From contig ML992512.1 in the NCBI GenBank assembly GCA_010093995.1, forward strand, positions 62,001 to 125,912: a stretch of 63,912 nucleotides of DNA, written 5' to 3'. The translations under genes and the position numbers were made by a program. How positions within the stretch are numbered: the first letter of the stretch is position 1; each line of letters begins with the position of its first letter. The notes beneath the pieces were generated by a model, which saw only the letters and a program-made list of their open reading frames with translations, did no database searches and was not told the DNA's origin. Positions 1 to 63,912 of this stretch are shown here, in pieces. Source of the DNA: Elsinoe ampelina (Eukaryota).

Positions 1-873
1 CAGCGGAGTCGTAGAGTCTCCAGCAGGAGGTGCGGCAGATGTGGTTGGGCCAGGAGCTTGCGTGGGACCGGGCTCTTGCGTGGGCCCAGGCTGCTGCGTG
101 GGAGGAGCAGGTTGAGACGGAGTGGTTGGAGCGGCAGGAGTGGTAGGAACATCTATAGCATGCTATGTCAGCTGACGATCTTGATGTGCGCAAAGTCTGA
201 GTGCAAAGGAGTCGAAAATGGCACGTTTAGGACACTAAGCCATATCACAAAACGCTGAAACGATTCGCTGAATTGGGCTGGTCAAATGACTCGCCCGCGC
301 CAGATGAATCAATATCAACATACCCGAATTGGCTGGATCCGTACCGGGGGAAGAGGAGAAGGAAGAGGGGGAGGGATTGGAAGAAATGGTCCCAGGGGAG
401 GTATCGGTCTGACCTGGTGTAGAAATGGCAGGAGAGGAGGGCGAGGAGCCCGAAGAGGGAAGGGACGAGGACGCACCACCGGTCTCACCTTGCGATGAAG
501 ATGGCGGAGCAGCCGTCGTGGAGGGAGGAGGGGGTTCGGCGGTCGTACCTGGGATAGTGGTGGTCGTAGCTTGGTCCGGAGTCGTTGTCGGTGTCGAGTC
601 TACAGAGCTCACGTCGGTACCATTCTGACGCTTGCGCAGCAGAGGTCGTTTCTGCGACTTGCCTGGCAAGATGGGAGTGTCGCTCTGGTCGAGAGCTAGC
701 TGTCCATTCAATAAACGCGCAGGATTGAGCTGATCCAGTATGTATTTCAGGTCTTGGATCCTCTTCGCTTGTGTGTCTGAAACATCTTGACCATCAGATT
801 GTGCCCGTCCAGTTACGCAGATGACGAGTAGTAGGTGAGCTACCAGGAGAAGAAGCGAGCGTGGTGGTAGCAT
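1..873 (-). CDS. Secreted/cell-surface Ser/Thr/Pro-rich (mucin-like) protein, 5' part only; runs off the window start
   Basis: Signal-peptide-like MLPPRSLLLLVAHLLLVICVTGRA and a dibasic RKR site. Intron 323..153 (GTATGT..GCTGAC..TAG) rejoins in frame to DVPTTPAAPTTPSQPAPPTQQPGPTQEPGPTQAPGPTT. Confidence 0.75.
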
Positions 874-3211
874 CGCGAAAGTGGTCGTGACTGGGAGCCG
901 GAAGGCAGGAATGGAAGGTAGTGCTCGCAGGGGCGATCAAATCTATATGTGGTGTACCTGCTGTTCCATGTAAGCCTAATTCCCAATTGCGCATCTGCAG
1001 AACTCAATCTTACCTCTGTGGCCACTGGGTATTTTTCTTTTGCTCTCAGCCGCAACGAAGACGAGGGCGGGACAAACGAACGCACGTTGAGCGCTCAACA
1101 GTCAACGGCCCGTGTCGATCGAATATCTACGAAGTATGTGATCCCGGACAAGACCAGGAGAATGATGCTGATGAACGAGCGACAGAGAAATGGATGGCAG
1201 GATAAAGGATAAGGCGAGCGGGGTGAGATGGAGCGATGGCGCTGGCGAGACGGTCTGGATATTTCTCTCTCCCACACCTCTACACTCTCACGCGTTGGCA
1301 AGAGGCGAACAAGCAGGGCAAATGCATGTCGCTGACTAGCCGCTTCTGCTCTGCTCAAACAAGGCAGTCCCGGAACGCCAATTGCAGATCAACTCAAACT
1401 TTCGACCAATCAGTGCACAAGATGTGATGGAATCTTGCCAGTCGCTGATCACAGTGGAGTGAAGTGGATCTCCTGCCAGAGCCGCAGTCGTCAGGTCTTC
1501 CAGTCCTGGACCTTCTAACGAAAGCCTCTGCCACAAAAACGTCTGTTCTCACGGCTTGACATGGATGCGAACACCTGTTTGCCAGTCGTGTCCTGGAAGC
1601 CATATTGCGACTTGCAAGCGAGATATGCCACTGACGACCGTCTCATTTCTCGACCAGGCTTTGCTGCGGCCATGTACCGTATCTGCCATCACTCGGTGGT
1701 CATGCTGGGTCAGTATCTTCCAGGATGGAGATCCGCAGCGCGACCGGGGATGCAGAATTCCTCCTCGTGTTCGAACGGCATCATCGTCCACCTGTCCAAT
1801 GGAAGCAATGTCGACTCCACTCAATGCAAGCCTCCCGCCTTCGCGAGCTCACATTTTCATGCGGTCCGTGCTATTCTCGAGCATCATCTTTCCACTGTCG
1901 AATGCCGTAGGTGAGACACACTTTATTCCCACAGGGATCGTGTGAGACTCCCCGCAAAGAGATCTGGACGTTGACCACTCGATTTATACAAGGCTGAGAT
2001 CTGGTTCAGAGCTTCATCTGAGACAGGAACTGCTTCACTTTACGATTTTCGGTCCAGGCACCGTTTCAGCTGAGATGATCATGAACCATAGCATCGTTGC
2101 CGCCAAACATGCAAAAAATGCAGGGACTGGTTGGTGAATGACATTCGACTACGAATGCGTGCCGAGTCAGCACAATTGCCCTGTCTACAAGTGTATGATA
2201 CAGCCCTACGTATAGGGCTGCTTCGTTTACAACGACGTCTGTTAGCATTCATCGCCAACTCATGTACACGAAAAACACAACCTCTTGGCTCGCTCTCGGT
2301 CCATCCTGTGCGTGGCTGTCGAAGGCCGACCTCGCAATCGAGCTGGTCGCTGGAGTGCCACTCCAGACAGGCTGTGTCGACCTTTGCAGCGAGCCGTCCT
2401 ATATGCTCTGGCCATCTCCGAAAGATACAGTGTAATACAATTGGAGGCGATCAGCGTGACAGGACCAATGCTGCAAAGTTCATATCTCGCCGAGCCATGG
2501 CGGTCCGAGCTCCGGAGGTCACCGAGGTGGCAACTGTCCTTGTTACACCACCAACATTCGTACATGCACAAGACGGAGGTCATGCGGCATCGTCATCAGA
2601 TACTACCCATGGATTTGCAGGAGATCACCGTGATGGACCGACCAGTCGGACCAGAAGACCCTTCCTCGAGGCGTCGAAGCTTGTCACGCTTGTTTGCATG
2701 AGCTTGACACGCTTGTCTGGAAATCTCGCCCGCACCGCGTCTTGGCACAATCCCGCCTTCCTCGTACGGTTAAGTCGCTTCTCTCAGACCCTCCGCCCTC
2801 CTTCTGGAAGCAGCGACTTTTTTGTCCGGCAATTTTGATAGCGGCGCAAGCTCCTTTAGCCTTTGACAATCTGCTTGCGAGATATGGCGTTCTCGTCTTC
2901 TCATTGCACAACTCTACCACTTGTTTCCGGCCCGCGGTCTGGATCACCCAGAGACGGCCGAAAGGCAATGGAGATGATCGACGCCCCCTGCAGTCGCTTG
3001 GCCTGTAGCTTGACAACTTGGTGGTATTTTCAAGGTGGCCAAAGCCTCTATCTTTCTAATCTGGCAGGAGAGTGCAGATTCTCGTACCCTACATTGCCGA
3101 GAGGCCGGAGGACACTTCGCCATCAACGAATCTTGGGTAATTTGCGTGACTATATGTACTCGTATGATGCCCAGTAGGTCAAAGAAGGTAACGCATTGCA
3201 CAACTTTCGTC

Positions 3212-5828
3212 ATGGTTTCTTTCAAGGCTCTGTCGCTCGTAGCGACTCTGCTCGCACCAGCCGTGCTTGCCGTTGAGGAGCTTGCCCCAAAGGTGCCCGG
3301 CGCATACATTGTCGAGTTCCACGATGACCAGGAACCGGAAGCCTTCATGGCAAAGCTCGGGGCCGCAGGTCAAGCTGTAGAGCCACGTCTGAACCTCAAG
3401 TACGACCTGTTCAAGGGTGTGTCCTTCAAGCTGAAGGATACCGAGGACGAAGAGACTGCCGCACGCAAGATAGAGGCTCTCCCTGAAGTCCGCAAGATCT
3501 GGCCAGTCCGAGCATACCCGGTTCCCCGCGACGAGGTCGTTTGGACAGGAAACGAGCGGACTGCGGCTCCGGCGTCTGGTCTCTATAAGCGTCAAGACGG
3601 CGGAAACGACACCTTCTCTCCTCACATCATGACCCAAGTAGATCAGCTCAGGTCTCGTGGCATCAGGGGTGCTGGTATCAAGGTCGCCGTCATTGACACT
3701 GGTATCGACTACAACCATCCTGCGCTCGGTGGCTGCTTCGGAGAAGGCTGCCTGGTCAGCTTCGGCACTGATCTGGTTGGCAACAACTACGACGGTTTCA
3801 ACACACCTGTCCCAGACCCGGATCCATATGACAACTGCGAAGGTCACGGTACTCACGTTGCCGGTATCATCGCTGCTCAGAACAACCCCTACGGCTTCAC
3901 CGGCGCTGCTCCCGATGTCACAATCGGCGCATACAGAGTCTTTGGCTGCGGAGGCAGCGCAGGAAACGATGTTCTGATTGCTGCATACAACCAGGCTTAC
4001 CAAGATGGTGCTCAAATCATCACCGCATCTATTGGAGGTCCTTCTGGCTGGACTGAGGAACCTTGGGCAGCTGCTGTCTCCCGTATTGTTGAGGCCGGTG
4101 TTCCATGCACTGTCTCTGCCGGAAATGATGGTGCTCAGGGTCAGTTCTATGCCAGCACTGCAGCCAATGGCAAGCGCGTCTCGTCTATCGCCTCAGTTGA
4201 TAACACTCAAGCACCAACTGTTCTCTTAAACGCCACTTTCAGCGTTGGCAACTCGAGCGTTGACTCGTTCGGTTGGACTCAGGGCAACCCGGCTGCTTGG
4301 GGCAACGTTACCCTTCCTCTGTGGTCTGTCAACTACAACACTGCGGACCCAGCAAACGCATGCAACCCACTTCCAGATGATACCCCCGATCTTTCCGGAT
4401 ACGTCGTTCTCGTCCGCCGTGGTACCTGCACTTTCGTCCAGAAGGTGACCAACCTTGCTGCAAAGGGTGCCAAGTACATCATGTTCTACAACAACGCTGA
4501 TGGCGCATCTGCTGTCACTGCTGTCGTCGACGGTGTCCAAGCCGTTGGTATGACTACCGCTGCTCAGGGCGCTGAGTGGATTAGCCTCCTTTCCAGCGGT
4601 AACACCGTCACGCTCAGCATTGTCGATCCCGAGTTCGCCACACAGTATCCTGAGTCTGGCCCCAACACTGGCACACCAGGGTTCTTGTCTACCTTCACAT
4701 CCTGGGGTCCCACCTACGAGGTCGATGTCAAGCAGCAATTCTCTGCTCCTGGTGGTTTGATCCTCTCCACCTATCCTCTCGACCTCGGCGGCTACGCTGT
4801 CCTCTCCGGCACATCTATGGCCTGCCCTTTCGCCGCCGCCGTCTACGCCCTCGTCAGCGAGGTCCGCGGCACGCTCGACCCGGCCACCCTCGAGAACGTC
4901 ATCTCCGCCACCGCCAACCCCCAGCTCTTCAACACCGGTCGCAATGCCACCTTCCCCTACCTCGCCCCTGTTGCCCAACAAGGCGGCGGTCTCATTCAAG
5001 CCTTTGACGCAGCCTACACCACCACTCTCATCGGTGTCTCCTCCCTTTTCCTTCAACGACACCGACAACTTCGCCGATACTCAGAACTTCACCATCTCCA
5101 ATCTCGGCACTGAAGACATCACCTGGGATGTCTCCCACATCCCGGCCGGCACTTTCTACACCCTCGCTGCCGGCAGCACTCGCCCACAAGTCTTCCCCAA
5201 CACCTACGACCCCGCGACCGCCACGCTCGAATTCTCCAGCAAGTCCGTGACAATTCCGGCCGGCGGCTCCGTGCCCCTCACCGTCTTCGCCGACCTCCCT
5301 GCCGGTCTCGACGCGTCCCGCCTCCCCGTCTACAGCGGCTACATCGCCCTCAACAGCACCGACGGCCAATCCCTGTCCGTCCCCTACCTCGGTGTCGTCG
5401 GCAGCCTCACCTCCGCCACCGTTCTCGAGGCAGAGACCACCTACCTCTCCCGCAGCACCGACGCGGATTCCGCGCCTGTCGACGCAGGCACCGAGTTCAT
5501 CCTCCCAGCAGCCAACAGCACAGGCAACGGCACCGTGTCCTACCCGCAGCTCATCATCGACATGGTCCTCGGCACGCCACTGTTGAGCGTCGCCGTGCGA
5601 CCGACTGGTGGCAACGGGACTGCGGCGGCGATCTATGGGTACCCGATTGAGTACCAGCCTAGAGGCGTGCAGACGGCGACGTGGAATGGGTTGTTGGCGG
5701 ATGGAAATGCTGCGGCGGCCGGGGAGTACGAGTTTGTGGTTAGGGCCTTGCATATCTTTGGGGATAGGGAGAGTGCGGAGGCGTATGATGAGAAGGTTAG
5801 TGTGGGGTTTTCGTTGAAGTATGTGTAG
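3212..5828 (+). CDS. Secreted subtilisin-like serine protease (S8, pyrolysin/PA-domain type with C-terminal Fn3-like domain); 1-nt frameshift at ~5046-5049
   Basis: ATG 3212 (MVSFKALSLVATLLAPAVLA signal). Triad motifs VIDTGID, HGTHVAG and SGTSMA; PA domain VLVRRGTCTF. The C-terminal domain (SFNDT...VYSGYI...SVPYLG) lies in ORF 4944..5828 in another frame. Confidence 0.9.
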
Positions 5829-6477
5829 GTTTGTGTAGATAGGGGTTGTAAATTGTTATGAATATTTGCTCAGTCATCATGATTCCGTGACAGTTTTCAT
5901 GTCGTGAAGAACCGTAACAACCTAAGCAGGCGCGACAAAAGATAGGTCGTAAGATTCGTCACGACTCGAATATTGTATCTGGCTGTGAGTTTGCATCAGT
6001 TATTCCGCTGTTGGGGCGATACAGTAGCGCGATGGACACGGGACCGCGGTCTTCCACCAGTCTCGAATACAATCTCATGTTCATCCGTCAAACATTCGAC
6101 ATTTCGCCTCATATCATGACAATTGATGATTCCAGCAGGGTCCTGCAAGACGCGCGAGTACGTTCGGGATCGAGGACAACATCCTTCGCGGACACCGCCA
6201 CGTCACCATTTTCCGCATGCAGACTCGTCACTCGAACAAGGCAAAAATGAGGCGCCTGCGCAAGCGGACCGACCTGCATAACGACCTTTTCACTGGTCGA
6301 GGCAATATCTGGGCAGCGCTTCCGTCTGAACATGCAGAACATGGGCATTTAGCCCCTCGTGCTGCTGGGCAGTGCATCACACGATAACGTCTGCCCGGTA
6401 TCCCAATCCGCCCGACGACTTGTTACTCTGACTTCGAGGCCACTCATCCTCCTTCGCCTGTCCGTATCGAGCCCAAG

Positions 6478-9400
6478 ATGTCCAGTGCAACGCCTCTGCA
6501 CAGCCAATTCACGATTGGCTGGATCTGCGCCCTGCATACTGAGTATACAGCCGCCAAGGTCTATCTGGATCAGACTTACGACGGCAATCATAAGGACCGA
6601 AGAGACAACAACGACTACACATTGGGTCAAATCGGCAACCACAATGTCGTCATCGCTGTATGTCCTGACAGTGAATATGGAATAGCCTCGGCCGCGAATG
6701 TGGCAAGAGACATGGTTCGCAGCTTTCCTAATGTTCGTATGGGCCTACTGGTCGGTGTCGGGGCGGGCATCCCGTCCGAGACAAATGATATACGGCTCGG
6801 TGACGTCGTCGTCAGCTCCAGTGCAGGCCAAACAGGTCCTGTGATTCAGTTTGACATGGGAAAGAGGTTACCAGATGGAACTTTCAAGATCACAAGTCAT
6901 CTTGATAACCCTCCATCACCTCTGCGGGCAGCACTGAATGGACTACGATCTAAGCATGACATCGAAGGCAATTGCATACAAACCATGGTCGATCAGGCCC
7001 TGACCAAGATATTCAAACGTTCAAAGTACTCACGACCACCACAAGAGACGGACAGGCTGTTTAGCAGGAACTCGTTGCATCGCTCCGATCAGTGGGACGA
7101 TTGTTCAGATACCTGTAGCGGTCCAGATACACTTATCGTCCCGCGAAACATCCGTGGCGAGGAGGACGACAACCCTGCGATCCACTATGGCCCTATCGGC
7201 TCCAGCAACACACTTTTGAGGGACGCATCTGAGCGGGATGAGCTCGCCAGAATACATCATATTCTCTGCATCGAGATGGAGGCAGCAGGGCTCATGAATC
7301 ACTGGCCATGTCTGGTCATTAGAGGTATCTGTGACTACGCAGACTCTCACAAGAACAAACGCTGGCAAGGCTACGCAGCAATGACAGCTGCAGCGTATGC
7401 AAAGAGTCTGCTGCTGAGACTACCAGCAGACAAGGTCGAGGAGTTTCAGCCGATTAGTTCATTACTTGAGGTTCGTCGAGAAATGCAGAAGCGCCAAAGG
7501 TACGGATCCTCACTTGTATAGGGCATCGCCACAAACATCACGACCGTGGTCGCTCAGCAGGAGCAGCTGATCGAGCTGAAGAAGGTGCACCACAACGAAG
7601 AACGAATACGAGAACTTACCAAGGAGCAATTGAAGTGCTGGAAGGCTTTCAAGAAGGACAATGACTACCAAGAATTCAAGGATATCAACGACAAACGAAC
7701 CGAAGGTACTGGTCTCTGGGCGTTGGAACACGAGCGCTTCACACACTGGCTGAATGGCGGCGGGGAAAACGTGCTCTGGATCTCGGCTGATCCTGGCTGC
7801 GGAAAGTCAGTCCTTGCGAGGTCTCTGGTCGACGATGACATAAGAGCGCTTTCTCCGCAAACGGAGGTCAAGATATGTCATTTCTTCTTCAAGGACAATG
7901 AACAGCAGAACAAATTAAATACCGCACTGTGTTGCATCCTCCACCAACTATACGACCAGGAGCGAGGACTACTGGAAAAGGCAATGCCAGCTTGGCGAAG
8001 GAGTGGCGTCCAGATGCTCGAGGAGCCCGCCGCACTCTGGAGTATCCTTGAAGATTCATGCTCCGGCGACTCTGAAGTTCCTATTGCCTGTGTTTTCGAC
8101 GCCTTGGATGAGAGCACGCAGATCGCTCAGGCAAAGCTCATGAAGTATCTTGGCGACTTTGTGTCTAAGGTTGCCAGAGGGCACCAGTCTCGCCTGAAAG
8201 TCATACTCACGAGTCGTCCGTACGATGACATTGAGGAGGGTCTCAGCCAGGCCATGCCCGCGGGTATCGCTGAGATTCATCTGCGTGGCGAAGATGAGAA
8301 TGACCAAATACACGAAGAGATAGATCGTGTCATCGATGCGAGGATGGAGACACTCGCGGAAAAATGTCAACTCAAACTTGCTACGGCAGATCGAGTCAAG
8401 GCGACGCTCAAAGCCATGGAGAATCGTACATATCTGTGGCTATTCCTGGTTTTTGACGACATTGAGGCGCAGATCAAGGACGCTCTAGATGCCGATCAAT
8501 GTATAATCGAACCAATTCCAAAGTCGGTATCAGAGGCCTATGAGAAAATTCTCAACAGATCGACGAAAGACCAAAGGTCGAATGCCGTAACCATCCTTAG
8601 TATCATAGTAGGAGCACGACGACCCCTTGATCTACAAGAGATGTCAGTTGCACTAAAGCTCGCTACGGAGACACATGGTCAGACAGTCGAACAGATCCAT
8701 CAGCCATACGATATGCTACTAGTCAAAATTCGACGATGTTGTGGTCTGTTCGTCTTTTGCAAGGATGACAAACTCTACCTTCTACATCAAACCGCGAAGG
8801 ATTTCTTATTTCGGAGCCTCACTTCGTCGGAGACTATATCATCGTGGAAGCTGGAAACACGGACTGTTGAACGCCTTTTAGCGCACATTTGTGTTAGATA
8901 TCTCAACTCGTTTGGTGGGACTGCACCCGGCGACTCTGCACTAGGCGAGACTTCATCCGTTGATACTGGACAGCTTCGGTATCAGAACATTCCGGCGCCC
9001 TTTATCAAGAGCTTCTTCCAGTATGCCGCCAGAAATTGGGCAGAGCATCATCGCAACGCCGGGACGAGCTCGATCGTCACGACTAGGGACCTCTTTCTAT
9101 ACATATACAATGGTGATCATCCGAGCTACCAGGTCTGGGTGACAGAGTATGTCTTCCAGGTTACAACGGAGTTCCACTACCGGTTCGTGCCATCATACTT
9201 CGATCCATTTCACTTGGCGGCTCACTTCGGTGACGACAAAAGCCTTGCAGCAATGCTACTACGAGACCCTGATATTAGGCACGCTACAAATCGCGGGGAT
9301 GGCTCAACGCCTCTGATGAGTGCAGCAGACCTGGGTCATGTGTCTACCACCGAGCTATTACTCAGAGCTGGAGCCGATATTGATGCACGGTGTTCTAGTT

Positions 9401-10782
9401 TCACTACCGCTCTTTTCCGTGCTGCCTCGAAGGGTCACATCAAGATAGTCAGACTGTTGCTCGATCGTGGGGCCGATGCCAGATGGACGTCTGGAGACGA
9501 GGACTTGCCTTTCCACATTGCCGTGGAAACTGGAAACTTGGACGTTGCTCGTCTACTTCTTGAGCGAGCGGGTGATGCAAGCCTCGCGCTGGACACTCCG
9601 CGAAGTCGTCGAAGTCTTTGTTCGGCTGCTGGAGAAGGCGACATGGCAGCAGCACAGCTCCTCCTCGATATACCCATCGACGTCAATGGCACGGACGATA
9701 TCGGGGCTTTGGCTCTTTGTAGCGCTTCGGACAGAGGAAATATGATGATGGTGCAACTTCTGCTCGACTCTGGTGCGCAACTTGATGGCATAAACAGAGA
9801 CAATGTCAATGCCCTCTTTGCCGCAGCGTTAAGTGATCATCTCGATGTGATACAACTACTTTTGGACAGAGGTGCAGATATCGATGCAAAGGCTGGCTGT
9901 GGGGTCAGTGTGCTCGGACTTGCAACGGCCGAATCAAACATGAAACTTGTGTCCTTGCTGCTCATGTACGGCGCCGATGTCAACCTGAAGCTGTCTGATG
10001 GCGTTGTTCCTCTGCAACTTGCTATACGCTGGGGGTCAATGGAAGTGGTACGTCTCTTGATACATCACGGAGCCGACGTCAATGCTCAAGGTGGTGAAGG
10101 TGGTAATTTGCTTCGATGCGCCATCTACCATTTTGAGGACAGTGATGACGACCTGGAGCTGATGCAACTCCTCGTAGACAGAGGCGCTGACATTCATGCA
10201 AAATCGTTCGATGGCGATTCAGCCTTTCACACCGCTATAAAATCAGGATTCACCAGGTTGGTGCGTCTCTTCCTTGATTCAGGGGCCTACCCTGATCCTC
10301 AGGACGAGAATTTCATGACATCTATCTACCATGCCTTGGCTGAGGGACACGTCGAGATAGCGCAGCTTCTATTCGACAGAGGGTTTCAGGTAGATGCGCG
10401 GAGCGTCGAGTACGGCATCGCTCTCAACACTGCAGTATCTCAAGGTCGAGTATCCATTGTCAAGCACCTTCTGGATGCCGGAGCTAAGGATGGTGTCAAT
10501 TGTCACATACCTAGCAGCACCTTGTGGTTCGCAGCTTGGCGAGGCGATGAAGTCATTGTGCAGCAACTGCTAGACAGAGGGGTCAATGTCAACGCAAAAT
10601 ACTACCCTTATGGAACCGCTCTTGATGGTGCAATTCTGGGAAATCGTCCTGAGATTGTGAATCTGTTGCTGGATGCTGGAGCCGAAGGTCAAGCTAGGGG
10701 CTCGAGCGCAGTAGCATCCTCTACAAAGCCATCAAGCAGGAGACGTCGGCATCGTGAAGCTCATGCTCGACAGAGGTACTGA
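6478..10782 (+). CDS. Fungal NLR-like STAND protein: PNP_UDP_1 (nucleoside phosphorylase) effector - NACHT - ankyrin repeats
   Basis: PNP motifs IGWICAL..E, DIRLGDVVVS, EMEAAGL and IRGICDYADSHKNK.W. Phase-0 intron 7471..7521 (GTTCGT..CTCAC..TAG) fuses the two ORFs in frame. P-loop ADPGCGKS, Walker B CVFDALDE, HQTAKDFL, and roughly 14-15 ankyrin repeats (..LL..GAD). Confidence 0.92.
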
Positions 10783-11062
10783 GACCATGGGCGAGATCGG
10801 CTCGAAAGGCAATGCTCTTGATGCTGCACTCTCAATCCACCATGTTGAGATTGCCAACCTTCTGCTGGATGCTGGCAGTATCCCACCTCGTCATCCGCTT
10901 TGCCCGCAATGGACACATATCCTTCAGCGCAGCAGGGTCGAGCTTGTACCAAGGGATTACGTACACAAACCCTTGCCATGGCTCCCTCCACACCCGAAAG
11001 CTAACAACAGCTCTTATGCTGCAAGTCAGCGCTACAGCCAACAGCAGGACTATTGCCACTAG
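10697..11062 (+). pseudogene. Out-of-frame continuation of the NLR ankyrin array (about 2 more repeats)
   Basis: Frames hop from ..GQARG to (G)LERSSILYKAIK to AGDVGIVKLMLDRG..KGNALDAALSIHHVEIANLLLDAG, which fits the ankyrin consensus if two single-base losses are corrected. Confidence 0.65.
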
Positions 11063-11964
11063 CTGTTTGATTAGCGCGGGATGGACTTGCTACGCCTATG
11101 TACCAAATCGCGTGTCCCGGAAGCATCAAAAACTCTTGCTCTGATCCATTCGCCATCAGACCACAGCCATTCCACAGCGTCACTCCTCCACCCTGTCTGA
11201 GGACAGCCTCGCGGACCAAGTTTAGCGGCCAGAAAATAGGATCATTCTTCCGCCCAGTCGACAGCGTCTGGTAGATAAACGCCTTTTGATCACCCACGAT
11301 GCTCATGGAGAGGCCCCGACAATGTCTAGGAGGACCACCATTGCTTCGAGCTTGAGCCATGGCAAATCTGCTGGCAAGGTACCCGTTGAGTCGCCCGGCA
11401 TCTCGAAAGGAATCGCTGCTTCTTTTTGCCATCGTCCAACCAACCCTATGGACGCTCGCGAGCAACGGTAAGGAGTCAAAGTGGAGGCTGCCCGACGCAA
11501 AGCGAAAGTCAAGTATCGATGAACATGCCGAGACGTAGCAGCCACAGTACTTACCCTAATCCCAGACGAGTCCTCGTGCCTTGTATGTAAAGAAACCCAT
11601 CGCCAGACGAGGAATGGTGAAAACCCCCGAAACTACCGTGGTTCGGGCAAATGGGTCGTGCAGGTCGACCGTGAGTGAACGTCATGCAGTGATATACCAT
11701 GTACAGCAGATCCAAGAATACAGCCTAAGTGCACAGTAATGAAGGGTATCACGTTGCATTAAAACCTTTTACCTCCCGATCAGGATCCGCTCACTCGATC
11801 TCATCCAAACAGATCCCACTCCAATGCTAATAAACCCGCTCATCGCTCGCTGGAGAGGAATCGAAGATAAAATGCCCCCATGGGCCTCGGCCAGGCCATA
11901 CCACGCAATGCAACCTTTGCAAGAACTGTACACCCTTTCCCTTTCCCCGCCACTCTGCTGATCT

Positions 11965-14619
11965 TCACGTCTTGCTTTCCTCCTTCGTCTCTACTGCAAC
12001 GGGTTTCACTTCCTCTGTCGCTGCGGTGCCGTCTCGTGACTCCTTGCCGTCTCTCGCGGAGTGGGTTCCGCTTCCTTGTCGCGAGCCCATGGTGATCTCG
12101 GCGCTCTTTCTTGTCTCCCCTTCTGATCGACCCAGTTGGACGCTCTTCCGCTTCTCATCGACTCCTTGACCGTTCGGGCTCTTCGCCCGCTTCTCGGCTT
12201 CCTTTTCTTTGCGTTCTTGGATCTTGCCCCTGATCCAGCCGATTGGGCCCTTCTTGCGCTCTTCGCCGTCGGAGAAGACGTCGTCTTTGTCCTTGTCCGA
12301 GCGCGGATCCTTGGAGTCTTTTGGTGTGACTTCACCGCCGGTGTCGTTGAGGGCGAGGGCGGATGAATTGCTCCTGCTTGCAGAGGTGTCAGACGGGTTG
12401 AGAGGCGAGCTCAAGCTAGGCAGAGGTGGAGTGGTCTTGGTATCTGACGGTTCGCGGGATGCATCTTTGGGCTCGTGGTGTTTTGACTTGGCGGAGTGCG
12501 AGAAGCGCCATCGCCGCTTCTTTTCTTGCTTCTCCGCGGCGGCAGCTTCATCGAGGTACTCGGCGTCGGTGTCATCTGTCGCGGACAGTGATTGTACTGA
12601 GCGATTCGGTGAGGCTGGGCGTAACGCATCAGCCATGGCACGAGGTTGTGGTGGAGAATGGATTGTCTGTTGAGCTGTGTGGAACGAAGTCGGTCCGGGT
12701 CGGGCGTCGTTCATTGGATCCGTATCGCGGTAGCTGGGTGTGGTGGGTGAGGCAACACTGTCAGCTGCGTCTTCAGGATCTTGACCAAGGTCGTTTGCAG
12801 AGCTTGCGGCGCTAGACAATGAAGATCCCGGTAACCGCTTCTTCTGGAGCTTGCGAGGCTGCCTTCCATCCTTCTTCTCTGAGTCGCTGCCTGGCGATCC
12901 GCGGAAAATGTCGAGGAAGTTTCGCGAGTTGGACGTGGCATTAGACGCAGACCGCTCACTGGAGCCGTCACGTCGGAGGGTGTCAGGCGCGAGGAAGCCA
13001 CCTCTTTGATCTCGCTCGTACTGGTCCTTGGGAATAAGAATGGCGGATGAATGACTACTGCCAGGAGCAGCGAGTGGTGTCGTTGTTTCTGAAGAGGATG
13101 CTGATGTGACTTCCGGTGGCTGTAGCAGAGCAGCTGCTTGAGCAGCTGCTATCGGCGTCCTTTGTTGTGGCTCATCTGCAGGCACCACTGGCTGGACTGG
13201 TTCCGGGAGCATCTCTTCTGGCACTGTTGCGCTCGGCGTCGACGGATCCGAGCTCTTCTCTCTCATGCCAAATCTGGGTGATGAGCCAGCCGGTCGTTGG
13301 GAAGGTACAGTATTGCTGCGATGCACACCAGACCCACCCATTGCAGGACTGCCCATAGCAGGGGAGCCGCCTTGTAAGCTTGATTTGCGCGAATTCCTTG
13401 AAGATGTTGATAGGTTCCTGCGGATTGAGCTTATCCTCCGTCCACCGTCCCTATCGCCGCTAGCGTTGGAGGTCGAGCGGCCAATGATCGTCTTCGACCG
13501 ACCAGGTCCAGTGGGAGAGCTTGTCGCTTGTGGTGGGCGATATCCGCTTTGAACTTCTTGAACAGTCTTCTCATCGGCTGCAGTCCCATGCATACCAATC
13601 AAGAATGAATCTTGGTTTTCAATCAAGAATATTAATACATCTTGACTGAGGCGATATTCCTGTGGAGCCATGTCGTGTTGCGGATGTGAGAGTATACCGG
13701 GCTGGAAGATGGCAGAAAGATTGGGTGTGGTCATCTTGTTCATGTCCGACTTTGACGCGAATACAGCTAGCAGATCCAGAATGTACAACAGCAATTGTCT
13801 GTTGAGCGGCGGCAGTTCCGTGATCAGAGCTTGGTATGCACGAATAGCATCTTCCGCAACAAATCCTCCCTGATCGGCTGTCTGTTCGTCCATCTGCCCT
13901 ACAGCCTGCTCTTGATGATGTCGGAGTGGGGTTCGGAAGCGCTCGTAGAAGTCGAGAGGGATGATGGGCTCAGGTAGCTGGTTGAAGTACCGTCGAAGAA
14001 TGTTCGCTGCATCGTGCACTGTGTATCCCGTCCAGTCCAAACCCTTGCCATATCTGTCAGGAGAATCGAATGCGATCTGAAGCTCTTTTATGCGCTTCGC
14101 TGACCCAGCCAATCGAAAGATACCTTCCGTCTCGGTAGCTGGAAGGCGTCAGTAAATGTCGCTTGCGCATAGATTTATCTGGTATACGAACCCTTCTCTT
14201 TCAAAAAGACACCGCACTTGGCCACGACTATGGGCACATATCCATAGATGTAGCTTTCACCGTTGTCGTTGAACAGCGAGATGGCAACATTGGCATATCG
14301 GATGCTCTCATGCAGGGGTACTCCAAAGATACCTGTGGGCACTGTCGAGTAAGTCAGCCTCAAAGCTCGAACATCTCGCGCGCGCAATATGGCCTAGCTC
14401 TTGACATGGTCCTGAATGGCCCCTCTCTACAATAATATTGCTCGATGTCTCACCTTTCTGTTCCTCCAATTTGTTCCCTCTCTTGAAGCTTTTCCACCAG
14501 GAAGCAAGATCGCGCTTCGAGGGAGCATTCTCCGAGTGTGGCGTAGCTGGTGTTGTCGGCGCTCTGGGAGCGCTAGCCGCGGTTGCGGTCATCGGGGTGG
14601 AGTGCTCCCCATTCGCCAT
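11965..14619 (-). CDS. SAC7: Rho GTPase-activating protein, Sac7/Bag7 type
   Basis: Introns 14453..14342 and 14191..14139. Motifs GIFGVPL..SI.YA, YGYVPIVVAKCGVFLKE, EGIFRLAGSAKRIKEL (arginine finger), RRYFNQLPEP and NKMT..NLSAIFQPGILSHP. Confidence 0.9.
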
Positions 14620-15685
14620 GCCTTGCTAGAGACGTTGTGTGTGCTATGCGGAATGGTCGGGCAGATTTGCTCCAGCAGAGGGCGTCGCAACACCGCAGTC
14701 AGCAAGCCACGGTGGACTCGGTCCGCCGTAATAAAATGAGGCTGAGTCGAAGTTGGTCATGCGTCGCTGAGAAGTGGGCAGACGGCGATACGGGTCAAGA
14801 TGGTGTTCCGGTGACGACAGATTGGAAGATAGCTGGGTGCTGCGATTTCATGTAGCAAATATGTCGAGGCCAGAAAGATAGTCAAGTTGGCGTTAGCGCG
14901 GCGTGGTGGTGCTTGGATTGCGGTCACTTTGTTGGCGGTTGCGAAGTAGCTGAGGCGGGTCCAAGATCAAGCAAGAGTAAAGTGTTCAGAAAGCAAGGAA
15001 TCGCACGAGACGCGCTGGAGAGTGTAGACGCCGCACCTCGTCAGGTACAGGCCGGCGAAAAAAGGACCACAATGGTCGACGCAGGAACTTGTCGCAGAGG
15101 CTTGTCGCAGAAGACGCGAAGGGCGGAAAGAAGAGTGTTGGGCGTAGGCTTGAGGCTTGAGCTGATTTGACAGAGTCAAACCCATTTCTGTTACAGACGG
15201 GCTCTCTGCTATGTACGCGATCAGATTCACGATATACAGACTACCTTCTCGATGTACAGCACGCAGTGTCCCTCTTCTCTACTCCCAGCATAGAAATACT
15301 TCGAAACTAAATATCTACATCAAAGACAATGTCTTGACCGACGCCTCTCTGGCTACTCGATCCAAGCTCAGACGCTATAGTTTCGCCGCCCGAGAGGCCC
15401 CACTAGTCTGCCTTCAAGCCAATTTCCCATCATCAGCCACACTTCTTGGGCTTATCGACGAAGCCGCCGTGCATAAAGGTTCGTCTCATCCTTCGAGAAC
15501 CTCTGTCTACACGAGCATCTCTGTTACACATGTCTCACCGCGGTAAGGCGATCCGACACAGCCGACCGGATAAAGACGTCGGCGGGGTGAGGTCCTATTC
15601 AGCCGCAGTGCTTTCCGTATGAGTGTCTGCATTTAATGGCAATGAATGCCGTCTACTTTCCGGTTTGTGCATTTTCGAATTCAAT

Positions 15686-16816
15686 ATGACGTCTAGCAAA
15701 TACCAGTACCTCACAGACGAGGACGTTGCTCACTTTCTCAAGGTAGATCCTAATACAGGCAAGCAGTGGCGTCAACCAACTAACATGAACAGCACGGCTT
15801 CGTCCGCATACCAGCCTGCTTCACGAAAGAAGCAGCCGCCGATTTCACCCGCGATGTCTGGACACGACTCGGCGTCGACCCTAACGATGTGAGCACCTGG
15901 AACCGCGAGAAGGTCAACATGCCTTCCCATGGCAGTGTAAAAACAAAGGAATTCGCACCCAAGGCATGGGGTGCCATGTGTGAGCTTCTTGGTGGCGAAG
16001 ATCGTATCGATCCCGAGAGTGGAATCTGGAATGACGGTTTCATCGTCAACATGGGCAAAGAGGAGTACCGCGGCATGAAAGTCGAGCCCAAGAAGCTGGA
16101 CAATTGGCACGTCGATGGTTAGTATGGCATACTACATGTTTCGAAGCAGCTAAGAAGAGGACAGGCGATTTCTTCGTGCACTTTCTAGACTCGCCGGAGC
16201 AAGGTCTTCTAGTCATCCCTCTGTGGACCGATATTGTCCCCAACGGGGGTGGCACAATGATCTGCTCAGATGGCATTGCACGGATAGCAGAGCACCTTGT
16301 GAATCTCACCTCACTCATGTCGCCGGATGTAACTAACGATAATAGTACAATAACCCCGAGGGCGTCCTACCGCGGATGCAGCCACGTGACCAGGACCCCG
16401 AGAACCCCGACAAACCCAGCCTACAATGGTACATCGACACGATCCAGCCATGCTCCGAATTCCACGAGATGACCGGCAACTTGGGCGACGTCATCCTGAT
16501 GCACCCGCTCATGCTTCACTCGGCCAGCAAGAACGTCCTTCGCACACAACGGATCATTACGAACCCGCCGGTGAGCCTCAAGGAGCCTTTCTGCTTCGAC
16601 CGAGAAGATGGTAATTACAGTATTGTCGAGCAGAAGACAATACGCGACCTTGGCGGAGAGGAGAGGGCGAGGCAATGGAAGAGGACAAGAGAGAGGGCAG
16701 CTGTGATTCCAGAGAGGCTAAAGATCCAGAATAGGATGATGGAGGACGAGAAGAGAAGGCTGAAGGAGAAGGAGATGGGAGGTCTGGCGGCTAGGAAGGC
16801 TCAGGTCGTGGTCTGA
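15686..16816 (+). CDS. Phytanoyl-CoA dioxygenase-like (2OG-Fe(II)) protein
   Basis: Introns 15743..15792, 16118..16164 and 16299..16345 give one frame. N-terminal FLKHGFVRI; HxD (WHVDGD) and distal His (GDVILMHPLMLHSAS) form the facial triad pattern. Confidence 0.75.
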
Positions 16817-17252
16817 AAGATATCTTGATGATTTATAGCGCTAGAATGTAATGGTACTCACATCTCACTTACTTCGGATCGAGGCCTCGTTCCTTGCTCG
16901 AATGCTGGGCCGCCTGAGAAATCCCCGGCAAGCGAATCTAGACCTTGGAGTGTGCCAGGGCGATCGCGTGTAGCGAGAGGATGGCAAGGACGCCTGCTGA
17001 TAGTCGGACATGCCGATTGCAATAATTCGACAGAAAGCCTTAGGAGCTTAGAGAGAGGTGTGAAGTATAAGCAGCGGCCGTTTCTTGCCGACCACCTGCA
17101 CAAGCACAAGCACAAGCGGGTAGGCCCGAAAGCTTATTGCTACCAGCAGCTTGATGAAACTGCATCACACTTTTGCCGTAGCTCCTCGTAGCGGCATAGT
17201 ATAAACGACAATCAAGTAAACCCTTCATATACTACAACAGAAGCACATCATC

Positions 17253-17629
17253 ATGGACGGGTACATAATATGACCACCAGTATCCTCGGACTATGTCTAA
17301 CCTGGATCCAGACTCAATGCTTCAGAGCAGCAAGAGCTCAACACCCGCCTGGAGAAGAAGCAGATGAGCCAATTCATGAACGTCAGTCAGCCCACAGCTG
17401 CAACATCGTCCCTAAACTCACAGCTATCCAGATGTACTCCAACCTCGTCCAGCGATGCTTCGAGAACTGCGTCGACGATTTCACATCCAAGTCCCTCACC
17501 TCGAAAGAAGAAGGTTGCGTCATGCGGTGCGTTGACAAGTTCCTCAAGAGCTCAGAACGGTTGGGACAGAGATTCCAAGAGCAGAACGCGGCGATGATGC
17601 AGTCAGGAGGCTTGTTGGGTGGGAAGTGA
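17253..17629 (+). CDS. TIM9: Mitochondrial intermembrane-space small Tim chaperone Tim9
   Basis: Introns 17261..17311 and 17382..17431. Twin CX3C (CFENC, CVMRC), YSNLVQRCF and RFQEQN. Confidence 0.95.
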
Positions 17630-17981
17630 GGGACCGGAAGGCTTGAGGACGGGCGCACGCGACAGCGATGGGATGTACGGGCGAAGAGTAGCGGCCGCAG
17701 TGATATACTCGGCGGCATAACCTTGGATTTGGAAGTGTCGAGAGACCTGCATAAAAGGCGTAATGATACTCGTCTGCCGGCGAAGGCCAGGGAGAGGCAT
17801 AGTTCAGACGAGCAGAAACATGCTCATGTTATGGATACCACTCAGCTTCTTCACCACACCGACTATTCCCATCTGGCTAGGCCCGCTGTTTCTAAAAACC
17901 CTGCATGTCACCACTGGACCATGTACCCACAACGCCTCGCTATCCCAAAGCACAAATACAACACTCTCCCCCTCCTCCATG

Positions 17982-18401
17982 TTACCCAGGCCCAATGCGC
18001 GGCATGTCGTGATGCTCGCTCAGTCCAGAGAGATACTTGTTCAACTCCTCCACCTTCTCCTTGTGCGTCTTGGCTCCTTCCTTCCTCAACTTTTCCTCCA
18101 ACTGTGTCCGTCAGCACCAACTTCTCTTCGCTTCATGCGCAAGACCTACCCTCTTCCGTCTAACCTCCTCATGCTTCCGCTCCGTCTCAGTCTTCTCGGT
18201 ATGCCTGCTCCCGCTTCCAGCCCTGTCTTTGATCACTGCTCTGGAGTCTGCATCGTCGTCGTCACCGGCAGGTTGCGGAGATTGGTCGGTCTCAGGTGGT
18301 GGCCTCTTCTTCTTTTTTTTCTTCTTGTCGATGCCTGCGTCTTTGGCGCCTTTGAGCTTCAGACCACCTCCAATGGCGGAGGTGTAGTCCGAGGACGGCA
18401 T
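17982..18401 (-). CDS. FAM32A/DUF1754 family small nuclear protein
   Basis: GGGLKLKG plus poly-Lys. Intron 18149..18102 leads to KTHKEKVEELNKYLSGLSEHHDMPRIGPG*, the family C-terminus. Confidence 0.9.
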
Positions 18402-18497
18402 GGCTGGCGACGACCGGATGGAGTGGTTTCAAAAAGCAGAATCGGCATGGAAGTGAAGCATTAGGGTGCGGGGCGGGCGGGGCTTGGCAGTATCAAA

Positions 18498-18513
18498 ACG
18501 GTCACGTGACCGT
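18498..18513. promoter_or_regulatory. Perfect 16-bp palindrome containing an E-box (GTCACGTGAC; Cbf1/bHLH-type site)
   Basis: acggtcacgtgaccgt about 100 bp upstream of the FAM32A-like ATG, immediately followed by a half site gtcacatg. Confidence 0.45.
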
Positions 18514-18657
18514 CACATGCTGATCGCAACGTGAGATTTCAAAGTGAGAATCACTTTATCATTTCCGAGCGACTCGCGAGTCGAACTCAGGGACTTAAGG
18601 CTATCCAAAATGCCAAAAAGGCACCTGCTAAGCAGGGCTCAAACACCTCTCTTCCGC

Positions 18658-18800
18658 CGCGCATCAGACAAGCTGAGTGTAACAGGCTTCCGAAAGGGGT
18701 TGTGATTCGGGGCCTCAGTAGAGCTCGCGCATCTGGACCAACAGAGTGTAACAGCGAACCTCGAGGGAACGCGCGCATCTGGATTGGCAGAGTGTAACAG
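18658..18800. repeat. Three dispersed 28-29 bp direct repeats CGCGCATC-N-GAGTGTAACAG
   Basis: Copies at 18658-18685, 18726-18754 and 18772-18800. Confidence 0.8.
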
Positions 18801-18981
18801 AGATCTCTGAAGATTGACGATGGGCAGGGAGGAAAAGGTTATATACCCTTGGTTCGTGGGACGATGAGGATGTGAGACTTGTGCAATCCCAATCTCGTCC
18901 GTATTCTCACATTAATACTCACACAACATAAACACCTCGAAGCCCTGGCATGCAATATCGTACGACTTCCTACATCTCACA

Positions 18982-20271
18982 TCAAGCAACCACCACCTCG
19001 GCCTTCACCCCTTCATCCTTGACCTCTCCCATATCAGACAACACCAACGGTGGCGCCTCCTCATTCGCCTTGACCAGTACCTCCTCGCTTGCCTCCTCCT
19101 TCTTCACCACCACCTCTCCGCCCTCCACCTTCACCTCCCTCTTGACCTTCCTCTTCAGCTCCTTCGGCACAACCGCACTCGGACACAACCCCTCCTTGGC
19201 CAAATCACACTCCTCACACCTCCTCCCCACAGGCGGACACCACGTCTGCCCAAACCCAACCAACAAATGGTTGATCTCATGCCACTTCTCCCTCGGCAAC
19301 CACGCCTCCAGCTCCGCCCGCGTCTCTTCGGGGTTCCTCGTCTTATGCCACCCCCAGAGATTCGTGATGCGGTGGACATGCACGTCCACACCTATACCCT
19401 CGTCGCGGCCCCAGGCTGCACTCATGGTGAGGTAGGCCATCTTGGGCCCCACGCCGGGGAGGGAGACGAGCCCCTCGATGGTATCCGGGATTTCGCCGCC
19501 GAATTGGTCGCGGAGGATCTCGGCCGTGGCTTTGATGTAGCGGGTTTTGTTGTTGTGGAAGCCGACTTTGTTGATGAGGGAGTTGAGCTGCGGCGGGTCT
19601 ACCTCGAGGAGTGATTCCAGGCAGAAGCCGCCGGGGAGGTGGTCTTGCATGTTCTTGATGGCTGCAGCAGTGACGGGGTCTTTGGTTTGTGAGCTGAGCA
19701 TGAGTGCGATGAGGGTTTGGAGGCGGCGGTCGCGCGGGGAGCGAGTGTCGTCGGCGAGGTTCTCGCAGCCCATAGTGTCGACGGCGGCGACGCGGCGGGT
19801 ACGCATGTCTTGGGTAATTTGGTAGACTTTCTCCCATGTTGGTGGTGGGAGGACAGTGTCTCCTGAATGGCCCTTGATGCGTTTCGAGGGCTGGCGACGG
19901 GTCGGACGGGGGAAGAGGCCGTCGTGACCTGCATCTTCAAGATCTGCGAGCAAGGATGGAGAGGCTTTACGCGGCGAGCGTCGGGCGGTGACGGGTGAGG
20001 TATCGATACCACGCTTGCGTTTCAGGGGCGTGACTCCGCTGACGGAGGTTGCCGGCGTAGCGACGGCGGCATCTTCTGTGCTTGCGGCTGAGGAAAGGGA
20101 GGTCTCGGAATCGACGTCTTCAGTCTTGATCTTGGCTTCTTTCCTATCGGCCTTGATGGGCGTGCTGAGCGAACGTGTTGAAGCAGCGCTAGCGATTCTT
20201 GCTGAGCTTCTGCGGTTCGAGATAGATGACATGATCCGGGCAGTATCTTGAGAGACACGCGAGGTCTTCAT
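18982..20271 (-). CDS. NTH1: Endonuclease III homolog (bifunctional DNA N-glycosylase/AP lyase)
   Basis: VDTMGC, LMLSSQTKD, HhH LPGVGPKMA, GIGVDVHVHRI, and Fe-S motif C-x6-C-x2-C-x6-C (CPPVGRRCEECDLAKEGLC). Confidence 0.95.
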   Translation of the reverse strand: MKTSRVSQDTARIMSSISNRRSSARIASAASTRSLSTPIKADRKEAKIKTEDVDSETSLSSAASTEDAAVATPATSVSGVTPLKRKRGIDTSPVTARRSPRKASPSLLADLEDAGHDGLFPRPTRRQPSKRIKGHSGDTVLPPPTWEKVYQITQDMRTRRVAAVDTMGCENLADDTRSPRDRRLQTLIALMLSSQTKDPVTAAAIKNMQDHLPGGFCLESLLEVDPPQLNSLINKVGFHNNKTRYIKATAEILRDQFGGEIPDTIEGLVSLPGVGPKMAYLTMSAAWGRDEGIGVDVHVHRITNLWGWHKTRNPEETRAELEAWLPREKWHEINHLLVGFGQTWCPPVGRRCEECDLAKEGLCPSAVVPKELKRKVKREVKVEGGEVVVKKEEASEEVLVKANEEAPPLVLSDMGEVKDEGVKAEVVVA

Positions 20272-20746
20272 GGCCAGTGCCTTCGTGAAGATTGTAGTTC
20301 AATCCAACGAGACCAATGCAGTCGAATGACCCCTATGAAGCCCTTCGATCAGGAGTGAAGAGCAGGCTACCTGCCAATGCCAAGAGTATATGATGTCGGC
20401 CCAATGGTGTGGTAGAAGGCAAAACCCGAGTGGTCGTACAGTGACTGCTTCTTCCAAGTTTCGGAAATTGGTCTTCAGAGCGAGAATAATGGTAGAGACC
20501 GACAAGACCTTGATTGATACGCGATCCTTTTGTAGACCACCAGTGGCGATTGGAAGGGGCAAAGGGTTCCTGACCATGATCTGCAACTAGCATCTCCAAT
20601 CTCGATCTGAAGCGTTCTGATTGGCTGCAGGGATCTGGCAGCAATTCTCCACCGCCGCTCCGCGAGTCTCACACATCCGCATCCACACCTTTTCACAACA
20701 TGTCTTGACAGGTCCATTTGGTTCTACATCTTCACTTATCGTCAAG

Positions 20747-23112
20747 ATGAAGTCAATAGACATCTCCACCTTCGCCACTGCTCAGATCGGCCTCCTCGCC
20801 AATGAACAGCAGGCCGAAGTGGAAGAGACTTCTCTTTTGACAGCCACTCACTCACCTAGCGTGCTGGCACGCGCAGGTCTAGCCATCACAAATCTGACCG
20901 TCAATAATCAGCGGACTGGTCTGGGTGGCAAGACCGTGCTCGACCTCGGTCTCGATCCAGCTGTTAGTGGCAACTCCAAAGAGCTGCCACAGCATGGCAT
21001 CAGGGTAGGTGACATTGTCGGTGTAGCGGAGCAGCCGAAAGGAGCGGAGAAAAAGAAAGACCGCACTGAAATGGAGAAGAAAGGCGTGCAGGGCGTGGTG
21101 GTCAAGGTGATGAGGGAGGTGGTTGTGGTGGCGCTGGACAAGGAGGAAGTGGATGTTCCGGGTGGGAAACTTTGGCTGTGGGTTTTGTCCCTGGCGCAGG
21201 TCGATGAGCAGCGAGCTGATAGAATCATGTATACAGTGTTAAGCTCGCTAATGATGTCACGTTCAAACGGTAGCTACATATCACGAGTTAAGCAGGTGCA
21301 CAGGCTGATCATAATCAGCATGAACCAGACGATGACAAGACTGTCGAAGATGACTGAAAGTGAGCACTCGATACTAGCAAGGGTGCTATTCGGGCGGTCT
21401 ACACCCACACCGGTGTCTGACGCCGACTTGAAGGAGCCAATCGAGTGGTTGGACCCATCTCTCAACGACTCACAGAAAGACGCCATACGATTTGCGCTCG
21501 CATCGAGAGAAGTTGCTTTGATCCACGGTCCGCCTGGCACGGGGAAGACTCACACGCTGATCGAGCTCATCCTGCAGATGACAAAGCGAAAGAAGCGTCT
21601 ACTTGTCTGTGGCCCAAGCAACATCTCCGTGGACAACATTGTTGAGCGACTCGCGCCACACAAAGTACCGATTGTCAGACTAGGTCATCCGGCCCGCTTG
21701 CTTCCGAGAGTGCTCGACCACAGTCTAGAGGTTTTGACCAAGACGAGCGACGCGGCGGAGCTGGTCAATGACATCCGACAAGAACTCGATGCGAAGCAGG
21801 CTAGTATAAGGAAGACGAAGAATGGTCGCGAGCGTAGAGCCATCTACGGCGAGATGAAGGACTTGAGGAAGGAGTATCGCGAGCGAGAAACAAAGTGTAT
21901 CGATACCCTGGTGAGGGGGAGTCAGGTTGTGCTTTCAACCTTGCATGGTGCTGGTGGGCACCAGCTGAAGAATCAGAACTTCGACGTAGTCATCATCGAT
22001 GAGGCAAGTCAGGCCTTGGAGGCCTCGTCTTGGATTCCTCTGCTAGGCTATGGGGCTAGCAAGGTTGTTTTGGCTGGTGACCATCTGCAACTGCCTCCTA
22101 CGATCAAGTCGTCAAATATGAAAGGCGAGAAGGGTGCGAAGAAGGAGAACAAGGACAACAAAGAAGGCATCAAGCTGGAGCGGACCATGTTTGATCGCTT
22201 ACTGGAAATGCATGGCGACAAAATCAAACGAATGCTGACGACGCAATACCGTATGCACGAGAAGATCATGGATTACCCATCGCAAAGCTTGTACGAAGGC
22301 AAGCTCATGGCAGCTGAGTCAGTCAAGCACCGCATTCTGGCCGAACTCCCGTATGAGGTGAAGCAGACGGAGGATACTCAAGAGCCACTGGTGTTTTATG
22401 ATACTCAGGGTGGAGACTTCTTTGAAAAGATTGATGACGAAGAGCCTGGAACGTCCAAATCAAGCTTGCTGGGAGATAGCAAGAGCAACCCAGCCGAGGC
22501 ACAGGTGGTGGCCCTACACGTCTCCAAACTGATAGAGTGTGGCGTCAAGGCCGAAGATATTGCGGTTATCACTCCATACAACGGACAATTGGCTCTATTG
22601 TCTCAGCTGCTGAAGGAAAGATATCCGGGCATGGAGCTAGGAAGCATTGATGGGTTTCAAGGTAAGCTTCTAATGTTTATCCGGAGCAAGTGCAGTCGGC
22701 TTACACATCGGCAACAATAGGCCGAGAGAAAGAGGCCGTGGTCGTGAGCCTCACTCGGAGTAATGCAGAAGGCGAGATCGGCTTTCTTTCCGAGAAACGG
22801 CGTTTGAATGGTAAGTCGAGTGGTACGTGGCGGGCATTGGTCATGGAAGCTGATATTTCCGGATAGTGGCCATGACTCGACCAAGAAGACATCTGTGCAT
22901 TGTAGGGGATTCAGAAACAGTGAGCCGGTAAGTTGAGGATCGACAGCTTGATGTGCAAGCTTGTTTGAGATCTAGCAGTGTCAAAAATTGCGGGCAAGAT
23001 GCTGACGATCCGTGTCAGAGGAGGAAAATTTCTCAAGGCCTGGATGTCGTTCCTGGAAGAGAATGCAGATCTGCGATACCCAGACATCAGCGAGGCTCTG
23101 CAACAAGGATGA
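20747..23112 (+). CDS. HCS1: DNA polymerase alpha-associated SF1 helicase (Hcs1/IGHMBP2)
   Basis: Introns 21178..21236, 21270..21318, 22662..22720, 22811..22866 and 22928..23018. Motifs [37 protein letters not shown] and RLNVAMTR. Confidence 0.93.
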
Positions 23113-24897
23113 GCGTGCGACGTGTCGGAAGGTGATACGAGAGAGTTGCTGCAGGTACGGAAGCGACCCTTGCGCACAGAACGAGTCCATGCATGCGGGG
23201 TCAGGCAGGGAGATTGTAGCTGCAAGTCGCTGACCAATGACCCGACAGAACGCAGGGATGCTCACGCGACGGGATTGATCCATGGTGGTGGGATGTTTGC
23301 ATCTCTCCCGCACCTTTGTCGGAAACAGAATGAGTTTGAAGGATGCGAGCTTGGTCAAGCTGGAGAGTGGTAGATTGTCAAGTTTGCTCAACGAAGATCG
23401 GGCATGAGCGGGCGGATAAGCTTCAAAGGATCATCAAATGGTCGGTCCAAAGTGCATGTCGCGATTGACGACGGTCCGTCGCGAGCCCGTACCCCCATGA
23501 TCATCCTGCCAGAAGCACCGAAGATCAGGGGAATGTTCCCTGATTTGAGGACAAAGATTCGGTCGCATTTGCCATGTTGAAGCAGCGCTTTCTCGGCAGG
23601 ATCAGGCTGAGGCATTGAGGCTCGTACACATGCATTTCGCAAAGGGTACATGCAGGGCCTAAGGATTCATGCAGCGCGGCAGGAAGCAAGACGTTGTCAA
23701 TGAAAGCAGAACCAATCGTTTCCATTCCAGGTGTCCAAGTCTCAGACCACACTGACAGCATTGATAAATGGCATGATATGACATGTTGGGCACCTCTATC
23801 GCCCGATCAGGGAGGGGTACACCAGGGTCACTGTTGGCTCTTTTGTTCTTTCTGCCCGCGCAAGCGAGCCGCCTCGAGATGGCCTATGTACTGTACAAAC
23901 AGTGCTGAGAAGCGACTAAAACAAGTGTATCCCGTAGATGTGCCGTTGCGGCGCGATTGATGTGCATATCGAGGCTTGGTCAATGATCCTGATGGTGTAG
24001 TCACATTCAATCGCCCAGGAAGGTGTGCCTCGAGGAATGCGCCAATGAATAGACTCTATCGGCATTGACCCGAGTCAGAACCTAGTCAGGTCCATAGCGC
24101 CACAGGTCGTCTCGGCCGGTGGAGTCCGTGGAGTCTACACTGCATGTGAGATGTCTTGAAACATGCCAACAGGCAAAGAGTCGAGCTTTGTCTCGTTAGT
24201 GGCCCACGATCTTCTCCTTCTCCACAGTTGGACGGTGGAGCACGACTCTTTTCGTCCCCAATGATACACACCGCATACATCTCTGTGCAATCCTTTCCGC
24301 GAGCGAAGCAATTGGAGCTAGGCCAACTCAATGGCCTCTCCTTGGTCTAGTCCTTGGGCGAACTTAAGCTGCCACGGTCGCCGCCGAACTGCAGACGAGC
24401 TTGGTAGCTTGATATGCAGGCTAAATGAGCCCTAGCCAGACGAGCCAGTCGATCTTCCACCATAGAAGCGCCACAAGACCTCACTATTGTTTCCCGCATC
24501 GTTCATCTTCGCTTGTCCTCATCCCGCCTCTTCTATACCTCACCTTCTTTCCCTCCGCTGATCTTTGATCAGCTGCGCCTCTCATCCTTCACTTGTCCCC
24601 TACTGTTGCTTCTTCTGCTTGATCGCAGTATGGGATCAAGTGACTTCTTATCACCTCCCTAGTCTTGTACCCTCCCCGCTGTCGACTTCGGAGCTCTGTG
24701 GTCCTGCCTAGCAGTATGCGCATACCACATCCATAGCTCCTCTACATAGCCTTCTTGAGCCTGCCTCTATATGAGCTATTCTGGAGCACTTTTACGATTG
24801 CTCCACCACTGTCGCTACTGAACTCTCAATCATTATTCATTCGTCCGCTGTCTGCCGCTCTTCCAGGAGCTGACCTTGCTGGCGGACTCCGCAAGTC

Positions 24898-26812
24898 ATG
24901 TCCAACGTTGCCCCTCCGCGACTCGCATCGCAGAATATCGCAACCCACGACGAAACGACACAAAGCACTTCCATTAGCAACCGTCCTTCTTACGAACAAG
25001 CTAGTACGGAGAATTCTCCTGTTGGCCCCGGACCAGCCAGGATACGCAAGAAGAGATCAAGCGCAAATGTGCAGAACGTAAACCAGAACAGAGGCTCGGC
25101 CTCCAATTCTGCGCTCGATGGCTCCTCGAAGGCCTCGCTGAGCACCAACTCGACACCGAACAAAGCAGTCAGGAAGGGCTCGCTGCGAAATGTCGTGCGC
25201 AAGATCTTTGGGAGGAAGGCTAAAGCGGCCGAAGAGGAAGAGAAGAATAGTACGCCGACCAAACCGCCATCGAGACATGGTTACACAACGAGTGTAAGTC
25301 ACCTAAGGTAGCTCTCTACAGACGCAGGCTGATCATGCATAGGATCCTGGAGTTCTTCGTCCAATACCGGAACAACCACCTCCTGCTGCACCACAGACCT
25401 TCGCCTCCGGTCTCAACTCCAACCCTCCTCAGCGCACACTTTCAGCTCCCCTAAAGCTTCTGGATCCTCCTGAGCTCAGACGCGCTCGCTCACCTTATGC
25501 CGTCGAGTTCCCGCAGAGCTCAAAGCTGAAGCCGTTGGACCTGGGGAATCCCTTCCATAAAGAGCAAAGAGAGCCTAGGAGGCGCGCTACACTCCCGAGC
25601 TTGATCATGGACGAGAAAGAAGCTGCCGTGCTTGCAAAGGCCATACAAGTCAGAAGCGATGATTACAAACCTGAGGAGTACGACGGCACGACAAATCCAT
25701 ACGATGATAGTGAGATTGGAGTGGCATTGTCTACACCTACAAGGAAGCAGTATCGTCGTTCAAGAAGTGCGGATGACTTGCGCCGAATGGTACAGAGTTT
25801 ACAGCCTGTCCGTGAGCGTACAGAAGAGATCAAGTATTGGCGACAGAGCACCGCTGGAAGTGTTTTGCGGCACCCCACGCCTGGGATGCTGGAGGACGAC
25901 GCCTCTGACCACAACGAGGAGCGAGTCGTGTCGCCTGTCTCTGAACGTCAGCACGATCCGTTTGTCGTTGACCAAGTGGACACCAATACGGGGAAAGTGT
26001 CGCCCATGCGGGATAGCCCCCTCATGAGCAGACCTGCCACGGCGCATCAAGACCAAGGATACGAGCTCGAGAACCGGGTGACAAGACTTGAAAATGGCTT
26101 AGCGACATTCCAGAATGCGTTGGAACGTCTCACAGCTCAATCGAATAGGCGGACTATCATTATTGACAACACGACCTCTCCGCGTGGCTCTCGAGAAAAC
26201 ACTCCTAGCATTCTGGTCAACAGCCTGCTTGATGCGGACTACACGCAGGGTGACTACAATCAACGCGAGTACACCTATTCGCCTGTTGCCGAGAATCCAT
26301 ACGCAGACCGCCATAGCCGCGACGACACTACACCTCAACCAGGTCAATCGCGTGGAGACTTTCACCCTTCACCGGGACGTACCTACACCGCCTTGTATAG
26401 CATCATCAACCACGAGAGAAGCGCCCGTCGTAATCTGGAAAGCGAAGTCCGCGCATTGCAGCAGAGCCTCTCGGACATGCAGTACCAGCTCTCTCGACCT
26501 CTGATCCGACAACCGACCTCTTCGTACATCCGTCATCCCCAAACAAACTCGAATTACGGCCCTCAAATGACACATTTCCGCGACCACAGTTACACCAGTA
26601 ATGCCCTCGATCCGAACATGCCTGGTCAGCGTCTGACCAGTCGCTTCAGTCTCTCCAACAGCTTGACCGACTCGGAGGCTGCACGTCTTCGCGAGGCCCG
26701 TGACGGCGATACTGAAGACGACACGGGCAAATCATTCGACTTGTACCAGACTCCAGCTGAAGAGCAGCGACAGCGTTTGTCCCAGCCCATTAGCGATGGC
26801 GGCATGTTTTGA
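24898..26812 (+). CDS. Uncharacterised low-complexity fungal protein with C-terminal coiled coils
   Basis: Intron 25294..25342 (GTAAGT..GCTGAT..TAG) joins ORFs 24898 and 25535 in frame. RRRATLP and RRSRSADDL phospho-motifs; heptads LENRVTRLE and ERSARRNLESEVRAL. Confidence 0.75.
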
Positions 26813-27302
26813 CGCACTTTCACGCAAGTGCCTTTCCGGCAGCTAGCAAGTGAGCTTTGGCTTCATCTTTCTCACAATTCGATTCAAGCAATCTTTTATT
26901 GAGGCTCAAGCGGTTGTTTCTTATGATACCCATGAAATGTACACTAGCATCTTTGCTGGCAATGTAGTCATGATAGGAACGGTAATGGATGGATGAATGA
27001 AAGTGGCATTGAGTGCAACTCGACTACCATTCTATACTGCTTTACCAATTCAGACGAATCATTAGTCCTTGATCTTGCAAATGGTCTAAAGTATACCCCA
27101 GCAAGTGGAACACGAGTGCATGAGAGAGCATGGACCGCGAAATCTTGGCATTTCATTCCCCCGGAAGCCGGCGAAACCAATTCCCCGCCCTCCCTCTCTC
27201 GAAACTTTCGCATCTCAGCTTCACCCATCGCAATCACCACCAACAACCAAACTCTCCACGCAGGATAACCACTTCTTTGCGTACCCACCACCTCAATCAA
27301 AC

Positions 27303-27757
27303 ATGGCACCTTCCACCGTACAGCCTTCCCCTCTCCCACCCCCCCCATCCCCTCTAACCCCGTTTCCCAGAAAACCGCCCGCCCCGCCAGCACCAAGTCC
27401 GGCAAGGGCAAACCCCAAAAATCCACCAAGAAATACATCATCAACGCCTCGCAGCCGACCAACGACAAGATCTTCGACCCCTCTGCCTTCGCCACCTTCC
27501 TGCAGCAACGCATCAAAGTCGAGGGCCGCACGGGCAACCTCGGGGACAACATTTCGGTCACGGACCTCAAGGACGGACGCATCGAGGTGGTGTCGCACCT
27601 GGAGTTCAGCGGGAGGTACCTCAAGTACCTCACGAAAAAGTTCCTCAAGAAGCAGCAGTTGAGGGATTGGTTGAGGGTTGTGAGCACGAGCAAGGGGGTT
27701 TATGAGTTGAGGTTTTATAATGTGGTGGGTGAGGGGGAGGAGGAGGATGATGAGTAG
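27303..27757 (+). CDS. RPL22: 60S ribosomal protein eL22
   Basis: Exon 1 MAPST, intron 27318..27370, then KKYIINASQP.NDKIFD..RIKVEGRTGNLG..FSGRYLKYLTKKFLKKQQLRDWLRVVS..YELRFYN and an acidic tail. Missed by the ORF track. Confidence 0.96.
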
Positions 27758-28055
27758 TGGGTCCGAGGAGGGAGGAGATGAGGAAAACGGAGTGTAGGCA
27801 TGTCTTCGCTGATGATGCTGATGTAGAAGGGACTGGTGGAATGGCAATACGCGTCTCCATCATGTCGGTGTCTTGCGTGACTTGTGTACGTGCGATGTGT
27901 GTATGCGTGTGTATGCGCCATATATGTATTGACTGAAGTGCAAAAGACGGTCGTTGATTCGTGATTCAAACACTATACAAAAGAAGCCGTGGTAGTAGTA
28001 TGGTAATCATGCAACGAGCGACCTTGTTCCTGGTTCAACACCTCGAAGAGGGAGA

Positions 28056-29935
28056 TCACTTCTTGTCCTCACCCTTCCGCTCTTCGTCCTCGGTCTTTGC
28101 CAAAGGACTCGACTCCACCTTCCTCTTCTCTGCACCAGCATCGAGCTCGTAGATGGGCGGCGTGCTGCCCTCAACTTCGCTGACGCCTATTCTGACTTTC
28201 CGGTCCACGCCGGCGAAGTACCCGTCTCCTTCTAGCTCCTCGACCCCCTTCTGCTCTGGACCTTCCATCTCGGGCAGGTACTTATATGCCTGAGCATGGT
28301 CGTGTTCCATCTCATGCACGCCGGTCTCGGTGCCGAGTTCGCCACTGTAGGAATGGTCATACTTGGGTCTTGCGGCGGCATTGGCAGCTTGCAGCTCGGA
28401 AGCAGCTTGTGTAAGCTCCTTCTCGCGTTTGAGCTCTTTCGTATTTCGCCTCTTCCTCCGGAGGCAGATGAAGATGGCTGCGGCTGCAATGGCGGCAACG
28501 GCGACGATGCCAGCCGCGATGCCGGCTTTTGCGCCTGTGGACATGCCACTCGAGGCTGATGCTGCTGCGGCTGCAGCGGCAAGTGCGGGCGAGAGGATGG
28601 CGCGTAGCGACTGCGTGGTGATACCGGTGTCCCATTTGCAAGGAGCGAGAGTAAAGTTGCCACGATCGTAATCCGCAATCAGATAGGCCTCTTGCAGGAA
28701 CGTACGGCCCAGTGTGTACTGTGTGACATTGTCACCGCGGCGGAGAGGGAAGTAGAACTGTGAGTCGCCAATTGCAGTCAATGGGTAGGAGACGTTCAGA
28801 TCGAAAGCCGAGTAAGGTAAAGTAATCGGAACAACTGCGCCTCCATTGACATTTGGAGACAAATTGAATGTGACCTGAGGGTTCTCTCTGACCAGGCGTG
28901 CGTGCAGAGTGGCACTGACGGGGTAACGGTTAAGTGTCGAGTTCCATGTAAGTCCAAAGGCACGCTCAAAGACCTCGCAGGCATCGAGCGGAAGATAGAT
29001 GTAAGGGATCGTGCTGTCGATAAAAGCCGGAAAGGAAGTGCCATACGTGGCCAGGTCTGTTTCGCCCGACTTCAGACCGATAGACTGTACGTTCACAAGC
29101 AGATCCCGGGAAACATCCTGGTAGAATGGGAAGCTGACATTGGAGGCTGTGAAACGAGATGCGTCGTAACCACCAAGGGTCAAAGAACCATAGACACCGT
29201 TCAGTCTGTAGCGATTGCCAGCAGTGTATGCGTATGACAAACTGGGAATCAAATTGCGGTCTTTCAGACGACTCATGAAGCTGGTCTGGGGGTTGTTGAT
29301 ATCGGTGAAGTTTGTGGCCTGGGGTTTCAACCCAAAGATTCCAAGCCAGTACGTTGTGCCAATGTACCAAGCAATGATCGCATTGTCGTCCGTAGGCCCT
29401 CCACTGCCTGACCAGCCCAGTGTCAGCTTGTCGAATCCAAAGCTACCGGATGCGGTATAGCCTAGGTTTTGGTTGAGCCCAAGCTGGAAGACATCCCTGC
29501 CTTTCCATGTCGAGGAGTCGTTCGAGGTAAAGAGAGCGCCTCGCTGGTCTGGGCACTGATCTGGATATGAAGCTGGACATCCTCGTGGCGCGACAACCCA
29601 ATTGTTGTATCCTGCCGTTGACGGCAATACTCGGACCACTTGTGGCGGCGTACCAACTTGAAGTGGGAAAGTCGACCTTGCATTGTCAGCGCATTCGAGC
29701 CTCCATGAGGCCGTGTCACCTACCATGCACCATCATTTCCCTCCCAGTACTGTGACGGCGCGAAGCTGATGGGTTCCGGGACATTCGTCGTGTTCGTCGC
29801 CCGGCGCAACAGCGATGGTAAAGTCGTCGACAGCTTTGCAGCCCTGAGTATCGATCCGGCGGATGCAGCGGAAACGTGAGCGAGAATCAGCAGGAAGAGC
29901 GTTGAAAGACCGCTGGGTCTGCTTTGATGCGCCAT
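28056..29935 (-). CDS. Type-I membrane pepsin-fold (A1 aspartic peptidase-like) protein, first catalytic Asp missing
   Basis: Signal peptide; intron 29723..29677 gives WEGNDGAWSTF. Motifs VGTPPQ, SLTLGGYD, FIDSTIPYIYLP and LGRTFLQEAYLIADY. TM segment AGIAAGIVAVAAIAAAAIFICL followed by RRKRR. Confidence 0.85.
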
Positions 29936-31071
29936 GTCGTCCGAGTCGGCCCTTGAGCCTGTTGTTATACAGGAGTTATCTGTCGGTGCGATACACCAGC
30001 ATGGCCGTCCAGAACTGCGCAGCAATGTCCCCGACCAGAGTTGTCCACCTTGAATCCTGGAAGACGGAAGGACTGAAGAGTGTGGTGAGAAATCAAGTCA
30101 GGCATCCCACCCTCTGAACATCTTGTCCCGCAGAAGCGCGGCCGAATGCTAGACCTGCGCCGAGGCCGTGTTAGATTGGATCGAGCAAAAAGGCAAACCA
30201 CGAGATTGGTCCAAGGTTGAGCTGCTGGCTGTCAGCCTCACCTAATCCTCTTTAGCCCCGTCCATCCCTCGATAAAGTGCGCCGCTCCTGCCATTCCGGT
30301 CGCGATGGATGCATCGAGCCAGTGGCGATCGTGCGGGTATCTCTGCAGCACAATGCAACCATTATTGTCGGGGACATGTGATCAGAGGATGGGTGGAAGT
30401 GCTCGAACCGTTTTCTCTTTTGGTGCTTCTGTACAGGTTCTTGTTCCTGGCCCGATGGTCTCTTGGTCCCAGCGTTCGTCCCGCCCGGCAAAAGTCAATT
30501 GGCAAAAACCTTGGCCTCCGCTTCCCAGCACGGGCCCTTCTATTCTGAGCATCTTCATCTCAATCTCGTACTTTGACTTTATCACAACCTCAGGCATGTC
30601 TTCTAACCTCGACTACAAAAGTATGCCCCGCGCTCGACTCTCGAACCTCAACATACTTTGTCTCGATTGGCAACAAGACGATTGGAAAGTCATGACGGCT
30701 CGCTGCGACCGTTTCGCACCGGACCTGCTCATGGACGGCCTTATGTCCATGTGAATGACTTTGGCCGCGTAATCGTATATGAATGCTCGACCATGTGCCT
30801 GGACACAAAATATGATCAGATACTAGCAAACAATTGATGTTGGTGAAAGTCGATGATGCTTTAAGCATCAAAAGCAAGGTATGTTCCGCTGTATTTCCCG
30901 CACAAGGTTAAAATCGCAATGTACATCACTCCATCTCATCTCCTTTTCTCTACCGACAGGAAGCAGCATAATCATGTATTTCCGTGGTGCAGAGTCTACG
31001 ACCAATTGTTCGTTACTCGCCTCTTCCAGAAAACTTGTCGTGCGGCCCTGAGCACCGCTATTGAGACCAGC

Positions 31072-32684
31072 ATGTCAGATCAGAGGGAGCACCATGTTCC
31101 TCCTCGCTCGGAGCTGCAAACGAAGAGTCAGAAGAAGAATGCCAAGCGAAGGGCTAAGAAGGCCGCTCAGCAGGCATCTGCCGTCGATGACAACGAGCAG
31201 TCCGAGCCGTCAATGGCGCCAATGCCAGCGGTGGACAGTAGGGTACCCTCCAGAGATGCGTCAATTTTTGGGACAGACTACGTCGAGGATGATGTCTTCA
31301 ACAATCCTTGGAGACTGGATGATTACACTAACGATGCCGATGTCAGCTCTCTGGATTTGAGTACCTTTGAAGAATCTCCCAAAAGTCAGGCTCAGCATGC
31401 CTCCGAGACTTTCGGCGAGAATGGCAACGACGACGGTACTTCAGCTGCACCCAAGAGCATGTACGAGCTGCGGAGAGACACCCCAGGCCAACTCGCTGTT
31501 CATGCCACGGGTTGTCTGCTAAGAGGACAGCGGATACTTTGCGAGAAGCCATTACACGTGTATAACCATCAATCGCCGGACCCATCAATCGAAGTACTTC
31601 GAGAAGTGCAGAAATTGCCCGACGACATCTTCAACCATTTCTCAAATCTAAGGTACAACGACCACTCCCATGCTGGCCGATTCCGAAAAGACTCGTCGAA
31701 TGTCCTACAACCCCAAGGCGTTGTAGAAGCGACAGATCTTGACGCCATCCAGGATCTCTCCGACTGTGAACAAGAGCTGCTAGAAATCTGGAAGGCCAAT
31801 AGACGGTTCATCGACCAGACACTCAATTGCGGCAGTATCGTGGCCGCTGAACTATCTAGATTCAGGCATTCATGTCGGCCCAATGCCGAGTATCATTGGA
31901 ACGAGGAAACAGGACACGTTACCTTGCACCTCACGAAAGGCGTCAGAAGAGGCGAAGAGATCACAATTTCATACTTGCACCCTGTTATGCTGGCTAGTGA
32001 CACCCGCAAAGACAAGTTGAAACACTACTTTGGCATAGCCTGCCAAATGCCTTGCTGCCAAAACACCAACCAGACCAACAGTCCTGCTGCAGTTGGACGG
32101 TATGAGCCGCTCGAGGCAAGCATCCTCAACTACCATGTCTTCAACCACACCGCCGAGCAAGCCGGTCTCCTCACAACCCTGGACAAATGCATTTCCTACT
32201 GCAACGCCCACCACCTAGCCTCCGCGGCCATCTCATAGTAAGCTATCCCCACTCCTCACGCTATCGCGCCTCGTCCCTGCATACCCCTCTGACAAACCCC
32301 AGCTACCTGTCCCGCGCCCGCACCTACGCCATCACCAACGACCTCCCACTCTCCCTCGACGACTACCAAGAAGCATATGACCTCGTCGTCTTGACCCACG
32401 GAGTCGAGCACCCCTTCGCACGCAAGCTCCTTGTCATGACAAGCTTACTCCTCGGCGCGCAGAACGATGCCACCAGATACCGGAATATCACAAGCCGATT
32501 CAGCTCGCCAAAGCACTTGCCCCCAATTTCCGGTGCACCGGAGGAGATACTGGAGGGATTGAGGGAGTTGCATAGACGGTGGAATGTCGAGCAGGGGTTG
32601 GCGACGCATGAGAAGGTGATGGAGACGCCGTGGGACGGGTCGGTGAGGGAGAGGCCGGTGTTGAGGAGGAAGTGGACTAGGTAA
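31072..32684 (+). CDS. SET-domain protein (SMYD/Set5-like architecture), divergent
   Basis: GQRILCEKP, SRFRHSCRPNA and GEEITISY. Intron 32238..32302 continues into a helical C-terminus (THGVEHP). Confidence 0.75.
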
Positions 32685-33097
32685 GTGACAAGGGAGTGAC
32701 TACAACAACGACAGTATACGGATGCGCATGCGGCGTGGATTATCTGCATCGACAGTCGAGCGGACAGGGTGAATAGACATTGGTAGAGTCATGATCGAGT
32801 GATCACATGACCCAGAACTCCCGATCCCACACATCACGAGACCACCAAACCACTTCTCAGCGTGCGCCCGTCATTCGCCGGTGTCACTACCGGAACATCC
32901 CAAGTCATCCACCTCACGACCACGTCAAATGCTCTTCTGCCTCACGCCTATCTCGCTCTCCTCCCATCTCTCCTTCCCTCTCTTCCTCCCTCCCTCCTCC
33001 TTCTTCCTCAAACAATGCCCCAATCCCATGCACCTCCTCCCACTTCTTAAACTCCTCCACTTCCTCCTCCTACGCATCGTCTCCCCCACCTTCCACA

Positions 33098-33415
33098 ATG
33101 GCGCAAGGCACCAAACGCTCCCCAAGCCCCTACCCCTCCCAACCACAGCCACGTTCCAAGAAAGTCCGCTTCCTCGAGGACGTACAGCCGTCGCAGATCA
33201 GGTTGACCGTCGTATTTGGCCCGAAGCGGGATCCGAAACTCACGATCCGTATCAAGATCGGGATCGATGAGGACCACAAGCCGACTGTAAAGGTGGATTT
33301 TGCGCGCGGGAAGAAGGGCGCGAGAGCGAGGTCCAGGTCGAGGACTCCGCCTGGGTCGGATGATGGGAGGGAAAAGAGGAGTGGTCGGGATAGAGGGAGG
33401 CAAGAGAGGGAGTAG
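33098..33415 (+). CDS. Small (105 aa) basic protein with KKVRF and RS motifs, unknown function
   Basis: CACAATGG start context after a pyrimidine-rich leader. Shows the same C-rich to G-rich gradient as neighbouring real genes. Confidence 0.5.
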   Translation: MAQGTKRSPSPYPSQPQPRSKKVRFLEDVQPSQIRLTVVFGPKRDPKLTIRIKIGIDEDHKPTVKVDFARGKKGARARSRSRTPPGSDDGREKRSGRDRGRQERE

Positions 33416-33445
33416 TACTTCCTCTGGCGTTTAGGGTGGGGTTCG

Positions 33446-35240
33446 TCATATGTCGAATACCGGACCGGTGGTTAGGCCGGGCAGACCTGCTGCGCGTTGG
33501 TCGACGAGGTCGAGTCGCCAGCCTCGCCATTGCTCTAGACCTCGTTTCACTTCTCGGATCCGCTCGATTCTCGCTTTCGCTTCTTCTTCTTGGGCGTTTC
33601 GGAATGCGTCTTCGTCGAAGCCATCTTCGCTGAGTAGGCCGAGACTTTGCTTTCGTCCTCTCGCGGCTGCACCTTCGCTTCCTCTCGCCACTCTAGGATT
33701 ATCTCTGCCGGTGAATGCTGAGATTCCGCTTTGGAGCACGTCGGAGAAGGTGCTGCTCTGTCGACCTGGGCCGAAACTTGGACGACTGCCATATGGATTA
33801 CTTCCGGACCCGTTCAGATCTACGTCTTCGTAGGTTCCAGAGCCGGCACTGTCTAGACCACCGTCGTCCATTCCTGGCTGCAGAGCGGCTCGCTTGTCTC
33901 GCCAGACGCCTCTTCGGAGCTCAAAGTTCTCGGCTTCGAGATCTCGGATCCGCGAATTCAACTTCTCTCGCTCTTCCTCCTCCAGATCCGACAGGTCTTC
34001 ACCTGCAGCATCGTTACGAGCTTGTGTCGCTGCCTTTACGCGAGCTTTGAGGTCTTTCACCTCCTTTTCTCGCGCGGCGTTTTGGGTAGAGGATTCGCGA
34101 TGGAGTTTGGTCAATGTTTCTATCTTGCTTTCGAGATTCGTCGCGCGGTTTGCAGCTGCATCTGCGGCTGCCTGGGCCGTTCTTAGACTGGATTCGAGGA
34201 CCGAGACCTTGCGTTGAAGAGCTTCTGGATCTGCCTCTGTGTTTGCGGGCTTCGCATCTGACGGACTGGACAGCGATTCTTTCAGCTTCTCGATCTCCGT
34301 TTGCAACGAGACGGACTTCTCCTCTGCTGCTGTTGCGCGCTGCTCAAGCGACTTGACGTTGGCTTCGTGAGACGATTTGTCTGACTCGAGAATGCTGTTC
34401 TGATACTTGAGATTGGACAATTCAAGCTCAAGCGACTCTATGGTTGAGGTTTTGGATGCCAATTGGGCGGTCAAATCACTCGGTACACCTGCGCTCGACT
34501 TTCGTCGATTTGAGGCTGCCTGCTGTGCTTGGGTCAATTGGCGTTGGGTGGAATTGAGTTCAGTTTTCTTTGGCATGTCAGCACAATAGATTAATGATAC
34601 CCCGAATACACATACCAGCTTTTCCAATTCAGCAGCTTGCTCGTTGGACTGCGCGACCTTGGACTTCAATGTCGCAACGTCATCACTGCCTTCCCTGAGC
34701 TGCTCGAGCTCCTCCTCCGTCTTCTTCAACTTTGTCTCAGCTAAACTCAGTGTCTCGACCTGCTTCTCCAACTCCTCTATGCGCGCTGCCTGCTTCCGAT
34801 ACAGCTCCTGCACCTCAGCTTCCGAGTCGACCGTCGGCAGACTTGGAGATCTATGCCCTCCCGAGGAAGCGGAGCCTTTACGGAACGATTCTGATCGCTG
34901 TCTGCTCTGTAGAGTCACAGATGGATTTCTTGTTGGTACCGGCTTTCCAGCGTCGTCCTTTGCTTCGTCTGCTTCATCGGCTGCTTCGTCGGGTCCGTTT
35001 TGTTTGGTTTCCTCCTCATCTTTGACCTCGGCATTATCTTCAGCTTTGGTAGTTACATCCTCAGATTTCTCTTCCTTCTTCTTGTTTCCAGCTTTCTTGC
35101 CCTTCTGTTGCTTTTTCTTGAGCTCTTCAAACTGTACAAATGTCAGGGGGAAGTAGAGCAGCAGGTCGCGACTATTTACATACGCGCTTCTTTGCTGCTG
35201 CTAGCTTCTCAGCCTTCTCCTTATCGTCAACATCCGCCAT
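33446..35240 (-). CDS. BUG1: Bug1/GM130-like cis-Golgi coiled-coil golgin
   Basis: Introns 35183..35132 and 34615..34568. N-terminus KAEKLAAAKKRFEELKKK (GM130/Bug1-type basic helix), long coiled coil, and C-terminal WRGWRLDLVD..GPVFDI (GRASP-binding-like hydrophobic end). Confidence 0.7.
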
Positions 35241-35543
35241 TCTTGCAATCAGAGTCGAAGTTGTGAATGATCAATGGCAATGATCATTTGCTCGGATCGG
35301 AGGTCATGCTGAAGGTCCGCGGGACGAACAGCTGTTCGCCAAGCAAAGCATCAGCCACCACCGCCACAATTCCATCCCCAACTTCACATGTTCAGCCACT
35401 CCGTCAGATGCATCTGATGAACATCGACATCATACAAGTATTTATAGCCATCTAGATTGCAATTGTCCCCACGCGGCGTCATGCTGTCGGTATGAAGTGC
35501 TCACGAGCACGGCCGATTTCTTAACACAAAGCACCCGTCTGTC

Positions 35544-36950
35544 ATGGCTAAAGGCAAGGCGAGCCGGAACGATAAGAAAAAGGCAGACTCGCCACAGTCA
35601 TCCAAAGACGCTCAAAGTCAGATCGAAGCAGACGATGCGTCAGGGGAAAGCTCGGTGTCTCTAAAGTTGCAACAGCATGTTCTCAACATCTTCCGTGACG
35701 CCTGCGCAGAGCCGCTTGGATCCGATCTGGAGCCGGTAATACAAAAGGTCAAGCAGCACTTGTACAATCGAGATTTTGCCGAGGCATTTGGATCTGATGC
35801 CCATCTCTGGGCTTATGCTGCACGATGGAGTCCCTCGCGAGCCTTAGCCTATCTGCAAATCTTTCAGGACATTGCGCCATTCATCACAGATGGAGAACGA
35901 ACGACCCCTGCTCCGAACAATGAGATGAGTTCGATGTCCCTGCGAGATCCGGATGGTGGCCCGAGGATCAACAACGCACTTCCGCCACCTTATACAAATG
36001 GAGCAGGGCCTTCGGATGCCGAGGCTAAGCGGGCGATTCTGGTCGAGAAGAAGTCAGGCGCGGTGATCGACAAGCCTCCTGGATATGATGAGGATGCTAC
36101 AGTTCCGGAATACGAGCACCCACCCTCGTACGGCGCTCATGTAGATATACCACAGCCAGTAGCAGAGGAAGTAAAGCCAGGTCTTCGCGTAGCTTGTCTC
36201 GGAGGAGGTGCAGGGGCTGAACTGGTGGCAAGTGCGGCATGGCTACGATTACACAGCTCTAGCATACACGAAGATGCAGAGCCTGAAGCCGAAGAGCACA
36301 CAATCGATTCAGACAGTCTGGACGTGTGCTGTGTCGACATTGCAAATTGGGCAAGCGTTGTTCTCAGATTGGATGAAGCGATCAAGAAACCGCCAACGAT
36401 AACGAAGTACGCATCGACAGCAGCGAAGGCCGCCAACACATCACTCCTGCCACCGGAAAGCATGACCTCAAAGTCGATTCAACAAGACCTTCTCGATGCA
36501 AATCTGGATTGCATACGTCCTCTCTTCCAAACATCCGATCTGGTTACGATGATGTTCACTCTGAATGAGTTGTATTCGACCTCAGTATCCAAAACACAGC
36601 GACTTCTATTTGAGCTTACAGTCGCCACATCCCCAGGCACATTGTTCCTCGTTGTGGACAGTCCTGGCAGTTACTCCACTGTCACCTTGAATGGCACTGA
36701 GAAGAAGTATCCAATGCAGTGGCTACTGGACCACACACTGCTCGAAGCTTCGCGGAACACTCGCATTTTGCCGAGGGGTAAGCACTGGCAGAAAGTGCTA
36801 AGTGATGACTCTCGCTGGTTCAGGCTACCCAAAGGCCTGCAGTATCCGATCGAGCTGGAAAATATGCGGTACCAAATTCATCTGTACCGGCGATTAGGAG
36901 TAGGAGAAGATTCAACCACGCCAGGTCCGAGTCTCCGAGTTGCACGGTGA
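35544..36950 (+). CDS. BMT6: 25S rRNA uridine-N3 methyltransferase (DUF3115/Bmt6 family)
   Basis: YAARWSPSRALAY, CLGGGAGAE, VDIANW, FTLNELY, VVDSPGSYS, KYPMQWLLD and YPIELENMRYQ. Confidence 0.82.
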   Translation: MAKGKASRNDKKKADSPQSSKDAQSQIEADDASGESSVSLKLQQHVLNIFRDACAEPLGSDLEPVIQKVKQHLYNRDFAEAFGSDAHLWAYAARWSPSRALAYLQIFQDIAPFITDGERTTPAPNNEMSSMSLRDPDGGPRINNALPPPYTNGAGPSDAEAKRAILVEKKSGAVIDKPPGYDEDATVPEYEHPPSYGAHVDIPQPVAEEVKPGLRVACLGGGAGAELVASAAWLRLHSSSIHEDAEPEAEEHTIDSDSLDVCCVDIANWASVVLRLDEAIKKPPTITKYASTAAKAANTSLLPPESMTSKSIQQDLLDANLDCIRPLFQTSDLVTMMFTLNELYSTSVSKTQRLLFELTVATSPGTLFLVVDSPGSYSTVTLNGTEKKYPMQWLLDHTLLEASRNTRILPRGKHWQKVLSDDSRWFRLPKGLQYPIELENMRYQIHLYRRLGVGEDSTTPGPSLRVAR

Positions 36951-37140
36951 AGGCGCCCAGAGGAAGCTTACCCTCGAAGCAAATAGGATCATGTAATAAC
37001 CTTGTACGATAGGGTATCCAGTAACGCGAACAAGATGCTATGACCCCTCTCGTTACCCATCCAGCTGATTCCAACCCAACGCCTCGCATGAAGACACACC
37101 AATCCTGACCCCAACCATTGACTGCCACTGCCCTTGTCCC

Positions 37141-38011
37141 TCACCCACCAAGACATATCCCCACAAAATCCTCCTGACTTATCATACCATCCCCATCCAT
37201 ATCAAACTCCTCAATCATCGCCTGCAGTTCCTCCTCCTGCAGCCCCTCCCCCAACTCCCTCGCCACCCGCCTCAAATCCGCAAGACTTATACTCCCCTTC
37301 CCCTCGGCGTCAAACAGCTGAAACGCCCGCAGTATCTCGTCCCTCGGGTCGCGGTTCGCGATCATCCTCGCCGCCAGCGCGACGAAGGATTGCTGCGGCA
37401 TGAGCAGCCGCGAGGGACCGGCGAAGGTGGGACGCGCGGTGGCAGGGGCGGTTTGGGGGGCTTTGGAGGCCGTGTCCGGGTGGACGGTGGAGTAGGGGAC
37501 GCCGTGGGATTGGAGGAGGGAGAGGATTTCGGTTTTCGGGAGGTCGAAGCCGAGGGCTTTGAGGGCGACTTTGAGTTCGTGGTAGTCGATGTGGAGGTCT
37601 TTGTCGAGGTCGAAGAGTTGGAACTGGAGGGGTTTGTTAGCTTTGGTTTCTGCGCCGGGATACGAGGGAGAGAATGCTGGTGTTGTGGGACTTGGTAGTG
37701 GTATACAGAGAACGTACAGCTTCGTTGATCTCTTCTCTGTGCTCTTCGCTCAGGGAGTCGAGGACTCCTCGGTCTTCTGCTTCTCGCCTTTCTCGTTCTG
37801 CGCGCTCTTGTCGCTCTCGTTCTAATCGCGCTGCTTCTCTTTGTTGCTGTGTGGCGCCTCCGAAGCCGCCTGTGGCAGGATATTGTGGTGCCTGGTATGG
37901 ATTCATGGCTGGCGCGCTGTATGTATTTTGTGGTGCCGTGGAACCTGGGCGGCCGAGGGCTGATTGATATGGTCGTGAGGGGAACGAGGGGTGCGCCGCG
38001 GATGATGCCAT
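37141..38011 (-). CDS. CDC31: Centrin (EF-hand spindle-pole-body protein)
   Basis: Intron 37717..37624. EEINEAFQLFDLDKD..IDYHELKVALKALGF, RDPRDEILRAFQLFD, LRRVARELGE and MIEEFDMDGDGMISQEDF. Confidence 0.93.
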
Positions 38012-38156
38012 TATGTTTTATCGTTAGGTTCTATTGGCCCCCTGAGACTCTGTACAGCTGTGACATTGATCAAATTGGCAATTCGAGTGTTGAGTATTAT
38101 GTGTGTTGTGCTCTGAGGAATGATGTGAAAGCTCGTGGGGCACCACTTTGGGATTG

Positions 38157-38185
38157 ACGCGTTGCGGCGCGAGGAGGCCGCGAAA
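38157..38185. promoter_or_regulatory. MCB (ACGCGT) and SCB-like (CGCGAAA) G1/S elements upstream of CDC31
   Basis: ACGCGT at 38157-38162 and CGCGAAA at 38179-38185, about 150-170 bp from the ATG. Confidence 0.45.
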
Positions 38186-38528
38186 CTTGCAATGACAAAC
38201 GAAAAGGTCTAGAGTTCCATGTCTTCTATATCACAATTATCGGACAGACCATGATACTGATGGCAGGCTGGTTGTCTAATATACATGGCCATACAACATT
38301 TGCCGACCTTGAGCAATGCCGAGGAGAGACCTCTACTCATTGGCATAGTAGCTCAGGCCGCTGAACTACCGCTCCCCTCCCGTCTCTTTCGTATGCACAG
38401 ATTGAGAAGGTCTTTCAAATCGACTTTGTCTGATGCCTATCCCGACCACAAAGTTGCGCCGAACAAATGCTTGACCCGTAACGCCATTCGCTACCATCGC
38501 TACCATAGAAAATACACCATCCCCCAGT

Positions 38529-38931
38529 CTACTTCTTCTTATGCGGTCCAACGATCTGCGGGTAGAATCGTCCAAGATGATAGTTGATCGTGTTCTTCTG
38601 TTGTGTCTTGGGTCTCTGCACCGTGGTCAGTCATTGCCTGCATGTGCCGGAGATGGTCCTCCACGTACAGGCGCATCCATACAAGCCCGCAATTGCTGCT
38701 CGAGAACTGCGCAAGCCTGTGCAGTGTGCCCAGATGACGCCCAGCATGCTGCATCTTATCAGTGTAGGTCGACCGATTTAGCACATATTACATACCCAGT
38801 ACAGAGGACATCACTCCCACGCATGGGCTTTGACTTGCCGCAGCATTCGGTCTGCGCACGCGGAGCTTGGGTAGAGGAGGTAGTCGAGGCGCGGCGGCCT
38901 TGGTGACCGGCTGTGTGTTTCTTACGACCAT
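38529..38931 (-). CDS. MRP10: Mitochondrial 37S ribosomal protein mS37 (twin CX9C)
   Basis: RLPPLPKLRVRRP; introns 38795..38749 and 38668..38616; CVGVMSSVLAC / CAVLEQQLRAC; NTINYHLGRFYP. Confidence 0.92.
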
Positions 38932-41758
38932 TGTGAGTGCTCTGCGGGACCTGGTCGATGGTGGCTTCTGCTGACCGGCCGTCAATTTTCTTGAGGAACA
39001 GCAGGTATAGCTTGGCGTCGTAGATCGCGGGCAAATTGTGCTGAGTCAGCCGACCTACCTCACATGGATGTCTGAACTTTCGTCCTAGTGCATTCTTTCC
39101 GATGCGCGCGCAATGACTCCAAATTTGCTCCGAGACGTTTATTTTGTCCGTGATGGATCTAATAGTTTTTGCGAATGGCGCCACTTTCACGAGCATGCAA
39201 GGCGCAGCACATAGCGAATGGGCGCATCTCTGGACGAAAGCGCAATGTGACAGCTGAGCTCAGTTTTGCCTTCGCTGCAAATCCGCCCACGCCTATTCAC
39301 CACTAATGCGGCACTGAGGATGGTTTGTCTTACCACAAAATGCGCAAGCCAAGCCATGCAGAGGCTCCACCGACTGTGCCACCACCTCAGCTGCATGTGA
39401 TCCGATCCCTCCCAAGGAGAGCCACTGACAGGTCTGGTAGGTGATTGGATCATCCGTGCAGCCGCTCCACACCACACTTGATTCCACATTTCGGGAACTG
39501 TTCTTTCTCTTTGTGTACATATCTGCTGGATGTGATAAATTTATCTCTGGCTGAAAACTCACAGCATCACCAAGAACTCAGGGTCGTCCTGCGTAGTCTT
39601 CATCTGTGTGGCCCAGAGACAAGACAATGAAAGGTACAAATAGAAGTATGCCTGCATCTACTGTTAGCAGCATAAGTACAACCACAATCAATACCATCAC
39701 AACCTAGCTCGATTCGCAGAATCCAAATCATGCAGGCCCCGCTGAAACGGTACTTCTTCGGAACAATCCTTTGGCTTTCGGCACTTCTGCTAGTAATTGG
39801 CGCGAGACACATCTACTCCAGGTGACTGGTTCAATCGGATGAACGCGCATGCTGGTAGCATGTTGTGGTATGTGAGCATCTGTAAGGCCATGTAACGAGC
39901 GCTAACGGCCACACAAGCTAGTTCACGTGGTCAGCCACCGGCGCTGGAAAGGGCAAATGGCATAGTCCTTTGACAAATCGGCAACGTGGCGTTCGGGTCT
40001 CATGAGACCGTATTAATGCTCGCAAGGCTTCCTGTCAGCTCGGATCTACAACATCTGTAGGTCCATGTCACGAAGTCTACAGCCGCTGCAACGGCTTCGA
40101 TTTGTGGGATGGCCAATTCCCAGCTTAACGAAATGTCAATCTCTCTGGCCAACTTTGCAACACTCTTTTTCATGCTCGTCTTTGGCACAGCTGACGACTC
40201 ATGATGGCATTGCCTGGGGTCGATCAAACGCCTGACTCTCCGGTTGTCCAAGTCTCCGCAGGAGCGTATCAATTGCCTGGAAATACCCAGGTCTGGAACT
40301 ATTCCTTAATTCACATAAGCCTCATTCGAGGCCTGGTGTTCGACCAGCGATTGAATGTCTCTGGTTAGGTCAGTCAAGCTGTTGAGAGCCAATCGGCAAC
40401 CCGAGGGCGACCCTACAAATCGACCACGAGTCCGGCTTCCCCATATGTTGCAGCCGTTGAACGCCTTTGGGCTTTTCCAAGTCCGACCATGAAGCTGATT
40501 CTTTGAGGAAAGCATTTGTCAATCAACAGAGGGGATCGTCACAGAGATCGTCGTGGTTCTCTCGGCATACGACACAATCAAACACCATCGGATCGACGCC
40601 GATAGCATCATCCATTGGTGGGGAAAGCTGTCAACCATATGGCCGACCTCTGAAAGTCCAGGTCTAGAGCGAACCCAAGCATTGTGGCTGCGGTGTTGCA
40701 TCGCTTGCTCCCGCTTTCTCTGGCTCCTACAGTCGAGCTTCGAATCCATGCCAAATCATGAGATTCTGCCGCAATGTGGCTGGCAGAAGTGGTTGATACA
40801 ACCGTTGCGCTGCCGTCCAAGTTACCGCTTTCGGACTAGCGTCAGACGCATACATGCCCGGTTTTGACTTCATTCCGTACACTGCTCGAGCACCACGGAT
40901 AATTTAGCAGACCTGCTGTCGCTCTGGGATCTTGAAGAGGCCTTCCATCGAGGAGTCCGAATGTAGCTTCATTACAGCCATGGAGGGTCGGTCCTCTCAT
41001 TGAATCAAAAGGCATCGGACTCCACACCCTTGCGCTAAGAGGATTGCTATGTTTCCCAACAATGCTTGCAACTTGTTCTTGTCTCAGGATCATCTGTGAA
41101 GATCTGTACTTGTTCTGGACCTTGCGACAGTTGCATGAAAACTGGCATTCCATTCTTGATCATGGAGGACCTCCACTCTCTGCCTGAGAAAGGCCGATCG
41201 ACCGTTGGGCGGCTCAACGTGCCTGTGCCAAATCGATATGGATAAGCATTAAAACATACCAACCAGCCAATGAAAATTTTACAACCAGATGCACCGTTGC
41301 GATCGCCCAAACGGTCAGTCGAGCCTTTGACAGGCACTGCTTAATGGGCTTTGGCGTTCGCAGTTCGATCTGCAGCAACGGCTTCCTGGAATATCTCATT
41401 CAGGCTCTGGACTTCACCTGTCTCAAACTGCAGTATTTGCAGCAATACCACCGGACTGAGTCAATAGCGTTTTCCAATAAACTCACAACGGTTGTCGAGA
41501 CGCATTCATGGTAAGAGATCATCAAGTATATAGAGGACGTGGTGGTCTTGTTGTCAGTCATTATCAGCATCAAACACAATCAGCCTCTTCAGGTCTGCTA
41601 TATACTCTCCTTCATAGCAGTGCAATATTCTCGGTTCCGACCATCAGTCAATCGCTACACGAGCACTAGTCATTCCTTCTCATCACACTCCACCTCGACT
41701 ACCCTCGAGTCTCTAATCCTCCTTCACCCTCATCCACACACACCCGATCCAAACCACC

Positions 41759-43618
41759 ATGCATAATCAAAAGGTTTTGGCCGCGGCCTTCATTGGTCTC
41801 GCGGCAGCATCACCTGCTCCACAGAACCTCGATCTTGCGGCTATCATCAACGCCCCTGCCGCAACCATCTCAGGTCCTTCTCTCGCCGCCATCAGCCAGA
41901 CCTCGGTCATCAACACCCAGGCGCTGATCGCCTCCATTTCCAACGCCGTCACTACCACTGCTGCTGCCAAGATCACCGGCGCCGCGGCAGCCAATGCTGC
42001 CAACATTGTCCCAAGTGGTCTGTCCAAGCGGGACACTGAGAGCAGCGGCCGTGTTGAGAAGCGTGGTCTCAGCCTTCTCGCCCAGCTCCTTGCTGCTTAT
42101 GGCCTTAACGTCAAGACCACCACGTCGTCCGTCGCTGCTGTGGCCACTTCTACTGCGTCAGTGACCAATGTCCTGTCATGCGCGGCTATCAATGCCATCA
42201 ACTATGCCACCTCCAACAACAAGTACACTGTTCGTTGTGGCTACGACGTCGCCACCTACGGCGATATCGGCAATGCTCTCGGTACTGGCTTCACCGACTG
42301 CCTGAGCAAATGTGATGCCTTCAGCGGCTGCTGCGCTGTTACCTGGTCCCAGCAATCCAAGATCTGCTACTTCAAGAACTTGAGGGGACTCAGCACTGCG
42401 CCAATGGCTCTCGCCGGCGCTGACATTGCTTTCATCCCAGCTCAGTACCCAGCCGGCCTTACTGGCATGACCACTCCTGCCAACACCGCTGCTACTGCGT
42501 CCGCCACCACTGCTACCACTGCTGCCACTACTGCATCTGTCGCAGTGGTCCAAAAGGTCGCTACCACTGCCAGCTCTGCTGCTTCCTCTGTTGTCAGCAG
42601 TGCGGCCGTCACCCCCTCTTCTGTTGCCTCTTCTGCCTCCGGCGCGGTCGCTGCTGGCGCCGGCTCCGCTACCAGCTCAGCTGCCGGCGCTTGTGCTACC
42701 ACTCCCGAGGACGGAACCTACTGCGGCTTCATCAATCCTGAGGATCCTTGTGCTCCCCAGCCTGACGGATACGGCCAGAACATCACCAACCCTGACACTG
42801 TCGATAACTGGATGGCCTATGCCCCGTTCCAGCAGCTCGCATTCCAGGCTGCTACCCCATCCGGCTACGTCAAGACCTTCAACAATCTGAACGCCTCTGC
42901 CTCTGCCTCTTCCTATATGGGTCTTTGGACTCTCAAGTCCTACAGCCCCTCGGACTGCGCTGCTATCTGCAACAACAACACCGGCTGCACTTCCTTCAAC
43001 ATCTTCATCGAGCGTGACCCCTCTCTCAACCCATGCAAGAACGACAGCACTGCTTACACTCCTTGGGGATACTGGTGCCCTCTTCCCTCATCCATCACCA
43101 ACTACAAGTGCACACTGTGGGGCTCCAACCTTGACGCCAGCGTTGTCACCAACGCCGGTGGATGGCGCGGCGACTTCAACGTTGTGATCACTGGCTCCAA
43201 TGGATACGACAAGACCAACGTCACCACTCCCGTCGCCATTGCCACCTACGACCCTCCCCAGAACTGCTCCGACAGCGGAATCAACGGCGGCTCTTACTGG
43301 CTCGGCAGCAAGTTCTTCGCTGGCGCATTCAACCCCCAGCTTTGCGCAGCGTACGCCAATGCCACTAGCGCAACCAATGAGGCTGCTGCTATCGCGGCTG
43401 GCCAGTCCAACTTTACTCCTTGCCAGATGTTCAACGCCTACCACATCTACAAGAACAATATCCCAATGGGTACCTACTGCTCGCTGTATAACGCTCAGCT
43501 GTCCACCAAGTGGGCGTCAGTCAAGGGTTCGTGGTCCGGCAACAACTACTACGGTGTTCGCAACTCGTGGCAGTACCAGTTGACGACCCCTCGCACTGGC
43601 AAGTGCGGTAGCTACTAG
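41759..43618 (+). CDS. Secreted Cys-rich protein with PAN/apple-like carbohydrate-binding modules and Ala/Thr/Ser linkers
   Basis: Signal peptide, two KR sites, PAN-like DCLSKCDAFSGCCAVTW...CYFK, and second module CAAIC...C.SFNIFIERDPS...KCTLWG. Intronless with strong C-ending codon bias. Confidence 0.75.
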   Translation: MHNQKVLAAAFIGLAAASPAPQNLDLAAIINAPAATISGPSLAAISQTSVINTQALIASISNAVTTTAAAKITGAAAANAANIVPSGLSKRDTESSGRVEKRGLSLLAQLLAAYGLNVKTTTSSVAAVATSTASVTNVLSCAAINAINYATSNNKYTVRCGYDVATYGDIGNALGTGFTDCLSKCDAFSGCCAVTWSQQSKICYFKNLRGLSTAPMALAGADIAFIPAQYPAGLTGMTTPANTAATASATTATTAATTASVAVVQKVATTASSAASSVVSSAAVTPSSVASSASGAVAAGAGSATSSAAGACATTPEDGTYCGFINPEDPCAPQPDGYGQNITNPDTVDNWMAYAPFQQLAFQAATPSGYVKTFNNLNASASASSYMGLWTLKSYSPSDCAAICNNNTGCTSFNIFIERDPSLNPCKNDSTAYTPWGYWCPLPSSITNYKCTLWGSNLDASVVTNAGGWRGDFNVVITGSNGYDKTNVTTPVAIATYDPPQNCSDSGINGGSYWLGSKFFAGAFNPQLCAAYANATSATNEAAAIAAGQSNFTPCQMFNAYHIYKNNIPMGTYCSLYNAQLSTKWASVKGSWSGNNYYGVRNSWQYQLTTPRTGKCGSY

Positions 43619-43891
43619 AGAGGGTTTGGAAAAAGGATTGTGTTAAATTATCATAGCATTCGGGCATTGGGTTTCACTTCATAATCACACCTATTTGGGA
43701 TAGCTTTTGGGAACATGTACACCATAGTGTAAAGTATTCGAATCAAGGCATAATCGCCAATTACCACAGAACCCTCTCCCTCTCTCCCCATGTGCTTGCA
43801 TGACCATCGCTCGGCCGCCCGGAACTGCCATGCATAACCAACCCCGGTCGAGCAGCCATGCAACACCCAGCAGCGCGGCCGCAACACGGCC

Positions 43892-45328
43892 TCATCGACG
43901 AAACACCAACCCCTGGACATGCTCATTAACAAAAACAGGCACAAAGTCCTCCACCATATACCACCTCGGCTTCTCCATATCCCCATGTACAATCCTCTCC
44001 CCCAACTTCAACCCTTCAAACACAACATCCCTCACGCCCCTCCCCCCATCATACCCCAGGATCTGCGACGCATTCACGACCCCCGACTTGTCCACCCCCA
44101 GACTCAGATTCCTGACGCGCACACGCCGCACCCCCCTGCCCGGCGCCGTGGTCCACATGGCGTTCTGCATGACGCGGATATTCACCAGCTGCCCGCGAGT
44201 GATCCTCCGCACGCGGACGTCTTCCAACGAGATATCCTCCAGCAAGTTCCCATCGCCTGCGTTGAGGGCGATGCACCCTTGGTACCACAGCTGGTGCTCC
44301 TCGTGGTCGAGGACGTCGACGTCGGAAATGTGGATGTTGCGTATGCTTGTGGGACGGGCGGGGGCGCCGTGGGTGCCGATGAGGATGGGGTGGGCGATGT
44401 CCGGGAGGAGAACGCAGGAGCGGATCGTGTAGTCGGTGGAGTCGCCGTGGTAGTCCCATCGGGAGCAGTTGATGGCGATGGAGTCGTCCGAGGTGCGGAG
44501 GAAGCAGTTCTGGATTGTGACGGAGGAGGTCGAGAGGAAGTGGAGTCCGTCGCCGTTGCCGCAGGAGGTGAAGACGCGGTAGTGGGAGATGGTGATGTTG
44601 GAGGATTGGCCTGCGAGGAAGCTGAAGCCGGTGGTGGAGAGAGCGGTGACGTCCCGAATGCTGATGTTGGTTGAGTCTTCGATCAGGATGGCTCCTTGCT
44701 TTTCTCTGATGAAGTCTGGTGAACTTGTCTTGTAGATGAAACCTGGACCGTAGACCCCTGAGTTGCTGACGTCTTTGAAGTGCAGACCCACGTCGAGGAA
44801 TGCTCCAGGGGCGAGGTAGACTGTCTTGTTGGATGGGACGAGTAATTTGCCGTTTACGACTTTGTCGTATGCAGTTCCATTGTTGATACCTGGTCCGAAG
44901 TACCAGAGGTTTTCCGTATCACTTGTCGGCGCGTCGACATCGATCCGGTTGATGAGCAAGTGCACGGCGTTCCATTTGTCATCGTTCAGAATAAGCATAA
45001 TATCCTTGGCTTCCTTGACGACGAAGTGAATTGAACTGGACTCTTTCACTTCCGTGTCAATGTTGTAGATTGAGGGGAGGATATCTGCTTGCGAAATGGT
45101 AATCTGCTTAGAGTGGACGGCAAACTCCACGGGACCGTCGATCTGCAGACTTGCTACGGAGATCGGATGATGCTGAAGTGCATTCTGGGCGAGATTCATA
45201 GTACCAGCTCCGGCGAGTATAGGAGCAACATCGTGCCAAACACTTTCCACGTTCCCGGCTTCTCGAACGTGAATGGTATAGTCGGGATGGGTCTCGACGC
45301 CACTCGGTGCAGGTATTGCGCTAATCAT
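43892..45328 (-). CDS. Intracellular pectin-lyase-fold (parallel beta-helix) glycoside hydrolase, GH28-like
   Basis: YFGPG, KTVYLAPGA, NGDG, TSDDSIA, AHPI and repeated NI.I.D/N beta-helix rungs. No signal peptide and no introns. Confidence 0.75.
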   Translation of the reverse strand: MISAIPAPSGVETHPDYTIHVREAGNVESVWHDVAPILAGAGTMNLAQNALQHHPISVASLQIDGPVEFAVHSKQITISQADILPSIYNIDTEVKESSSIHFVVKEAKDIMLILNDDKWNAVHLLINRIDVDAPTSDTENLWYFGPGINNGTAYDKVVNGKLLVPSNKTVYLAPGAFLDVGLHFKDVSNSGVYGPGFIYKTSSPDFIREKQGAILIEDSTNISIRDVTALSTTGFSFLAGQSSNITISHYRVFTSCGNGDGLHFLSTSSVTIQNCFLRTSDDSIAINCSRWDYHGDSTDYTIRSCVLLPDIAHPILIGTHGAPARPTSIRNIHISDVDVLDHEEHQLWYQGCIALNAGDGNLLEDISLEDVRVRRITRGQLVNIRVMQNAMWTTAPGRGVRRVRVRNLSLGVDKSGVVNASQILGYDGGRGVRDVVFEGLKLGERIVHGDMEKPRWYMVEDFVPVFVNEHVQGLVFRR

Positions 45329-45692
45329 GTTTCGAGATAATGAATCTTCTCGTGGCGTCTGTATCCCTCGCGGTGGAGAACACGTGAATATATGTATACA
45401 TGCCACCGTCTGAATGTGCCGTCGGGCGGGCTCCGACGGTTGCTCCGCGTCCCGAAGGCGAATATCTGGTTGAATATTTGACAGCTACGAAGATATCCAG
45501 ACCAAGAACGTCACGGAAAGCGTTCTCAGTACTGCTTTTTTGATCTTCCGAGGGGCGACGTTGTATTCACACCAGACGAGCTACCACGGTTCCAAGCAGT
45601 CTCCGAGAAGCGGACTCTCTAGCGATGCTGACTGCACACTCCAGTCCCTGCTTGTCGCCCGGCCCAAGTGAAGCATGCCCCCTGCCCATTAC

Positions 45693-47426
45693 TCAATAGA
45701 CATACCTGAAGTTAGGGTTCTCCAGATCTGTAAGATCTTGAAATGCCAGATCGTGAGACACCGCCTCATTGTTGTCAGACGTAGCGTTGACAGCCGCTCG
45801 CTTGACAGAGTTCCTGCGCATGAGGATGACCCGCGTGAGCACTACCATCAGTACGTACACTCCGTAGACACACATGTGCGCTACGAAACCGCGAAGGTAA
45901 CGTGGGGCGTCCTTCGCTTGGAAGATCTGTGGAGCGGCCATGTTACCTGCGGCCCAACCAACAAAGGTCATCGTGAGACAAGTGCTCTTCTTGGTCTGTC
46001 CACCGACGTTGCGCGAGATCAGTGAGATGATCATGTTTCCTTGGGCGGGGAAGAATTGAGTGCAGTAAAAGGCGATGAGAAGGCCACCGGCGTTGGACTT
46101 GTTCGGGGTAACGGTGAGGATAACGATGGTACCGATGACCGGTGGTATGGTCCATAACTATCGCCGTTAGATTCAATGCCGCGGAGTGGAGCGATAGCCA
46201 GGAAGCTTACCAGCATAGTGAAGCATGTCTGACCCCATCTCTGCGACACCCATGCAGCACCGACCATGACAACGACTGTAAGCGCGCCTTGGGCGATGTT
46301 GAGTAGTTGGGTCTGGAGATAGGTGAAGCCGAATTGGGAAATGATGAGGTTCGAGAAGACACCAAGACCCCCAATGACAAGATTCGCCACGATGATGAGA
46401 GTGACGATGCACCAGACGAATGGATCCGTGAGCGCCTCGACCACCTGGTACTTCTTATATACCCTGTTTTGGATGCCAGTCTCGTTATGGCGGACTCGTT
46501 CAACGAGCAGTTTTTTCTCCTCTTCGTTGAAGCACTTCGCTGCCATTGGGCTATCAGGCAGGAACAAGCCAATGACTACGGCCCAAGCGACTGTGGCGAG
46601 GCCGAGAATCATGAACAGCAGCTGCCAGGGAAACATGATGCCATTCGTGTAGTGAGAGACGCCGTAGGCAAGCAGACCTCCGACCATGAGTTGCACCTGG
46701 ATGTGTTCAGCTTCAGTCCTGTATGAAGAGCTCTACACCACTTACCCCACTCATACAGTACCATAGAGCTGTCAGTACAGATTGTTCTTCTCTTGTGTAC
46801 CACATCGCTGTGAGGACGACAAAAGTAGGCTGTACACATGATTCGAAGAGACCCAGCAAGAATCGGACCACCATGAGCGACGCAAAGTTCTTCGAAGCCG
46901 CGGAGCAAGCCACCACAGCGCCCCAGCAACCGACACTGCGATTATTAGTGATATGATGCGGCGGTAATGTAAATCGCCATACTTGACTGCAAGGAACTTG
47001 GCGATTGGAAGTTTCTGGAGGAGGAAGTTCTGTGGGTATTCGCCCACAAGGATACCCATGTACAGGATTGTGCCTAGCCAGCTGTACTGCAAGATGGTTT
47101 TAGTACAATTTCCCCAGTTCGCAGGTCTCGATACTCACGTCTTGCCCTGTGAGGTTGGCATCCTTCCTGATGTTCATGACCGAGGCAAAGTTCAGAGTCC
47201 CTTTGTCGAGGGACTGGCAGAAGTATGTCGCCAACATGATGATCAGGACCCGCCTGTTGACTTTCCAGTACAATTTTCGATTGGTAGCTTCATCGATCTG
47301 AATGTGCTCGCCAGCGTACTTTGCGACTTCTGCGTCTTCGGCGACTTTGTTTGTCGTGTAATGCTTTTCGCCGCCGGAGTCCTCATCGTGAGTGATCGAC
47401 AGCCGCGGGGTAAGCTCCTTGGTCAT
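45693..47426 (-). CDS. MFS transporter, anion:cation symporter (Dal5/allantoate permease-like) family
   Basis: Introns 47138..47087, 46982..46936, 46745..46697 and 46210..46158. QSLDKGTL, YSWLGTILY, RFLLGLFES, WYTREEQ, LPDSP, NVGGQTKK and DLTDLENPNFRYVY. Confidence 0.92.
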
Positions 47427-47747
47427 TGTGAGAAATCTTGTCCGAAGTACAGAAAACCAATGGAGTAAAGTAGTCGATACGGGGTGTATGGAAACTGGCT
47501 TGTCTACATTGTGAATCCGGGGTCGCTTCTATACCACTTGAGGGGCCGGTCTGCTTTCGGCGTCGGTCCGATACTTCATCCGATGGAAGATAACCACAGC
47601 ACGCCAATCGGCCACTCCCCGAGGAAGATACCGTTGCAATGCTTGAAGGTTCGATGGAGACATATGCTCCTCGATCACTTGTCAGACGGTCATTGATCGA
47701 AACATAGACCCAACCTCCTCTCAGTTTTCACTTTCCCACACGACATC

Positions 47748-49114
47748 ATGATGCAAACACCACCAAGATCGCCCAAACCAGGCGAGAAGATTGAATTGCA
47801 GCGCTTATACGACGCGTCAGTCTCAGCGAAGCTCTGGAATGTGGCTGCAAAGTCGCTGGGAGAAGTGCATCCAAAAGACCAGAACATCCGTTGAACCAGA
47901 CACTGACCATTGCAAACAGACCGATCCGCCCCAGATGATGCCAGAGTACACTTTGCCCGGCGAGAAGACTTACACGTACTCGCATGCAAGCTTCTGGACC
48001 TCGGGCTTCTTCGGCGGATCCCTTTCCCTTCTGCACGAGCGACAGCGACGTTGGCCGGATCGCGTACCTCAACACATCCCTGACAATGCCCTTCGACGCG
48101 CCTGCCAGTGGTGGACCCACGCATTGCACGCGGAAGCCTCCCGGACCGACTCGCATGATCTCGGCTTCATGATCCAGCCGTGGGCGCAGCTGGGCTGGAA
48201 GTTGGACCGCGATGAGAGATGCCTGGCGAGTCTCGTGGTGGCTGCAAACGCGTTGGCATCGAGGTTCAATCCAACCGTGGGCTGCATCCGAAGCTGGGAC
48301 ACCTGCTTCACGAGACGCTACGCCTTTGCAGATCCGCGAGATGACTTTCTAGTTATCATCGACAATATGATGAGTAAGGGCTCTGTTCCCGCAAGTCCGT
48401 TCCCGTGCGTGATGGCTGACTGCAAGACTAGACCTTGATCTGCTTTACCTCGTAGCAGATCTGCGAAAGGACCAGCGGTTGGCAGATATTGCCAGCAAGC
48501 ATGCCATGACAACACTTCGTTCTCACATCCGGGCCGACGGCAGTACTTGTCATGTGGTCAACTTCAACCAGCATGATGGCTCGGTCAAAGAGAAGATCAC
48601 TAACCAAGGCTTTTCGGACGATAGCTGCTGGTCACGCGGACAAGCTTGGGGCATTACCGGGTTTGTGCAATGCTATCGATGGACAAAGAACCAAGCTTTT
48701 CTCGAGGCTTCGAGGGCTCTGGCGGACTACTTCCTCGAGCGTGCGGCTAATGACAAGCTTCCGCCGTGGGATTTCGATGCGCCTGAAGGTGGTCCTCCGG
48801 ATAGTTCTGCAGCCATGATCACGGCGTACGGTCTATTGCTTCTTCACGAGGCCATCCCGAATGATACAAAGTACTTGTCGGCCGCACTTCAAATGACGCA
48901 GAATGTCGTTCGTCTCGCAATGACCCCCTCCTCAACGTACCCGAGTGACCCTCGGCAACCAAGGTGCGACGATGACGAGACTATTCTGGTCCATGCAACC
49001 ATCAACAATTACGAGTATGCACCGCGGAGATGGGCGGATCATGGGCTTGTATACGCAGATTACTTTTTCATGTTGGTCGGCAACAAGCTGTTGGAAATGG
49101 GATTGGTTGGATAG
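47748..49114 (+). CDS. Unsaturated glucuronyl hydrolase (GH88), cytosolic
   Basis: Introns 47865..47919 and 48374..48431. WTSGFF, HDLGF, IRSW, IIDNMMNLDLL, WSRGQAW, WDF, DSSA and YADYFF. No signal peptide. Confidence 0.92.
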
Positions 49115-49221
49115 AACTTTAGATCGAGAAGTCGTATGAATTCCAGTCGTCCGCTCCGTAAGAGCTGACTCTATGTGCCTGAACGTTGTCAATGCTTTAC
49201 TCCACAGTACTAAGCCGACTT

Positions 49222-51599
49222 TCAAGTTACCTGCTGGACCAGATCAGGGAGACCATTTTGGAGCGAACCGACCCAGTCAACTCCAGTGTCTTGCATTCCG
49301 TGCGTATCGATCCGTTGCAACCCTGAAGCTTGCGAAACATCGTCCATTGCGTTCATACCCGACATTGAGAATTCGGTCTCGTCCCATAAGTAAGGCAGTG
49401 GAGGAAACGCCATGCTGATGCCATCGGGCGAGGGGTTCTCCATGTTGACATTCAGAGGCTGACTGGAGCTCAGCGTATCCAGCTGAGGCCAGACCTGGGG
49501 CGGGTGTTCTTGCTCTCCAGTCCGACCAGGTCCAAGGCTGCCTGCGCGACTGCGTATGAGCTTCTCAGAGTATACTGGACGGCCCACATCTACTTCATCC
49601 GTCGCTACAGCTCCGCCGTCTCGGGTGGAATCGAGAGACTGCTTGGCATCTAGTAATCGTTTGCTGAGCCGAGAAGCCAGCGTCTCTGTCAAGACCGAGT
49701 TGCGATCTCGAACACTCCAGCGTGAACTTATTTCGGCTAAAGCATCAGAGATGGTCCAGAAGGCCGTTCGGGGTGGCCCCGATGTCGATGCAGCATTGGC
49801 GAGTAGCATACGACCTGCCACGAAGAGACAGAACGATAACTGTGGATTCGTAATGCCGCTGCTTTGATGCAAGAATTTCTGAGCAATTGTGCCGATCTCG
49901 CTGGCCGCAGTAACGCATGTCTCGGCAGAGCTCGAGGAAAGAGAAGCAATCGCAGAGGCTCGTAGCGCCGGTGGAGGAAATGCTGCGCATTGGTGCAGCT
50001 GAATGACAGCTGTGTTATGTGTGATATGCGCCAATGTTAAATTGGGGTCCATGATGCCGTCAGCGTTCAGGACGGATGCATTGCGCCACTTTTCTGGCAG
50101 GAACATTCTCCATCTAGACAGATGTCAGTCGAAAGACTCATTAGCTTAGACATGGCCGGTATGAAGACTGACCTAAGCAGTCTGAGATCCAGCTCCTTGA
50201 AGCGAAGGAGCCACAGATGGGTTTCCTGCTGGTTTTGAAATTTGATAGGATGCTGTAATAGGAAATTGGTTACCAGGTTCAGTGTCTCTGTTGCCTCGAT
50301 GCAGAAAGCGAAGCCACCAAGTGCGTCGACTTCCTGTTCATCAGCTGTCAAGCGCTCGCTATTCGGACTTGACGTCTGATCGGCTAGCTCCATCTTTGTC
50401 GCAACTCCGAAGAATGGTGTTCTGACGGCGTTCCCTGCTTCCCAGATAGCACCTTCGCAGGGTAGCCTTCGCTGTACGTCTGAGCCAGAGATACTGTTGT
50501 TCCAGCCTGTCGCAACAGTGCAGAATCTGTCCATCACGAAAACAACCCAGAATAACCTACGACGCTGTTCTTCTTCGGTCCAAGATTCGGCATGTTGTAG
50601 AAAAGTCATACGCCTCATGAGATAGTCGTGCATATTGGCATTTTCGCTTTGCTGAGAGGGTTCTGCGTTCAAGCGTAATTGCTCCACCGTGCGAGCCATT
50701 GTGCTTACGACGCTCCAGGCCGATGGACCTCTACCGCTTCCGATGATGTCGAACGCTATGATGACCATTGCTTGCAAGTTCTCGACGGAGAAGCGATTCA
50801 TACTCCGCAGCATGACGGCGTGTCGGTACCGTAGACTGAGCCTTTCACTATCTTTGACCGATATCGTGTCCGGACGAGCAAACCGCAAAGATAGACTTGT
50901 GATTGCCAGAAGAACCGTACTGAGCCTCTCTCGTCCGTCTGGCTGCTCAAGATCCTTGCGGAAATGACGCACGTGCAGGATAGGTATCCATCGGTGTATG
51001 TTAGCGAAGTACCACTCGACCAGAGTGTCAACTTGGTCATTGGCAGGGAGTCTGGGGTTGAGATCATCGAGCTCATCCGCGTGGAGATCGGAGTGTAGTT
51101 GAGTATTGGTGTCCGTATAATGATCATCGGTCCTGGACGGCTGTTCCCCTTCACGCACGGTGTCTAGCGTGTTTGGATTTGCCCTTGAAGCTTGCAAGTA
51201 GCTCTCTTTCAGCAACTCAGCTTCTCGAGGCAGACAGGAGACACCATTATTTGGCCCCCTGGCGGTATCGTTGGTAAGATCCAGACCCAACACTGATTTC
51301 AACAGTAGTCCCTGTCCAAGAAACATCTGCTCTAGATTCGCAAGACGATTTGTGAGTGTTTCAATGGCCCCCATCTTGATTCCAGGTCGACGGCGATCAT
51401 CGTAGAGACAATCGATACCAAGTTTTTCGCATTGCGAGCATGGCGTATCCTTGGAGCATTTCGACTTCCGTTTCCTGCAATTCTGACAAGCTGTCATTTC
51501 CTCTTCGCCTTCGTTCCCATGCTGATCACCGTCACCGACTGTGGAAGTTAATTTGACACGTTTGCGCGGATGCGCTTCAGCGCCACTCGTTCGTCCCAT
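49222..51599 (-). CDS. Zn(II)2Cys6 transcription factor with fungal-specific middle homology region
   Basis: CQNCRKRKSKC..PCSQC...C; YF..IH.WIPILH and RRRLFWVVFVMDR. Intron 50172..50114. The 3' end may have a further small exon. Confidence 0.92.
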
Positions 51600-51754
51600 G
51601 CTGTCACCAGAGAACGATGAGATGTATGGGTTGATGTGGACACTGGATATATCGGCGTCAACTCATGCTGCTGTGGTGATCGTGGTCGGCGTGTGAAGCC
51701 AACAGAGCAAGAACGAGGGGAGAATGTCAAAATTTGGGGACCGGTTTGGGTCGC

Positions 51755-51871
51755 CTGGGGTTTGGCCACCCCCGCTGTCCGGGGCTTTGTGGGGGCGAGA
51801 TTAACGAGATTGGCCCACAAATGTTGGCATGCGGGGGTTGGTTGGTCGAAGTCTCCACGGAAGTACTTCCG
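51755..51871. promoter_or_regulatory. Cluster of six CreA/Mig1 consensus sites (SYGGRG) plus palindrome CGGAAGTACTTCCG in the TF promoter
   Basis: CTGGGG 51755, CCCCGC 51770, CCGGGG 51779, GTGGGG 51789, GCGGGG 51831, CTCCAC 51853; CGG-N8-CCG at 51858-51871. Confidence 0.55.
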
Positions 51872-52165
51872 GCGCAGTCTGACCTGATAACCAAGTCTCA
51901 TTCAGAGCAGTGTCTGATACAAACCATCTGCGACAAACGGCAACGAGGACTGGTATGGAGCTTCGAGTTGATCACAGTCGGGATTGCTACACGAGATGGT
52001 GCACAATTGCTACACACGACTGGATGACCTAAAGTCATTCGATCATGAAGACTGGTATATCCAGGTCTTGAAGGCATTGACATTGCACTTCAGAGCTGAC
52101 CGCGGGTGATAGTGCAATAGCGGAGCGGTACTCTATCTAGCCTGGCTATCTTTTGAGGTCCACAC

Positions 52166-53484
52166 TCATGGCTGGGAGCTGTTCAACGCGCGATAAGGCC
52201 ACAATAGATCTCCCCAGGACGGTAGATCGCCATTTGTGAAGCGTCTCTCCAAAGGGGCTTTCCTGAACGCCTCTTCCAGGCACGGACTGTTCAACCCCAT
52301 CTTCTGCACGTACGGATAATATAGCATGTTCCACACCGGACGTGAGAGTCCCCGGCGGATATCAGAGATGACCGACCATGGCCCGTTGACGAGTACTGCT
52401 TCACATCGGAAGTAGGATGGGTCGTATTTGACGGTGTAGTTGAGGTTGTAGCACGCCGCATACTCGGCCCCCTTCAGTAGGATGTTGTCCTCGTAAGAGT
52501 AGAGGTCGCCTCCTTGGGACTGCACTGTGCGAGCAGCGGTAGATGCCCATGCAAGAGCACTTTGAGCGTGAGCTAAGAGTATGTCAGGACGTAACACAAT
52601 ACTCGGATGGTGCAGGTAGTGGTACACTGATCCCGACCTGCTTCAGCTCCTTGCCCTGTCTCTGCATCTACATTTCCATGAATACCTGCACACAAGTCGT
52701 TCTGATATAGATTGAGGGCATAGTTATACATCGTGATATCATCCAGATAGACTGCGAAGCTGAGTAACGCCGAGATACTTGCCATGCCGTAGTTCGCCTG
52801 TCCATTTATGATCGATTGACGAGCAAAGAGCCAGTAAAGCTGGATAGAGAAACCACTGCCTCCCTGCCACTGAGCGCCGGCTTCAGTCCAATTGCCTTCC
52901 CAGCGCATAATCTCTGCCGCATTGACAAACAGTTGACCATCTAGACCAACGAGTAGGCTCCGATCGGTGCCGATGATGTTCGTAAGATTGGTACCCCATG
53001 CGTCCAAGATCGATGTAGCCCGCAGCCAATGATTTTGCTTCTTTGTAATGTACCACATCAAAGCATTCTGCCATGCCGCTCGAGAGTCGTTCGCAAAGGT
53101 GGTGAAGTTGCTGACCAGTCCACGTGAGATTACTGACTCGGGTCCTTGCATACTGTAGTTTGACTGGGAGTACGAGTCTGCGCTGAAAGCTACGTACGCC
53201 GAAGCCCACGGCTCGCAGCCATTGACGACACCCTCCCGAATTCTTTCCAGATCCTCGTGGGTGTGCCAGATACCGGGATGAATGAATTCGCTTGTCCTGC
53301 GCTTGCCGAAAGCGATATCCTGGAGTCGAACAGTCGGGATTGGTCCATTCAAGCCTGGCACATCACCAATGAGCGCGGCAGCTGCAGTAATGACGAGAGT
53401 CCAGCTCAACAAGGTCTGTGACAATAGCTCAATACGTTATCCAATCGCTCCTGTGTTGTTCGCTTCATTACCTACCTGAGCCAT
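52166..53484 (-). CDS. Secreted alginate-lyase/chondroitinase (alpha/alpha)-toroid protein (PF05426-like), copy A
   Basis: Introns 53475..53416 and 52625..52573. Signal peptide; FIHPGIWH, ILDAW, NAAEIMR, EAGRDQSH, DLYSY and EYAACYN. Confidence 0.85.
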
Positions 53485-53934
53485 TGGCGCTGGTGATGGA
53501 GGACAAGAGCTAGCCGATAGTGACGCGACGTTCGAGTCCGCATCATGACTTACTGGTTAGAACAACAGTGTCGAGGCCGCGAATCCAATGGCATGGTTTT
53601 GTACAAGCGGTGCATTCATCGGACCGGCCCCCGGTGAGTGTGGCGGGCCAAGGAGAGACGCAACTCCCTTTCATCTCGCTTCGACGTCAGGGTCTGTGCG
53701 TCCCTTGGTCCTCGACAGCACGCCCGAAGTCTCGGACGAAACGTTCAGATGAGCTTTTGTGGAAAAGTCGATCGCTTTCGGAGCACGTCCGACGACTGAA
53801 TAGCAACGTTCTGACTGTTCTAGAGGCTCCACAGAGTCAGGGACAAACCTAGCCTCGAAAACCATGTAGGTCATAAGAACTGCCTCAAGTCCAGCCAACC
53901 TCCTTTCCCCAGACCAGCAAGTTCAATCGCATCC

Positions 53935-55171
53935 ATGTTGCTCAAATATCTCTATTTCGCGTGCGGTGTGGCTGGCTTCATCCATCCTGGAGCACTGCAC
54001 ACTGCTCAAGACCTGAAGCGCGTCAGGACTCACGTCCACGCTGGCAAAGAGCCTTGGGCTACAGCGTTCAAGTTGCTCACACAAAGCAAACATGCTCAGC
54101 CTGATTGGGTACCCTCCCCAGTCAGGACGCTTGTCCGCGGTTCGAGGGCTAATTACACCGACAATTTTGAACAGGCGTTCAGAGATACCGCAGCGGCATA
54201 CCAACTATCCCTTCGATGGCATATCACACGCAATGACACGTACGCGGACGCCGCTGTCGGAATCTTGAACGCTTGGAGCTCGACTCTCAAGGAAATCCAA
54301 GGGACTAGCGATCTGTACCTGGCTGCCGGCTTGTATGGGTACCAGTTCGCCAATGCCGGCGAACTCATGCGCTCTTACAACGGGTGGAGTGCTGATGAGC
54401 AGGCTGCTCTGGGCACCATGCTGACTGACATCTTCGCCAACCGGAGTCGATCTTTTCTTGACGACCACAATAACAACCCGGATATCTACCACTACTACGC
54501 GAATTGGGACCAGTGCAACATTGCTAACCTGATGGCCGTTGGAATCTTCACCGACAATCAGACCATGTACGATCATGCCGTAGACTATCTCTTGACCGGG
54601 CCGTCAAATGGCGCATTCCCGGTCTTCGGGGTCGCTAATTACACCGAGGAGGGCTCCTGCAAAACGCTGACCCAAGGTCAAGAAGCGGGTAGAGATCAAG
54701 CTCACTCGCTGCTGGATATGACGCTTCTCGGCGTGATCGCTCAACAGGGCTACAACCAGGGTGACGACCTATTCGCGTCTTACGGCAACATGGTGCTAAA
54801 CGGGTGAGGATCGACTTTCTCCACCACTTGGCACACTTCTGCAGGAATGCTGACATTGAGATCGCAGGGCTGAGTACGCCGCAAAGTACAATGTCAACCA
54901 GACAGTGCCATACACTCTGTACGAGAGCTATGAAGGCAATCAGACAGTCATCTCCCCAAAGTATAGGGGAGACATACGAGCTGGATTCGAATTGCTTGCT
55001 GCGCATTACGGTGTCGTGAAGGGCCTCAACGCGTCCTGGAGCGAGTCATACCGGGACTATGTCAATCGTAACACCAAGCTGGGCGTGGAGGGCGGTGGTG
55101 GCGATTACTCCAACAAATCTGGAGGATACGACGCCTTGGGCCATGGGACACTCATGTACCGACTGCGTTGA
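53935..55171 (+). CDS. Secreted alginate-lyase/chondroitinase (alpha/alpha)-toroid protein (PF05426-like), copy B
   Basis: Intron 54804..54867. Signal peptide; FIHPGALH, ILNAW, ANAGELMR, ANWD, QEAGRDQAH, EYAAKYN and GGYDALGHGTL. Confidence 0.88.
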
Positions 55172-55827
55172 GGTCGAGACCTAGCAGCAGACTGTCAACG
55201 TGAGAGCGATTGGGTTCTCATTGAACTGCCTCGGGAGATTTGTATATATCATTTGTGCTCGCAGTCGGACAATCAGTGGACAAAGTCACGTAGCCCCTCA
55301 TCTAGTGAGAATGCAAAATGCCCTCATTCAAATTTTGACCGGTTTGACATGGCTGACACGTGCTCACCAATCGTCGGGACCGGTTGGTTCAACCAAGGAT
55401 TGCATTTGGCCCCGAATTGACAGCGGTTTGCCCGAATCGCAGGCCTTCGTTTGCCGAATCTCTCCGTGGACTTGTCGCCGTTTGATTCGTCCAGAGCCGA
55501 CCCTTGCACATGCAAATGCCCCACATCCGGCGCCGGCCCATGATTGCATCTTTGAAATCTGGAAGCTTGCTCATCATTGACGACAATCGAGCGGAAGACG
55601 TTCGACTCTGTCGGCTGCGTTCTATACATGTCCAACACACTCGCTGACCTCTCCTACGACCTTCGAGCACAATTCCTCCCCCTTCGGCATCCAATACTCG
55701 ACCATTGGCTCCGCCGTTGAAAAAAATAGAACCAGCCACCTCCGACGCTCCATCACTCCCCACCAAGCTCTTCCACCCATCCACCACCCTCACCACCTCC
55801 CCCCTCGACAACAACACCACCACCACC

Positions 55828-56547
55828 ATGGCACCAGCCCTCACGAACGGCACCCACCCCTCCTCTCCCCCCTCCCACCCCTCCTTCTCCCCCATCCCCA
55901 CCGCCATCACCGCCTACAGCCGGGGCGACTTCATCATCGTCCTCGACTCCCCCTCGCGCGAGAACGAAGGCGACCTCATCATCCTCGCCTCGGCCCTGAC
56001 CCCCGCCAAATGCGCCTTCCTCATCCACCACTCCTCGGGATACCTCTGCGCGCCCATGCCGTCCTCGCGGGCCGACGCGCTCGACCTGCCCCCCATGCTG
56101 CCCGAGACGGCCAACGCGGACCCGAACCGCACGGCGTACACCATCACCGTCGATGCCGCCGAGGGGGTCACGACGGGGATATCGGCGAGGGACCGCGCGC
56201 TGACGTGTAGGTTGTTGGCGGACGGGCGGACGACGAAGGAGATGTTGCGGCGCCCTGGGCATGTGGTGCCGTTGAGGGCGAAGAGGGGCGGGGTCAGGGA
56301 GAGGCAGGGACATACGGAGGCGGCGGTGGAGTTTGCGCGGTTGGCGGGGTTGGGCGAGGAGGAGCAGGTCGGGGTTATTGCGGAGTTGGTGGAGGGGGGA
56401 GAGGAGGTGGGTGGGACGGCGGAGAGGAGCGGCGAGGGCATGATGAGGAGGGATGAGTGTTTGGCGTTCGGGAAGAGGTTTGGGATTCCCGTGGTGACGA
56501 TTGAGGATTTGGTGAGGTATTTGGAGGAGACGGAGGGGAAGGAGTAG
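55828..56547 (+). CDS. RIB3: 3,4-dihydroxy-2-butanone 4-phosphate synthase (riboflavin biosynthesis)
   Basis: VLDSPSRENEGDLI, SSGYLC, TAYTITVD, TTGISARDR, RPGHVVPL and RQGHTEAAV. Confidence 0.96.
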   Translation: MAPALTNGTHPSSPPSHPSFSPIPTAITAYSRGDFIIVLDSPSRENEGDLIILASALTPAKCAFLIHHSSGYLCAPMPSSRADALDLPPMLPETANADPNRTAYTITVDAAEGVTTGISARDRALTCRLLADGRTTKEMLRRPGHVVPLRAKRGGVRERQGHTEAAVEFARLAGLGEEEQVGVIAELVEGGEEVGGTAERSGEGMMRRDECLAFGKRFGIPVVTIEDLVRYLEETEGKE

Positions 56548-56734
56548 AGCAGGGGGAGCAAATGGTCAGGGAAGGGAGGGGGATAGATTGTTCATTGTAC
56601 AATACCCGTCGAACTGTCCCGGAGGAGAGGGGAAAAGTCCGTATATATCAATGCCCCGAAGGCGTGCCATTCATCGCATTGCAAATGGATCTATTGGACA
56701 TTGCCTGCCCACCTCCTCCCCTTCTCCCTTTCCC

Positions 56735-58597
<1,863 letters not shown>

Positions 58598-58983
58598 TCA
58601 GCGCTCCGATTAGCGGGAGGAAGCAGCACAGGCTAGCTGAGATGGCAACAAAGTACGAAGAAAGGCAATTGTATCATTGTTCCATGGATGTGTTGACTCA
58701 CGGAGTTCTGATTACACCGAGGCTGGGATAGTCCAGATGGAGGACCTCAACGTCAGCCACACGATTGTGCGATGCTCAGACCGGCGTGCGAATAATGCGA
58801 CTGTGGTCTCTGGAGGCACGAGATGGACAAAAATGATGGATGGTTCGGAGATCTCGTTCATTCTGTCAAACAGCGTGATGTTCAGCTGCTATCATCACAT
58901 CCATACCTAAGGTTACACGAATCCTTACATCACCACGTCAATGTCATCTCATCCTCCTCGGTCACCGCCCGGGTAGTGTCCAA

Positions 58984-60722
58984 TCACTTCCAATTACCCT
59001 GACTCAACGACAACAGCCCCTGCACACAATCCAGCTCCTCCTCCTCGGAGACACTGTTGCTCTTCCGCTCCCTCCCAGCACCCATAAAGTGCGCAATCTC
59101 ATCATCCTCTTCCGGGTCGGACGACGTCGCGGCCTGCTCTTCAATACCATCAAGCACACGATGAAGTGTCTTGCCAGGTGTGATGGTCGAAAGTCGTCTA
59201 CTGCCTTGTGTCGTCTCGCTGTCGACTGGAGACTCTGCGCCGTCGTACCTTCCGAGCGAACGCTCAGGCGACCAGTTCTCCTTGTCCGAATCTGTAGCGA
59301 CCATCTGGATTCCAAGACCAGACTGAGCCTTCTTCAGCTTCTTAGGCGAGGTTCCGGACTTTGACCGGCCCAGGAAACTTGGGGACTGCTTGTTCTGCAT
59401 GGACTGGGACCTTTGCAGCAATGGGGTCCTCCTCGACCTCTTCGATGCCGGGTTCTCTCCATGGGGGAAGCTGCGCTTGCCGGTCAGGACACCGAGGATA
59501 TTTCTACCACTCGTTGACCTCAGTCGGCCAATGGCATCTGCAGCAGATCCGCTGGTTTCTTCATGAGCCTTCTCTTCGAGCTGGGATCTAGCATCCTTGT
59601 CTGCCCAGAACTCCCAAGCTCGAGAGTCTCGTGACCTTCCGCTGGCTTTGTGTGCCAGCGCTGGCCGTGGCAGGCTCGGTGTCGACTCTCTCGCATCGGT
59701 ACCTGCAGACATGGCTTCGGTATTTTCAGCTCGAGGCGGGTCCATTGGTGCTGGCATTGGTGATGGCCTCTTCCGAGGCGGCGAAGGGGATGAATCATTC
59801 TTGGTAACGATTCTCGCTGCACCATCAGCAGTCAACGACAGGCGGACGTTGGAGGGCTTCCGTTCAAGCTGTCGTGGACGGGGAGGTGGGTTGGAAGGCG
59901 AGACTTGTATCGCCGGAAGCGAAGGTGACTCTTCGACGGTACCCTGGCTTGAACGGAATTGACCACTCCGTCGGTCGGCAAGGTATCCTGAGGAAGGGTA
60001 GTTCCCTTCTTGAGACGACAGCGGAGTCTGCGATGACTTTTCTAAGCTTTGAAACCTCGGCAGGGAGCTGGTCAGACTGGATCCTGACCCTTCGATACGG
60101 CTCTGCGTTCTCCCCTCCTGGTTCGGTGTAGACATGAATGATGCTGGCCTGGGTGATCCATCAAAACTTCCCCGCTCTTCATCACCCCTCAGCAGGAGTT
60201 TGCTTTGCTCTGTTGACAGCGGACCTCCACCTTGTGACGATCGCATGCTCTGGTATTGGGCGATCTCATGTGGCTCTAGTGGTCTCGACTTTCTTCGAGA
60301 TGCCTGTCGTCTGTTCTGAAACCAGATCTGGACGCGTTGTTAGTAACGCGTAGAATGGTATAAGTGATCAGTGAGCATACCTGTACTTCTTTTTCCCCAA
60401 GGGCAACACGTCGGACAATGTCCATACGCGCTGCCTTGTCTGGCTTCGGGTTCTTGTCATACTCGGCCTCTAATATGAGCTGGTCCTCAGGGCTGCGATA
60501 CAGTGAGCTTCCTCCGAGACTACAGTGTCGAAAGCATGCTCACCTGGTCCGCCGCCGTTTCTGGCGAGCGAGAGGCTTGTTGTCGACATTGGGAGGTAGA
60601 TTGTTCGTCAAAGAGTCCGAAGAGTGTACTATAAAGGCAATGTTCGTATGTGATGAGTTGGGAGAGTCACGGTGATGAGCAGTCCGGCTCTCATCTTGAT
60701 GAAGCTCGTCGAGGGAAGGCAT
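58984..60722 (-). CDS. YOX1: Homeobox transcription factor, Yox1/Yhp1-like
   Basis: Introns 60543..60493 and 60380..60328. ARQKRRRTS..ILEAEY.KNPKPDK..EKEVQIWFQNRRQ; C-terminal DCVQGLLSLSQGNW. Confidence 0.8.
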
Positions 60723-60859
60723 TATTTGGCTACGAGCTCGAATGCCTCAATGGGAGCAAAAGATCCATCAAGGAGCGTGAGGTGGTCTGAAGTGAGGTTG
60801 CGGGCTGCAGGCTAAGATATGCATATGCAGGAGGACTTGGACTTGTGTCGTGGTGGCCC

Positions 60860-60865
60860 ACGCGT
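60860..60865. promoter_or_regulatory. MCB element upstream of the YOX1-like gene
   Basis: ACGCGT inside the palindrome ccacgcgtgg, about 140 bp from the ATG, with a second ACGCG 14 bp away. Confidence 0.4.
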
Positions 60866-61430
60866 GGTCTCTGACGCGCCGGCGCACGGATATCAAATCC
60901 GCTCAAAATCCAAGGTCATCCGGCACGACTTGCTCGTGATTGGGCGACGACGGGTCGATACAGTGCCTGTTAGATTATTGTATGGATGTGAAAGCGTCGT
61001 GACAATCGAAAGGAATGACAATCAGATTAATTATCATTCAGATTACATTGTGACCGCGAAGGGGTCGGGGTTCTCATGTCTCCACCTTGTGCTTCGGCTG
61101 CTTCCGAATCTTGTCGCGCTAAATCGCGTAGCACGTGACCTGACTTCGCGACTGTCCTATCCTCAAAATTCCTCCATTCTGCTTGCTCCTCGTTGAAATC
61201 ATAATTCGTCGACCGATATTGGCGGTCTCTTGTGATCAACCTAGTATCGTCTCTGCATCGATTGGGCCGGGGTTTGCGACTCCAGGGTCCAAGGTGGATA
61301 GAGGACTCGGCTTGGGACGCTTCTCGGGCATCTACATAGGATGAGCGAACTCCCTTACAGCAAATGCTTGCTAGGGTAATGTCTAGGTCTTGATATGAAA
61401 GCGTGTGCCGCGGACCAATTGCATCGCTCA

Positions 61431-63029
61431 TCAGTCGACTTCACTGACCTTGATGGCCTTCCTCTCGACCAGCCTGACCCACCTCCGCCGCCTCCACTCT
61501 CCCTTCTTGCCTCTGTTCATGCCCTCCTCCCAGCTTTTATCCTTTTTGCTCTTCTTCTTCCTAGCCTGCCCATACTCTTCGGCATATCCAATGTCGTACA
61601 CCCATCTGCCTCCCTCTCTCTCCACCTCAACACCGGTCACACATCTCTCCTCGACCCAAGCTTCACTCAAAAGATCCAACGTCCATTTTTTGTCCTTCCA
61701 TATCCATCCATGTGGAGGATGTACTTCTTCGAAGAATTGCGTCCCCGTCGGCCAAGCACCACTCAATCTCTGCGGGCAGAGTGGGTCATGAGGACTGGGA
61801 GTGAAAAGCCACGCTTCCCAGTTCTCGTCATCAGCATCGCAGGCACTTTGCGGCTCTTCCGTCGCCTCGCTCGCATCGCTATTATTGCGGTCATGATAAG
61901 GATCTGTCGGGCTTCGCATGGAAAAACTGCTCGATCGATTCTGGCGTCGTTGAAGCTCGAAAACTTCCACCTCTCGAATCTCTGGCGGCTCGTAGAGTGC
62001 GATGTCGTATTCAATCTGCCGACGTACCCACGTTTGGGTAGCGTGCTGCCAATCTTTGAGCGTACGAGATTTTCGTGCTTGATGTATTAGATCCTGTGCT
62101 CGTGGGTGTCCAGCACAAGTCGCGCCCCAACCAGCAAGAACAGCGACCAGACGCCAAGGGACGAGATGTGAGCTTATAAGGGCGACATTCATGAGCACGA
62201 ACACCACCAGAAACACTGACGATGAGAGCTGCTCGTCAGAAAAATTGGTGTATGGCGTAATGACAGCGATCGCCGCGTCATGTACGCGGGAGAAATCCTC
62301 CATGCTGTTCTGCAGGTCACGCATGTTGCGGAAGAAATCTTTGGACATTTCTGGAGCTGGCCGTACTTTTCGTGCCGGGGCTACTGGTGCAGCTGTATAA
62401 GCGTAGGAAGACCATGCCGACTCCATTTCTGTTATGCTGCCAAGATCCGGGCTTGACTGTAATGTGCCTTCTGTAGGGTATGGAGGTGGTGGATGACGAA
62501 CAAGAAAAGAGGGTATCATAACAAAGAAGAAGATAAGCGCGAGCGGCATAGCGGGTATGAGTGCAGGCTCGAGGCAGATTAGGGTGTATGCGGCGAGGAA
62601 AGAGAGTGTATGCGTCGGGGTCTTCCATGTGAACAGTCTTATGAGCTGATTCTGAAAGACGAAGACAATACCTATCCGTGAGTTGAAGCGGCGAAAGTTG
62701 GACGACATCATCGGGAGGGAGAACGAAGGTCGATCAACATATGCTCGTGAACGGCGGTCTTTGACGGATTCCGAGCCATCGTCAGGCGGAATGATCTGTG
62801 CCATGAAGCTGTTGAGCAGTCGCTCTTGTATGCTCCCACTTCGCATATCCTCTTTGACATCCTCGAACTTGCTCTTGATCTTGTCGGCTTGACTTTTGAA
62901 CGACTCGCGCTTGCTGCGCCGGCCATCTTCGTTTTCGGATGTCGCATCACTATCGTCCTGTAGAGGTATGCGCAGGATCGGTATAGGATCATCGCGGTTC
63001 GCGAAGGTCGTCTCCTCCGTGTCGTCCAT
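61431..63029 (-). CDS. PEX29: Pex24/Pex28/Pex29-family peroxin (reticulon-like hairpins plus DysF domain)
   Basis: SLPMMSSNFRRFNSRIG, SKDFFRNMRDLQNSM, EVEVFELQ, PPHGWIW..KWTLD and WRRRRWVR. Confidence 0.82.
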   Translation of the reverse strand: MDDTEETTFANRDDPIPILRIPLQDDSDATSENEDGRRSKRESFKSQADKIKSKFEDVKEDMRSGSIQERLLNSFMAQIIPPDDGSESVKDRRSRAYVDRPSFSLPMMSSNFRRFNSRIGIVFVFQNQLIRLFTWKTPTHTLSFLAAYTLICLEPALIPAMPLALIFFFVMIPSFLVRHPPPPYPTEGTLQSSPDLGSITEMESAWSSYAYTAAPVAPARKVRPAPEMSKDFFRNMRDLQNSMEDFSRVHDAAIAVITPYTNFSDEQLSSSVFLVVFVLMNVALISSHLVPWRLVAVLAGWGATCAGHPRAQDLIHQARKSRTLKDWQHATQTWVRRQIEYDIALYEPPEIREVEVFELQRRQNRSSSFSMRSPTDPYHDRNNSDASEATEEPQSACDADDENWEAWLFTPSPHDPLCPQRLSGAWPTGTQFFEEVHPPHGWIWKDKKWTLDLLSEAWVEERCVTGVEVEREGGRWVYDIGYAEEYGQARKKKSKKDKSWEEGMNRGKKGEWRRRRWVRLVERKAIKVSEVD

Positions 63030-63239
63030 GTTGGCTATGGTTGACGAGCTGCTAGCTGATCCGTCCAGGATCGCTTGACAAATCGTCGTTACATCATCAT
63101 GCCTGATATAGACGTAAAAGGATCGTTGTTGGCTTGTTCCTGCAGAGCAAAGGTGGTGGTTGTGGCTGGGGTAGCCTGGCGATAGGATAAAGCGGCTGTT
63201 GATTTGTGTGGGGGAGGAAAAAGGATTGATTACTGCCTA

Positions 63240-63912
63240 AACCACCAAAATGAGGTAGATTGTAACTATATAAATACTTAACCTGGTGTACTAAAAGATA
63301 GCTAAATCAAAAGAACTCCTTAATAGTAACAGATTAAGACAATAATTATCTAATTTGATTATAGATTAGTAAAATAGTAAGATAGTATTTAGTTTAGCCT
63401 TAGGATAAACTAAATTAGGGTCTTCTTAGCGCTCTAGCTTATGCCTCGGTTAATATACCCCTTTACTAAGTAGCTATAACTCTATAATAGCTAGTTAGTG
63501 GACTACTAACTCGAGGGATAGCTATTATAAGAAGGCCTTATACCTCCTAGGTAGTAATAATTTAGTAAATCTATTAGCTAGTATATCTACTAATAGTGTC
63601 TATATAACTAAGATAGGACTAGATAGATCTCTAGCTTAATTAATCTCTTGTTTTAGCTAATAATAATAAATATTAACATAGTAAAGATATATATTTAGCT
63701 TCTTAATTAGAGTAGTAATAAGACTAATAGTTTACTAATTATTATACTAAATACTAATATGTTTAAGGGGATAGATAGATATTAGAGGCTATTAGCCTCC
63801 TCTACTATATAGCTTACTTAATAGTCTCTATAAGAGTAAGTAGCTTAGCTTCTATAGTTAATATTATAACTATTAGTTACTTTATAGCTTTCTAGTTAAT
63901 TAATCCTTAAAA
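63240..63912. mobile_element. AT-rich RIP-degraded repeat/transposon relic (partial; runs off the window)
   Basis: Abrupt fall in GC. Saturated with TA, TAG, CTA and TAA, with almost no CA/TG dinucleotides and no ORF >=60 aa. Element family not identifiable. Confidence 0.75.

Follow-up and report, generated by a model that had tools for sequence, protein, structure and literature searches.

The window analysed here, a 63,912-nucleotide stretch of Elsinoe ampelina contig ML992512.1, carries six contiguous genes at positions 43892-55171: a GH28-like hydrolase, an MFS transporter, a GH88 enzyme, a Zn2Cys6 transcription factor, and two divergently oriented paralogues with a PF05426 fold, LyA and LyB. 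The neighbours of this block are unrelated to it (a PAN-domain secreted protein upstream and a DHBP synthase downstream).

43892..45328, minus strand: GH28-like (clan GH-N) beta-helix hydrolase, 478 aa, single exon, without signal peptide (PF00295)
45693..47426, minus strand: MFS transporter of the anion:cation symporter type, 510 aa, five exons (45693-46157, 46211-46696, 46746-46935, 46983-47086, 47139-47426; four introns skipped in four runs) (PF07690, TIGR00893)
47427..47747: divergent MFS/GH88 promoter region, 321 bp, from the start codons of the gene models
47748..49114, plus strand: GH88 unsaturated glucuronyl hydrolase, 417 aa, three exons (47748-47864, 47920-48373, 48432-49114; two introns skipped in X4, X5, and X7), without signal peptide (3wiw, 1vd5)
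49119..51599, minus strand: Zn2Cys6 transcription factor, 789 aa, three exons (49119-49178, 49231-50113, 50173-51599; introns from transcript contigs) (PF00172, PF04082)
52166..53484, minus strand: LyA, putative secreted PF05426-fold (PL5/PL38-like) enzyme, 401 aa, three exons (52166-52572, 52626-53415, 53476-53484; introns from transcript contigs) (PF05426)
53485..53934: divergent LyA/LyB promoter region, 450 bp, from the start codons of the gene models
53935..55171, plus strand: LyB, putative secreted PF05426-fold enzyme, 390 aa, two exons (53935-54803, 54868-55171; intron skipped in four runs) (PF05426, 41.5 bits)

All six genes of the block named in the original prediction are present, and their models are backed by 11 introns with GT..AG ends, skipped among spliced contigs of runs X3, X4, X5, and X7; transcript contigs from these four runs, which come from two studies, cover every one of the six genes. 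The two divergent pairs, previously put at roughly 320 and 450 bp, are separated by 321 and 450 bp in our models, and the convergent GH88 and Zn2Cys6 genes have stop codons 4 bp apart. A comparison of the cluster promoters yielded no common motif beyond chance (two shared 7-mers vs. a shuffle mean of 3.7). Taking the maximum 10-residue Kyte-Doolittle score at the N-terminus as a proxy for a secretion signal, we found hydrophobic N-termini in LyA (2.73) and LyB (1.83) and none in the GH28-like protein (1.16) or GH88 (0.85), so that among these four proteins only LyA and LyB begin with signal-peptide-like sequences: in LyA a KRR site lies directly ahead of a conserved FIHPG start, and in LyB a short signal peptide is followed by FIHPG. 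At a family threshold of 2.0 the same split appears among homologues (50/63 for LyB vs. 1/108 for GH28-like and 1/12 for GH88). Gene models and N-terminal hydrophobicity thus agree with the earlier proposal of a coherent unit in which the lyase-fold proteins carry signal peptides and the GH88 and GH28-like enzymes do not.

Pfam families were assigned on ORF or exon pieces. The GH28-like protein, identical to P0241, scores 40.3 bits against PF00295 (cut-off 22.9), and its D260, D281, D282, and H313, which align to the NTD, GDD, and GHG motifs of plant polygalacturonases, are invariant across 41 sequences. Its predicted structure (pLDDT 95) matches GH49 isopullulanase best (3wwg, E 6.6e-17, TMq 0.65), followed by the GH28 exo-polygalacturonase 2uve. 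Two pieces of the transporter match MFS_1 (PF07690; E 1.6e-13 and 1.3e-8), and TIGR00893, the D-galactonate transporter subfamily 2.A.1.14, is the top match of all three exon pieces (E 1.1e-19, 1.3e-12, and 2.6e-7), with scores under its cut-off because the queries are exon pieces; this assignment fits the importer of anionic compounds that had been proposed. The GH88 call also proved genuine: an exon piece is weak in Pfam (16.3 bits, below the cut-off of 26.6), and there are clear matches to solved unsaturated glucuronyl hydrolases (3wiw, E 1.1e-27; 1vd5, E 1.1e-23) as well as a match of the N-terminal half at E 5e-6, in which the motif DSHDLGF aligns with DTHDLGF. The regulator has both a Zn_clus (PF00172, E 5.5e-11) and a Fungal_trans domain (PF04082, E 8.8e-24).

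Members of these families recur side by side in other fungi, as read from neighbouring locus tags or accession numbers. LyA and LyB orthologues adjoin in Fusarium (FOXG_02675/02676, FOTG_18065/18066, Focb16_v012950/012951); LyB is linked to GH28 in Seiridium (SCUP515_06326/06327), Neonectria (QQX98_007193/007195), and Botrytis (BCIN_02g00060/00070 and five further strains); GH88 is linked to GH28 in Didymosphaeria (N0V89_007889/007890); and in three Hortaea assemblies GH88 and LyB lie five accession numbers apart. A second estimate, from contigs of identical size among the top 120 hits per search, gave 15 in common for LyB and GH28-like, 9 for GH88 and GH28-like, 5 for LyB and GH88, and 2 for all three families (37,133 and 46,910 bp), certain same-size contigs with linked families spanning merely 4.8-12 kb. 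The synteny across Pezizomycotina that had been envisaged stands for enzyme pairs, as sub-modules rather than as the entire block of six; members are unlinked in several fungi, including the GH28-like gene in Fusarium (FOXG_17000 vs. FOXG_02675/02676), GH88 from GH28-like in Colletotrichum tofieldiae, C. nymphaeae, and Zasmidium, and LyB from GH28-like in F. nematophilum, F. lateritium, F. decemcellulare, and Penicillium nucicola.

Bacteria provided a wider comparison. In 62 of the 79 bacterial loci found with a GH28-like profile, mostly from Streptomyces and Kribbella, a LyB-family hit lies within 10 kb of the GH28-like gene, mostly directly downstream of it, and the bacterial GH28-like gene adjoins both LyA-like and LyB-like genes. 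Streptomyces locus L067, for example, reads ABC permeases, GH28-like, a 1035-aa PF05426 protein with fn3 and DUF1349 domains, a 444-aa PF05426 protein, and a carboxylesterase, with LacI regulators and a GH43 gene near the enzymes. That the hydrolase and the two paralogues also form a bacterial operon had been missed in the original prediction. Not one of the 79 loci has GH88 within 10 kb; in one Streptomyces genome the sole strong PF07470 match is about 740 kb away, and a Kribbella genome yields no PF07470 match above cut-off. On a Firmicute-like metagenome contig, GH88, GH43, and GH28-like genes are consecutive. The Streptomyces GH28-like, LyA-type, and LyB-type proteins all bear Tat-type signals, so a cytosolic role of the hydrolase is specific to fungi.

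Could the six genes be mere neighbours with no common pathway? The incomplete conservation of the block, the unlinked members in some genomes, and the absence of a shared promoter motif all lean that way, but locus tags place pairs of the families together in at least five fungal genera, and pairs are also linked in the same-size contigs and in the 62 bacterial loci. Since this linkage recurs among other fungi and among bacteria, the arrangement exceeds chance and the module is functional and common to both kingdoms; we regard unrelated neighbours as highly improbable. The GH28-like, LyA-type, and LyB-type trio is an old module shared by fungi and Actinobacteria, and the fungal version has lost the hydrolase signal and gained the transporter, GH88, and a fungal regulator.

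LyA and LyB are 34% identical and sit in separate major clades of our tree. An exon piece of LyA scores 17.3 bits against Alginate_lyase PF05426, below the 22.2 cut-off, and its close relatives are scarce (47 representatives at E ≤ 1e-30); LyB has 707 homologues at E ≤ 1e-5, and the named proteins among its best 120 are all fungal. LyB is nearer the small Streptomyces protein (42% identity over 382 aa, E 7e-97, vs. 34% for LyA), and LyA is nearer the catalytic domain of the large lyase-like one (35% vs. 28%). The model of a LyB homologue is an (alpha/alpha) toroid that matches PL5, PL17, PL38, and PL15 lyases (Z 22-27; PL5/PL17/PL38-like fold at Z 23-27 with no more than 17% identity; PL5 26, PL17 25, PL38 23), and its close fold matches are, without exception, lyases or one uronate epimerase. 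Over 318-319 residues it aligns with BoPL38 of Bacteroides ovatus (PDB 8bdq, 9fh*; Z 23.4) and the PL5 enzyme A1-III (1qaz; Z 26.0), but with just 13-15% identity. By sequence, neither LyB alone nor a fungal profile matched any solved lyase, and a broader profile reached 3nfv (3nfv/3nnb, Bacteroides ovatus, which we take to be filed under PL38) at just E 1.1e-4.

The active site departs from the known lyases. The catalytic Tyr of BoPL38 and A1-III (Y298/Y246) aligns with H258 in 30/30 LyA/LyB-family sequences, and the catalytic His (H243/H192) with W192 in 25/30 and with Tyr in 4; the family also differs from both enzymes in an N-terminal FxHPG motif with an invariant His. The invariant set comprises H19, D86, R254, D255, and H258, and the acidic D86 and D255 are unusual for a polyanion-binding enzyme. 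The proteins may work by a different mechanism or have a non-lyase activity; LyA and LyB might use an alginate-lyase fold as hydrolases, epimerases, or wall-remodelling proteins, with GH88 linked for another reason and no beta-elimination pathway at all. Besides the replaced residues and the two Asp, relatives named ‘GPI anchored protein-like’ and ‘cell wall anchor protein’ and the unlinked GH88 of Actinobacteria point in this direction, as does the epimerase activity that BoPL38 itself is described as having in the available part of a preprint (bioRxiv 10.1101/2024.12.11.627697). On the other side, several fungi and the Firmicute contig have GH88 linked to LyB or GH28-like, the close fold matches are those just described, and in other lyase families with this fold the base is a His. 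The residues through which BoPL38 holds the +1 uronate according to the same preprint, N242 and R292, align with N191 (28/30 sequences) and R254 (30/30) and are retained. On this evidence we consider a non-lyase role rather doubtful.

GH88 enzymes act on unsaturated glucuronate ends and depend on a lyase product, and the cluster holds no lyase candidate besides LyA and LyB; for these reasons, together with the fold and the aligned uronate-binding Asn and Arg, a lyase role is plausible, with beta-elimination as the putative chemistry of both proteins. On balance, and with modest confidence, we favour the view that the six genes form a utilisation cluster for a uronate-containing glycan. Secreted LyA and LyB would depolymerise an extracellular acidic polymer, most likely through beta-elimination; the anion:cation-symporter-type MFS would take up the acidic oligosaccharides; cytosolic GH88 would strip the 4,5-unsaturated uronate off the non-reducing end; the GH28-like inverting hydrolase would cut a remaining glycosidic bond; and the Zn2Cys6 factor would turn the cluster genes on. 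The order of these steps, import of oligosaccharides rather than monomers, and regulation by the in-cluster factor are the presumed parts of this scheme.

As to the substrate, we tentatively guess at a polymer rich in glucuronate: beta-1,4-glucuronan, for instance, or some other microbial exopolysaccharide, or a plant gum. The utilisation reading can be narrowed to a beta-1,4-glucuronan cluster built on CAZy PL38-type lyases like TpPL38A, the exo-glucuronan lyase of Trichoderma parareesei, and directed at glucuronan from fungal walls, rhizobial exopolysaccharide, or algae; we hold this narrower reading possible but on the unlikely side. Unsaturated glucuronate ends are what GH88 attacks, and among solved structures 3nfv/3nnb is the nearest by sequence, but the catalytic Tyr and His of PL38 are replaced, the PL5 and PL17 folds fit equally well, the bacterial GH43 and GH127 neighbours are ill-suited to a homopolymer, and we know of no beta-glucuronan activity in a GH28/GH49-type hydrolase. 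According to the available portions of the literature, PL38 comprises lyases that act on glucuronan, alginate, and hyaluronan, and counts one fungal enzyme, TpPL38A (PMC11890756, PMC13027841), whose family LyA and LyB may share. Also in favour of the glucuronan reading, P0397, a protein of Sporothrix, branches as the sister of the LyA clade (SH-aLRT 97), and Sporothrix is listed, in the part of the source at hand, with one dbCAN ‘PL38 glucuronan lyase’ along with a GH88 (PMC11822852).

The bacterial neighbourhoods suggest instead a plant heteroglycan with a uronate backbone and pentose side chains (a glucuronomannan-type gum or pectic domain), of which the fungal cluster would handle the backbone alone. 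In 28/79 loci an XynB-like GH43 is present at a distance of up to 10 kb, and in three Firmicute loci it directly adjoins GH28-like; further neighbours include GH127, GH36, a second rhamnogalacturonase-like GH28, CBM96, and esterases; and the hosts of homologues include plant-associated fungi, gut Clostridia, and Bifidobacterium. However, the fungal cluster contains no pentosidase or esterase, 51/79 bacterial loci are without GH43, and to our knowledge no characterised enzyme of the LyA/LyB fold is tied to such a substrate, and we judge this reading improbable.

Our literature searches turned up no description of the six-gene cluster, in keeping with the earlier remark that it was not recognisable as characterised, and we conclude that it is a real, previously undescribed variant of a glycan-utilisation cluster. 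The closest fungal counterpart is the glucuronan lyase system of T. parareesei, reportedly comprising PL7, PL8, PL20, and PL38 enzymes (Pilgaard et al. 2022). The likeness would lie in lyases secreted by a fungus, one of them a PL38 with an alginate-lyase-type fold, that degrade a polyuronide to absorbable dimers and monomers, but the T. parareesei enzymes are, in the available text of these sources, a secreted lyase set, and no clustering with a transporter, GH88, GH28-like hydrolase, and regulator is described for them (PMC10512326, PMC11890756, PMC13027841). Fungal CAZyme gene clusters have been catalogued, for example in Trichoderma, as far as the accessible part of the report shows (PMC10512326), so the original contrast with ‘usually scattered’ fungal CAZymes was overstated. 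Gram-positive operons of the L067 type share the adjacent enzyme trio, a transporter, and a regulator, but rely on an ABC importer and LacI where the fungus has the MFS and Zn2Cys6 factor, and have three Tat-signal enzymes, an unlinked GH88, and GH43 and carboxylesterase genes. Bacteroidetes SusC/SusD loci likewise combine a surface or secreted depolymerase, oligosaccharide import, internal trimming, and an in-locus regulator; the fungal cluster has neither a SusC/SusD pair nor a periplasm, and the resemblance is functional only. In the gellan and xanthan pathways of Bacillus sp. GL1, an intracellular GH88 removes unsaturated glucuronate from imported lyase products, and this trimming step is the likeness to E. 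ampelina, whose GH88 matches the GL1 enzyme (1vd5), although the lyases there belong to other families (PL8, gellan lyase) and the setting is bacterial.

The window is fungal, its genes carrying short spliceosomal introns, and the closest named relatives of the cluster proteins in protein searches were Dothideomycetes (Hortaea werneckii and Aureobasidium, 67% and 64% identical for LyB, respectively; and Zasmidium, 58-59% for GH88 and the GH28-like protein). Genes were found from stop-to-stop open reading frames combined with Pfam, and the six genes of the cluster were modeled as follows:

43892-45328, minus strand: GH28-like hydrolase, 478 aa, intron-less, identical to database protein P0241
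45693-47426, minus strand: MFS transporter (MFS_1), 510 aa, four introns
47748-49114, plus strand: GH88, 417 aa, two introns
49119-51599, minus strand: Zn2Cys6 factor, 789 aa, two introns
52166-53484, minus strand: lyase-fold protein LyA, 401 aa, two introns
53935-55171, plus strand: lyase-fold protein LyB, 390 aa, one intron

RNA evidence came from contigs (≥99% identity) of four public sequencing runs presumed to be RNA; one study supplied X3 and another X4, X5 and X7. Relative to the window, the contigs lack 11 short stretches that have GT..AG ends on the coding strand. The MFS gene has four of these, LyB has one, and GH88, the factor gene and LyA have two apiece. Because such joints arise only from spliced RNA, the five intron-bearing genes of the cluster are transcribed. 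The intron-less GH28-like gene was also covered by contigs; contig depth cannot rank the cluster genes by expression, and the uncovered part of the factor gene in X7 is uninformative. Run contigs of one study differed from the window at three positions (44227 A>G, 45190 C>T and 54159 C>G) and the other study's run did not; these are probably strain differences.

The gene models place 321 bp between the divergent MFS and GH88 genes and 450 bp between LyA and LyB, in agreement with the original prediction. GH88 and the Zn2Cys6 gene are convergent and end in stop codons 4 bp apart (window positions 49114-49119), so the 3' ends of both genes must overlap; one X3 contig spans the stretch between the GH28-like gene and the factor gene without a break, with the minus-strand genes spliced and GH88 unspliced. 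The genes flanking the cluster appear unrelated to it: a DHBP synthase gene lies on one side (~55.8-56.5 kb), and on the other, a PAN-domain secreted protein ends at 43618. The latter (41717-43618, plus strand) is rich in Ala, Ser and Thr, has two weak PAN/apple-domain matches, and lies directly upstream of the cluster, convergent with the GH28-like gene.

LyA and LyB are divergent paralogues that had been proposed to act as secreted lyases of a uronate polymer. LyB matched Pfam PF05426 (Alginate_lyase) above the cut-off (41.5 bits) and a piece of LyA matched below it (17.3 bits). By sequence, LyB alone found no solved chain at E ≤1, and a profile of 34 fungal homologues found none better than E 0.81; a wider profile, in which bacterial relatives joined the fungal LyA and LyB types to make 30 sequences, matched 3nfv (E 1.1e-4), followed by the PL5 lyase A1-III (E 0.085) and the PL38 enzyme of Bacteroides ovatus, BoPL38 (E 0.27-0.31). 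NCBIfam returned no match for LyA, LyB or the Streptomyces lyase-like proteins, and the ESM Atlas gave generic 'chondroitin AC/alginate lyase' names only. The fold was modeled on a Hortaea homologue of LyB (P0004; 67% identical to LyB; pLDDT 79.8, pTM 0.85), which is predicted to form an (alpha/alpha) toroid as in PL38 and PL5. In VIA-align, the model scored almost equally against several families (Z 26.7 for chondroitinase 9o3q, 26.0 for PL5 A1-III, 25.5 for PL17 Alg17c, 23.4 for PL38 BoPL38 and 22.4 for PL15), with rmsd 3.3-3.8 over 304-319 residues for the first four and identity of 9-17% across the listed matches.

According to a preprint (bioRxiv 10.1101/2024.12.11.627697), Y298 and H243 of BoPL38 act as bases, and N242 and R292 bind or distort the +1 uronate; the equivalents of the catalytic pair in A1-III are Y246 and H192. 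In our alignment, which is a profile alignment and not a structural one, H258 (30/30) aligned with the Tyr of 3nfv and fell one residue ahead of Y246 in A1-III, W192 (25/30; Tyr in 4, Lys in 1) aligned with the catalytic His, and the Asn-His of the NNH motif met N191-W192. No Tyr occurred in the RDQGHxT segment. The positions aligned to BoPL38 N242 and R292 were held by N191 (28/30) and R254 (30/30). On this residue alignment, the LyA/LyB family therefore keeps the residues that hold the uronate and not the catalytic Tyr and His of PL38 and PL5. Five residues were invariant (H19, D86, R254, D255 and H258; 30/30), followed by R70, E145 and E251 (29/30), D128 and Q256, like N191, in 28, and Y91 in 27; of these, H258 would be the likely base. 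Of the candidates scored in the LyB search, 707 were homologues of that type at E ≤1e-5, and the LyA search gave 1957 LyA-type representatives at E ≤0.001.

The GH28-like protein matched PF00295 in Pfam at 40.3 bits (cut-off 22.9), and source databases name its homologues 'glycoside hydrolase family 28 protein'. Its residues D260, D281, D282 and H313 were invariant in 41 sequences and aligned with the NTDG (D260), GDD (D281-D282) and GHG (H313) motifs of 8ikx and 7b7a. Against solved structures, the 41-homologue profile matched plant and bacterial GH28 enzymes (8ikx, E 1.4e-8; 1bhe, E 9.3e-7) and the GH49 dextranase 6nzs (E 5.9e-7). The model (pLDDT 95) consists of an N-terminal beta-sandwich followed by a beta-helix, and its best fold matches were GH49 isopullulanase and dextranase, beta-sandwich included (E 6.6e-17 to 1.6e-12, TMq 0.57-0.66), with the GH28 exo-polygalacturonase 2uve next (E 2.1e-7). 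On these fold and motif matches, the protein is an inverting hydrolase of clan GH-N and is probably active; family membership does not give its specificity.

GH88 was weak in Pfam (an exon-piece match below the cut-off), and its halves matched solved unsaturated glucuronyl hydrolases (C-terminal half, 3wiw E 1.1e-27 and 1vd5 E 1.1e-23; N-terminal half, 3wiw E 5e-6 and 1vd5 E 4.3e-5), such that the whole (alpha/alpha)6 domain resembles characterised members by sequence. Its motif DSHDLGF aligned with DTHDLGF and DHHDLGF of the solved enzymes and retains the Asp of HDLGF, which we take to be the catalytic Asp of GH88. For the transporter, the NCBIfam model TIGR00893 was the top match of all three exon pieces (E 1.1e-19, 1.3e-12 and 2.6e-7), each scanned as a piece and falling far under the whole-protein cut-off of 395 bits. 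This model covers the 2.A.1.14 anion:cation symporter subfamily and takes its NCBIfam name from a D-galactonate transporter; a solved-structure search returned no relative for an MFS piece. The match fits a predicted role in organic-acid import and does not show which compound would be imported. The transcribed factor carries PF00172 (Zn_clus, 42.8 bits) and PF04082 (Fungal_trans, 84.4 bits), both above their cut-offs, and from its position we assume that it controls the cluster. Two 7-mers were common to at least three of the four cluster promoters, fewer than in shuffled sequences (mean 3.7; 260/300 shuffles reached the observed number), and CGG-type repeats occur in the cluster promoters but are not common to them.

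The original prediction was that the lyase-fold proteins carry secretion signals and the two hydrolases do not, and this split was borne out by both the N-termini and the homologue counts. LyA begins with MAQTLLSWTLVITAAAALIG, with a KRR site four residues ahead of the conserved FIHPG start, and LyB begins with MLLKYLYFACGVAG, with FIHPG directly after. GH88 and the GH28-like protein have polar N-termini, and the RNA contigs hold no upstream exon for either. We scored a hydrophobic N-terminus as a 10-residue stretch with Kyte-Doolittle ≥2.0 within the first 35 residues, a crude measure and not a signal-peptide predictor; by this score, the stretch was found in 50/63 full-length LyB homologues (60/63 at a threshold of 1.6), 1/108 GH28-like homologues and 1/12 GH88 homologues.

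Linkage in other fungi was judged from protein searches by two proxies, neighboring locus tags or accession numbers and longest contigs of identical size. LyB and GH28-like tags adjoin in Seiridium cupressi (06326/06327) and in Botrytis cinerea B05.10 (02g00070/02g00060) and five further strains, and are neighbors in Neonectria punicea (007193/007195); GH88 and GH28-like tags adjoin in Didymosphaeria variabile (007890/007889). LyA-type and LyB-type genes adjoin in four Fusarium assemblies (FOXG_02676/02675, FOTG_18066/18065, Focb16_v012951/012950 and IL306_006998/006999) and lie two tags apart in F. xylarioides, and in three Hortaea assemblies GH88 and LyB are five accession numbers apart. Among the 120 best matches per search, which are what the contig-size proxy covers, same-sized longest contigs were shared 15 times by LyB and GH28-like, 9 times by GH88 and GH28-like, and 5 times by LyB and GH88, against a background of 1, 2 and 0 coincidences within single lists; two sizes (37,133 and 46,910 bp) were common to all three, and several of the shared contigs were merely 4.8-12 kb. 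Other cases were unlinked: the GH28-like gene lies apart in Fusarium oxysporum (FOXG_17000), LyB-type and GH28-like tags are distant in F. nematophilum, F. lateritium, F. decemcellulare and Penicillium nucicola, and GH88 and GH28-like genes are distant or on separate contigs in Colletotrichum tofieldiae, C. nymphaeae and Zasmidium. By these two proxies, conservation takes the form of pairs that recur rather than of the whole block, and the pairs observed are all among the enzyme genes, not the MFS and factor genes; the linkage implied by the original prediction held in this part.

A prokaryote scan with the GH28-like profile (one genome per species) gave 181 relatives, and 79 loci were kept. 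These were mostly from Streptomyces and Kribbella (34-39% identity over residues 6-476), with a minority from a few Clostridia, Lachnospiraceae and one Bifidobacterium. Of the 79 loci, 62 were matched by an HMM built on fungal LyB proteins, usually twice just downstream of the GH28-like gene, in proteins of ~1000-1100 aa (E about 1e-65) and ~430 aa (E about 1e-119). One such Streptomyces locus (L067) holds two ABC systems, the GH28-like gene, a PF05426+fn3+DUF1349 protein, a PF05426 protein, a carboxylesterase, LacI regulators and a GH43. Two loci had other arrangements: Streptomyces himalayensis carries two GH28-like copies on either side of a small lyase-like gene (L098:9320-15177), and Bifidobacterium carries a large PF05426 protein with a CBM96 module, after which come the GH28-like gene, another GH28 that resembles rhamnogalacturonases, and a GH36 (L141:5771-9250).

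LyB is 42% identical to the small bacterial protein (E 7e-97) and 34% to LyA; LyA is 35% identical to the corresponding domain of the large bacterial protein and 28% to the small one. A 62-row tree, built quickly by maximum likelihood, placed LyA and LyB in different major clades, LyA nesting among multi-domain, partly bacterial relatives (named Paenibacillus and Streptomyces proteins) beside a Sporothrix protein; the link of the LyB clade to the small bacterial clade did not resolve. On the identities and this tree, the two paralogues split before the fungal and bacterial versions did. In a tree of the GH28-like protein that included a single Firmicute row, all 21 fungal rows grouped together (SH-aLRT 100), separate from three clades of Actinobacteria, and the backbone between them did not resolve. 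The GH28-like, large and small Streptomyces proteins all begin with Tat-type twin-arginine signals, and the N-terminus of the fungal GH28-like protein coincides with that of the mature bacterial protein. The module is clearly shared between kingdoms; the trees name neither a donor nor a direction.

The fungal GH88 HMM matched none of the 79 bacterial loci. A PF07470 search of five genomes gave strong matches at other sites in two Streptomyces genomes (in the L067 genome, ~740 kb away from the locus) and strong matches in the Bifidobacterium and Lachnospiraceae genomes, and Kribbella antiqua had none above the cut-off. One Firmicute-like metagenome contig (L049), which looked bacterial when examined in detail, carries an ABC importer followed by consecutive GH88, GH43 and GH28-like genes. 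A metagenome scan with a GH88 piece gave 63 loci, all at ≤44% identity, and no GH88 match at the fungal level, and so no direct view of synteny in fungi. On these linkage data, GH88 is truly tied to the module in fungi and in L049, and not universally. Separately, L049 (5861-9403) and a second locus, L139 (5196-8231), encode large Firmicute proteins (1181 and 1012 aa; 27% identical over 833 aa, E 2e-83) whose gene adjoins the GH43 and GH28-like genes, and in L049 GH88 too. Neither had a Pfam match, that of L049 had none in NCBIfam and that of L139 none among solved structures; this protein may act in the same pathway as an enzyme not described so far.

The presence of GH88 argues for a beta-eliminated glucuronate or iduronate-type end. 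Among the bacterial loci, 28/79 include a XynB-like GH43, and some add GH127, GH36, CBM96 or esterases, a hint of a decorated plant or microbial heteroglycan. Members of PL38 cleave glucuronan, alginate and hyaluronan, according to two reports (PMC11890756, PMC13027841), with TpPL38A as the one characterised enzyme from a fungus. Our guess puts a glucuronate-rich polymer ahead of a pentose-decorated plant glycan, and nothing fixes the choice. The original prediction also likened the cluster to a bacterial polysaccharide utilization locus (PUL); the likeness stands in how the cluster would work, but not in gene content, as the Bacteroidetes PUL has a SusC/SusD pair and the Elsinoe window has no such genes.

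A joint reading, which we put forward tentatively and consider rather doubtful as a whole, would be that an uncharacterised family with the alginate-lyase fold joins a GH28-like hydrolase of GH49 shape in a module that passed as a whole between Actinobacteria and Pezizomycotina, that fungi rewired it into an import-first ('selfish') pathway, and that its substrate is a glycan without a known degradation pathway. Within this reading, LyA and LyB would use a catalytic set of H19, D86, R254-D255 and H258, unlike PL5 and PL38, and in fungi the hydrolase would have lost its secretion signal, while an MFS of the anion-symporter type, a GH88 acting in the cytosol and a Zn2Cys6 regulator would have been added.

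As a class, CAZyme gene clusters of fungi have been catalogued before (PMC10512326). The gene set itself was not described in the literature searched, as had been anticipated, and we found no paper there on Bcin02g00070, Pc16g14800, FOXG_02675-02677 or FFUJ_06678-06680; supplementary tables, which may list expression, lay outside the search. New here is a proposed glycan cluster of fungi that would import first and do so through an MFS. It combines a branch of the alginate-lyase fold that is not yet characterised with a GH28-like hydrolase of GH49 shape, and its counterpart in Actinobacteria is clear. As proposed, it offers a compact and testable fungal pathway of secreted depolymerases, oligosaccharide import, cytosolic trimming and a local regulator, of a kind well understood in bacteria and poorly in fungi. 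It also points to a widespread, uncharacterised enzyme family in which the usual catalytic residues of the fold are replaced, for which the same gene trio in Streptomyces and Kribbella operons provides an independent handle on function, and it is a candidate case of a multi-gene catabolic module transferred between kingdoms.

Elsewhere in the window, we noted a subtilase with PA and Fn3-like domains (3014-5825, plus strand), an aspartyl protease (28059-29732, minus strand), and a fungal NLR-type gene (6388-10779, plus strand) with a PNP_UDP phosphorylase-like N-terminal part (6388-7518), then an NPHP3_N/NACHT domain and many ankyrin repeats (7522-10779).
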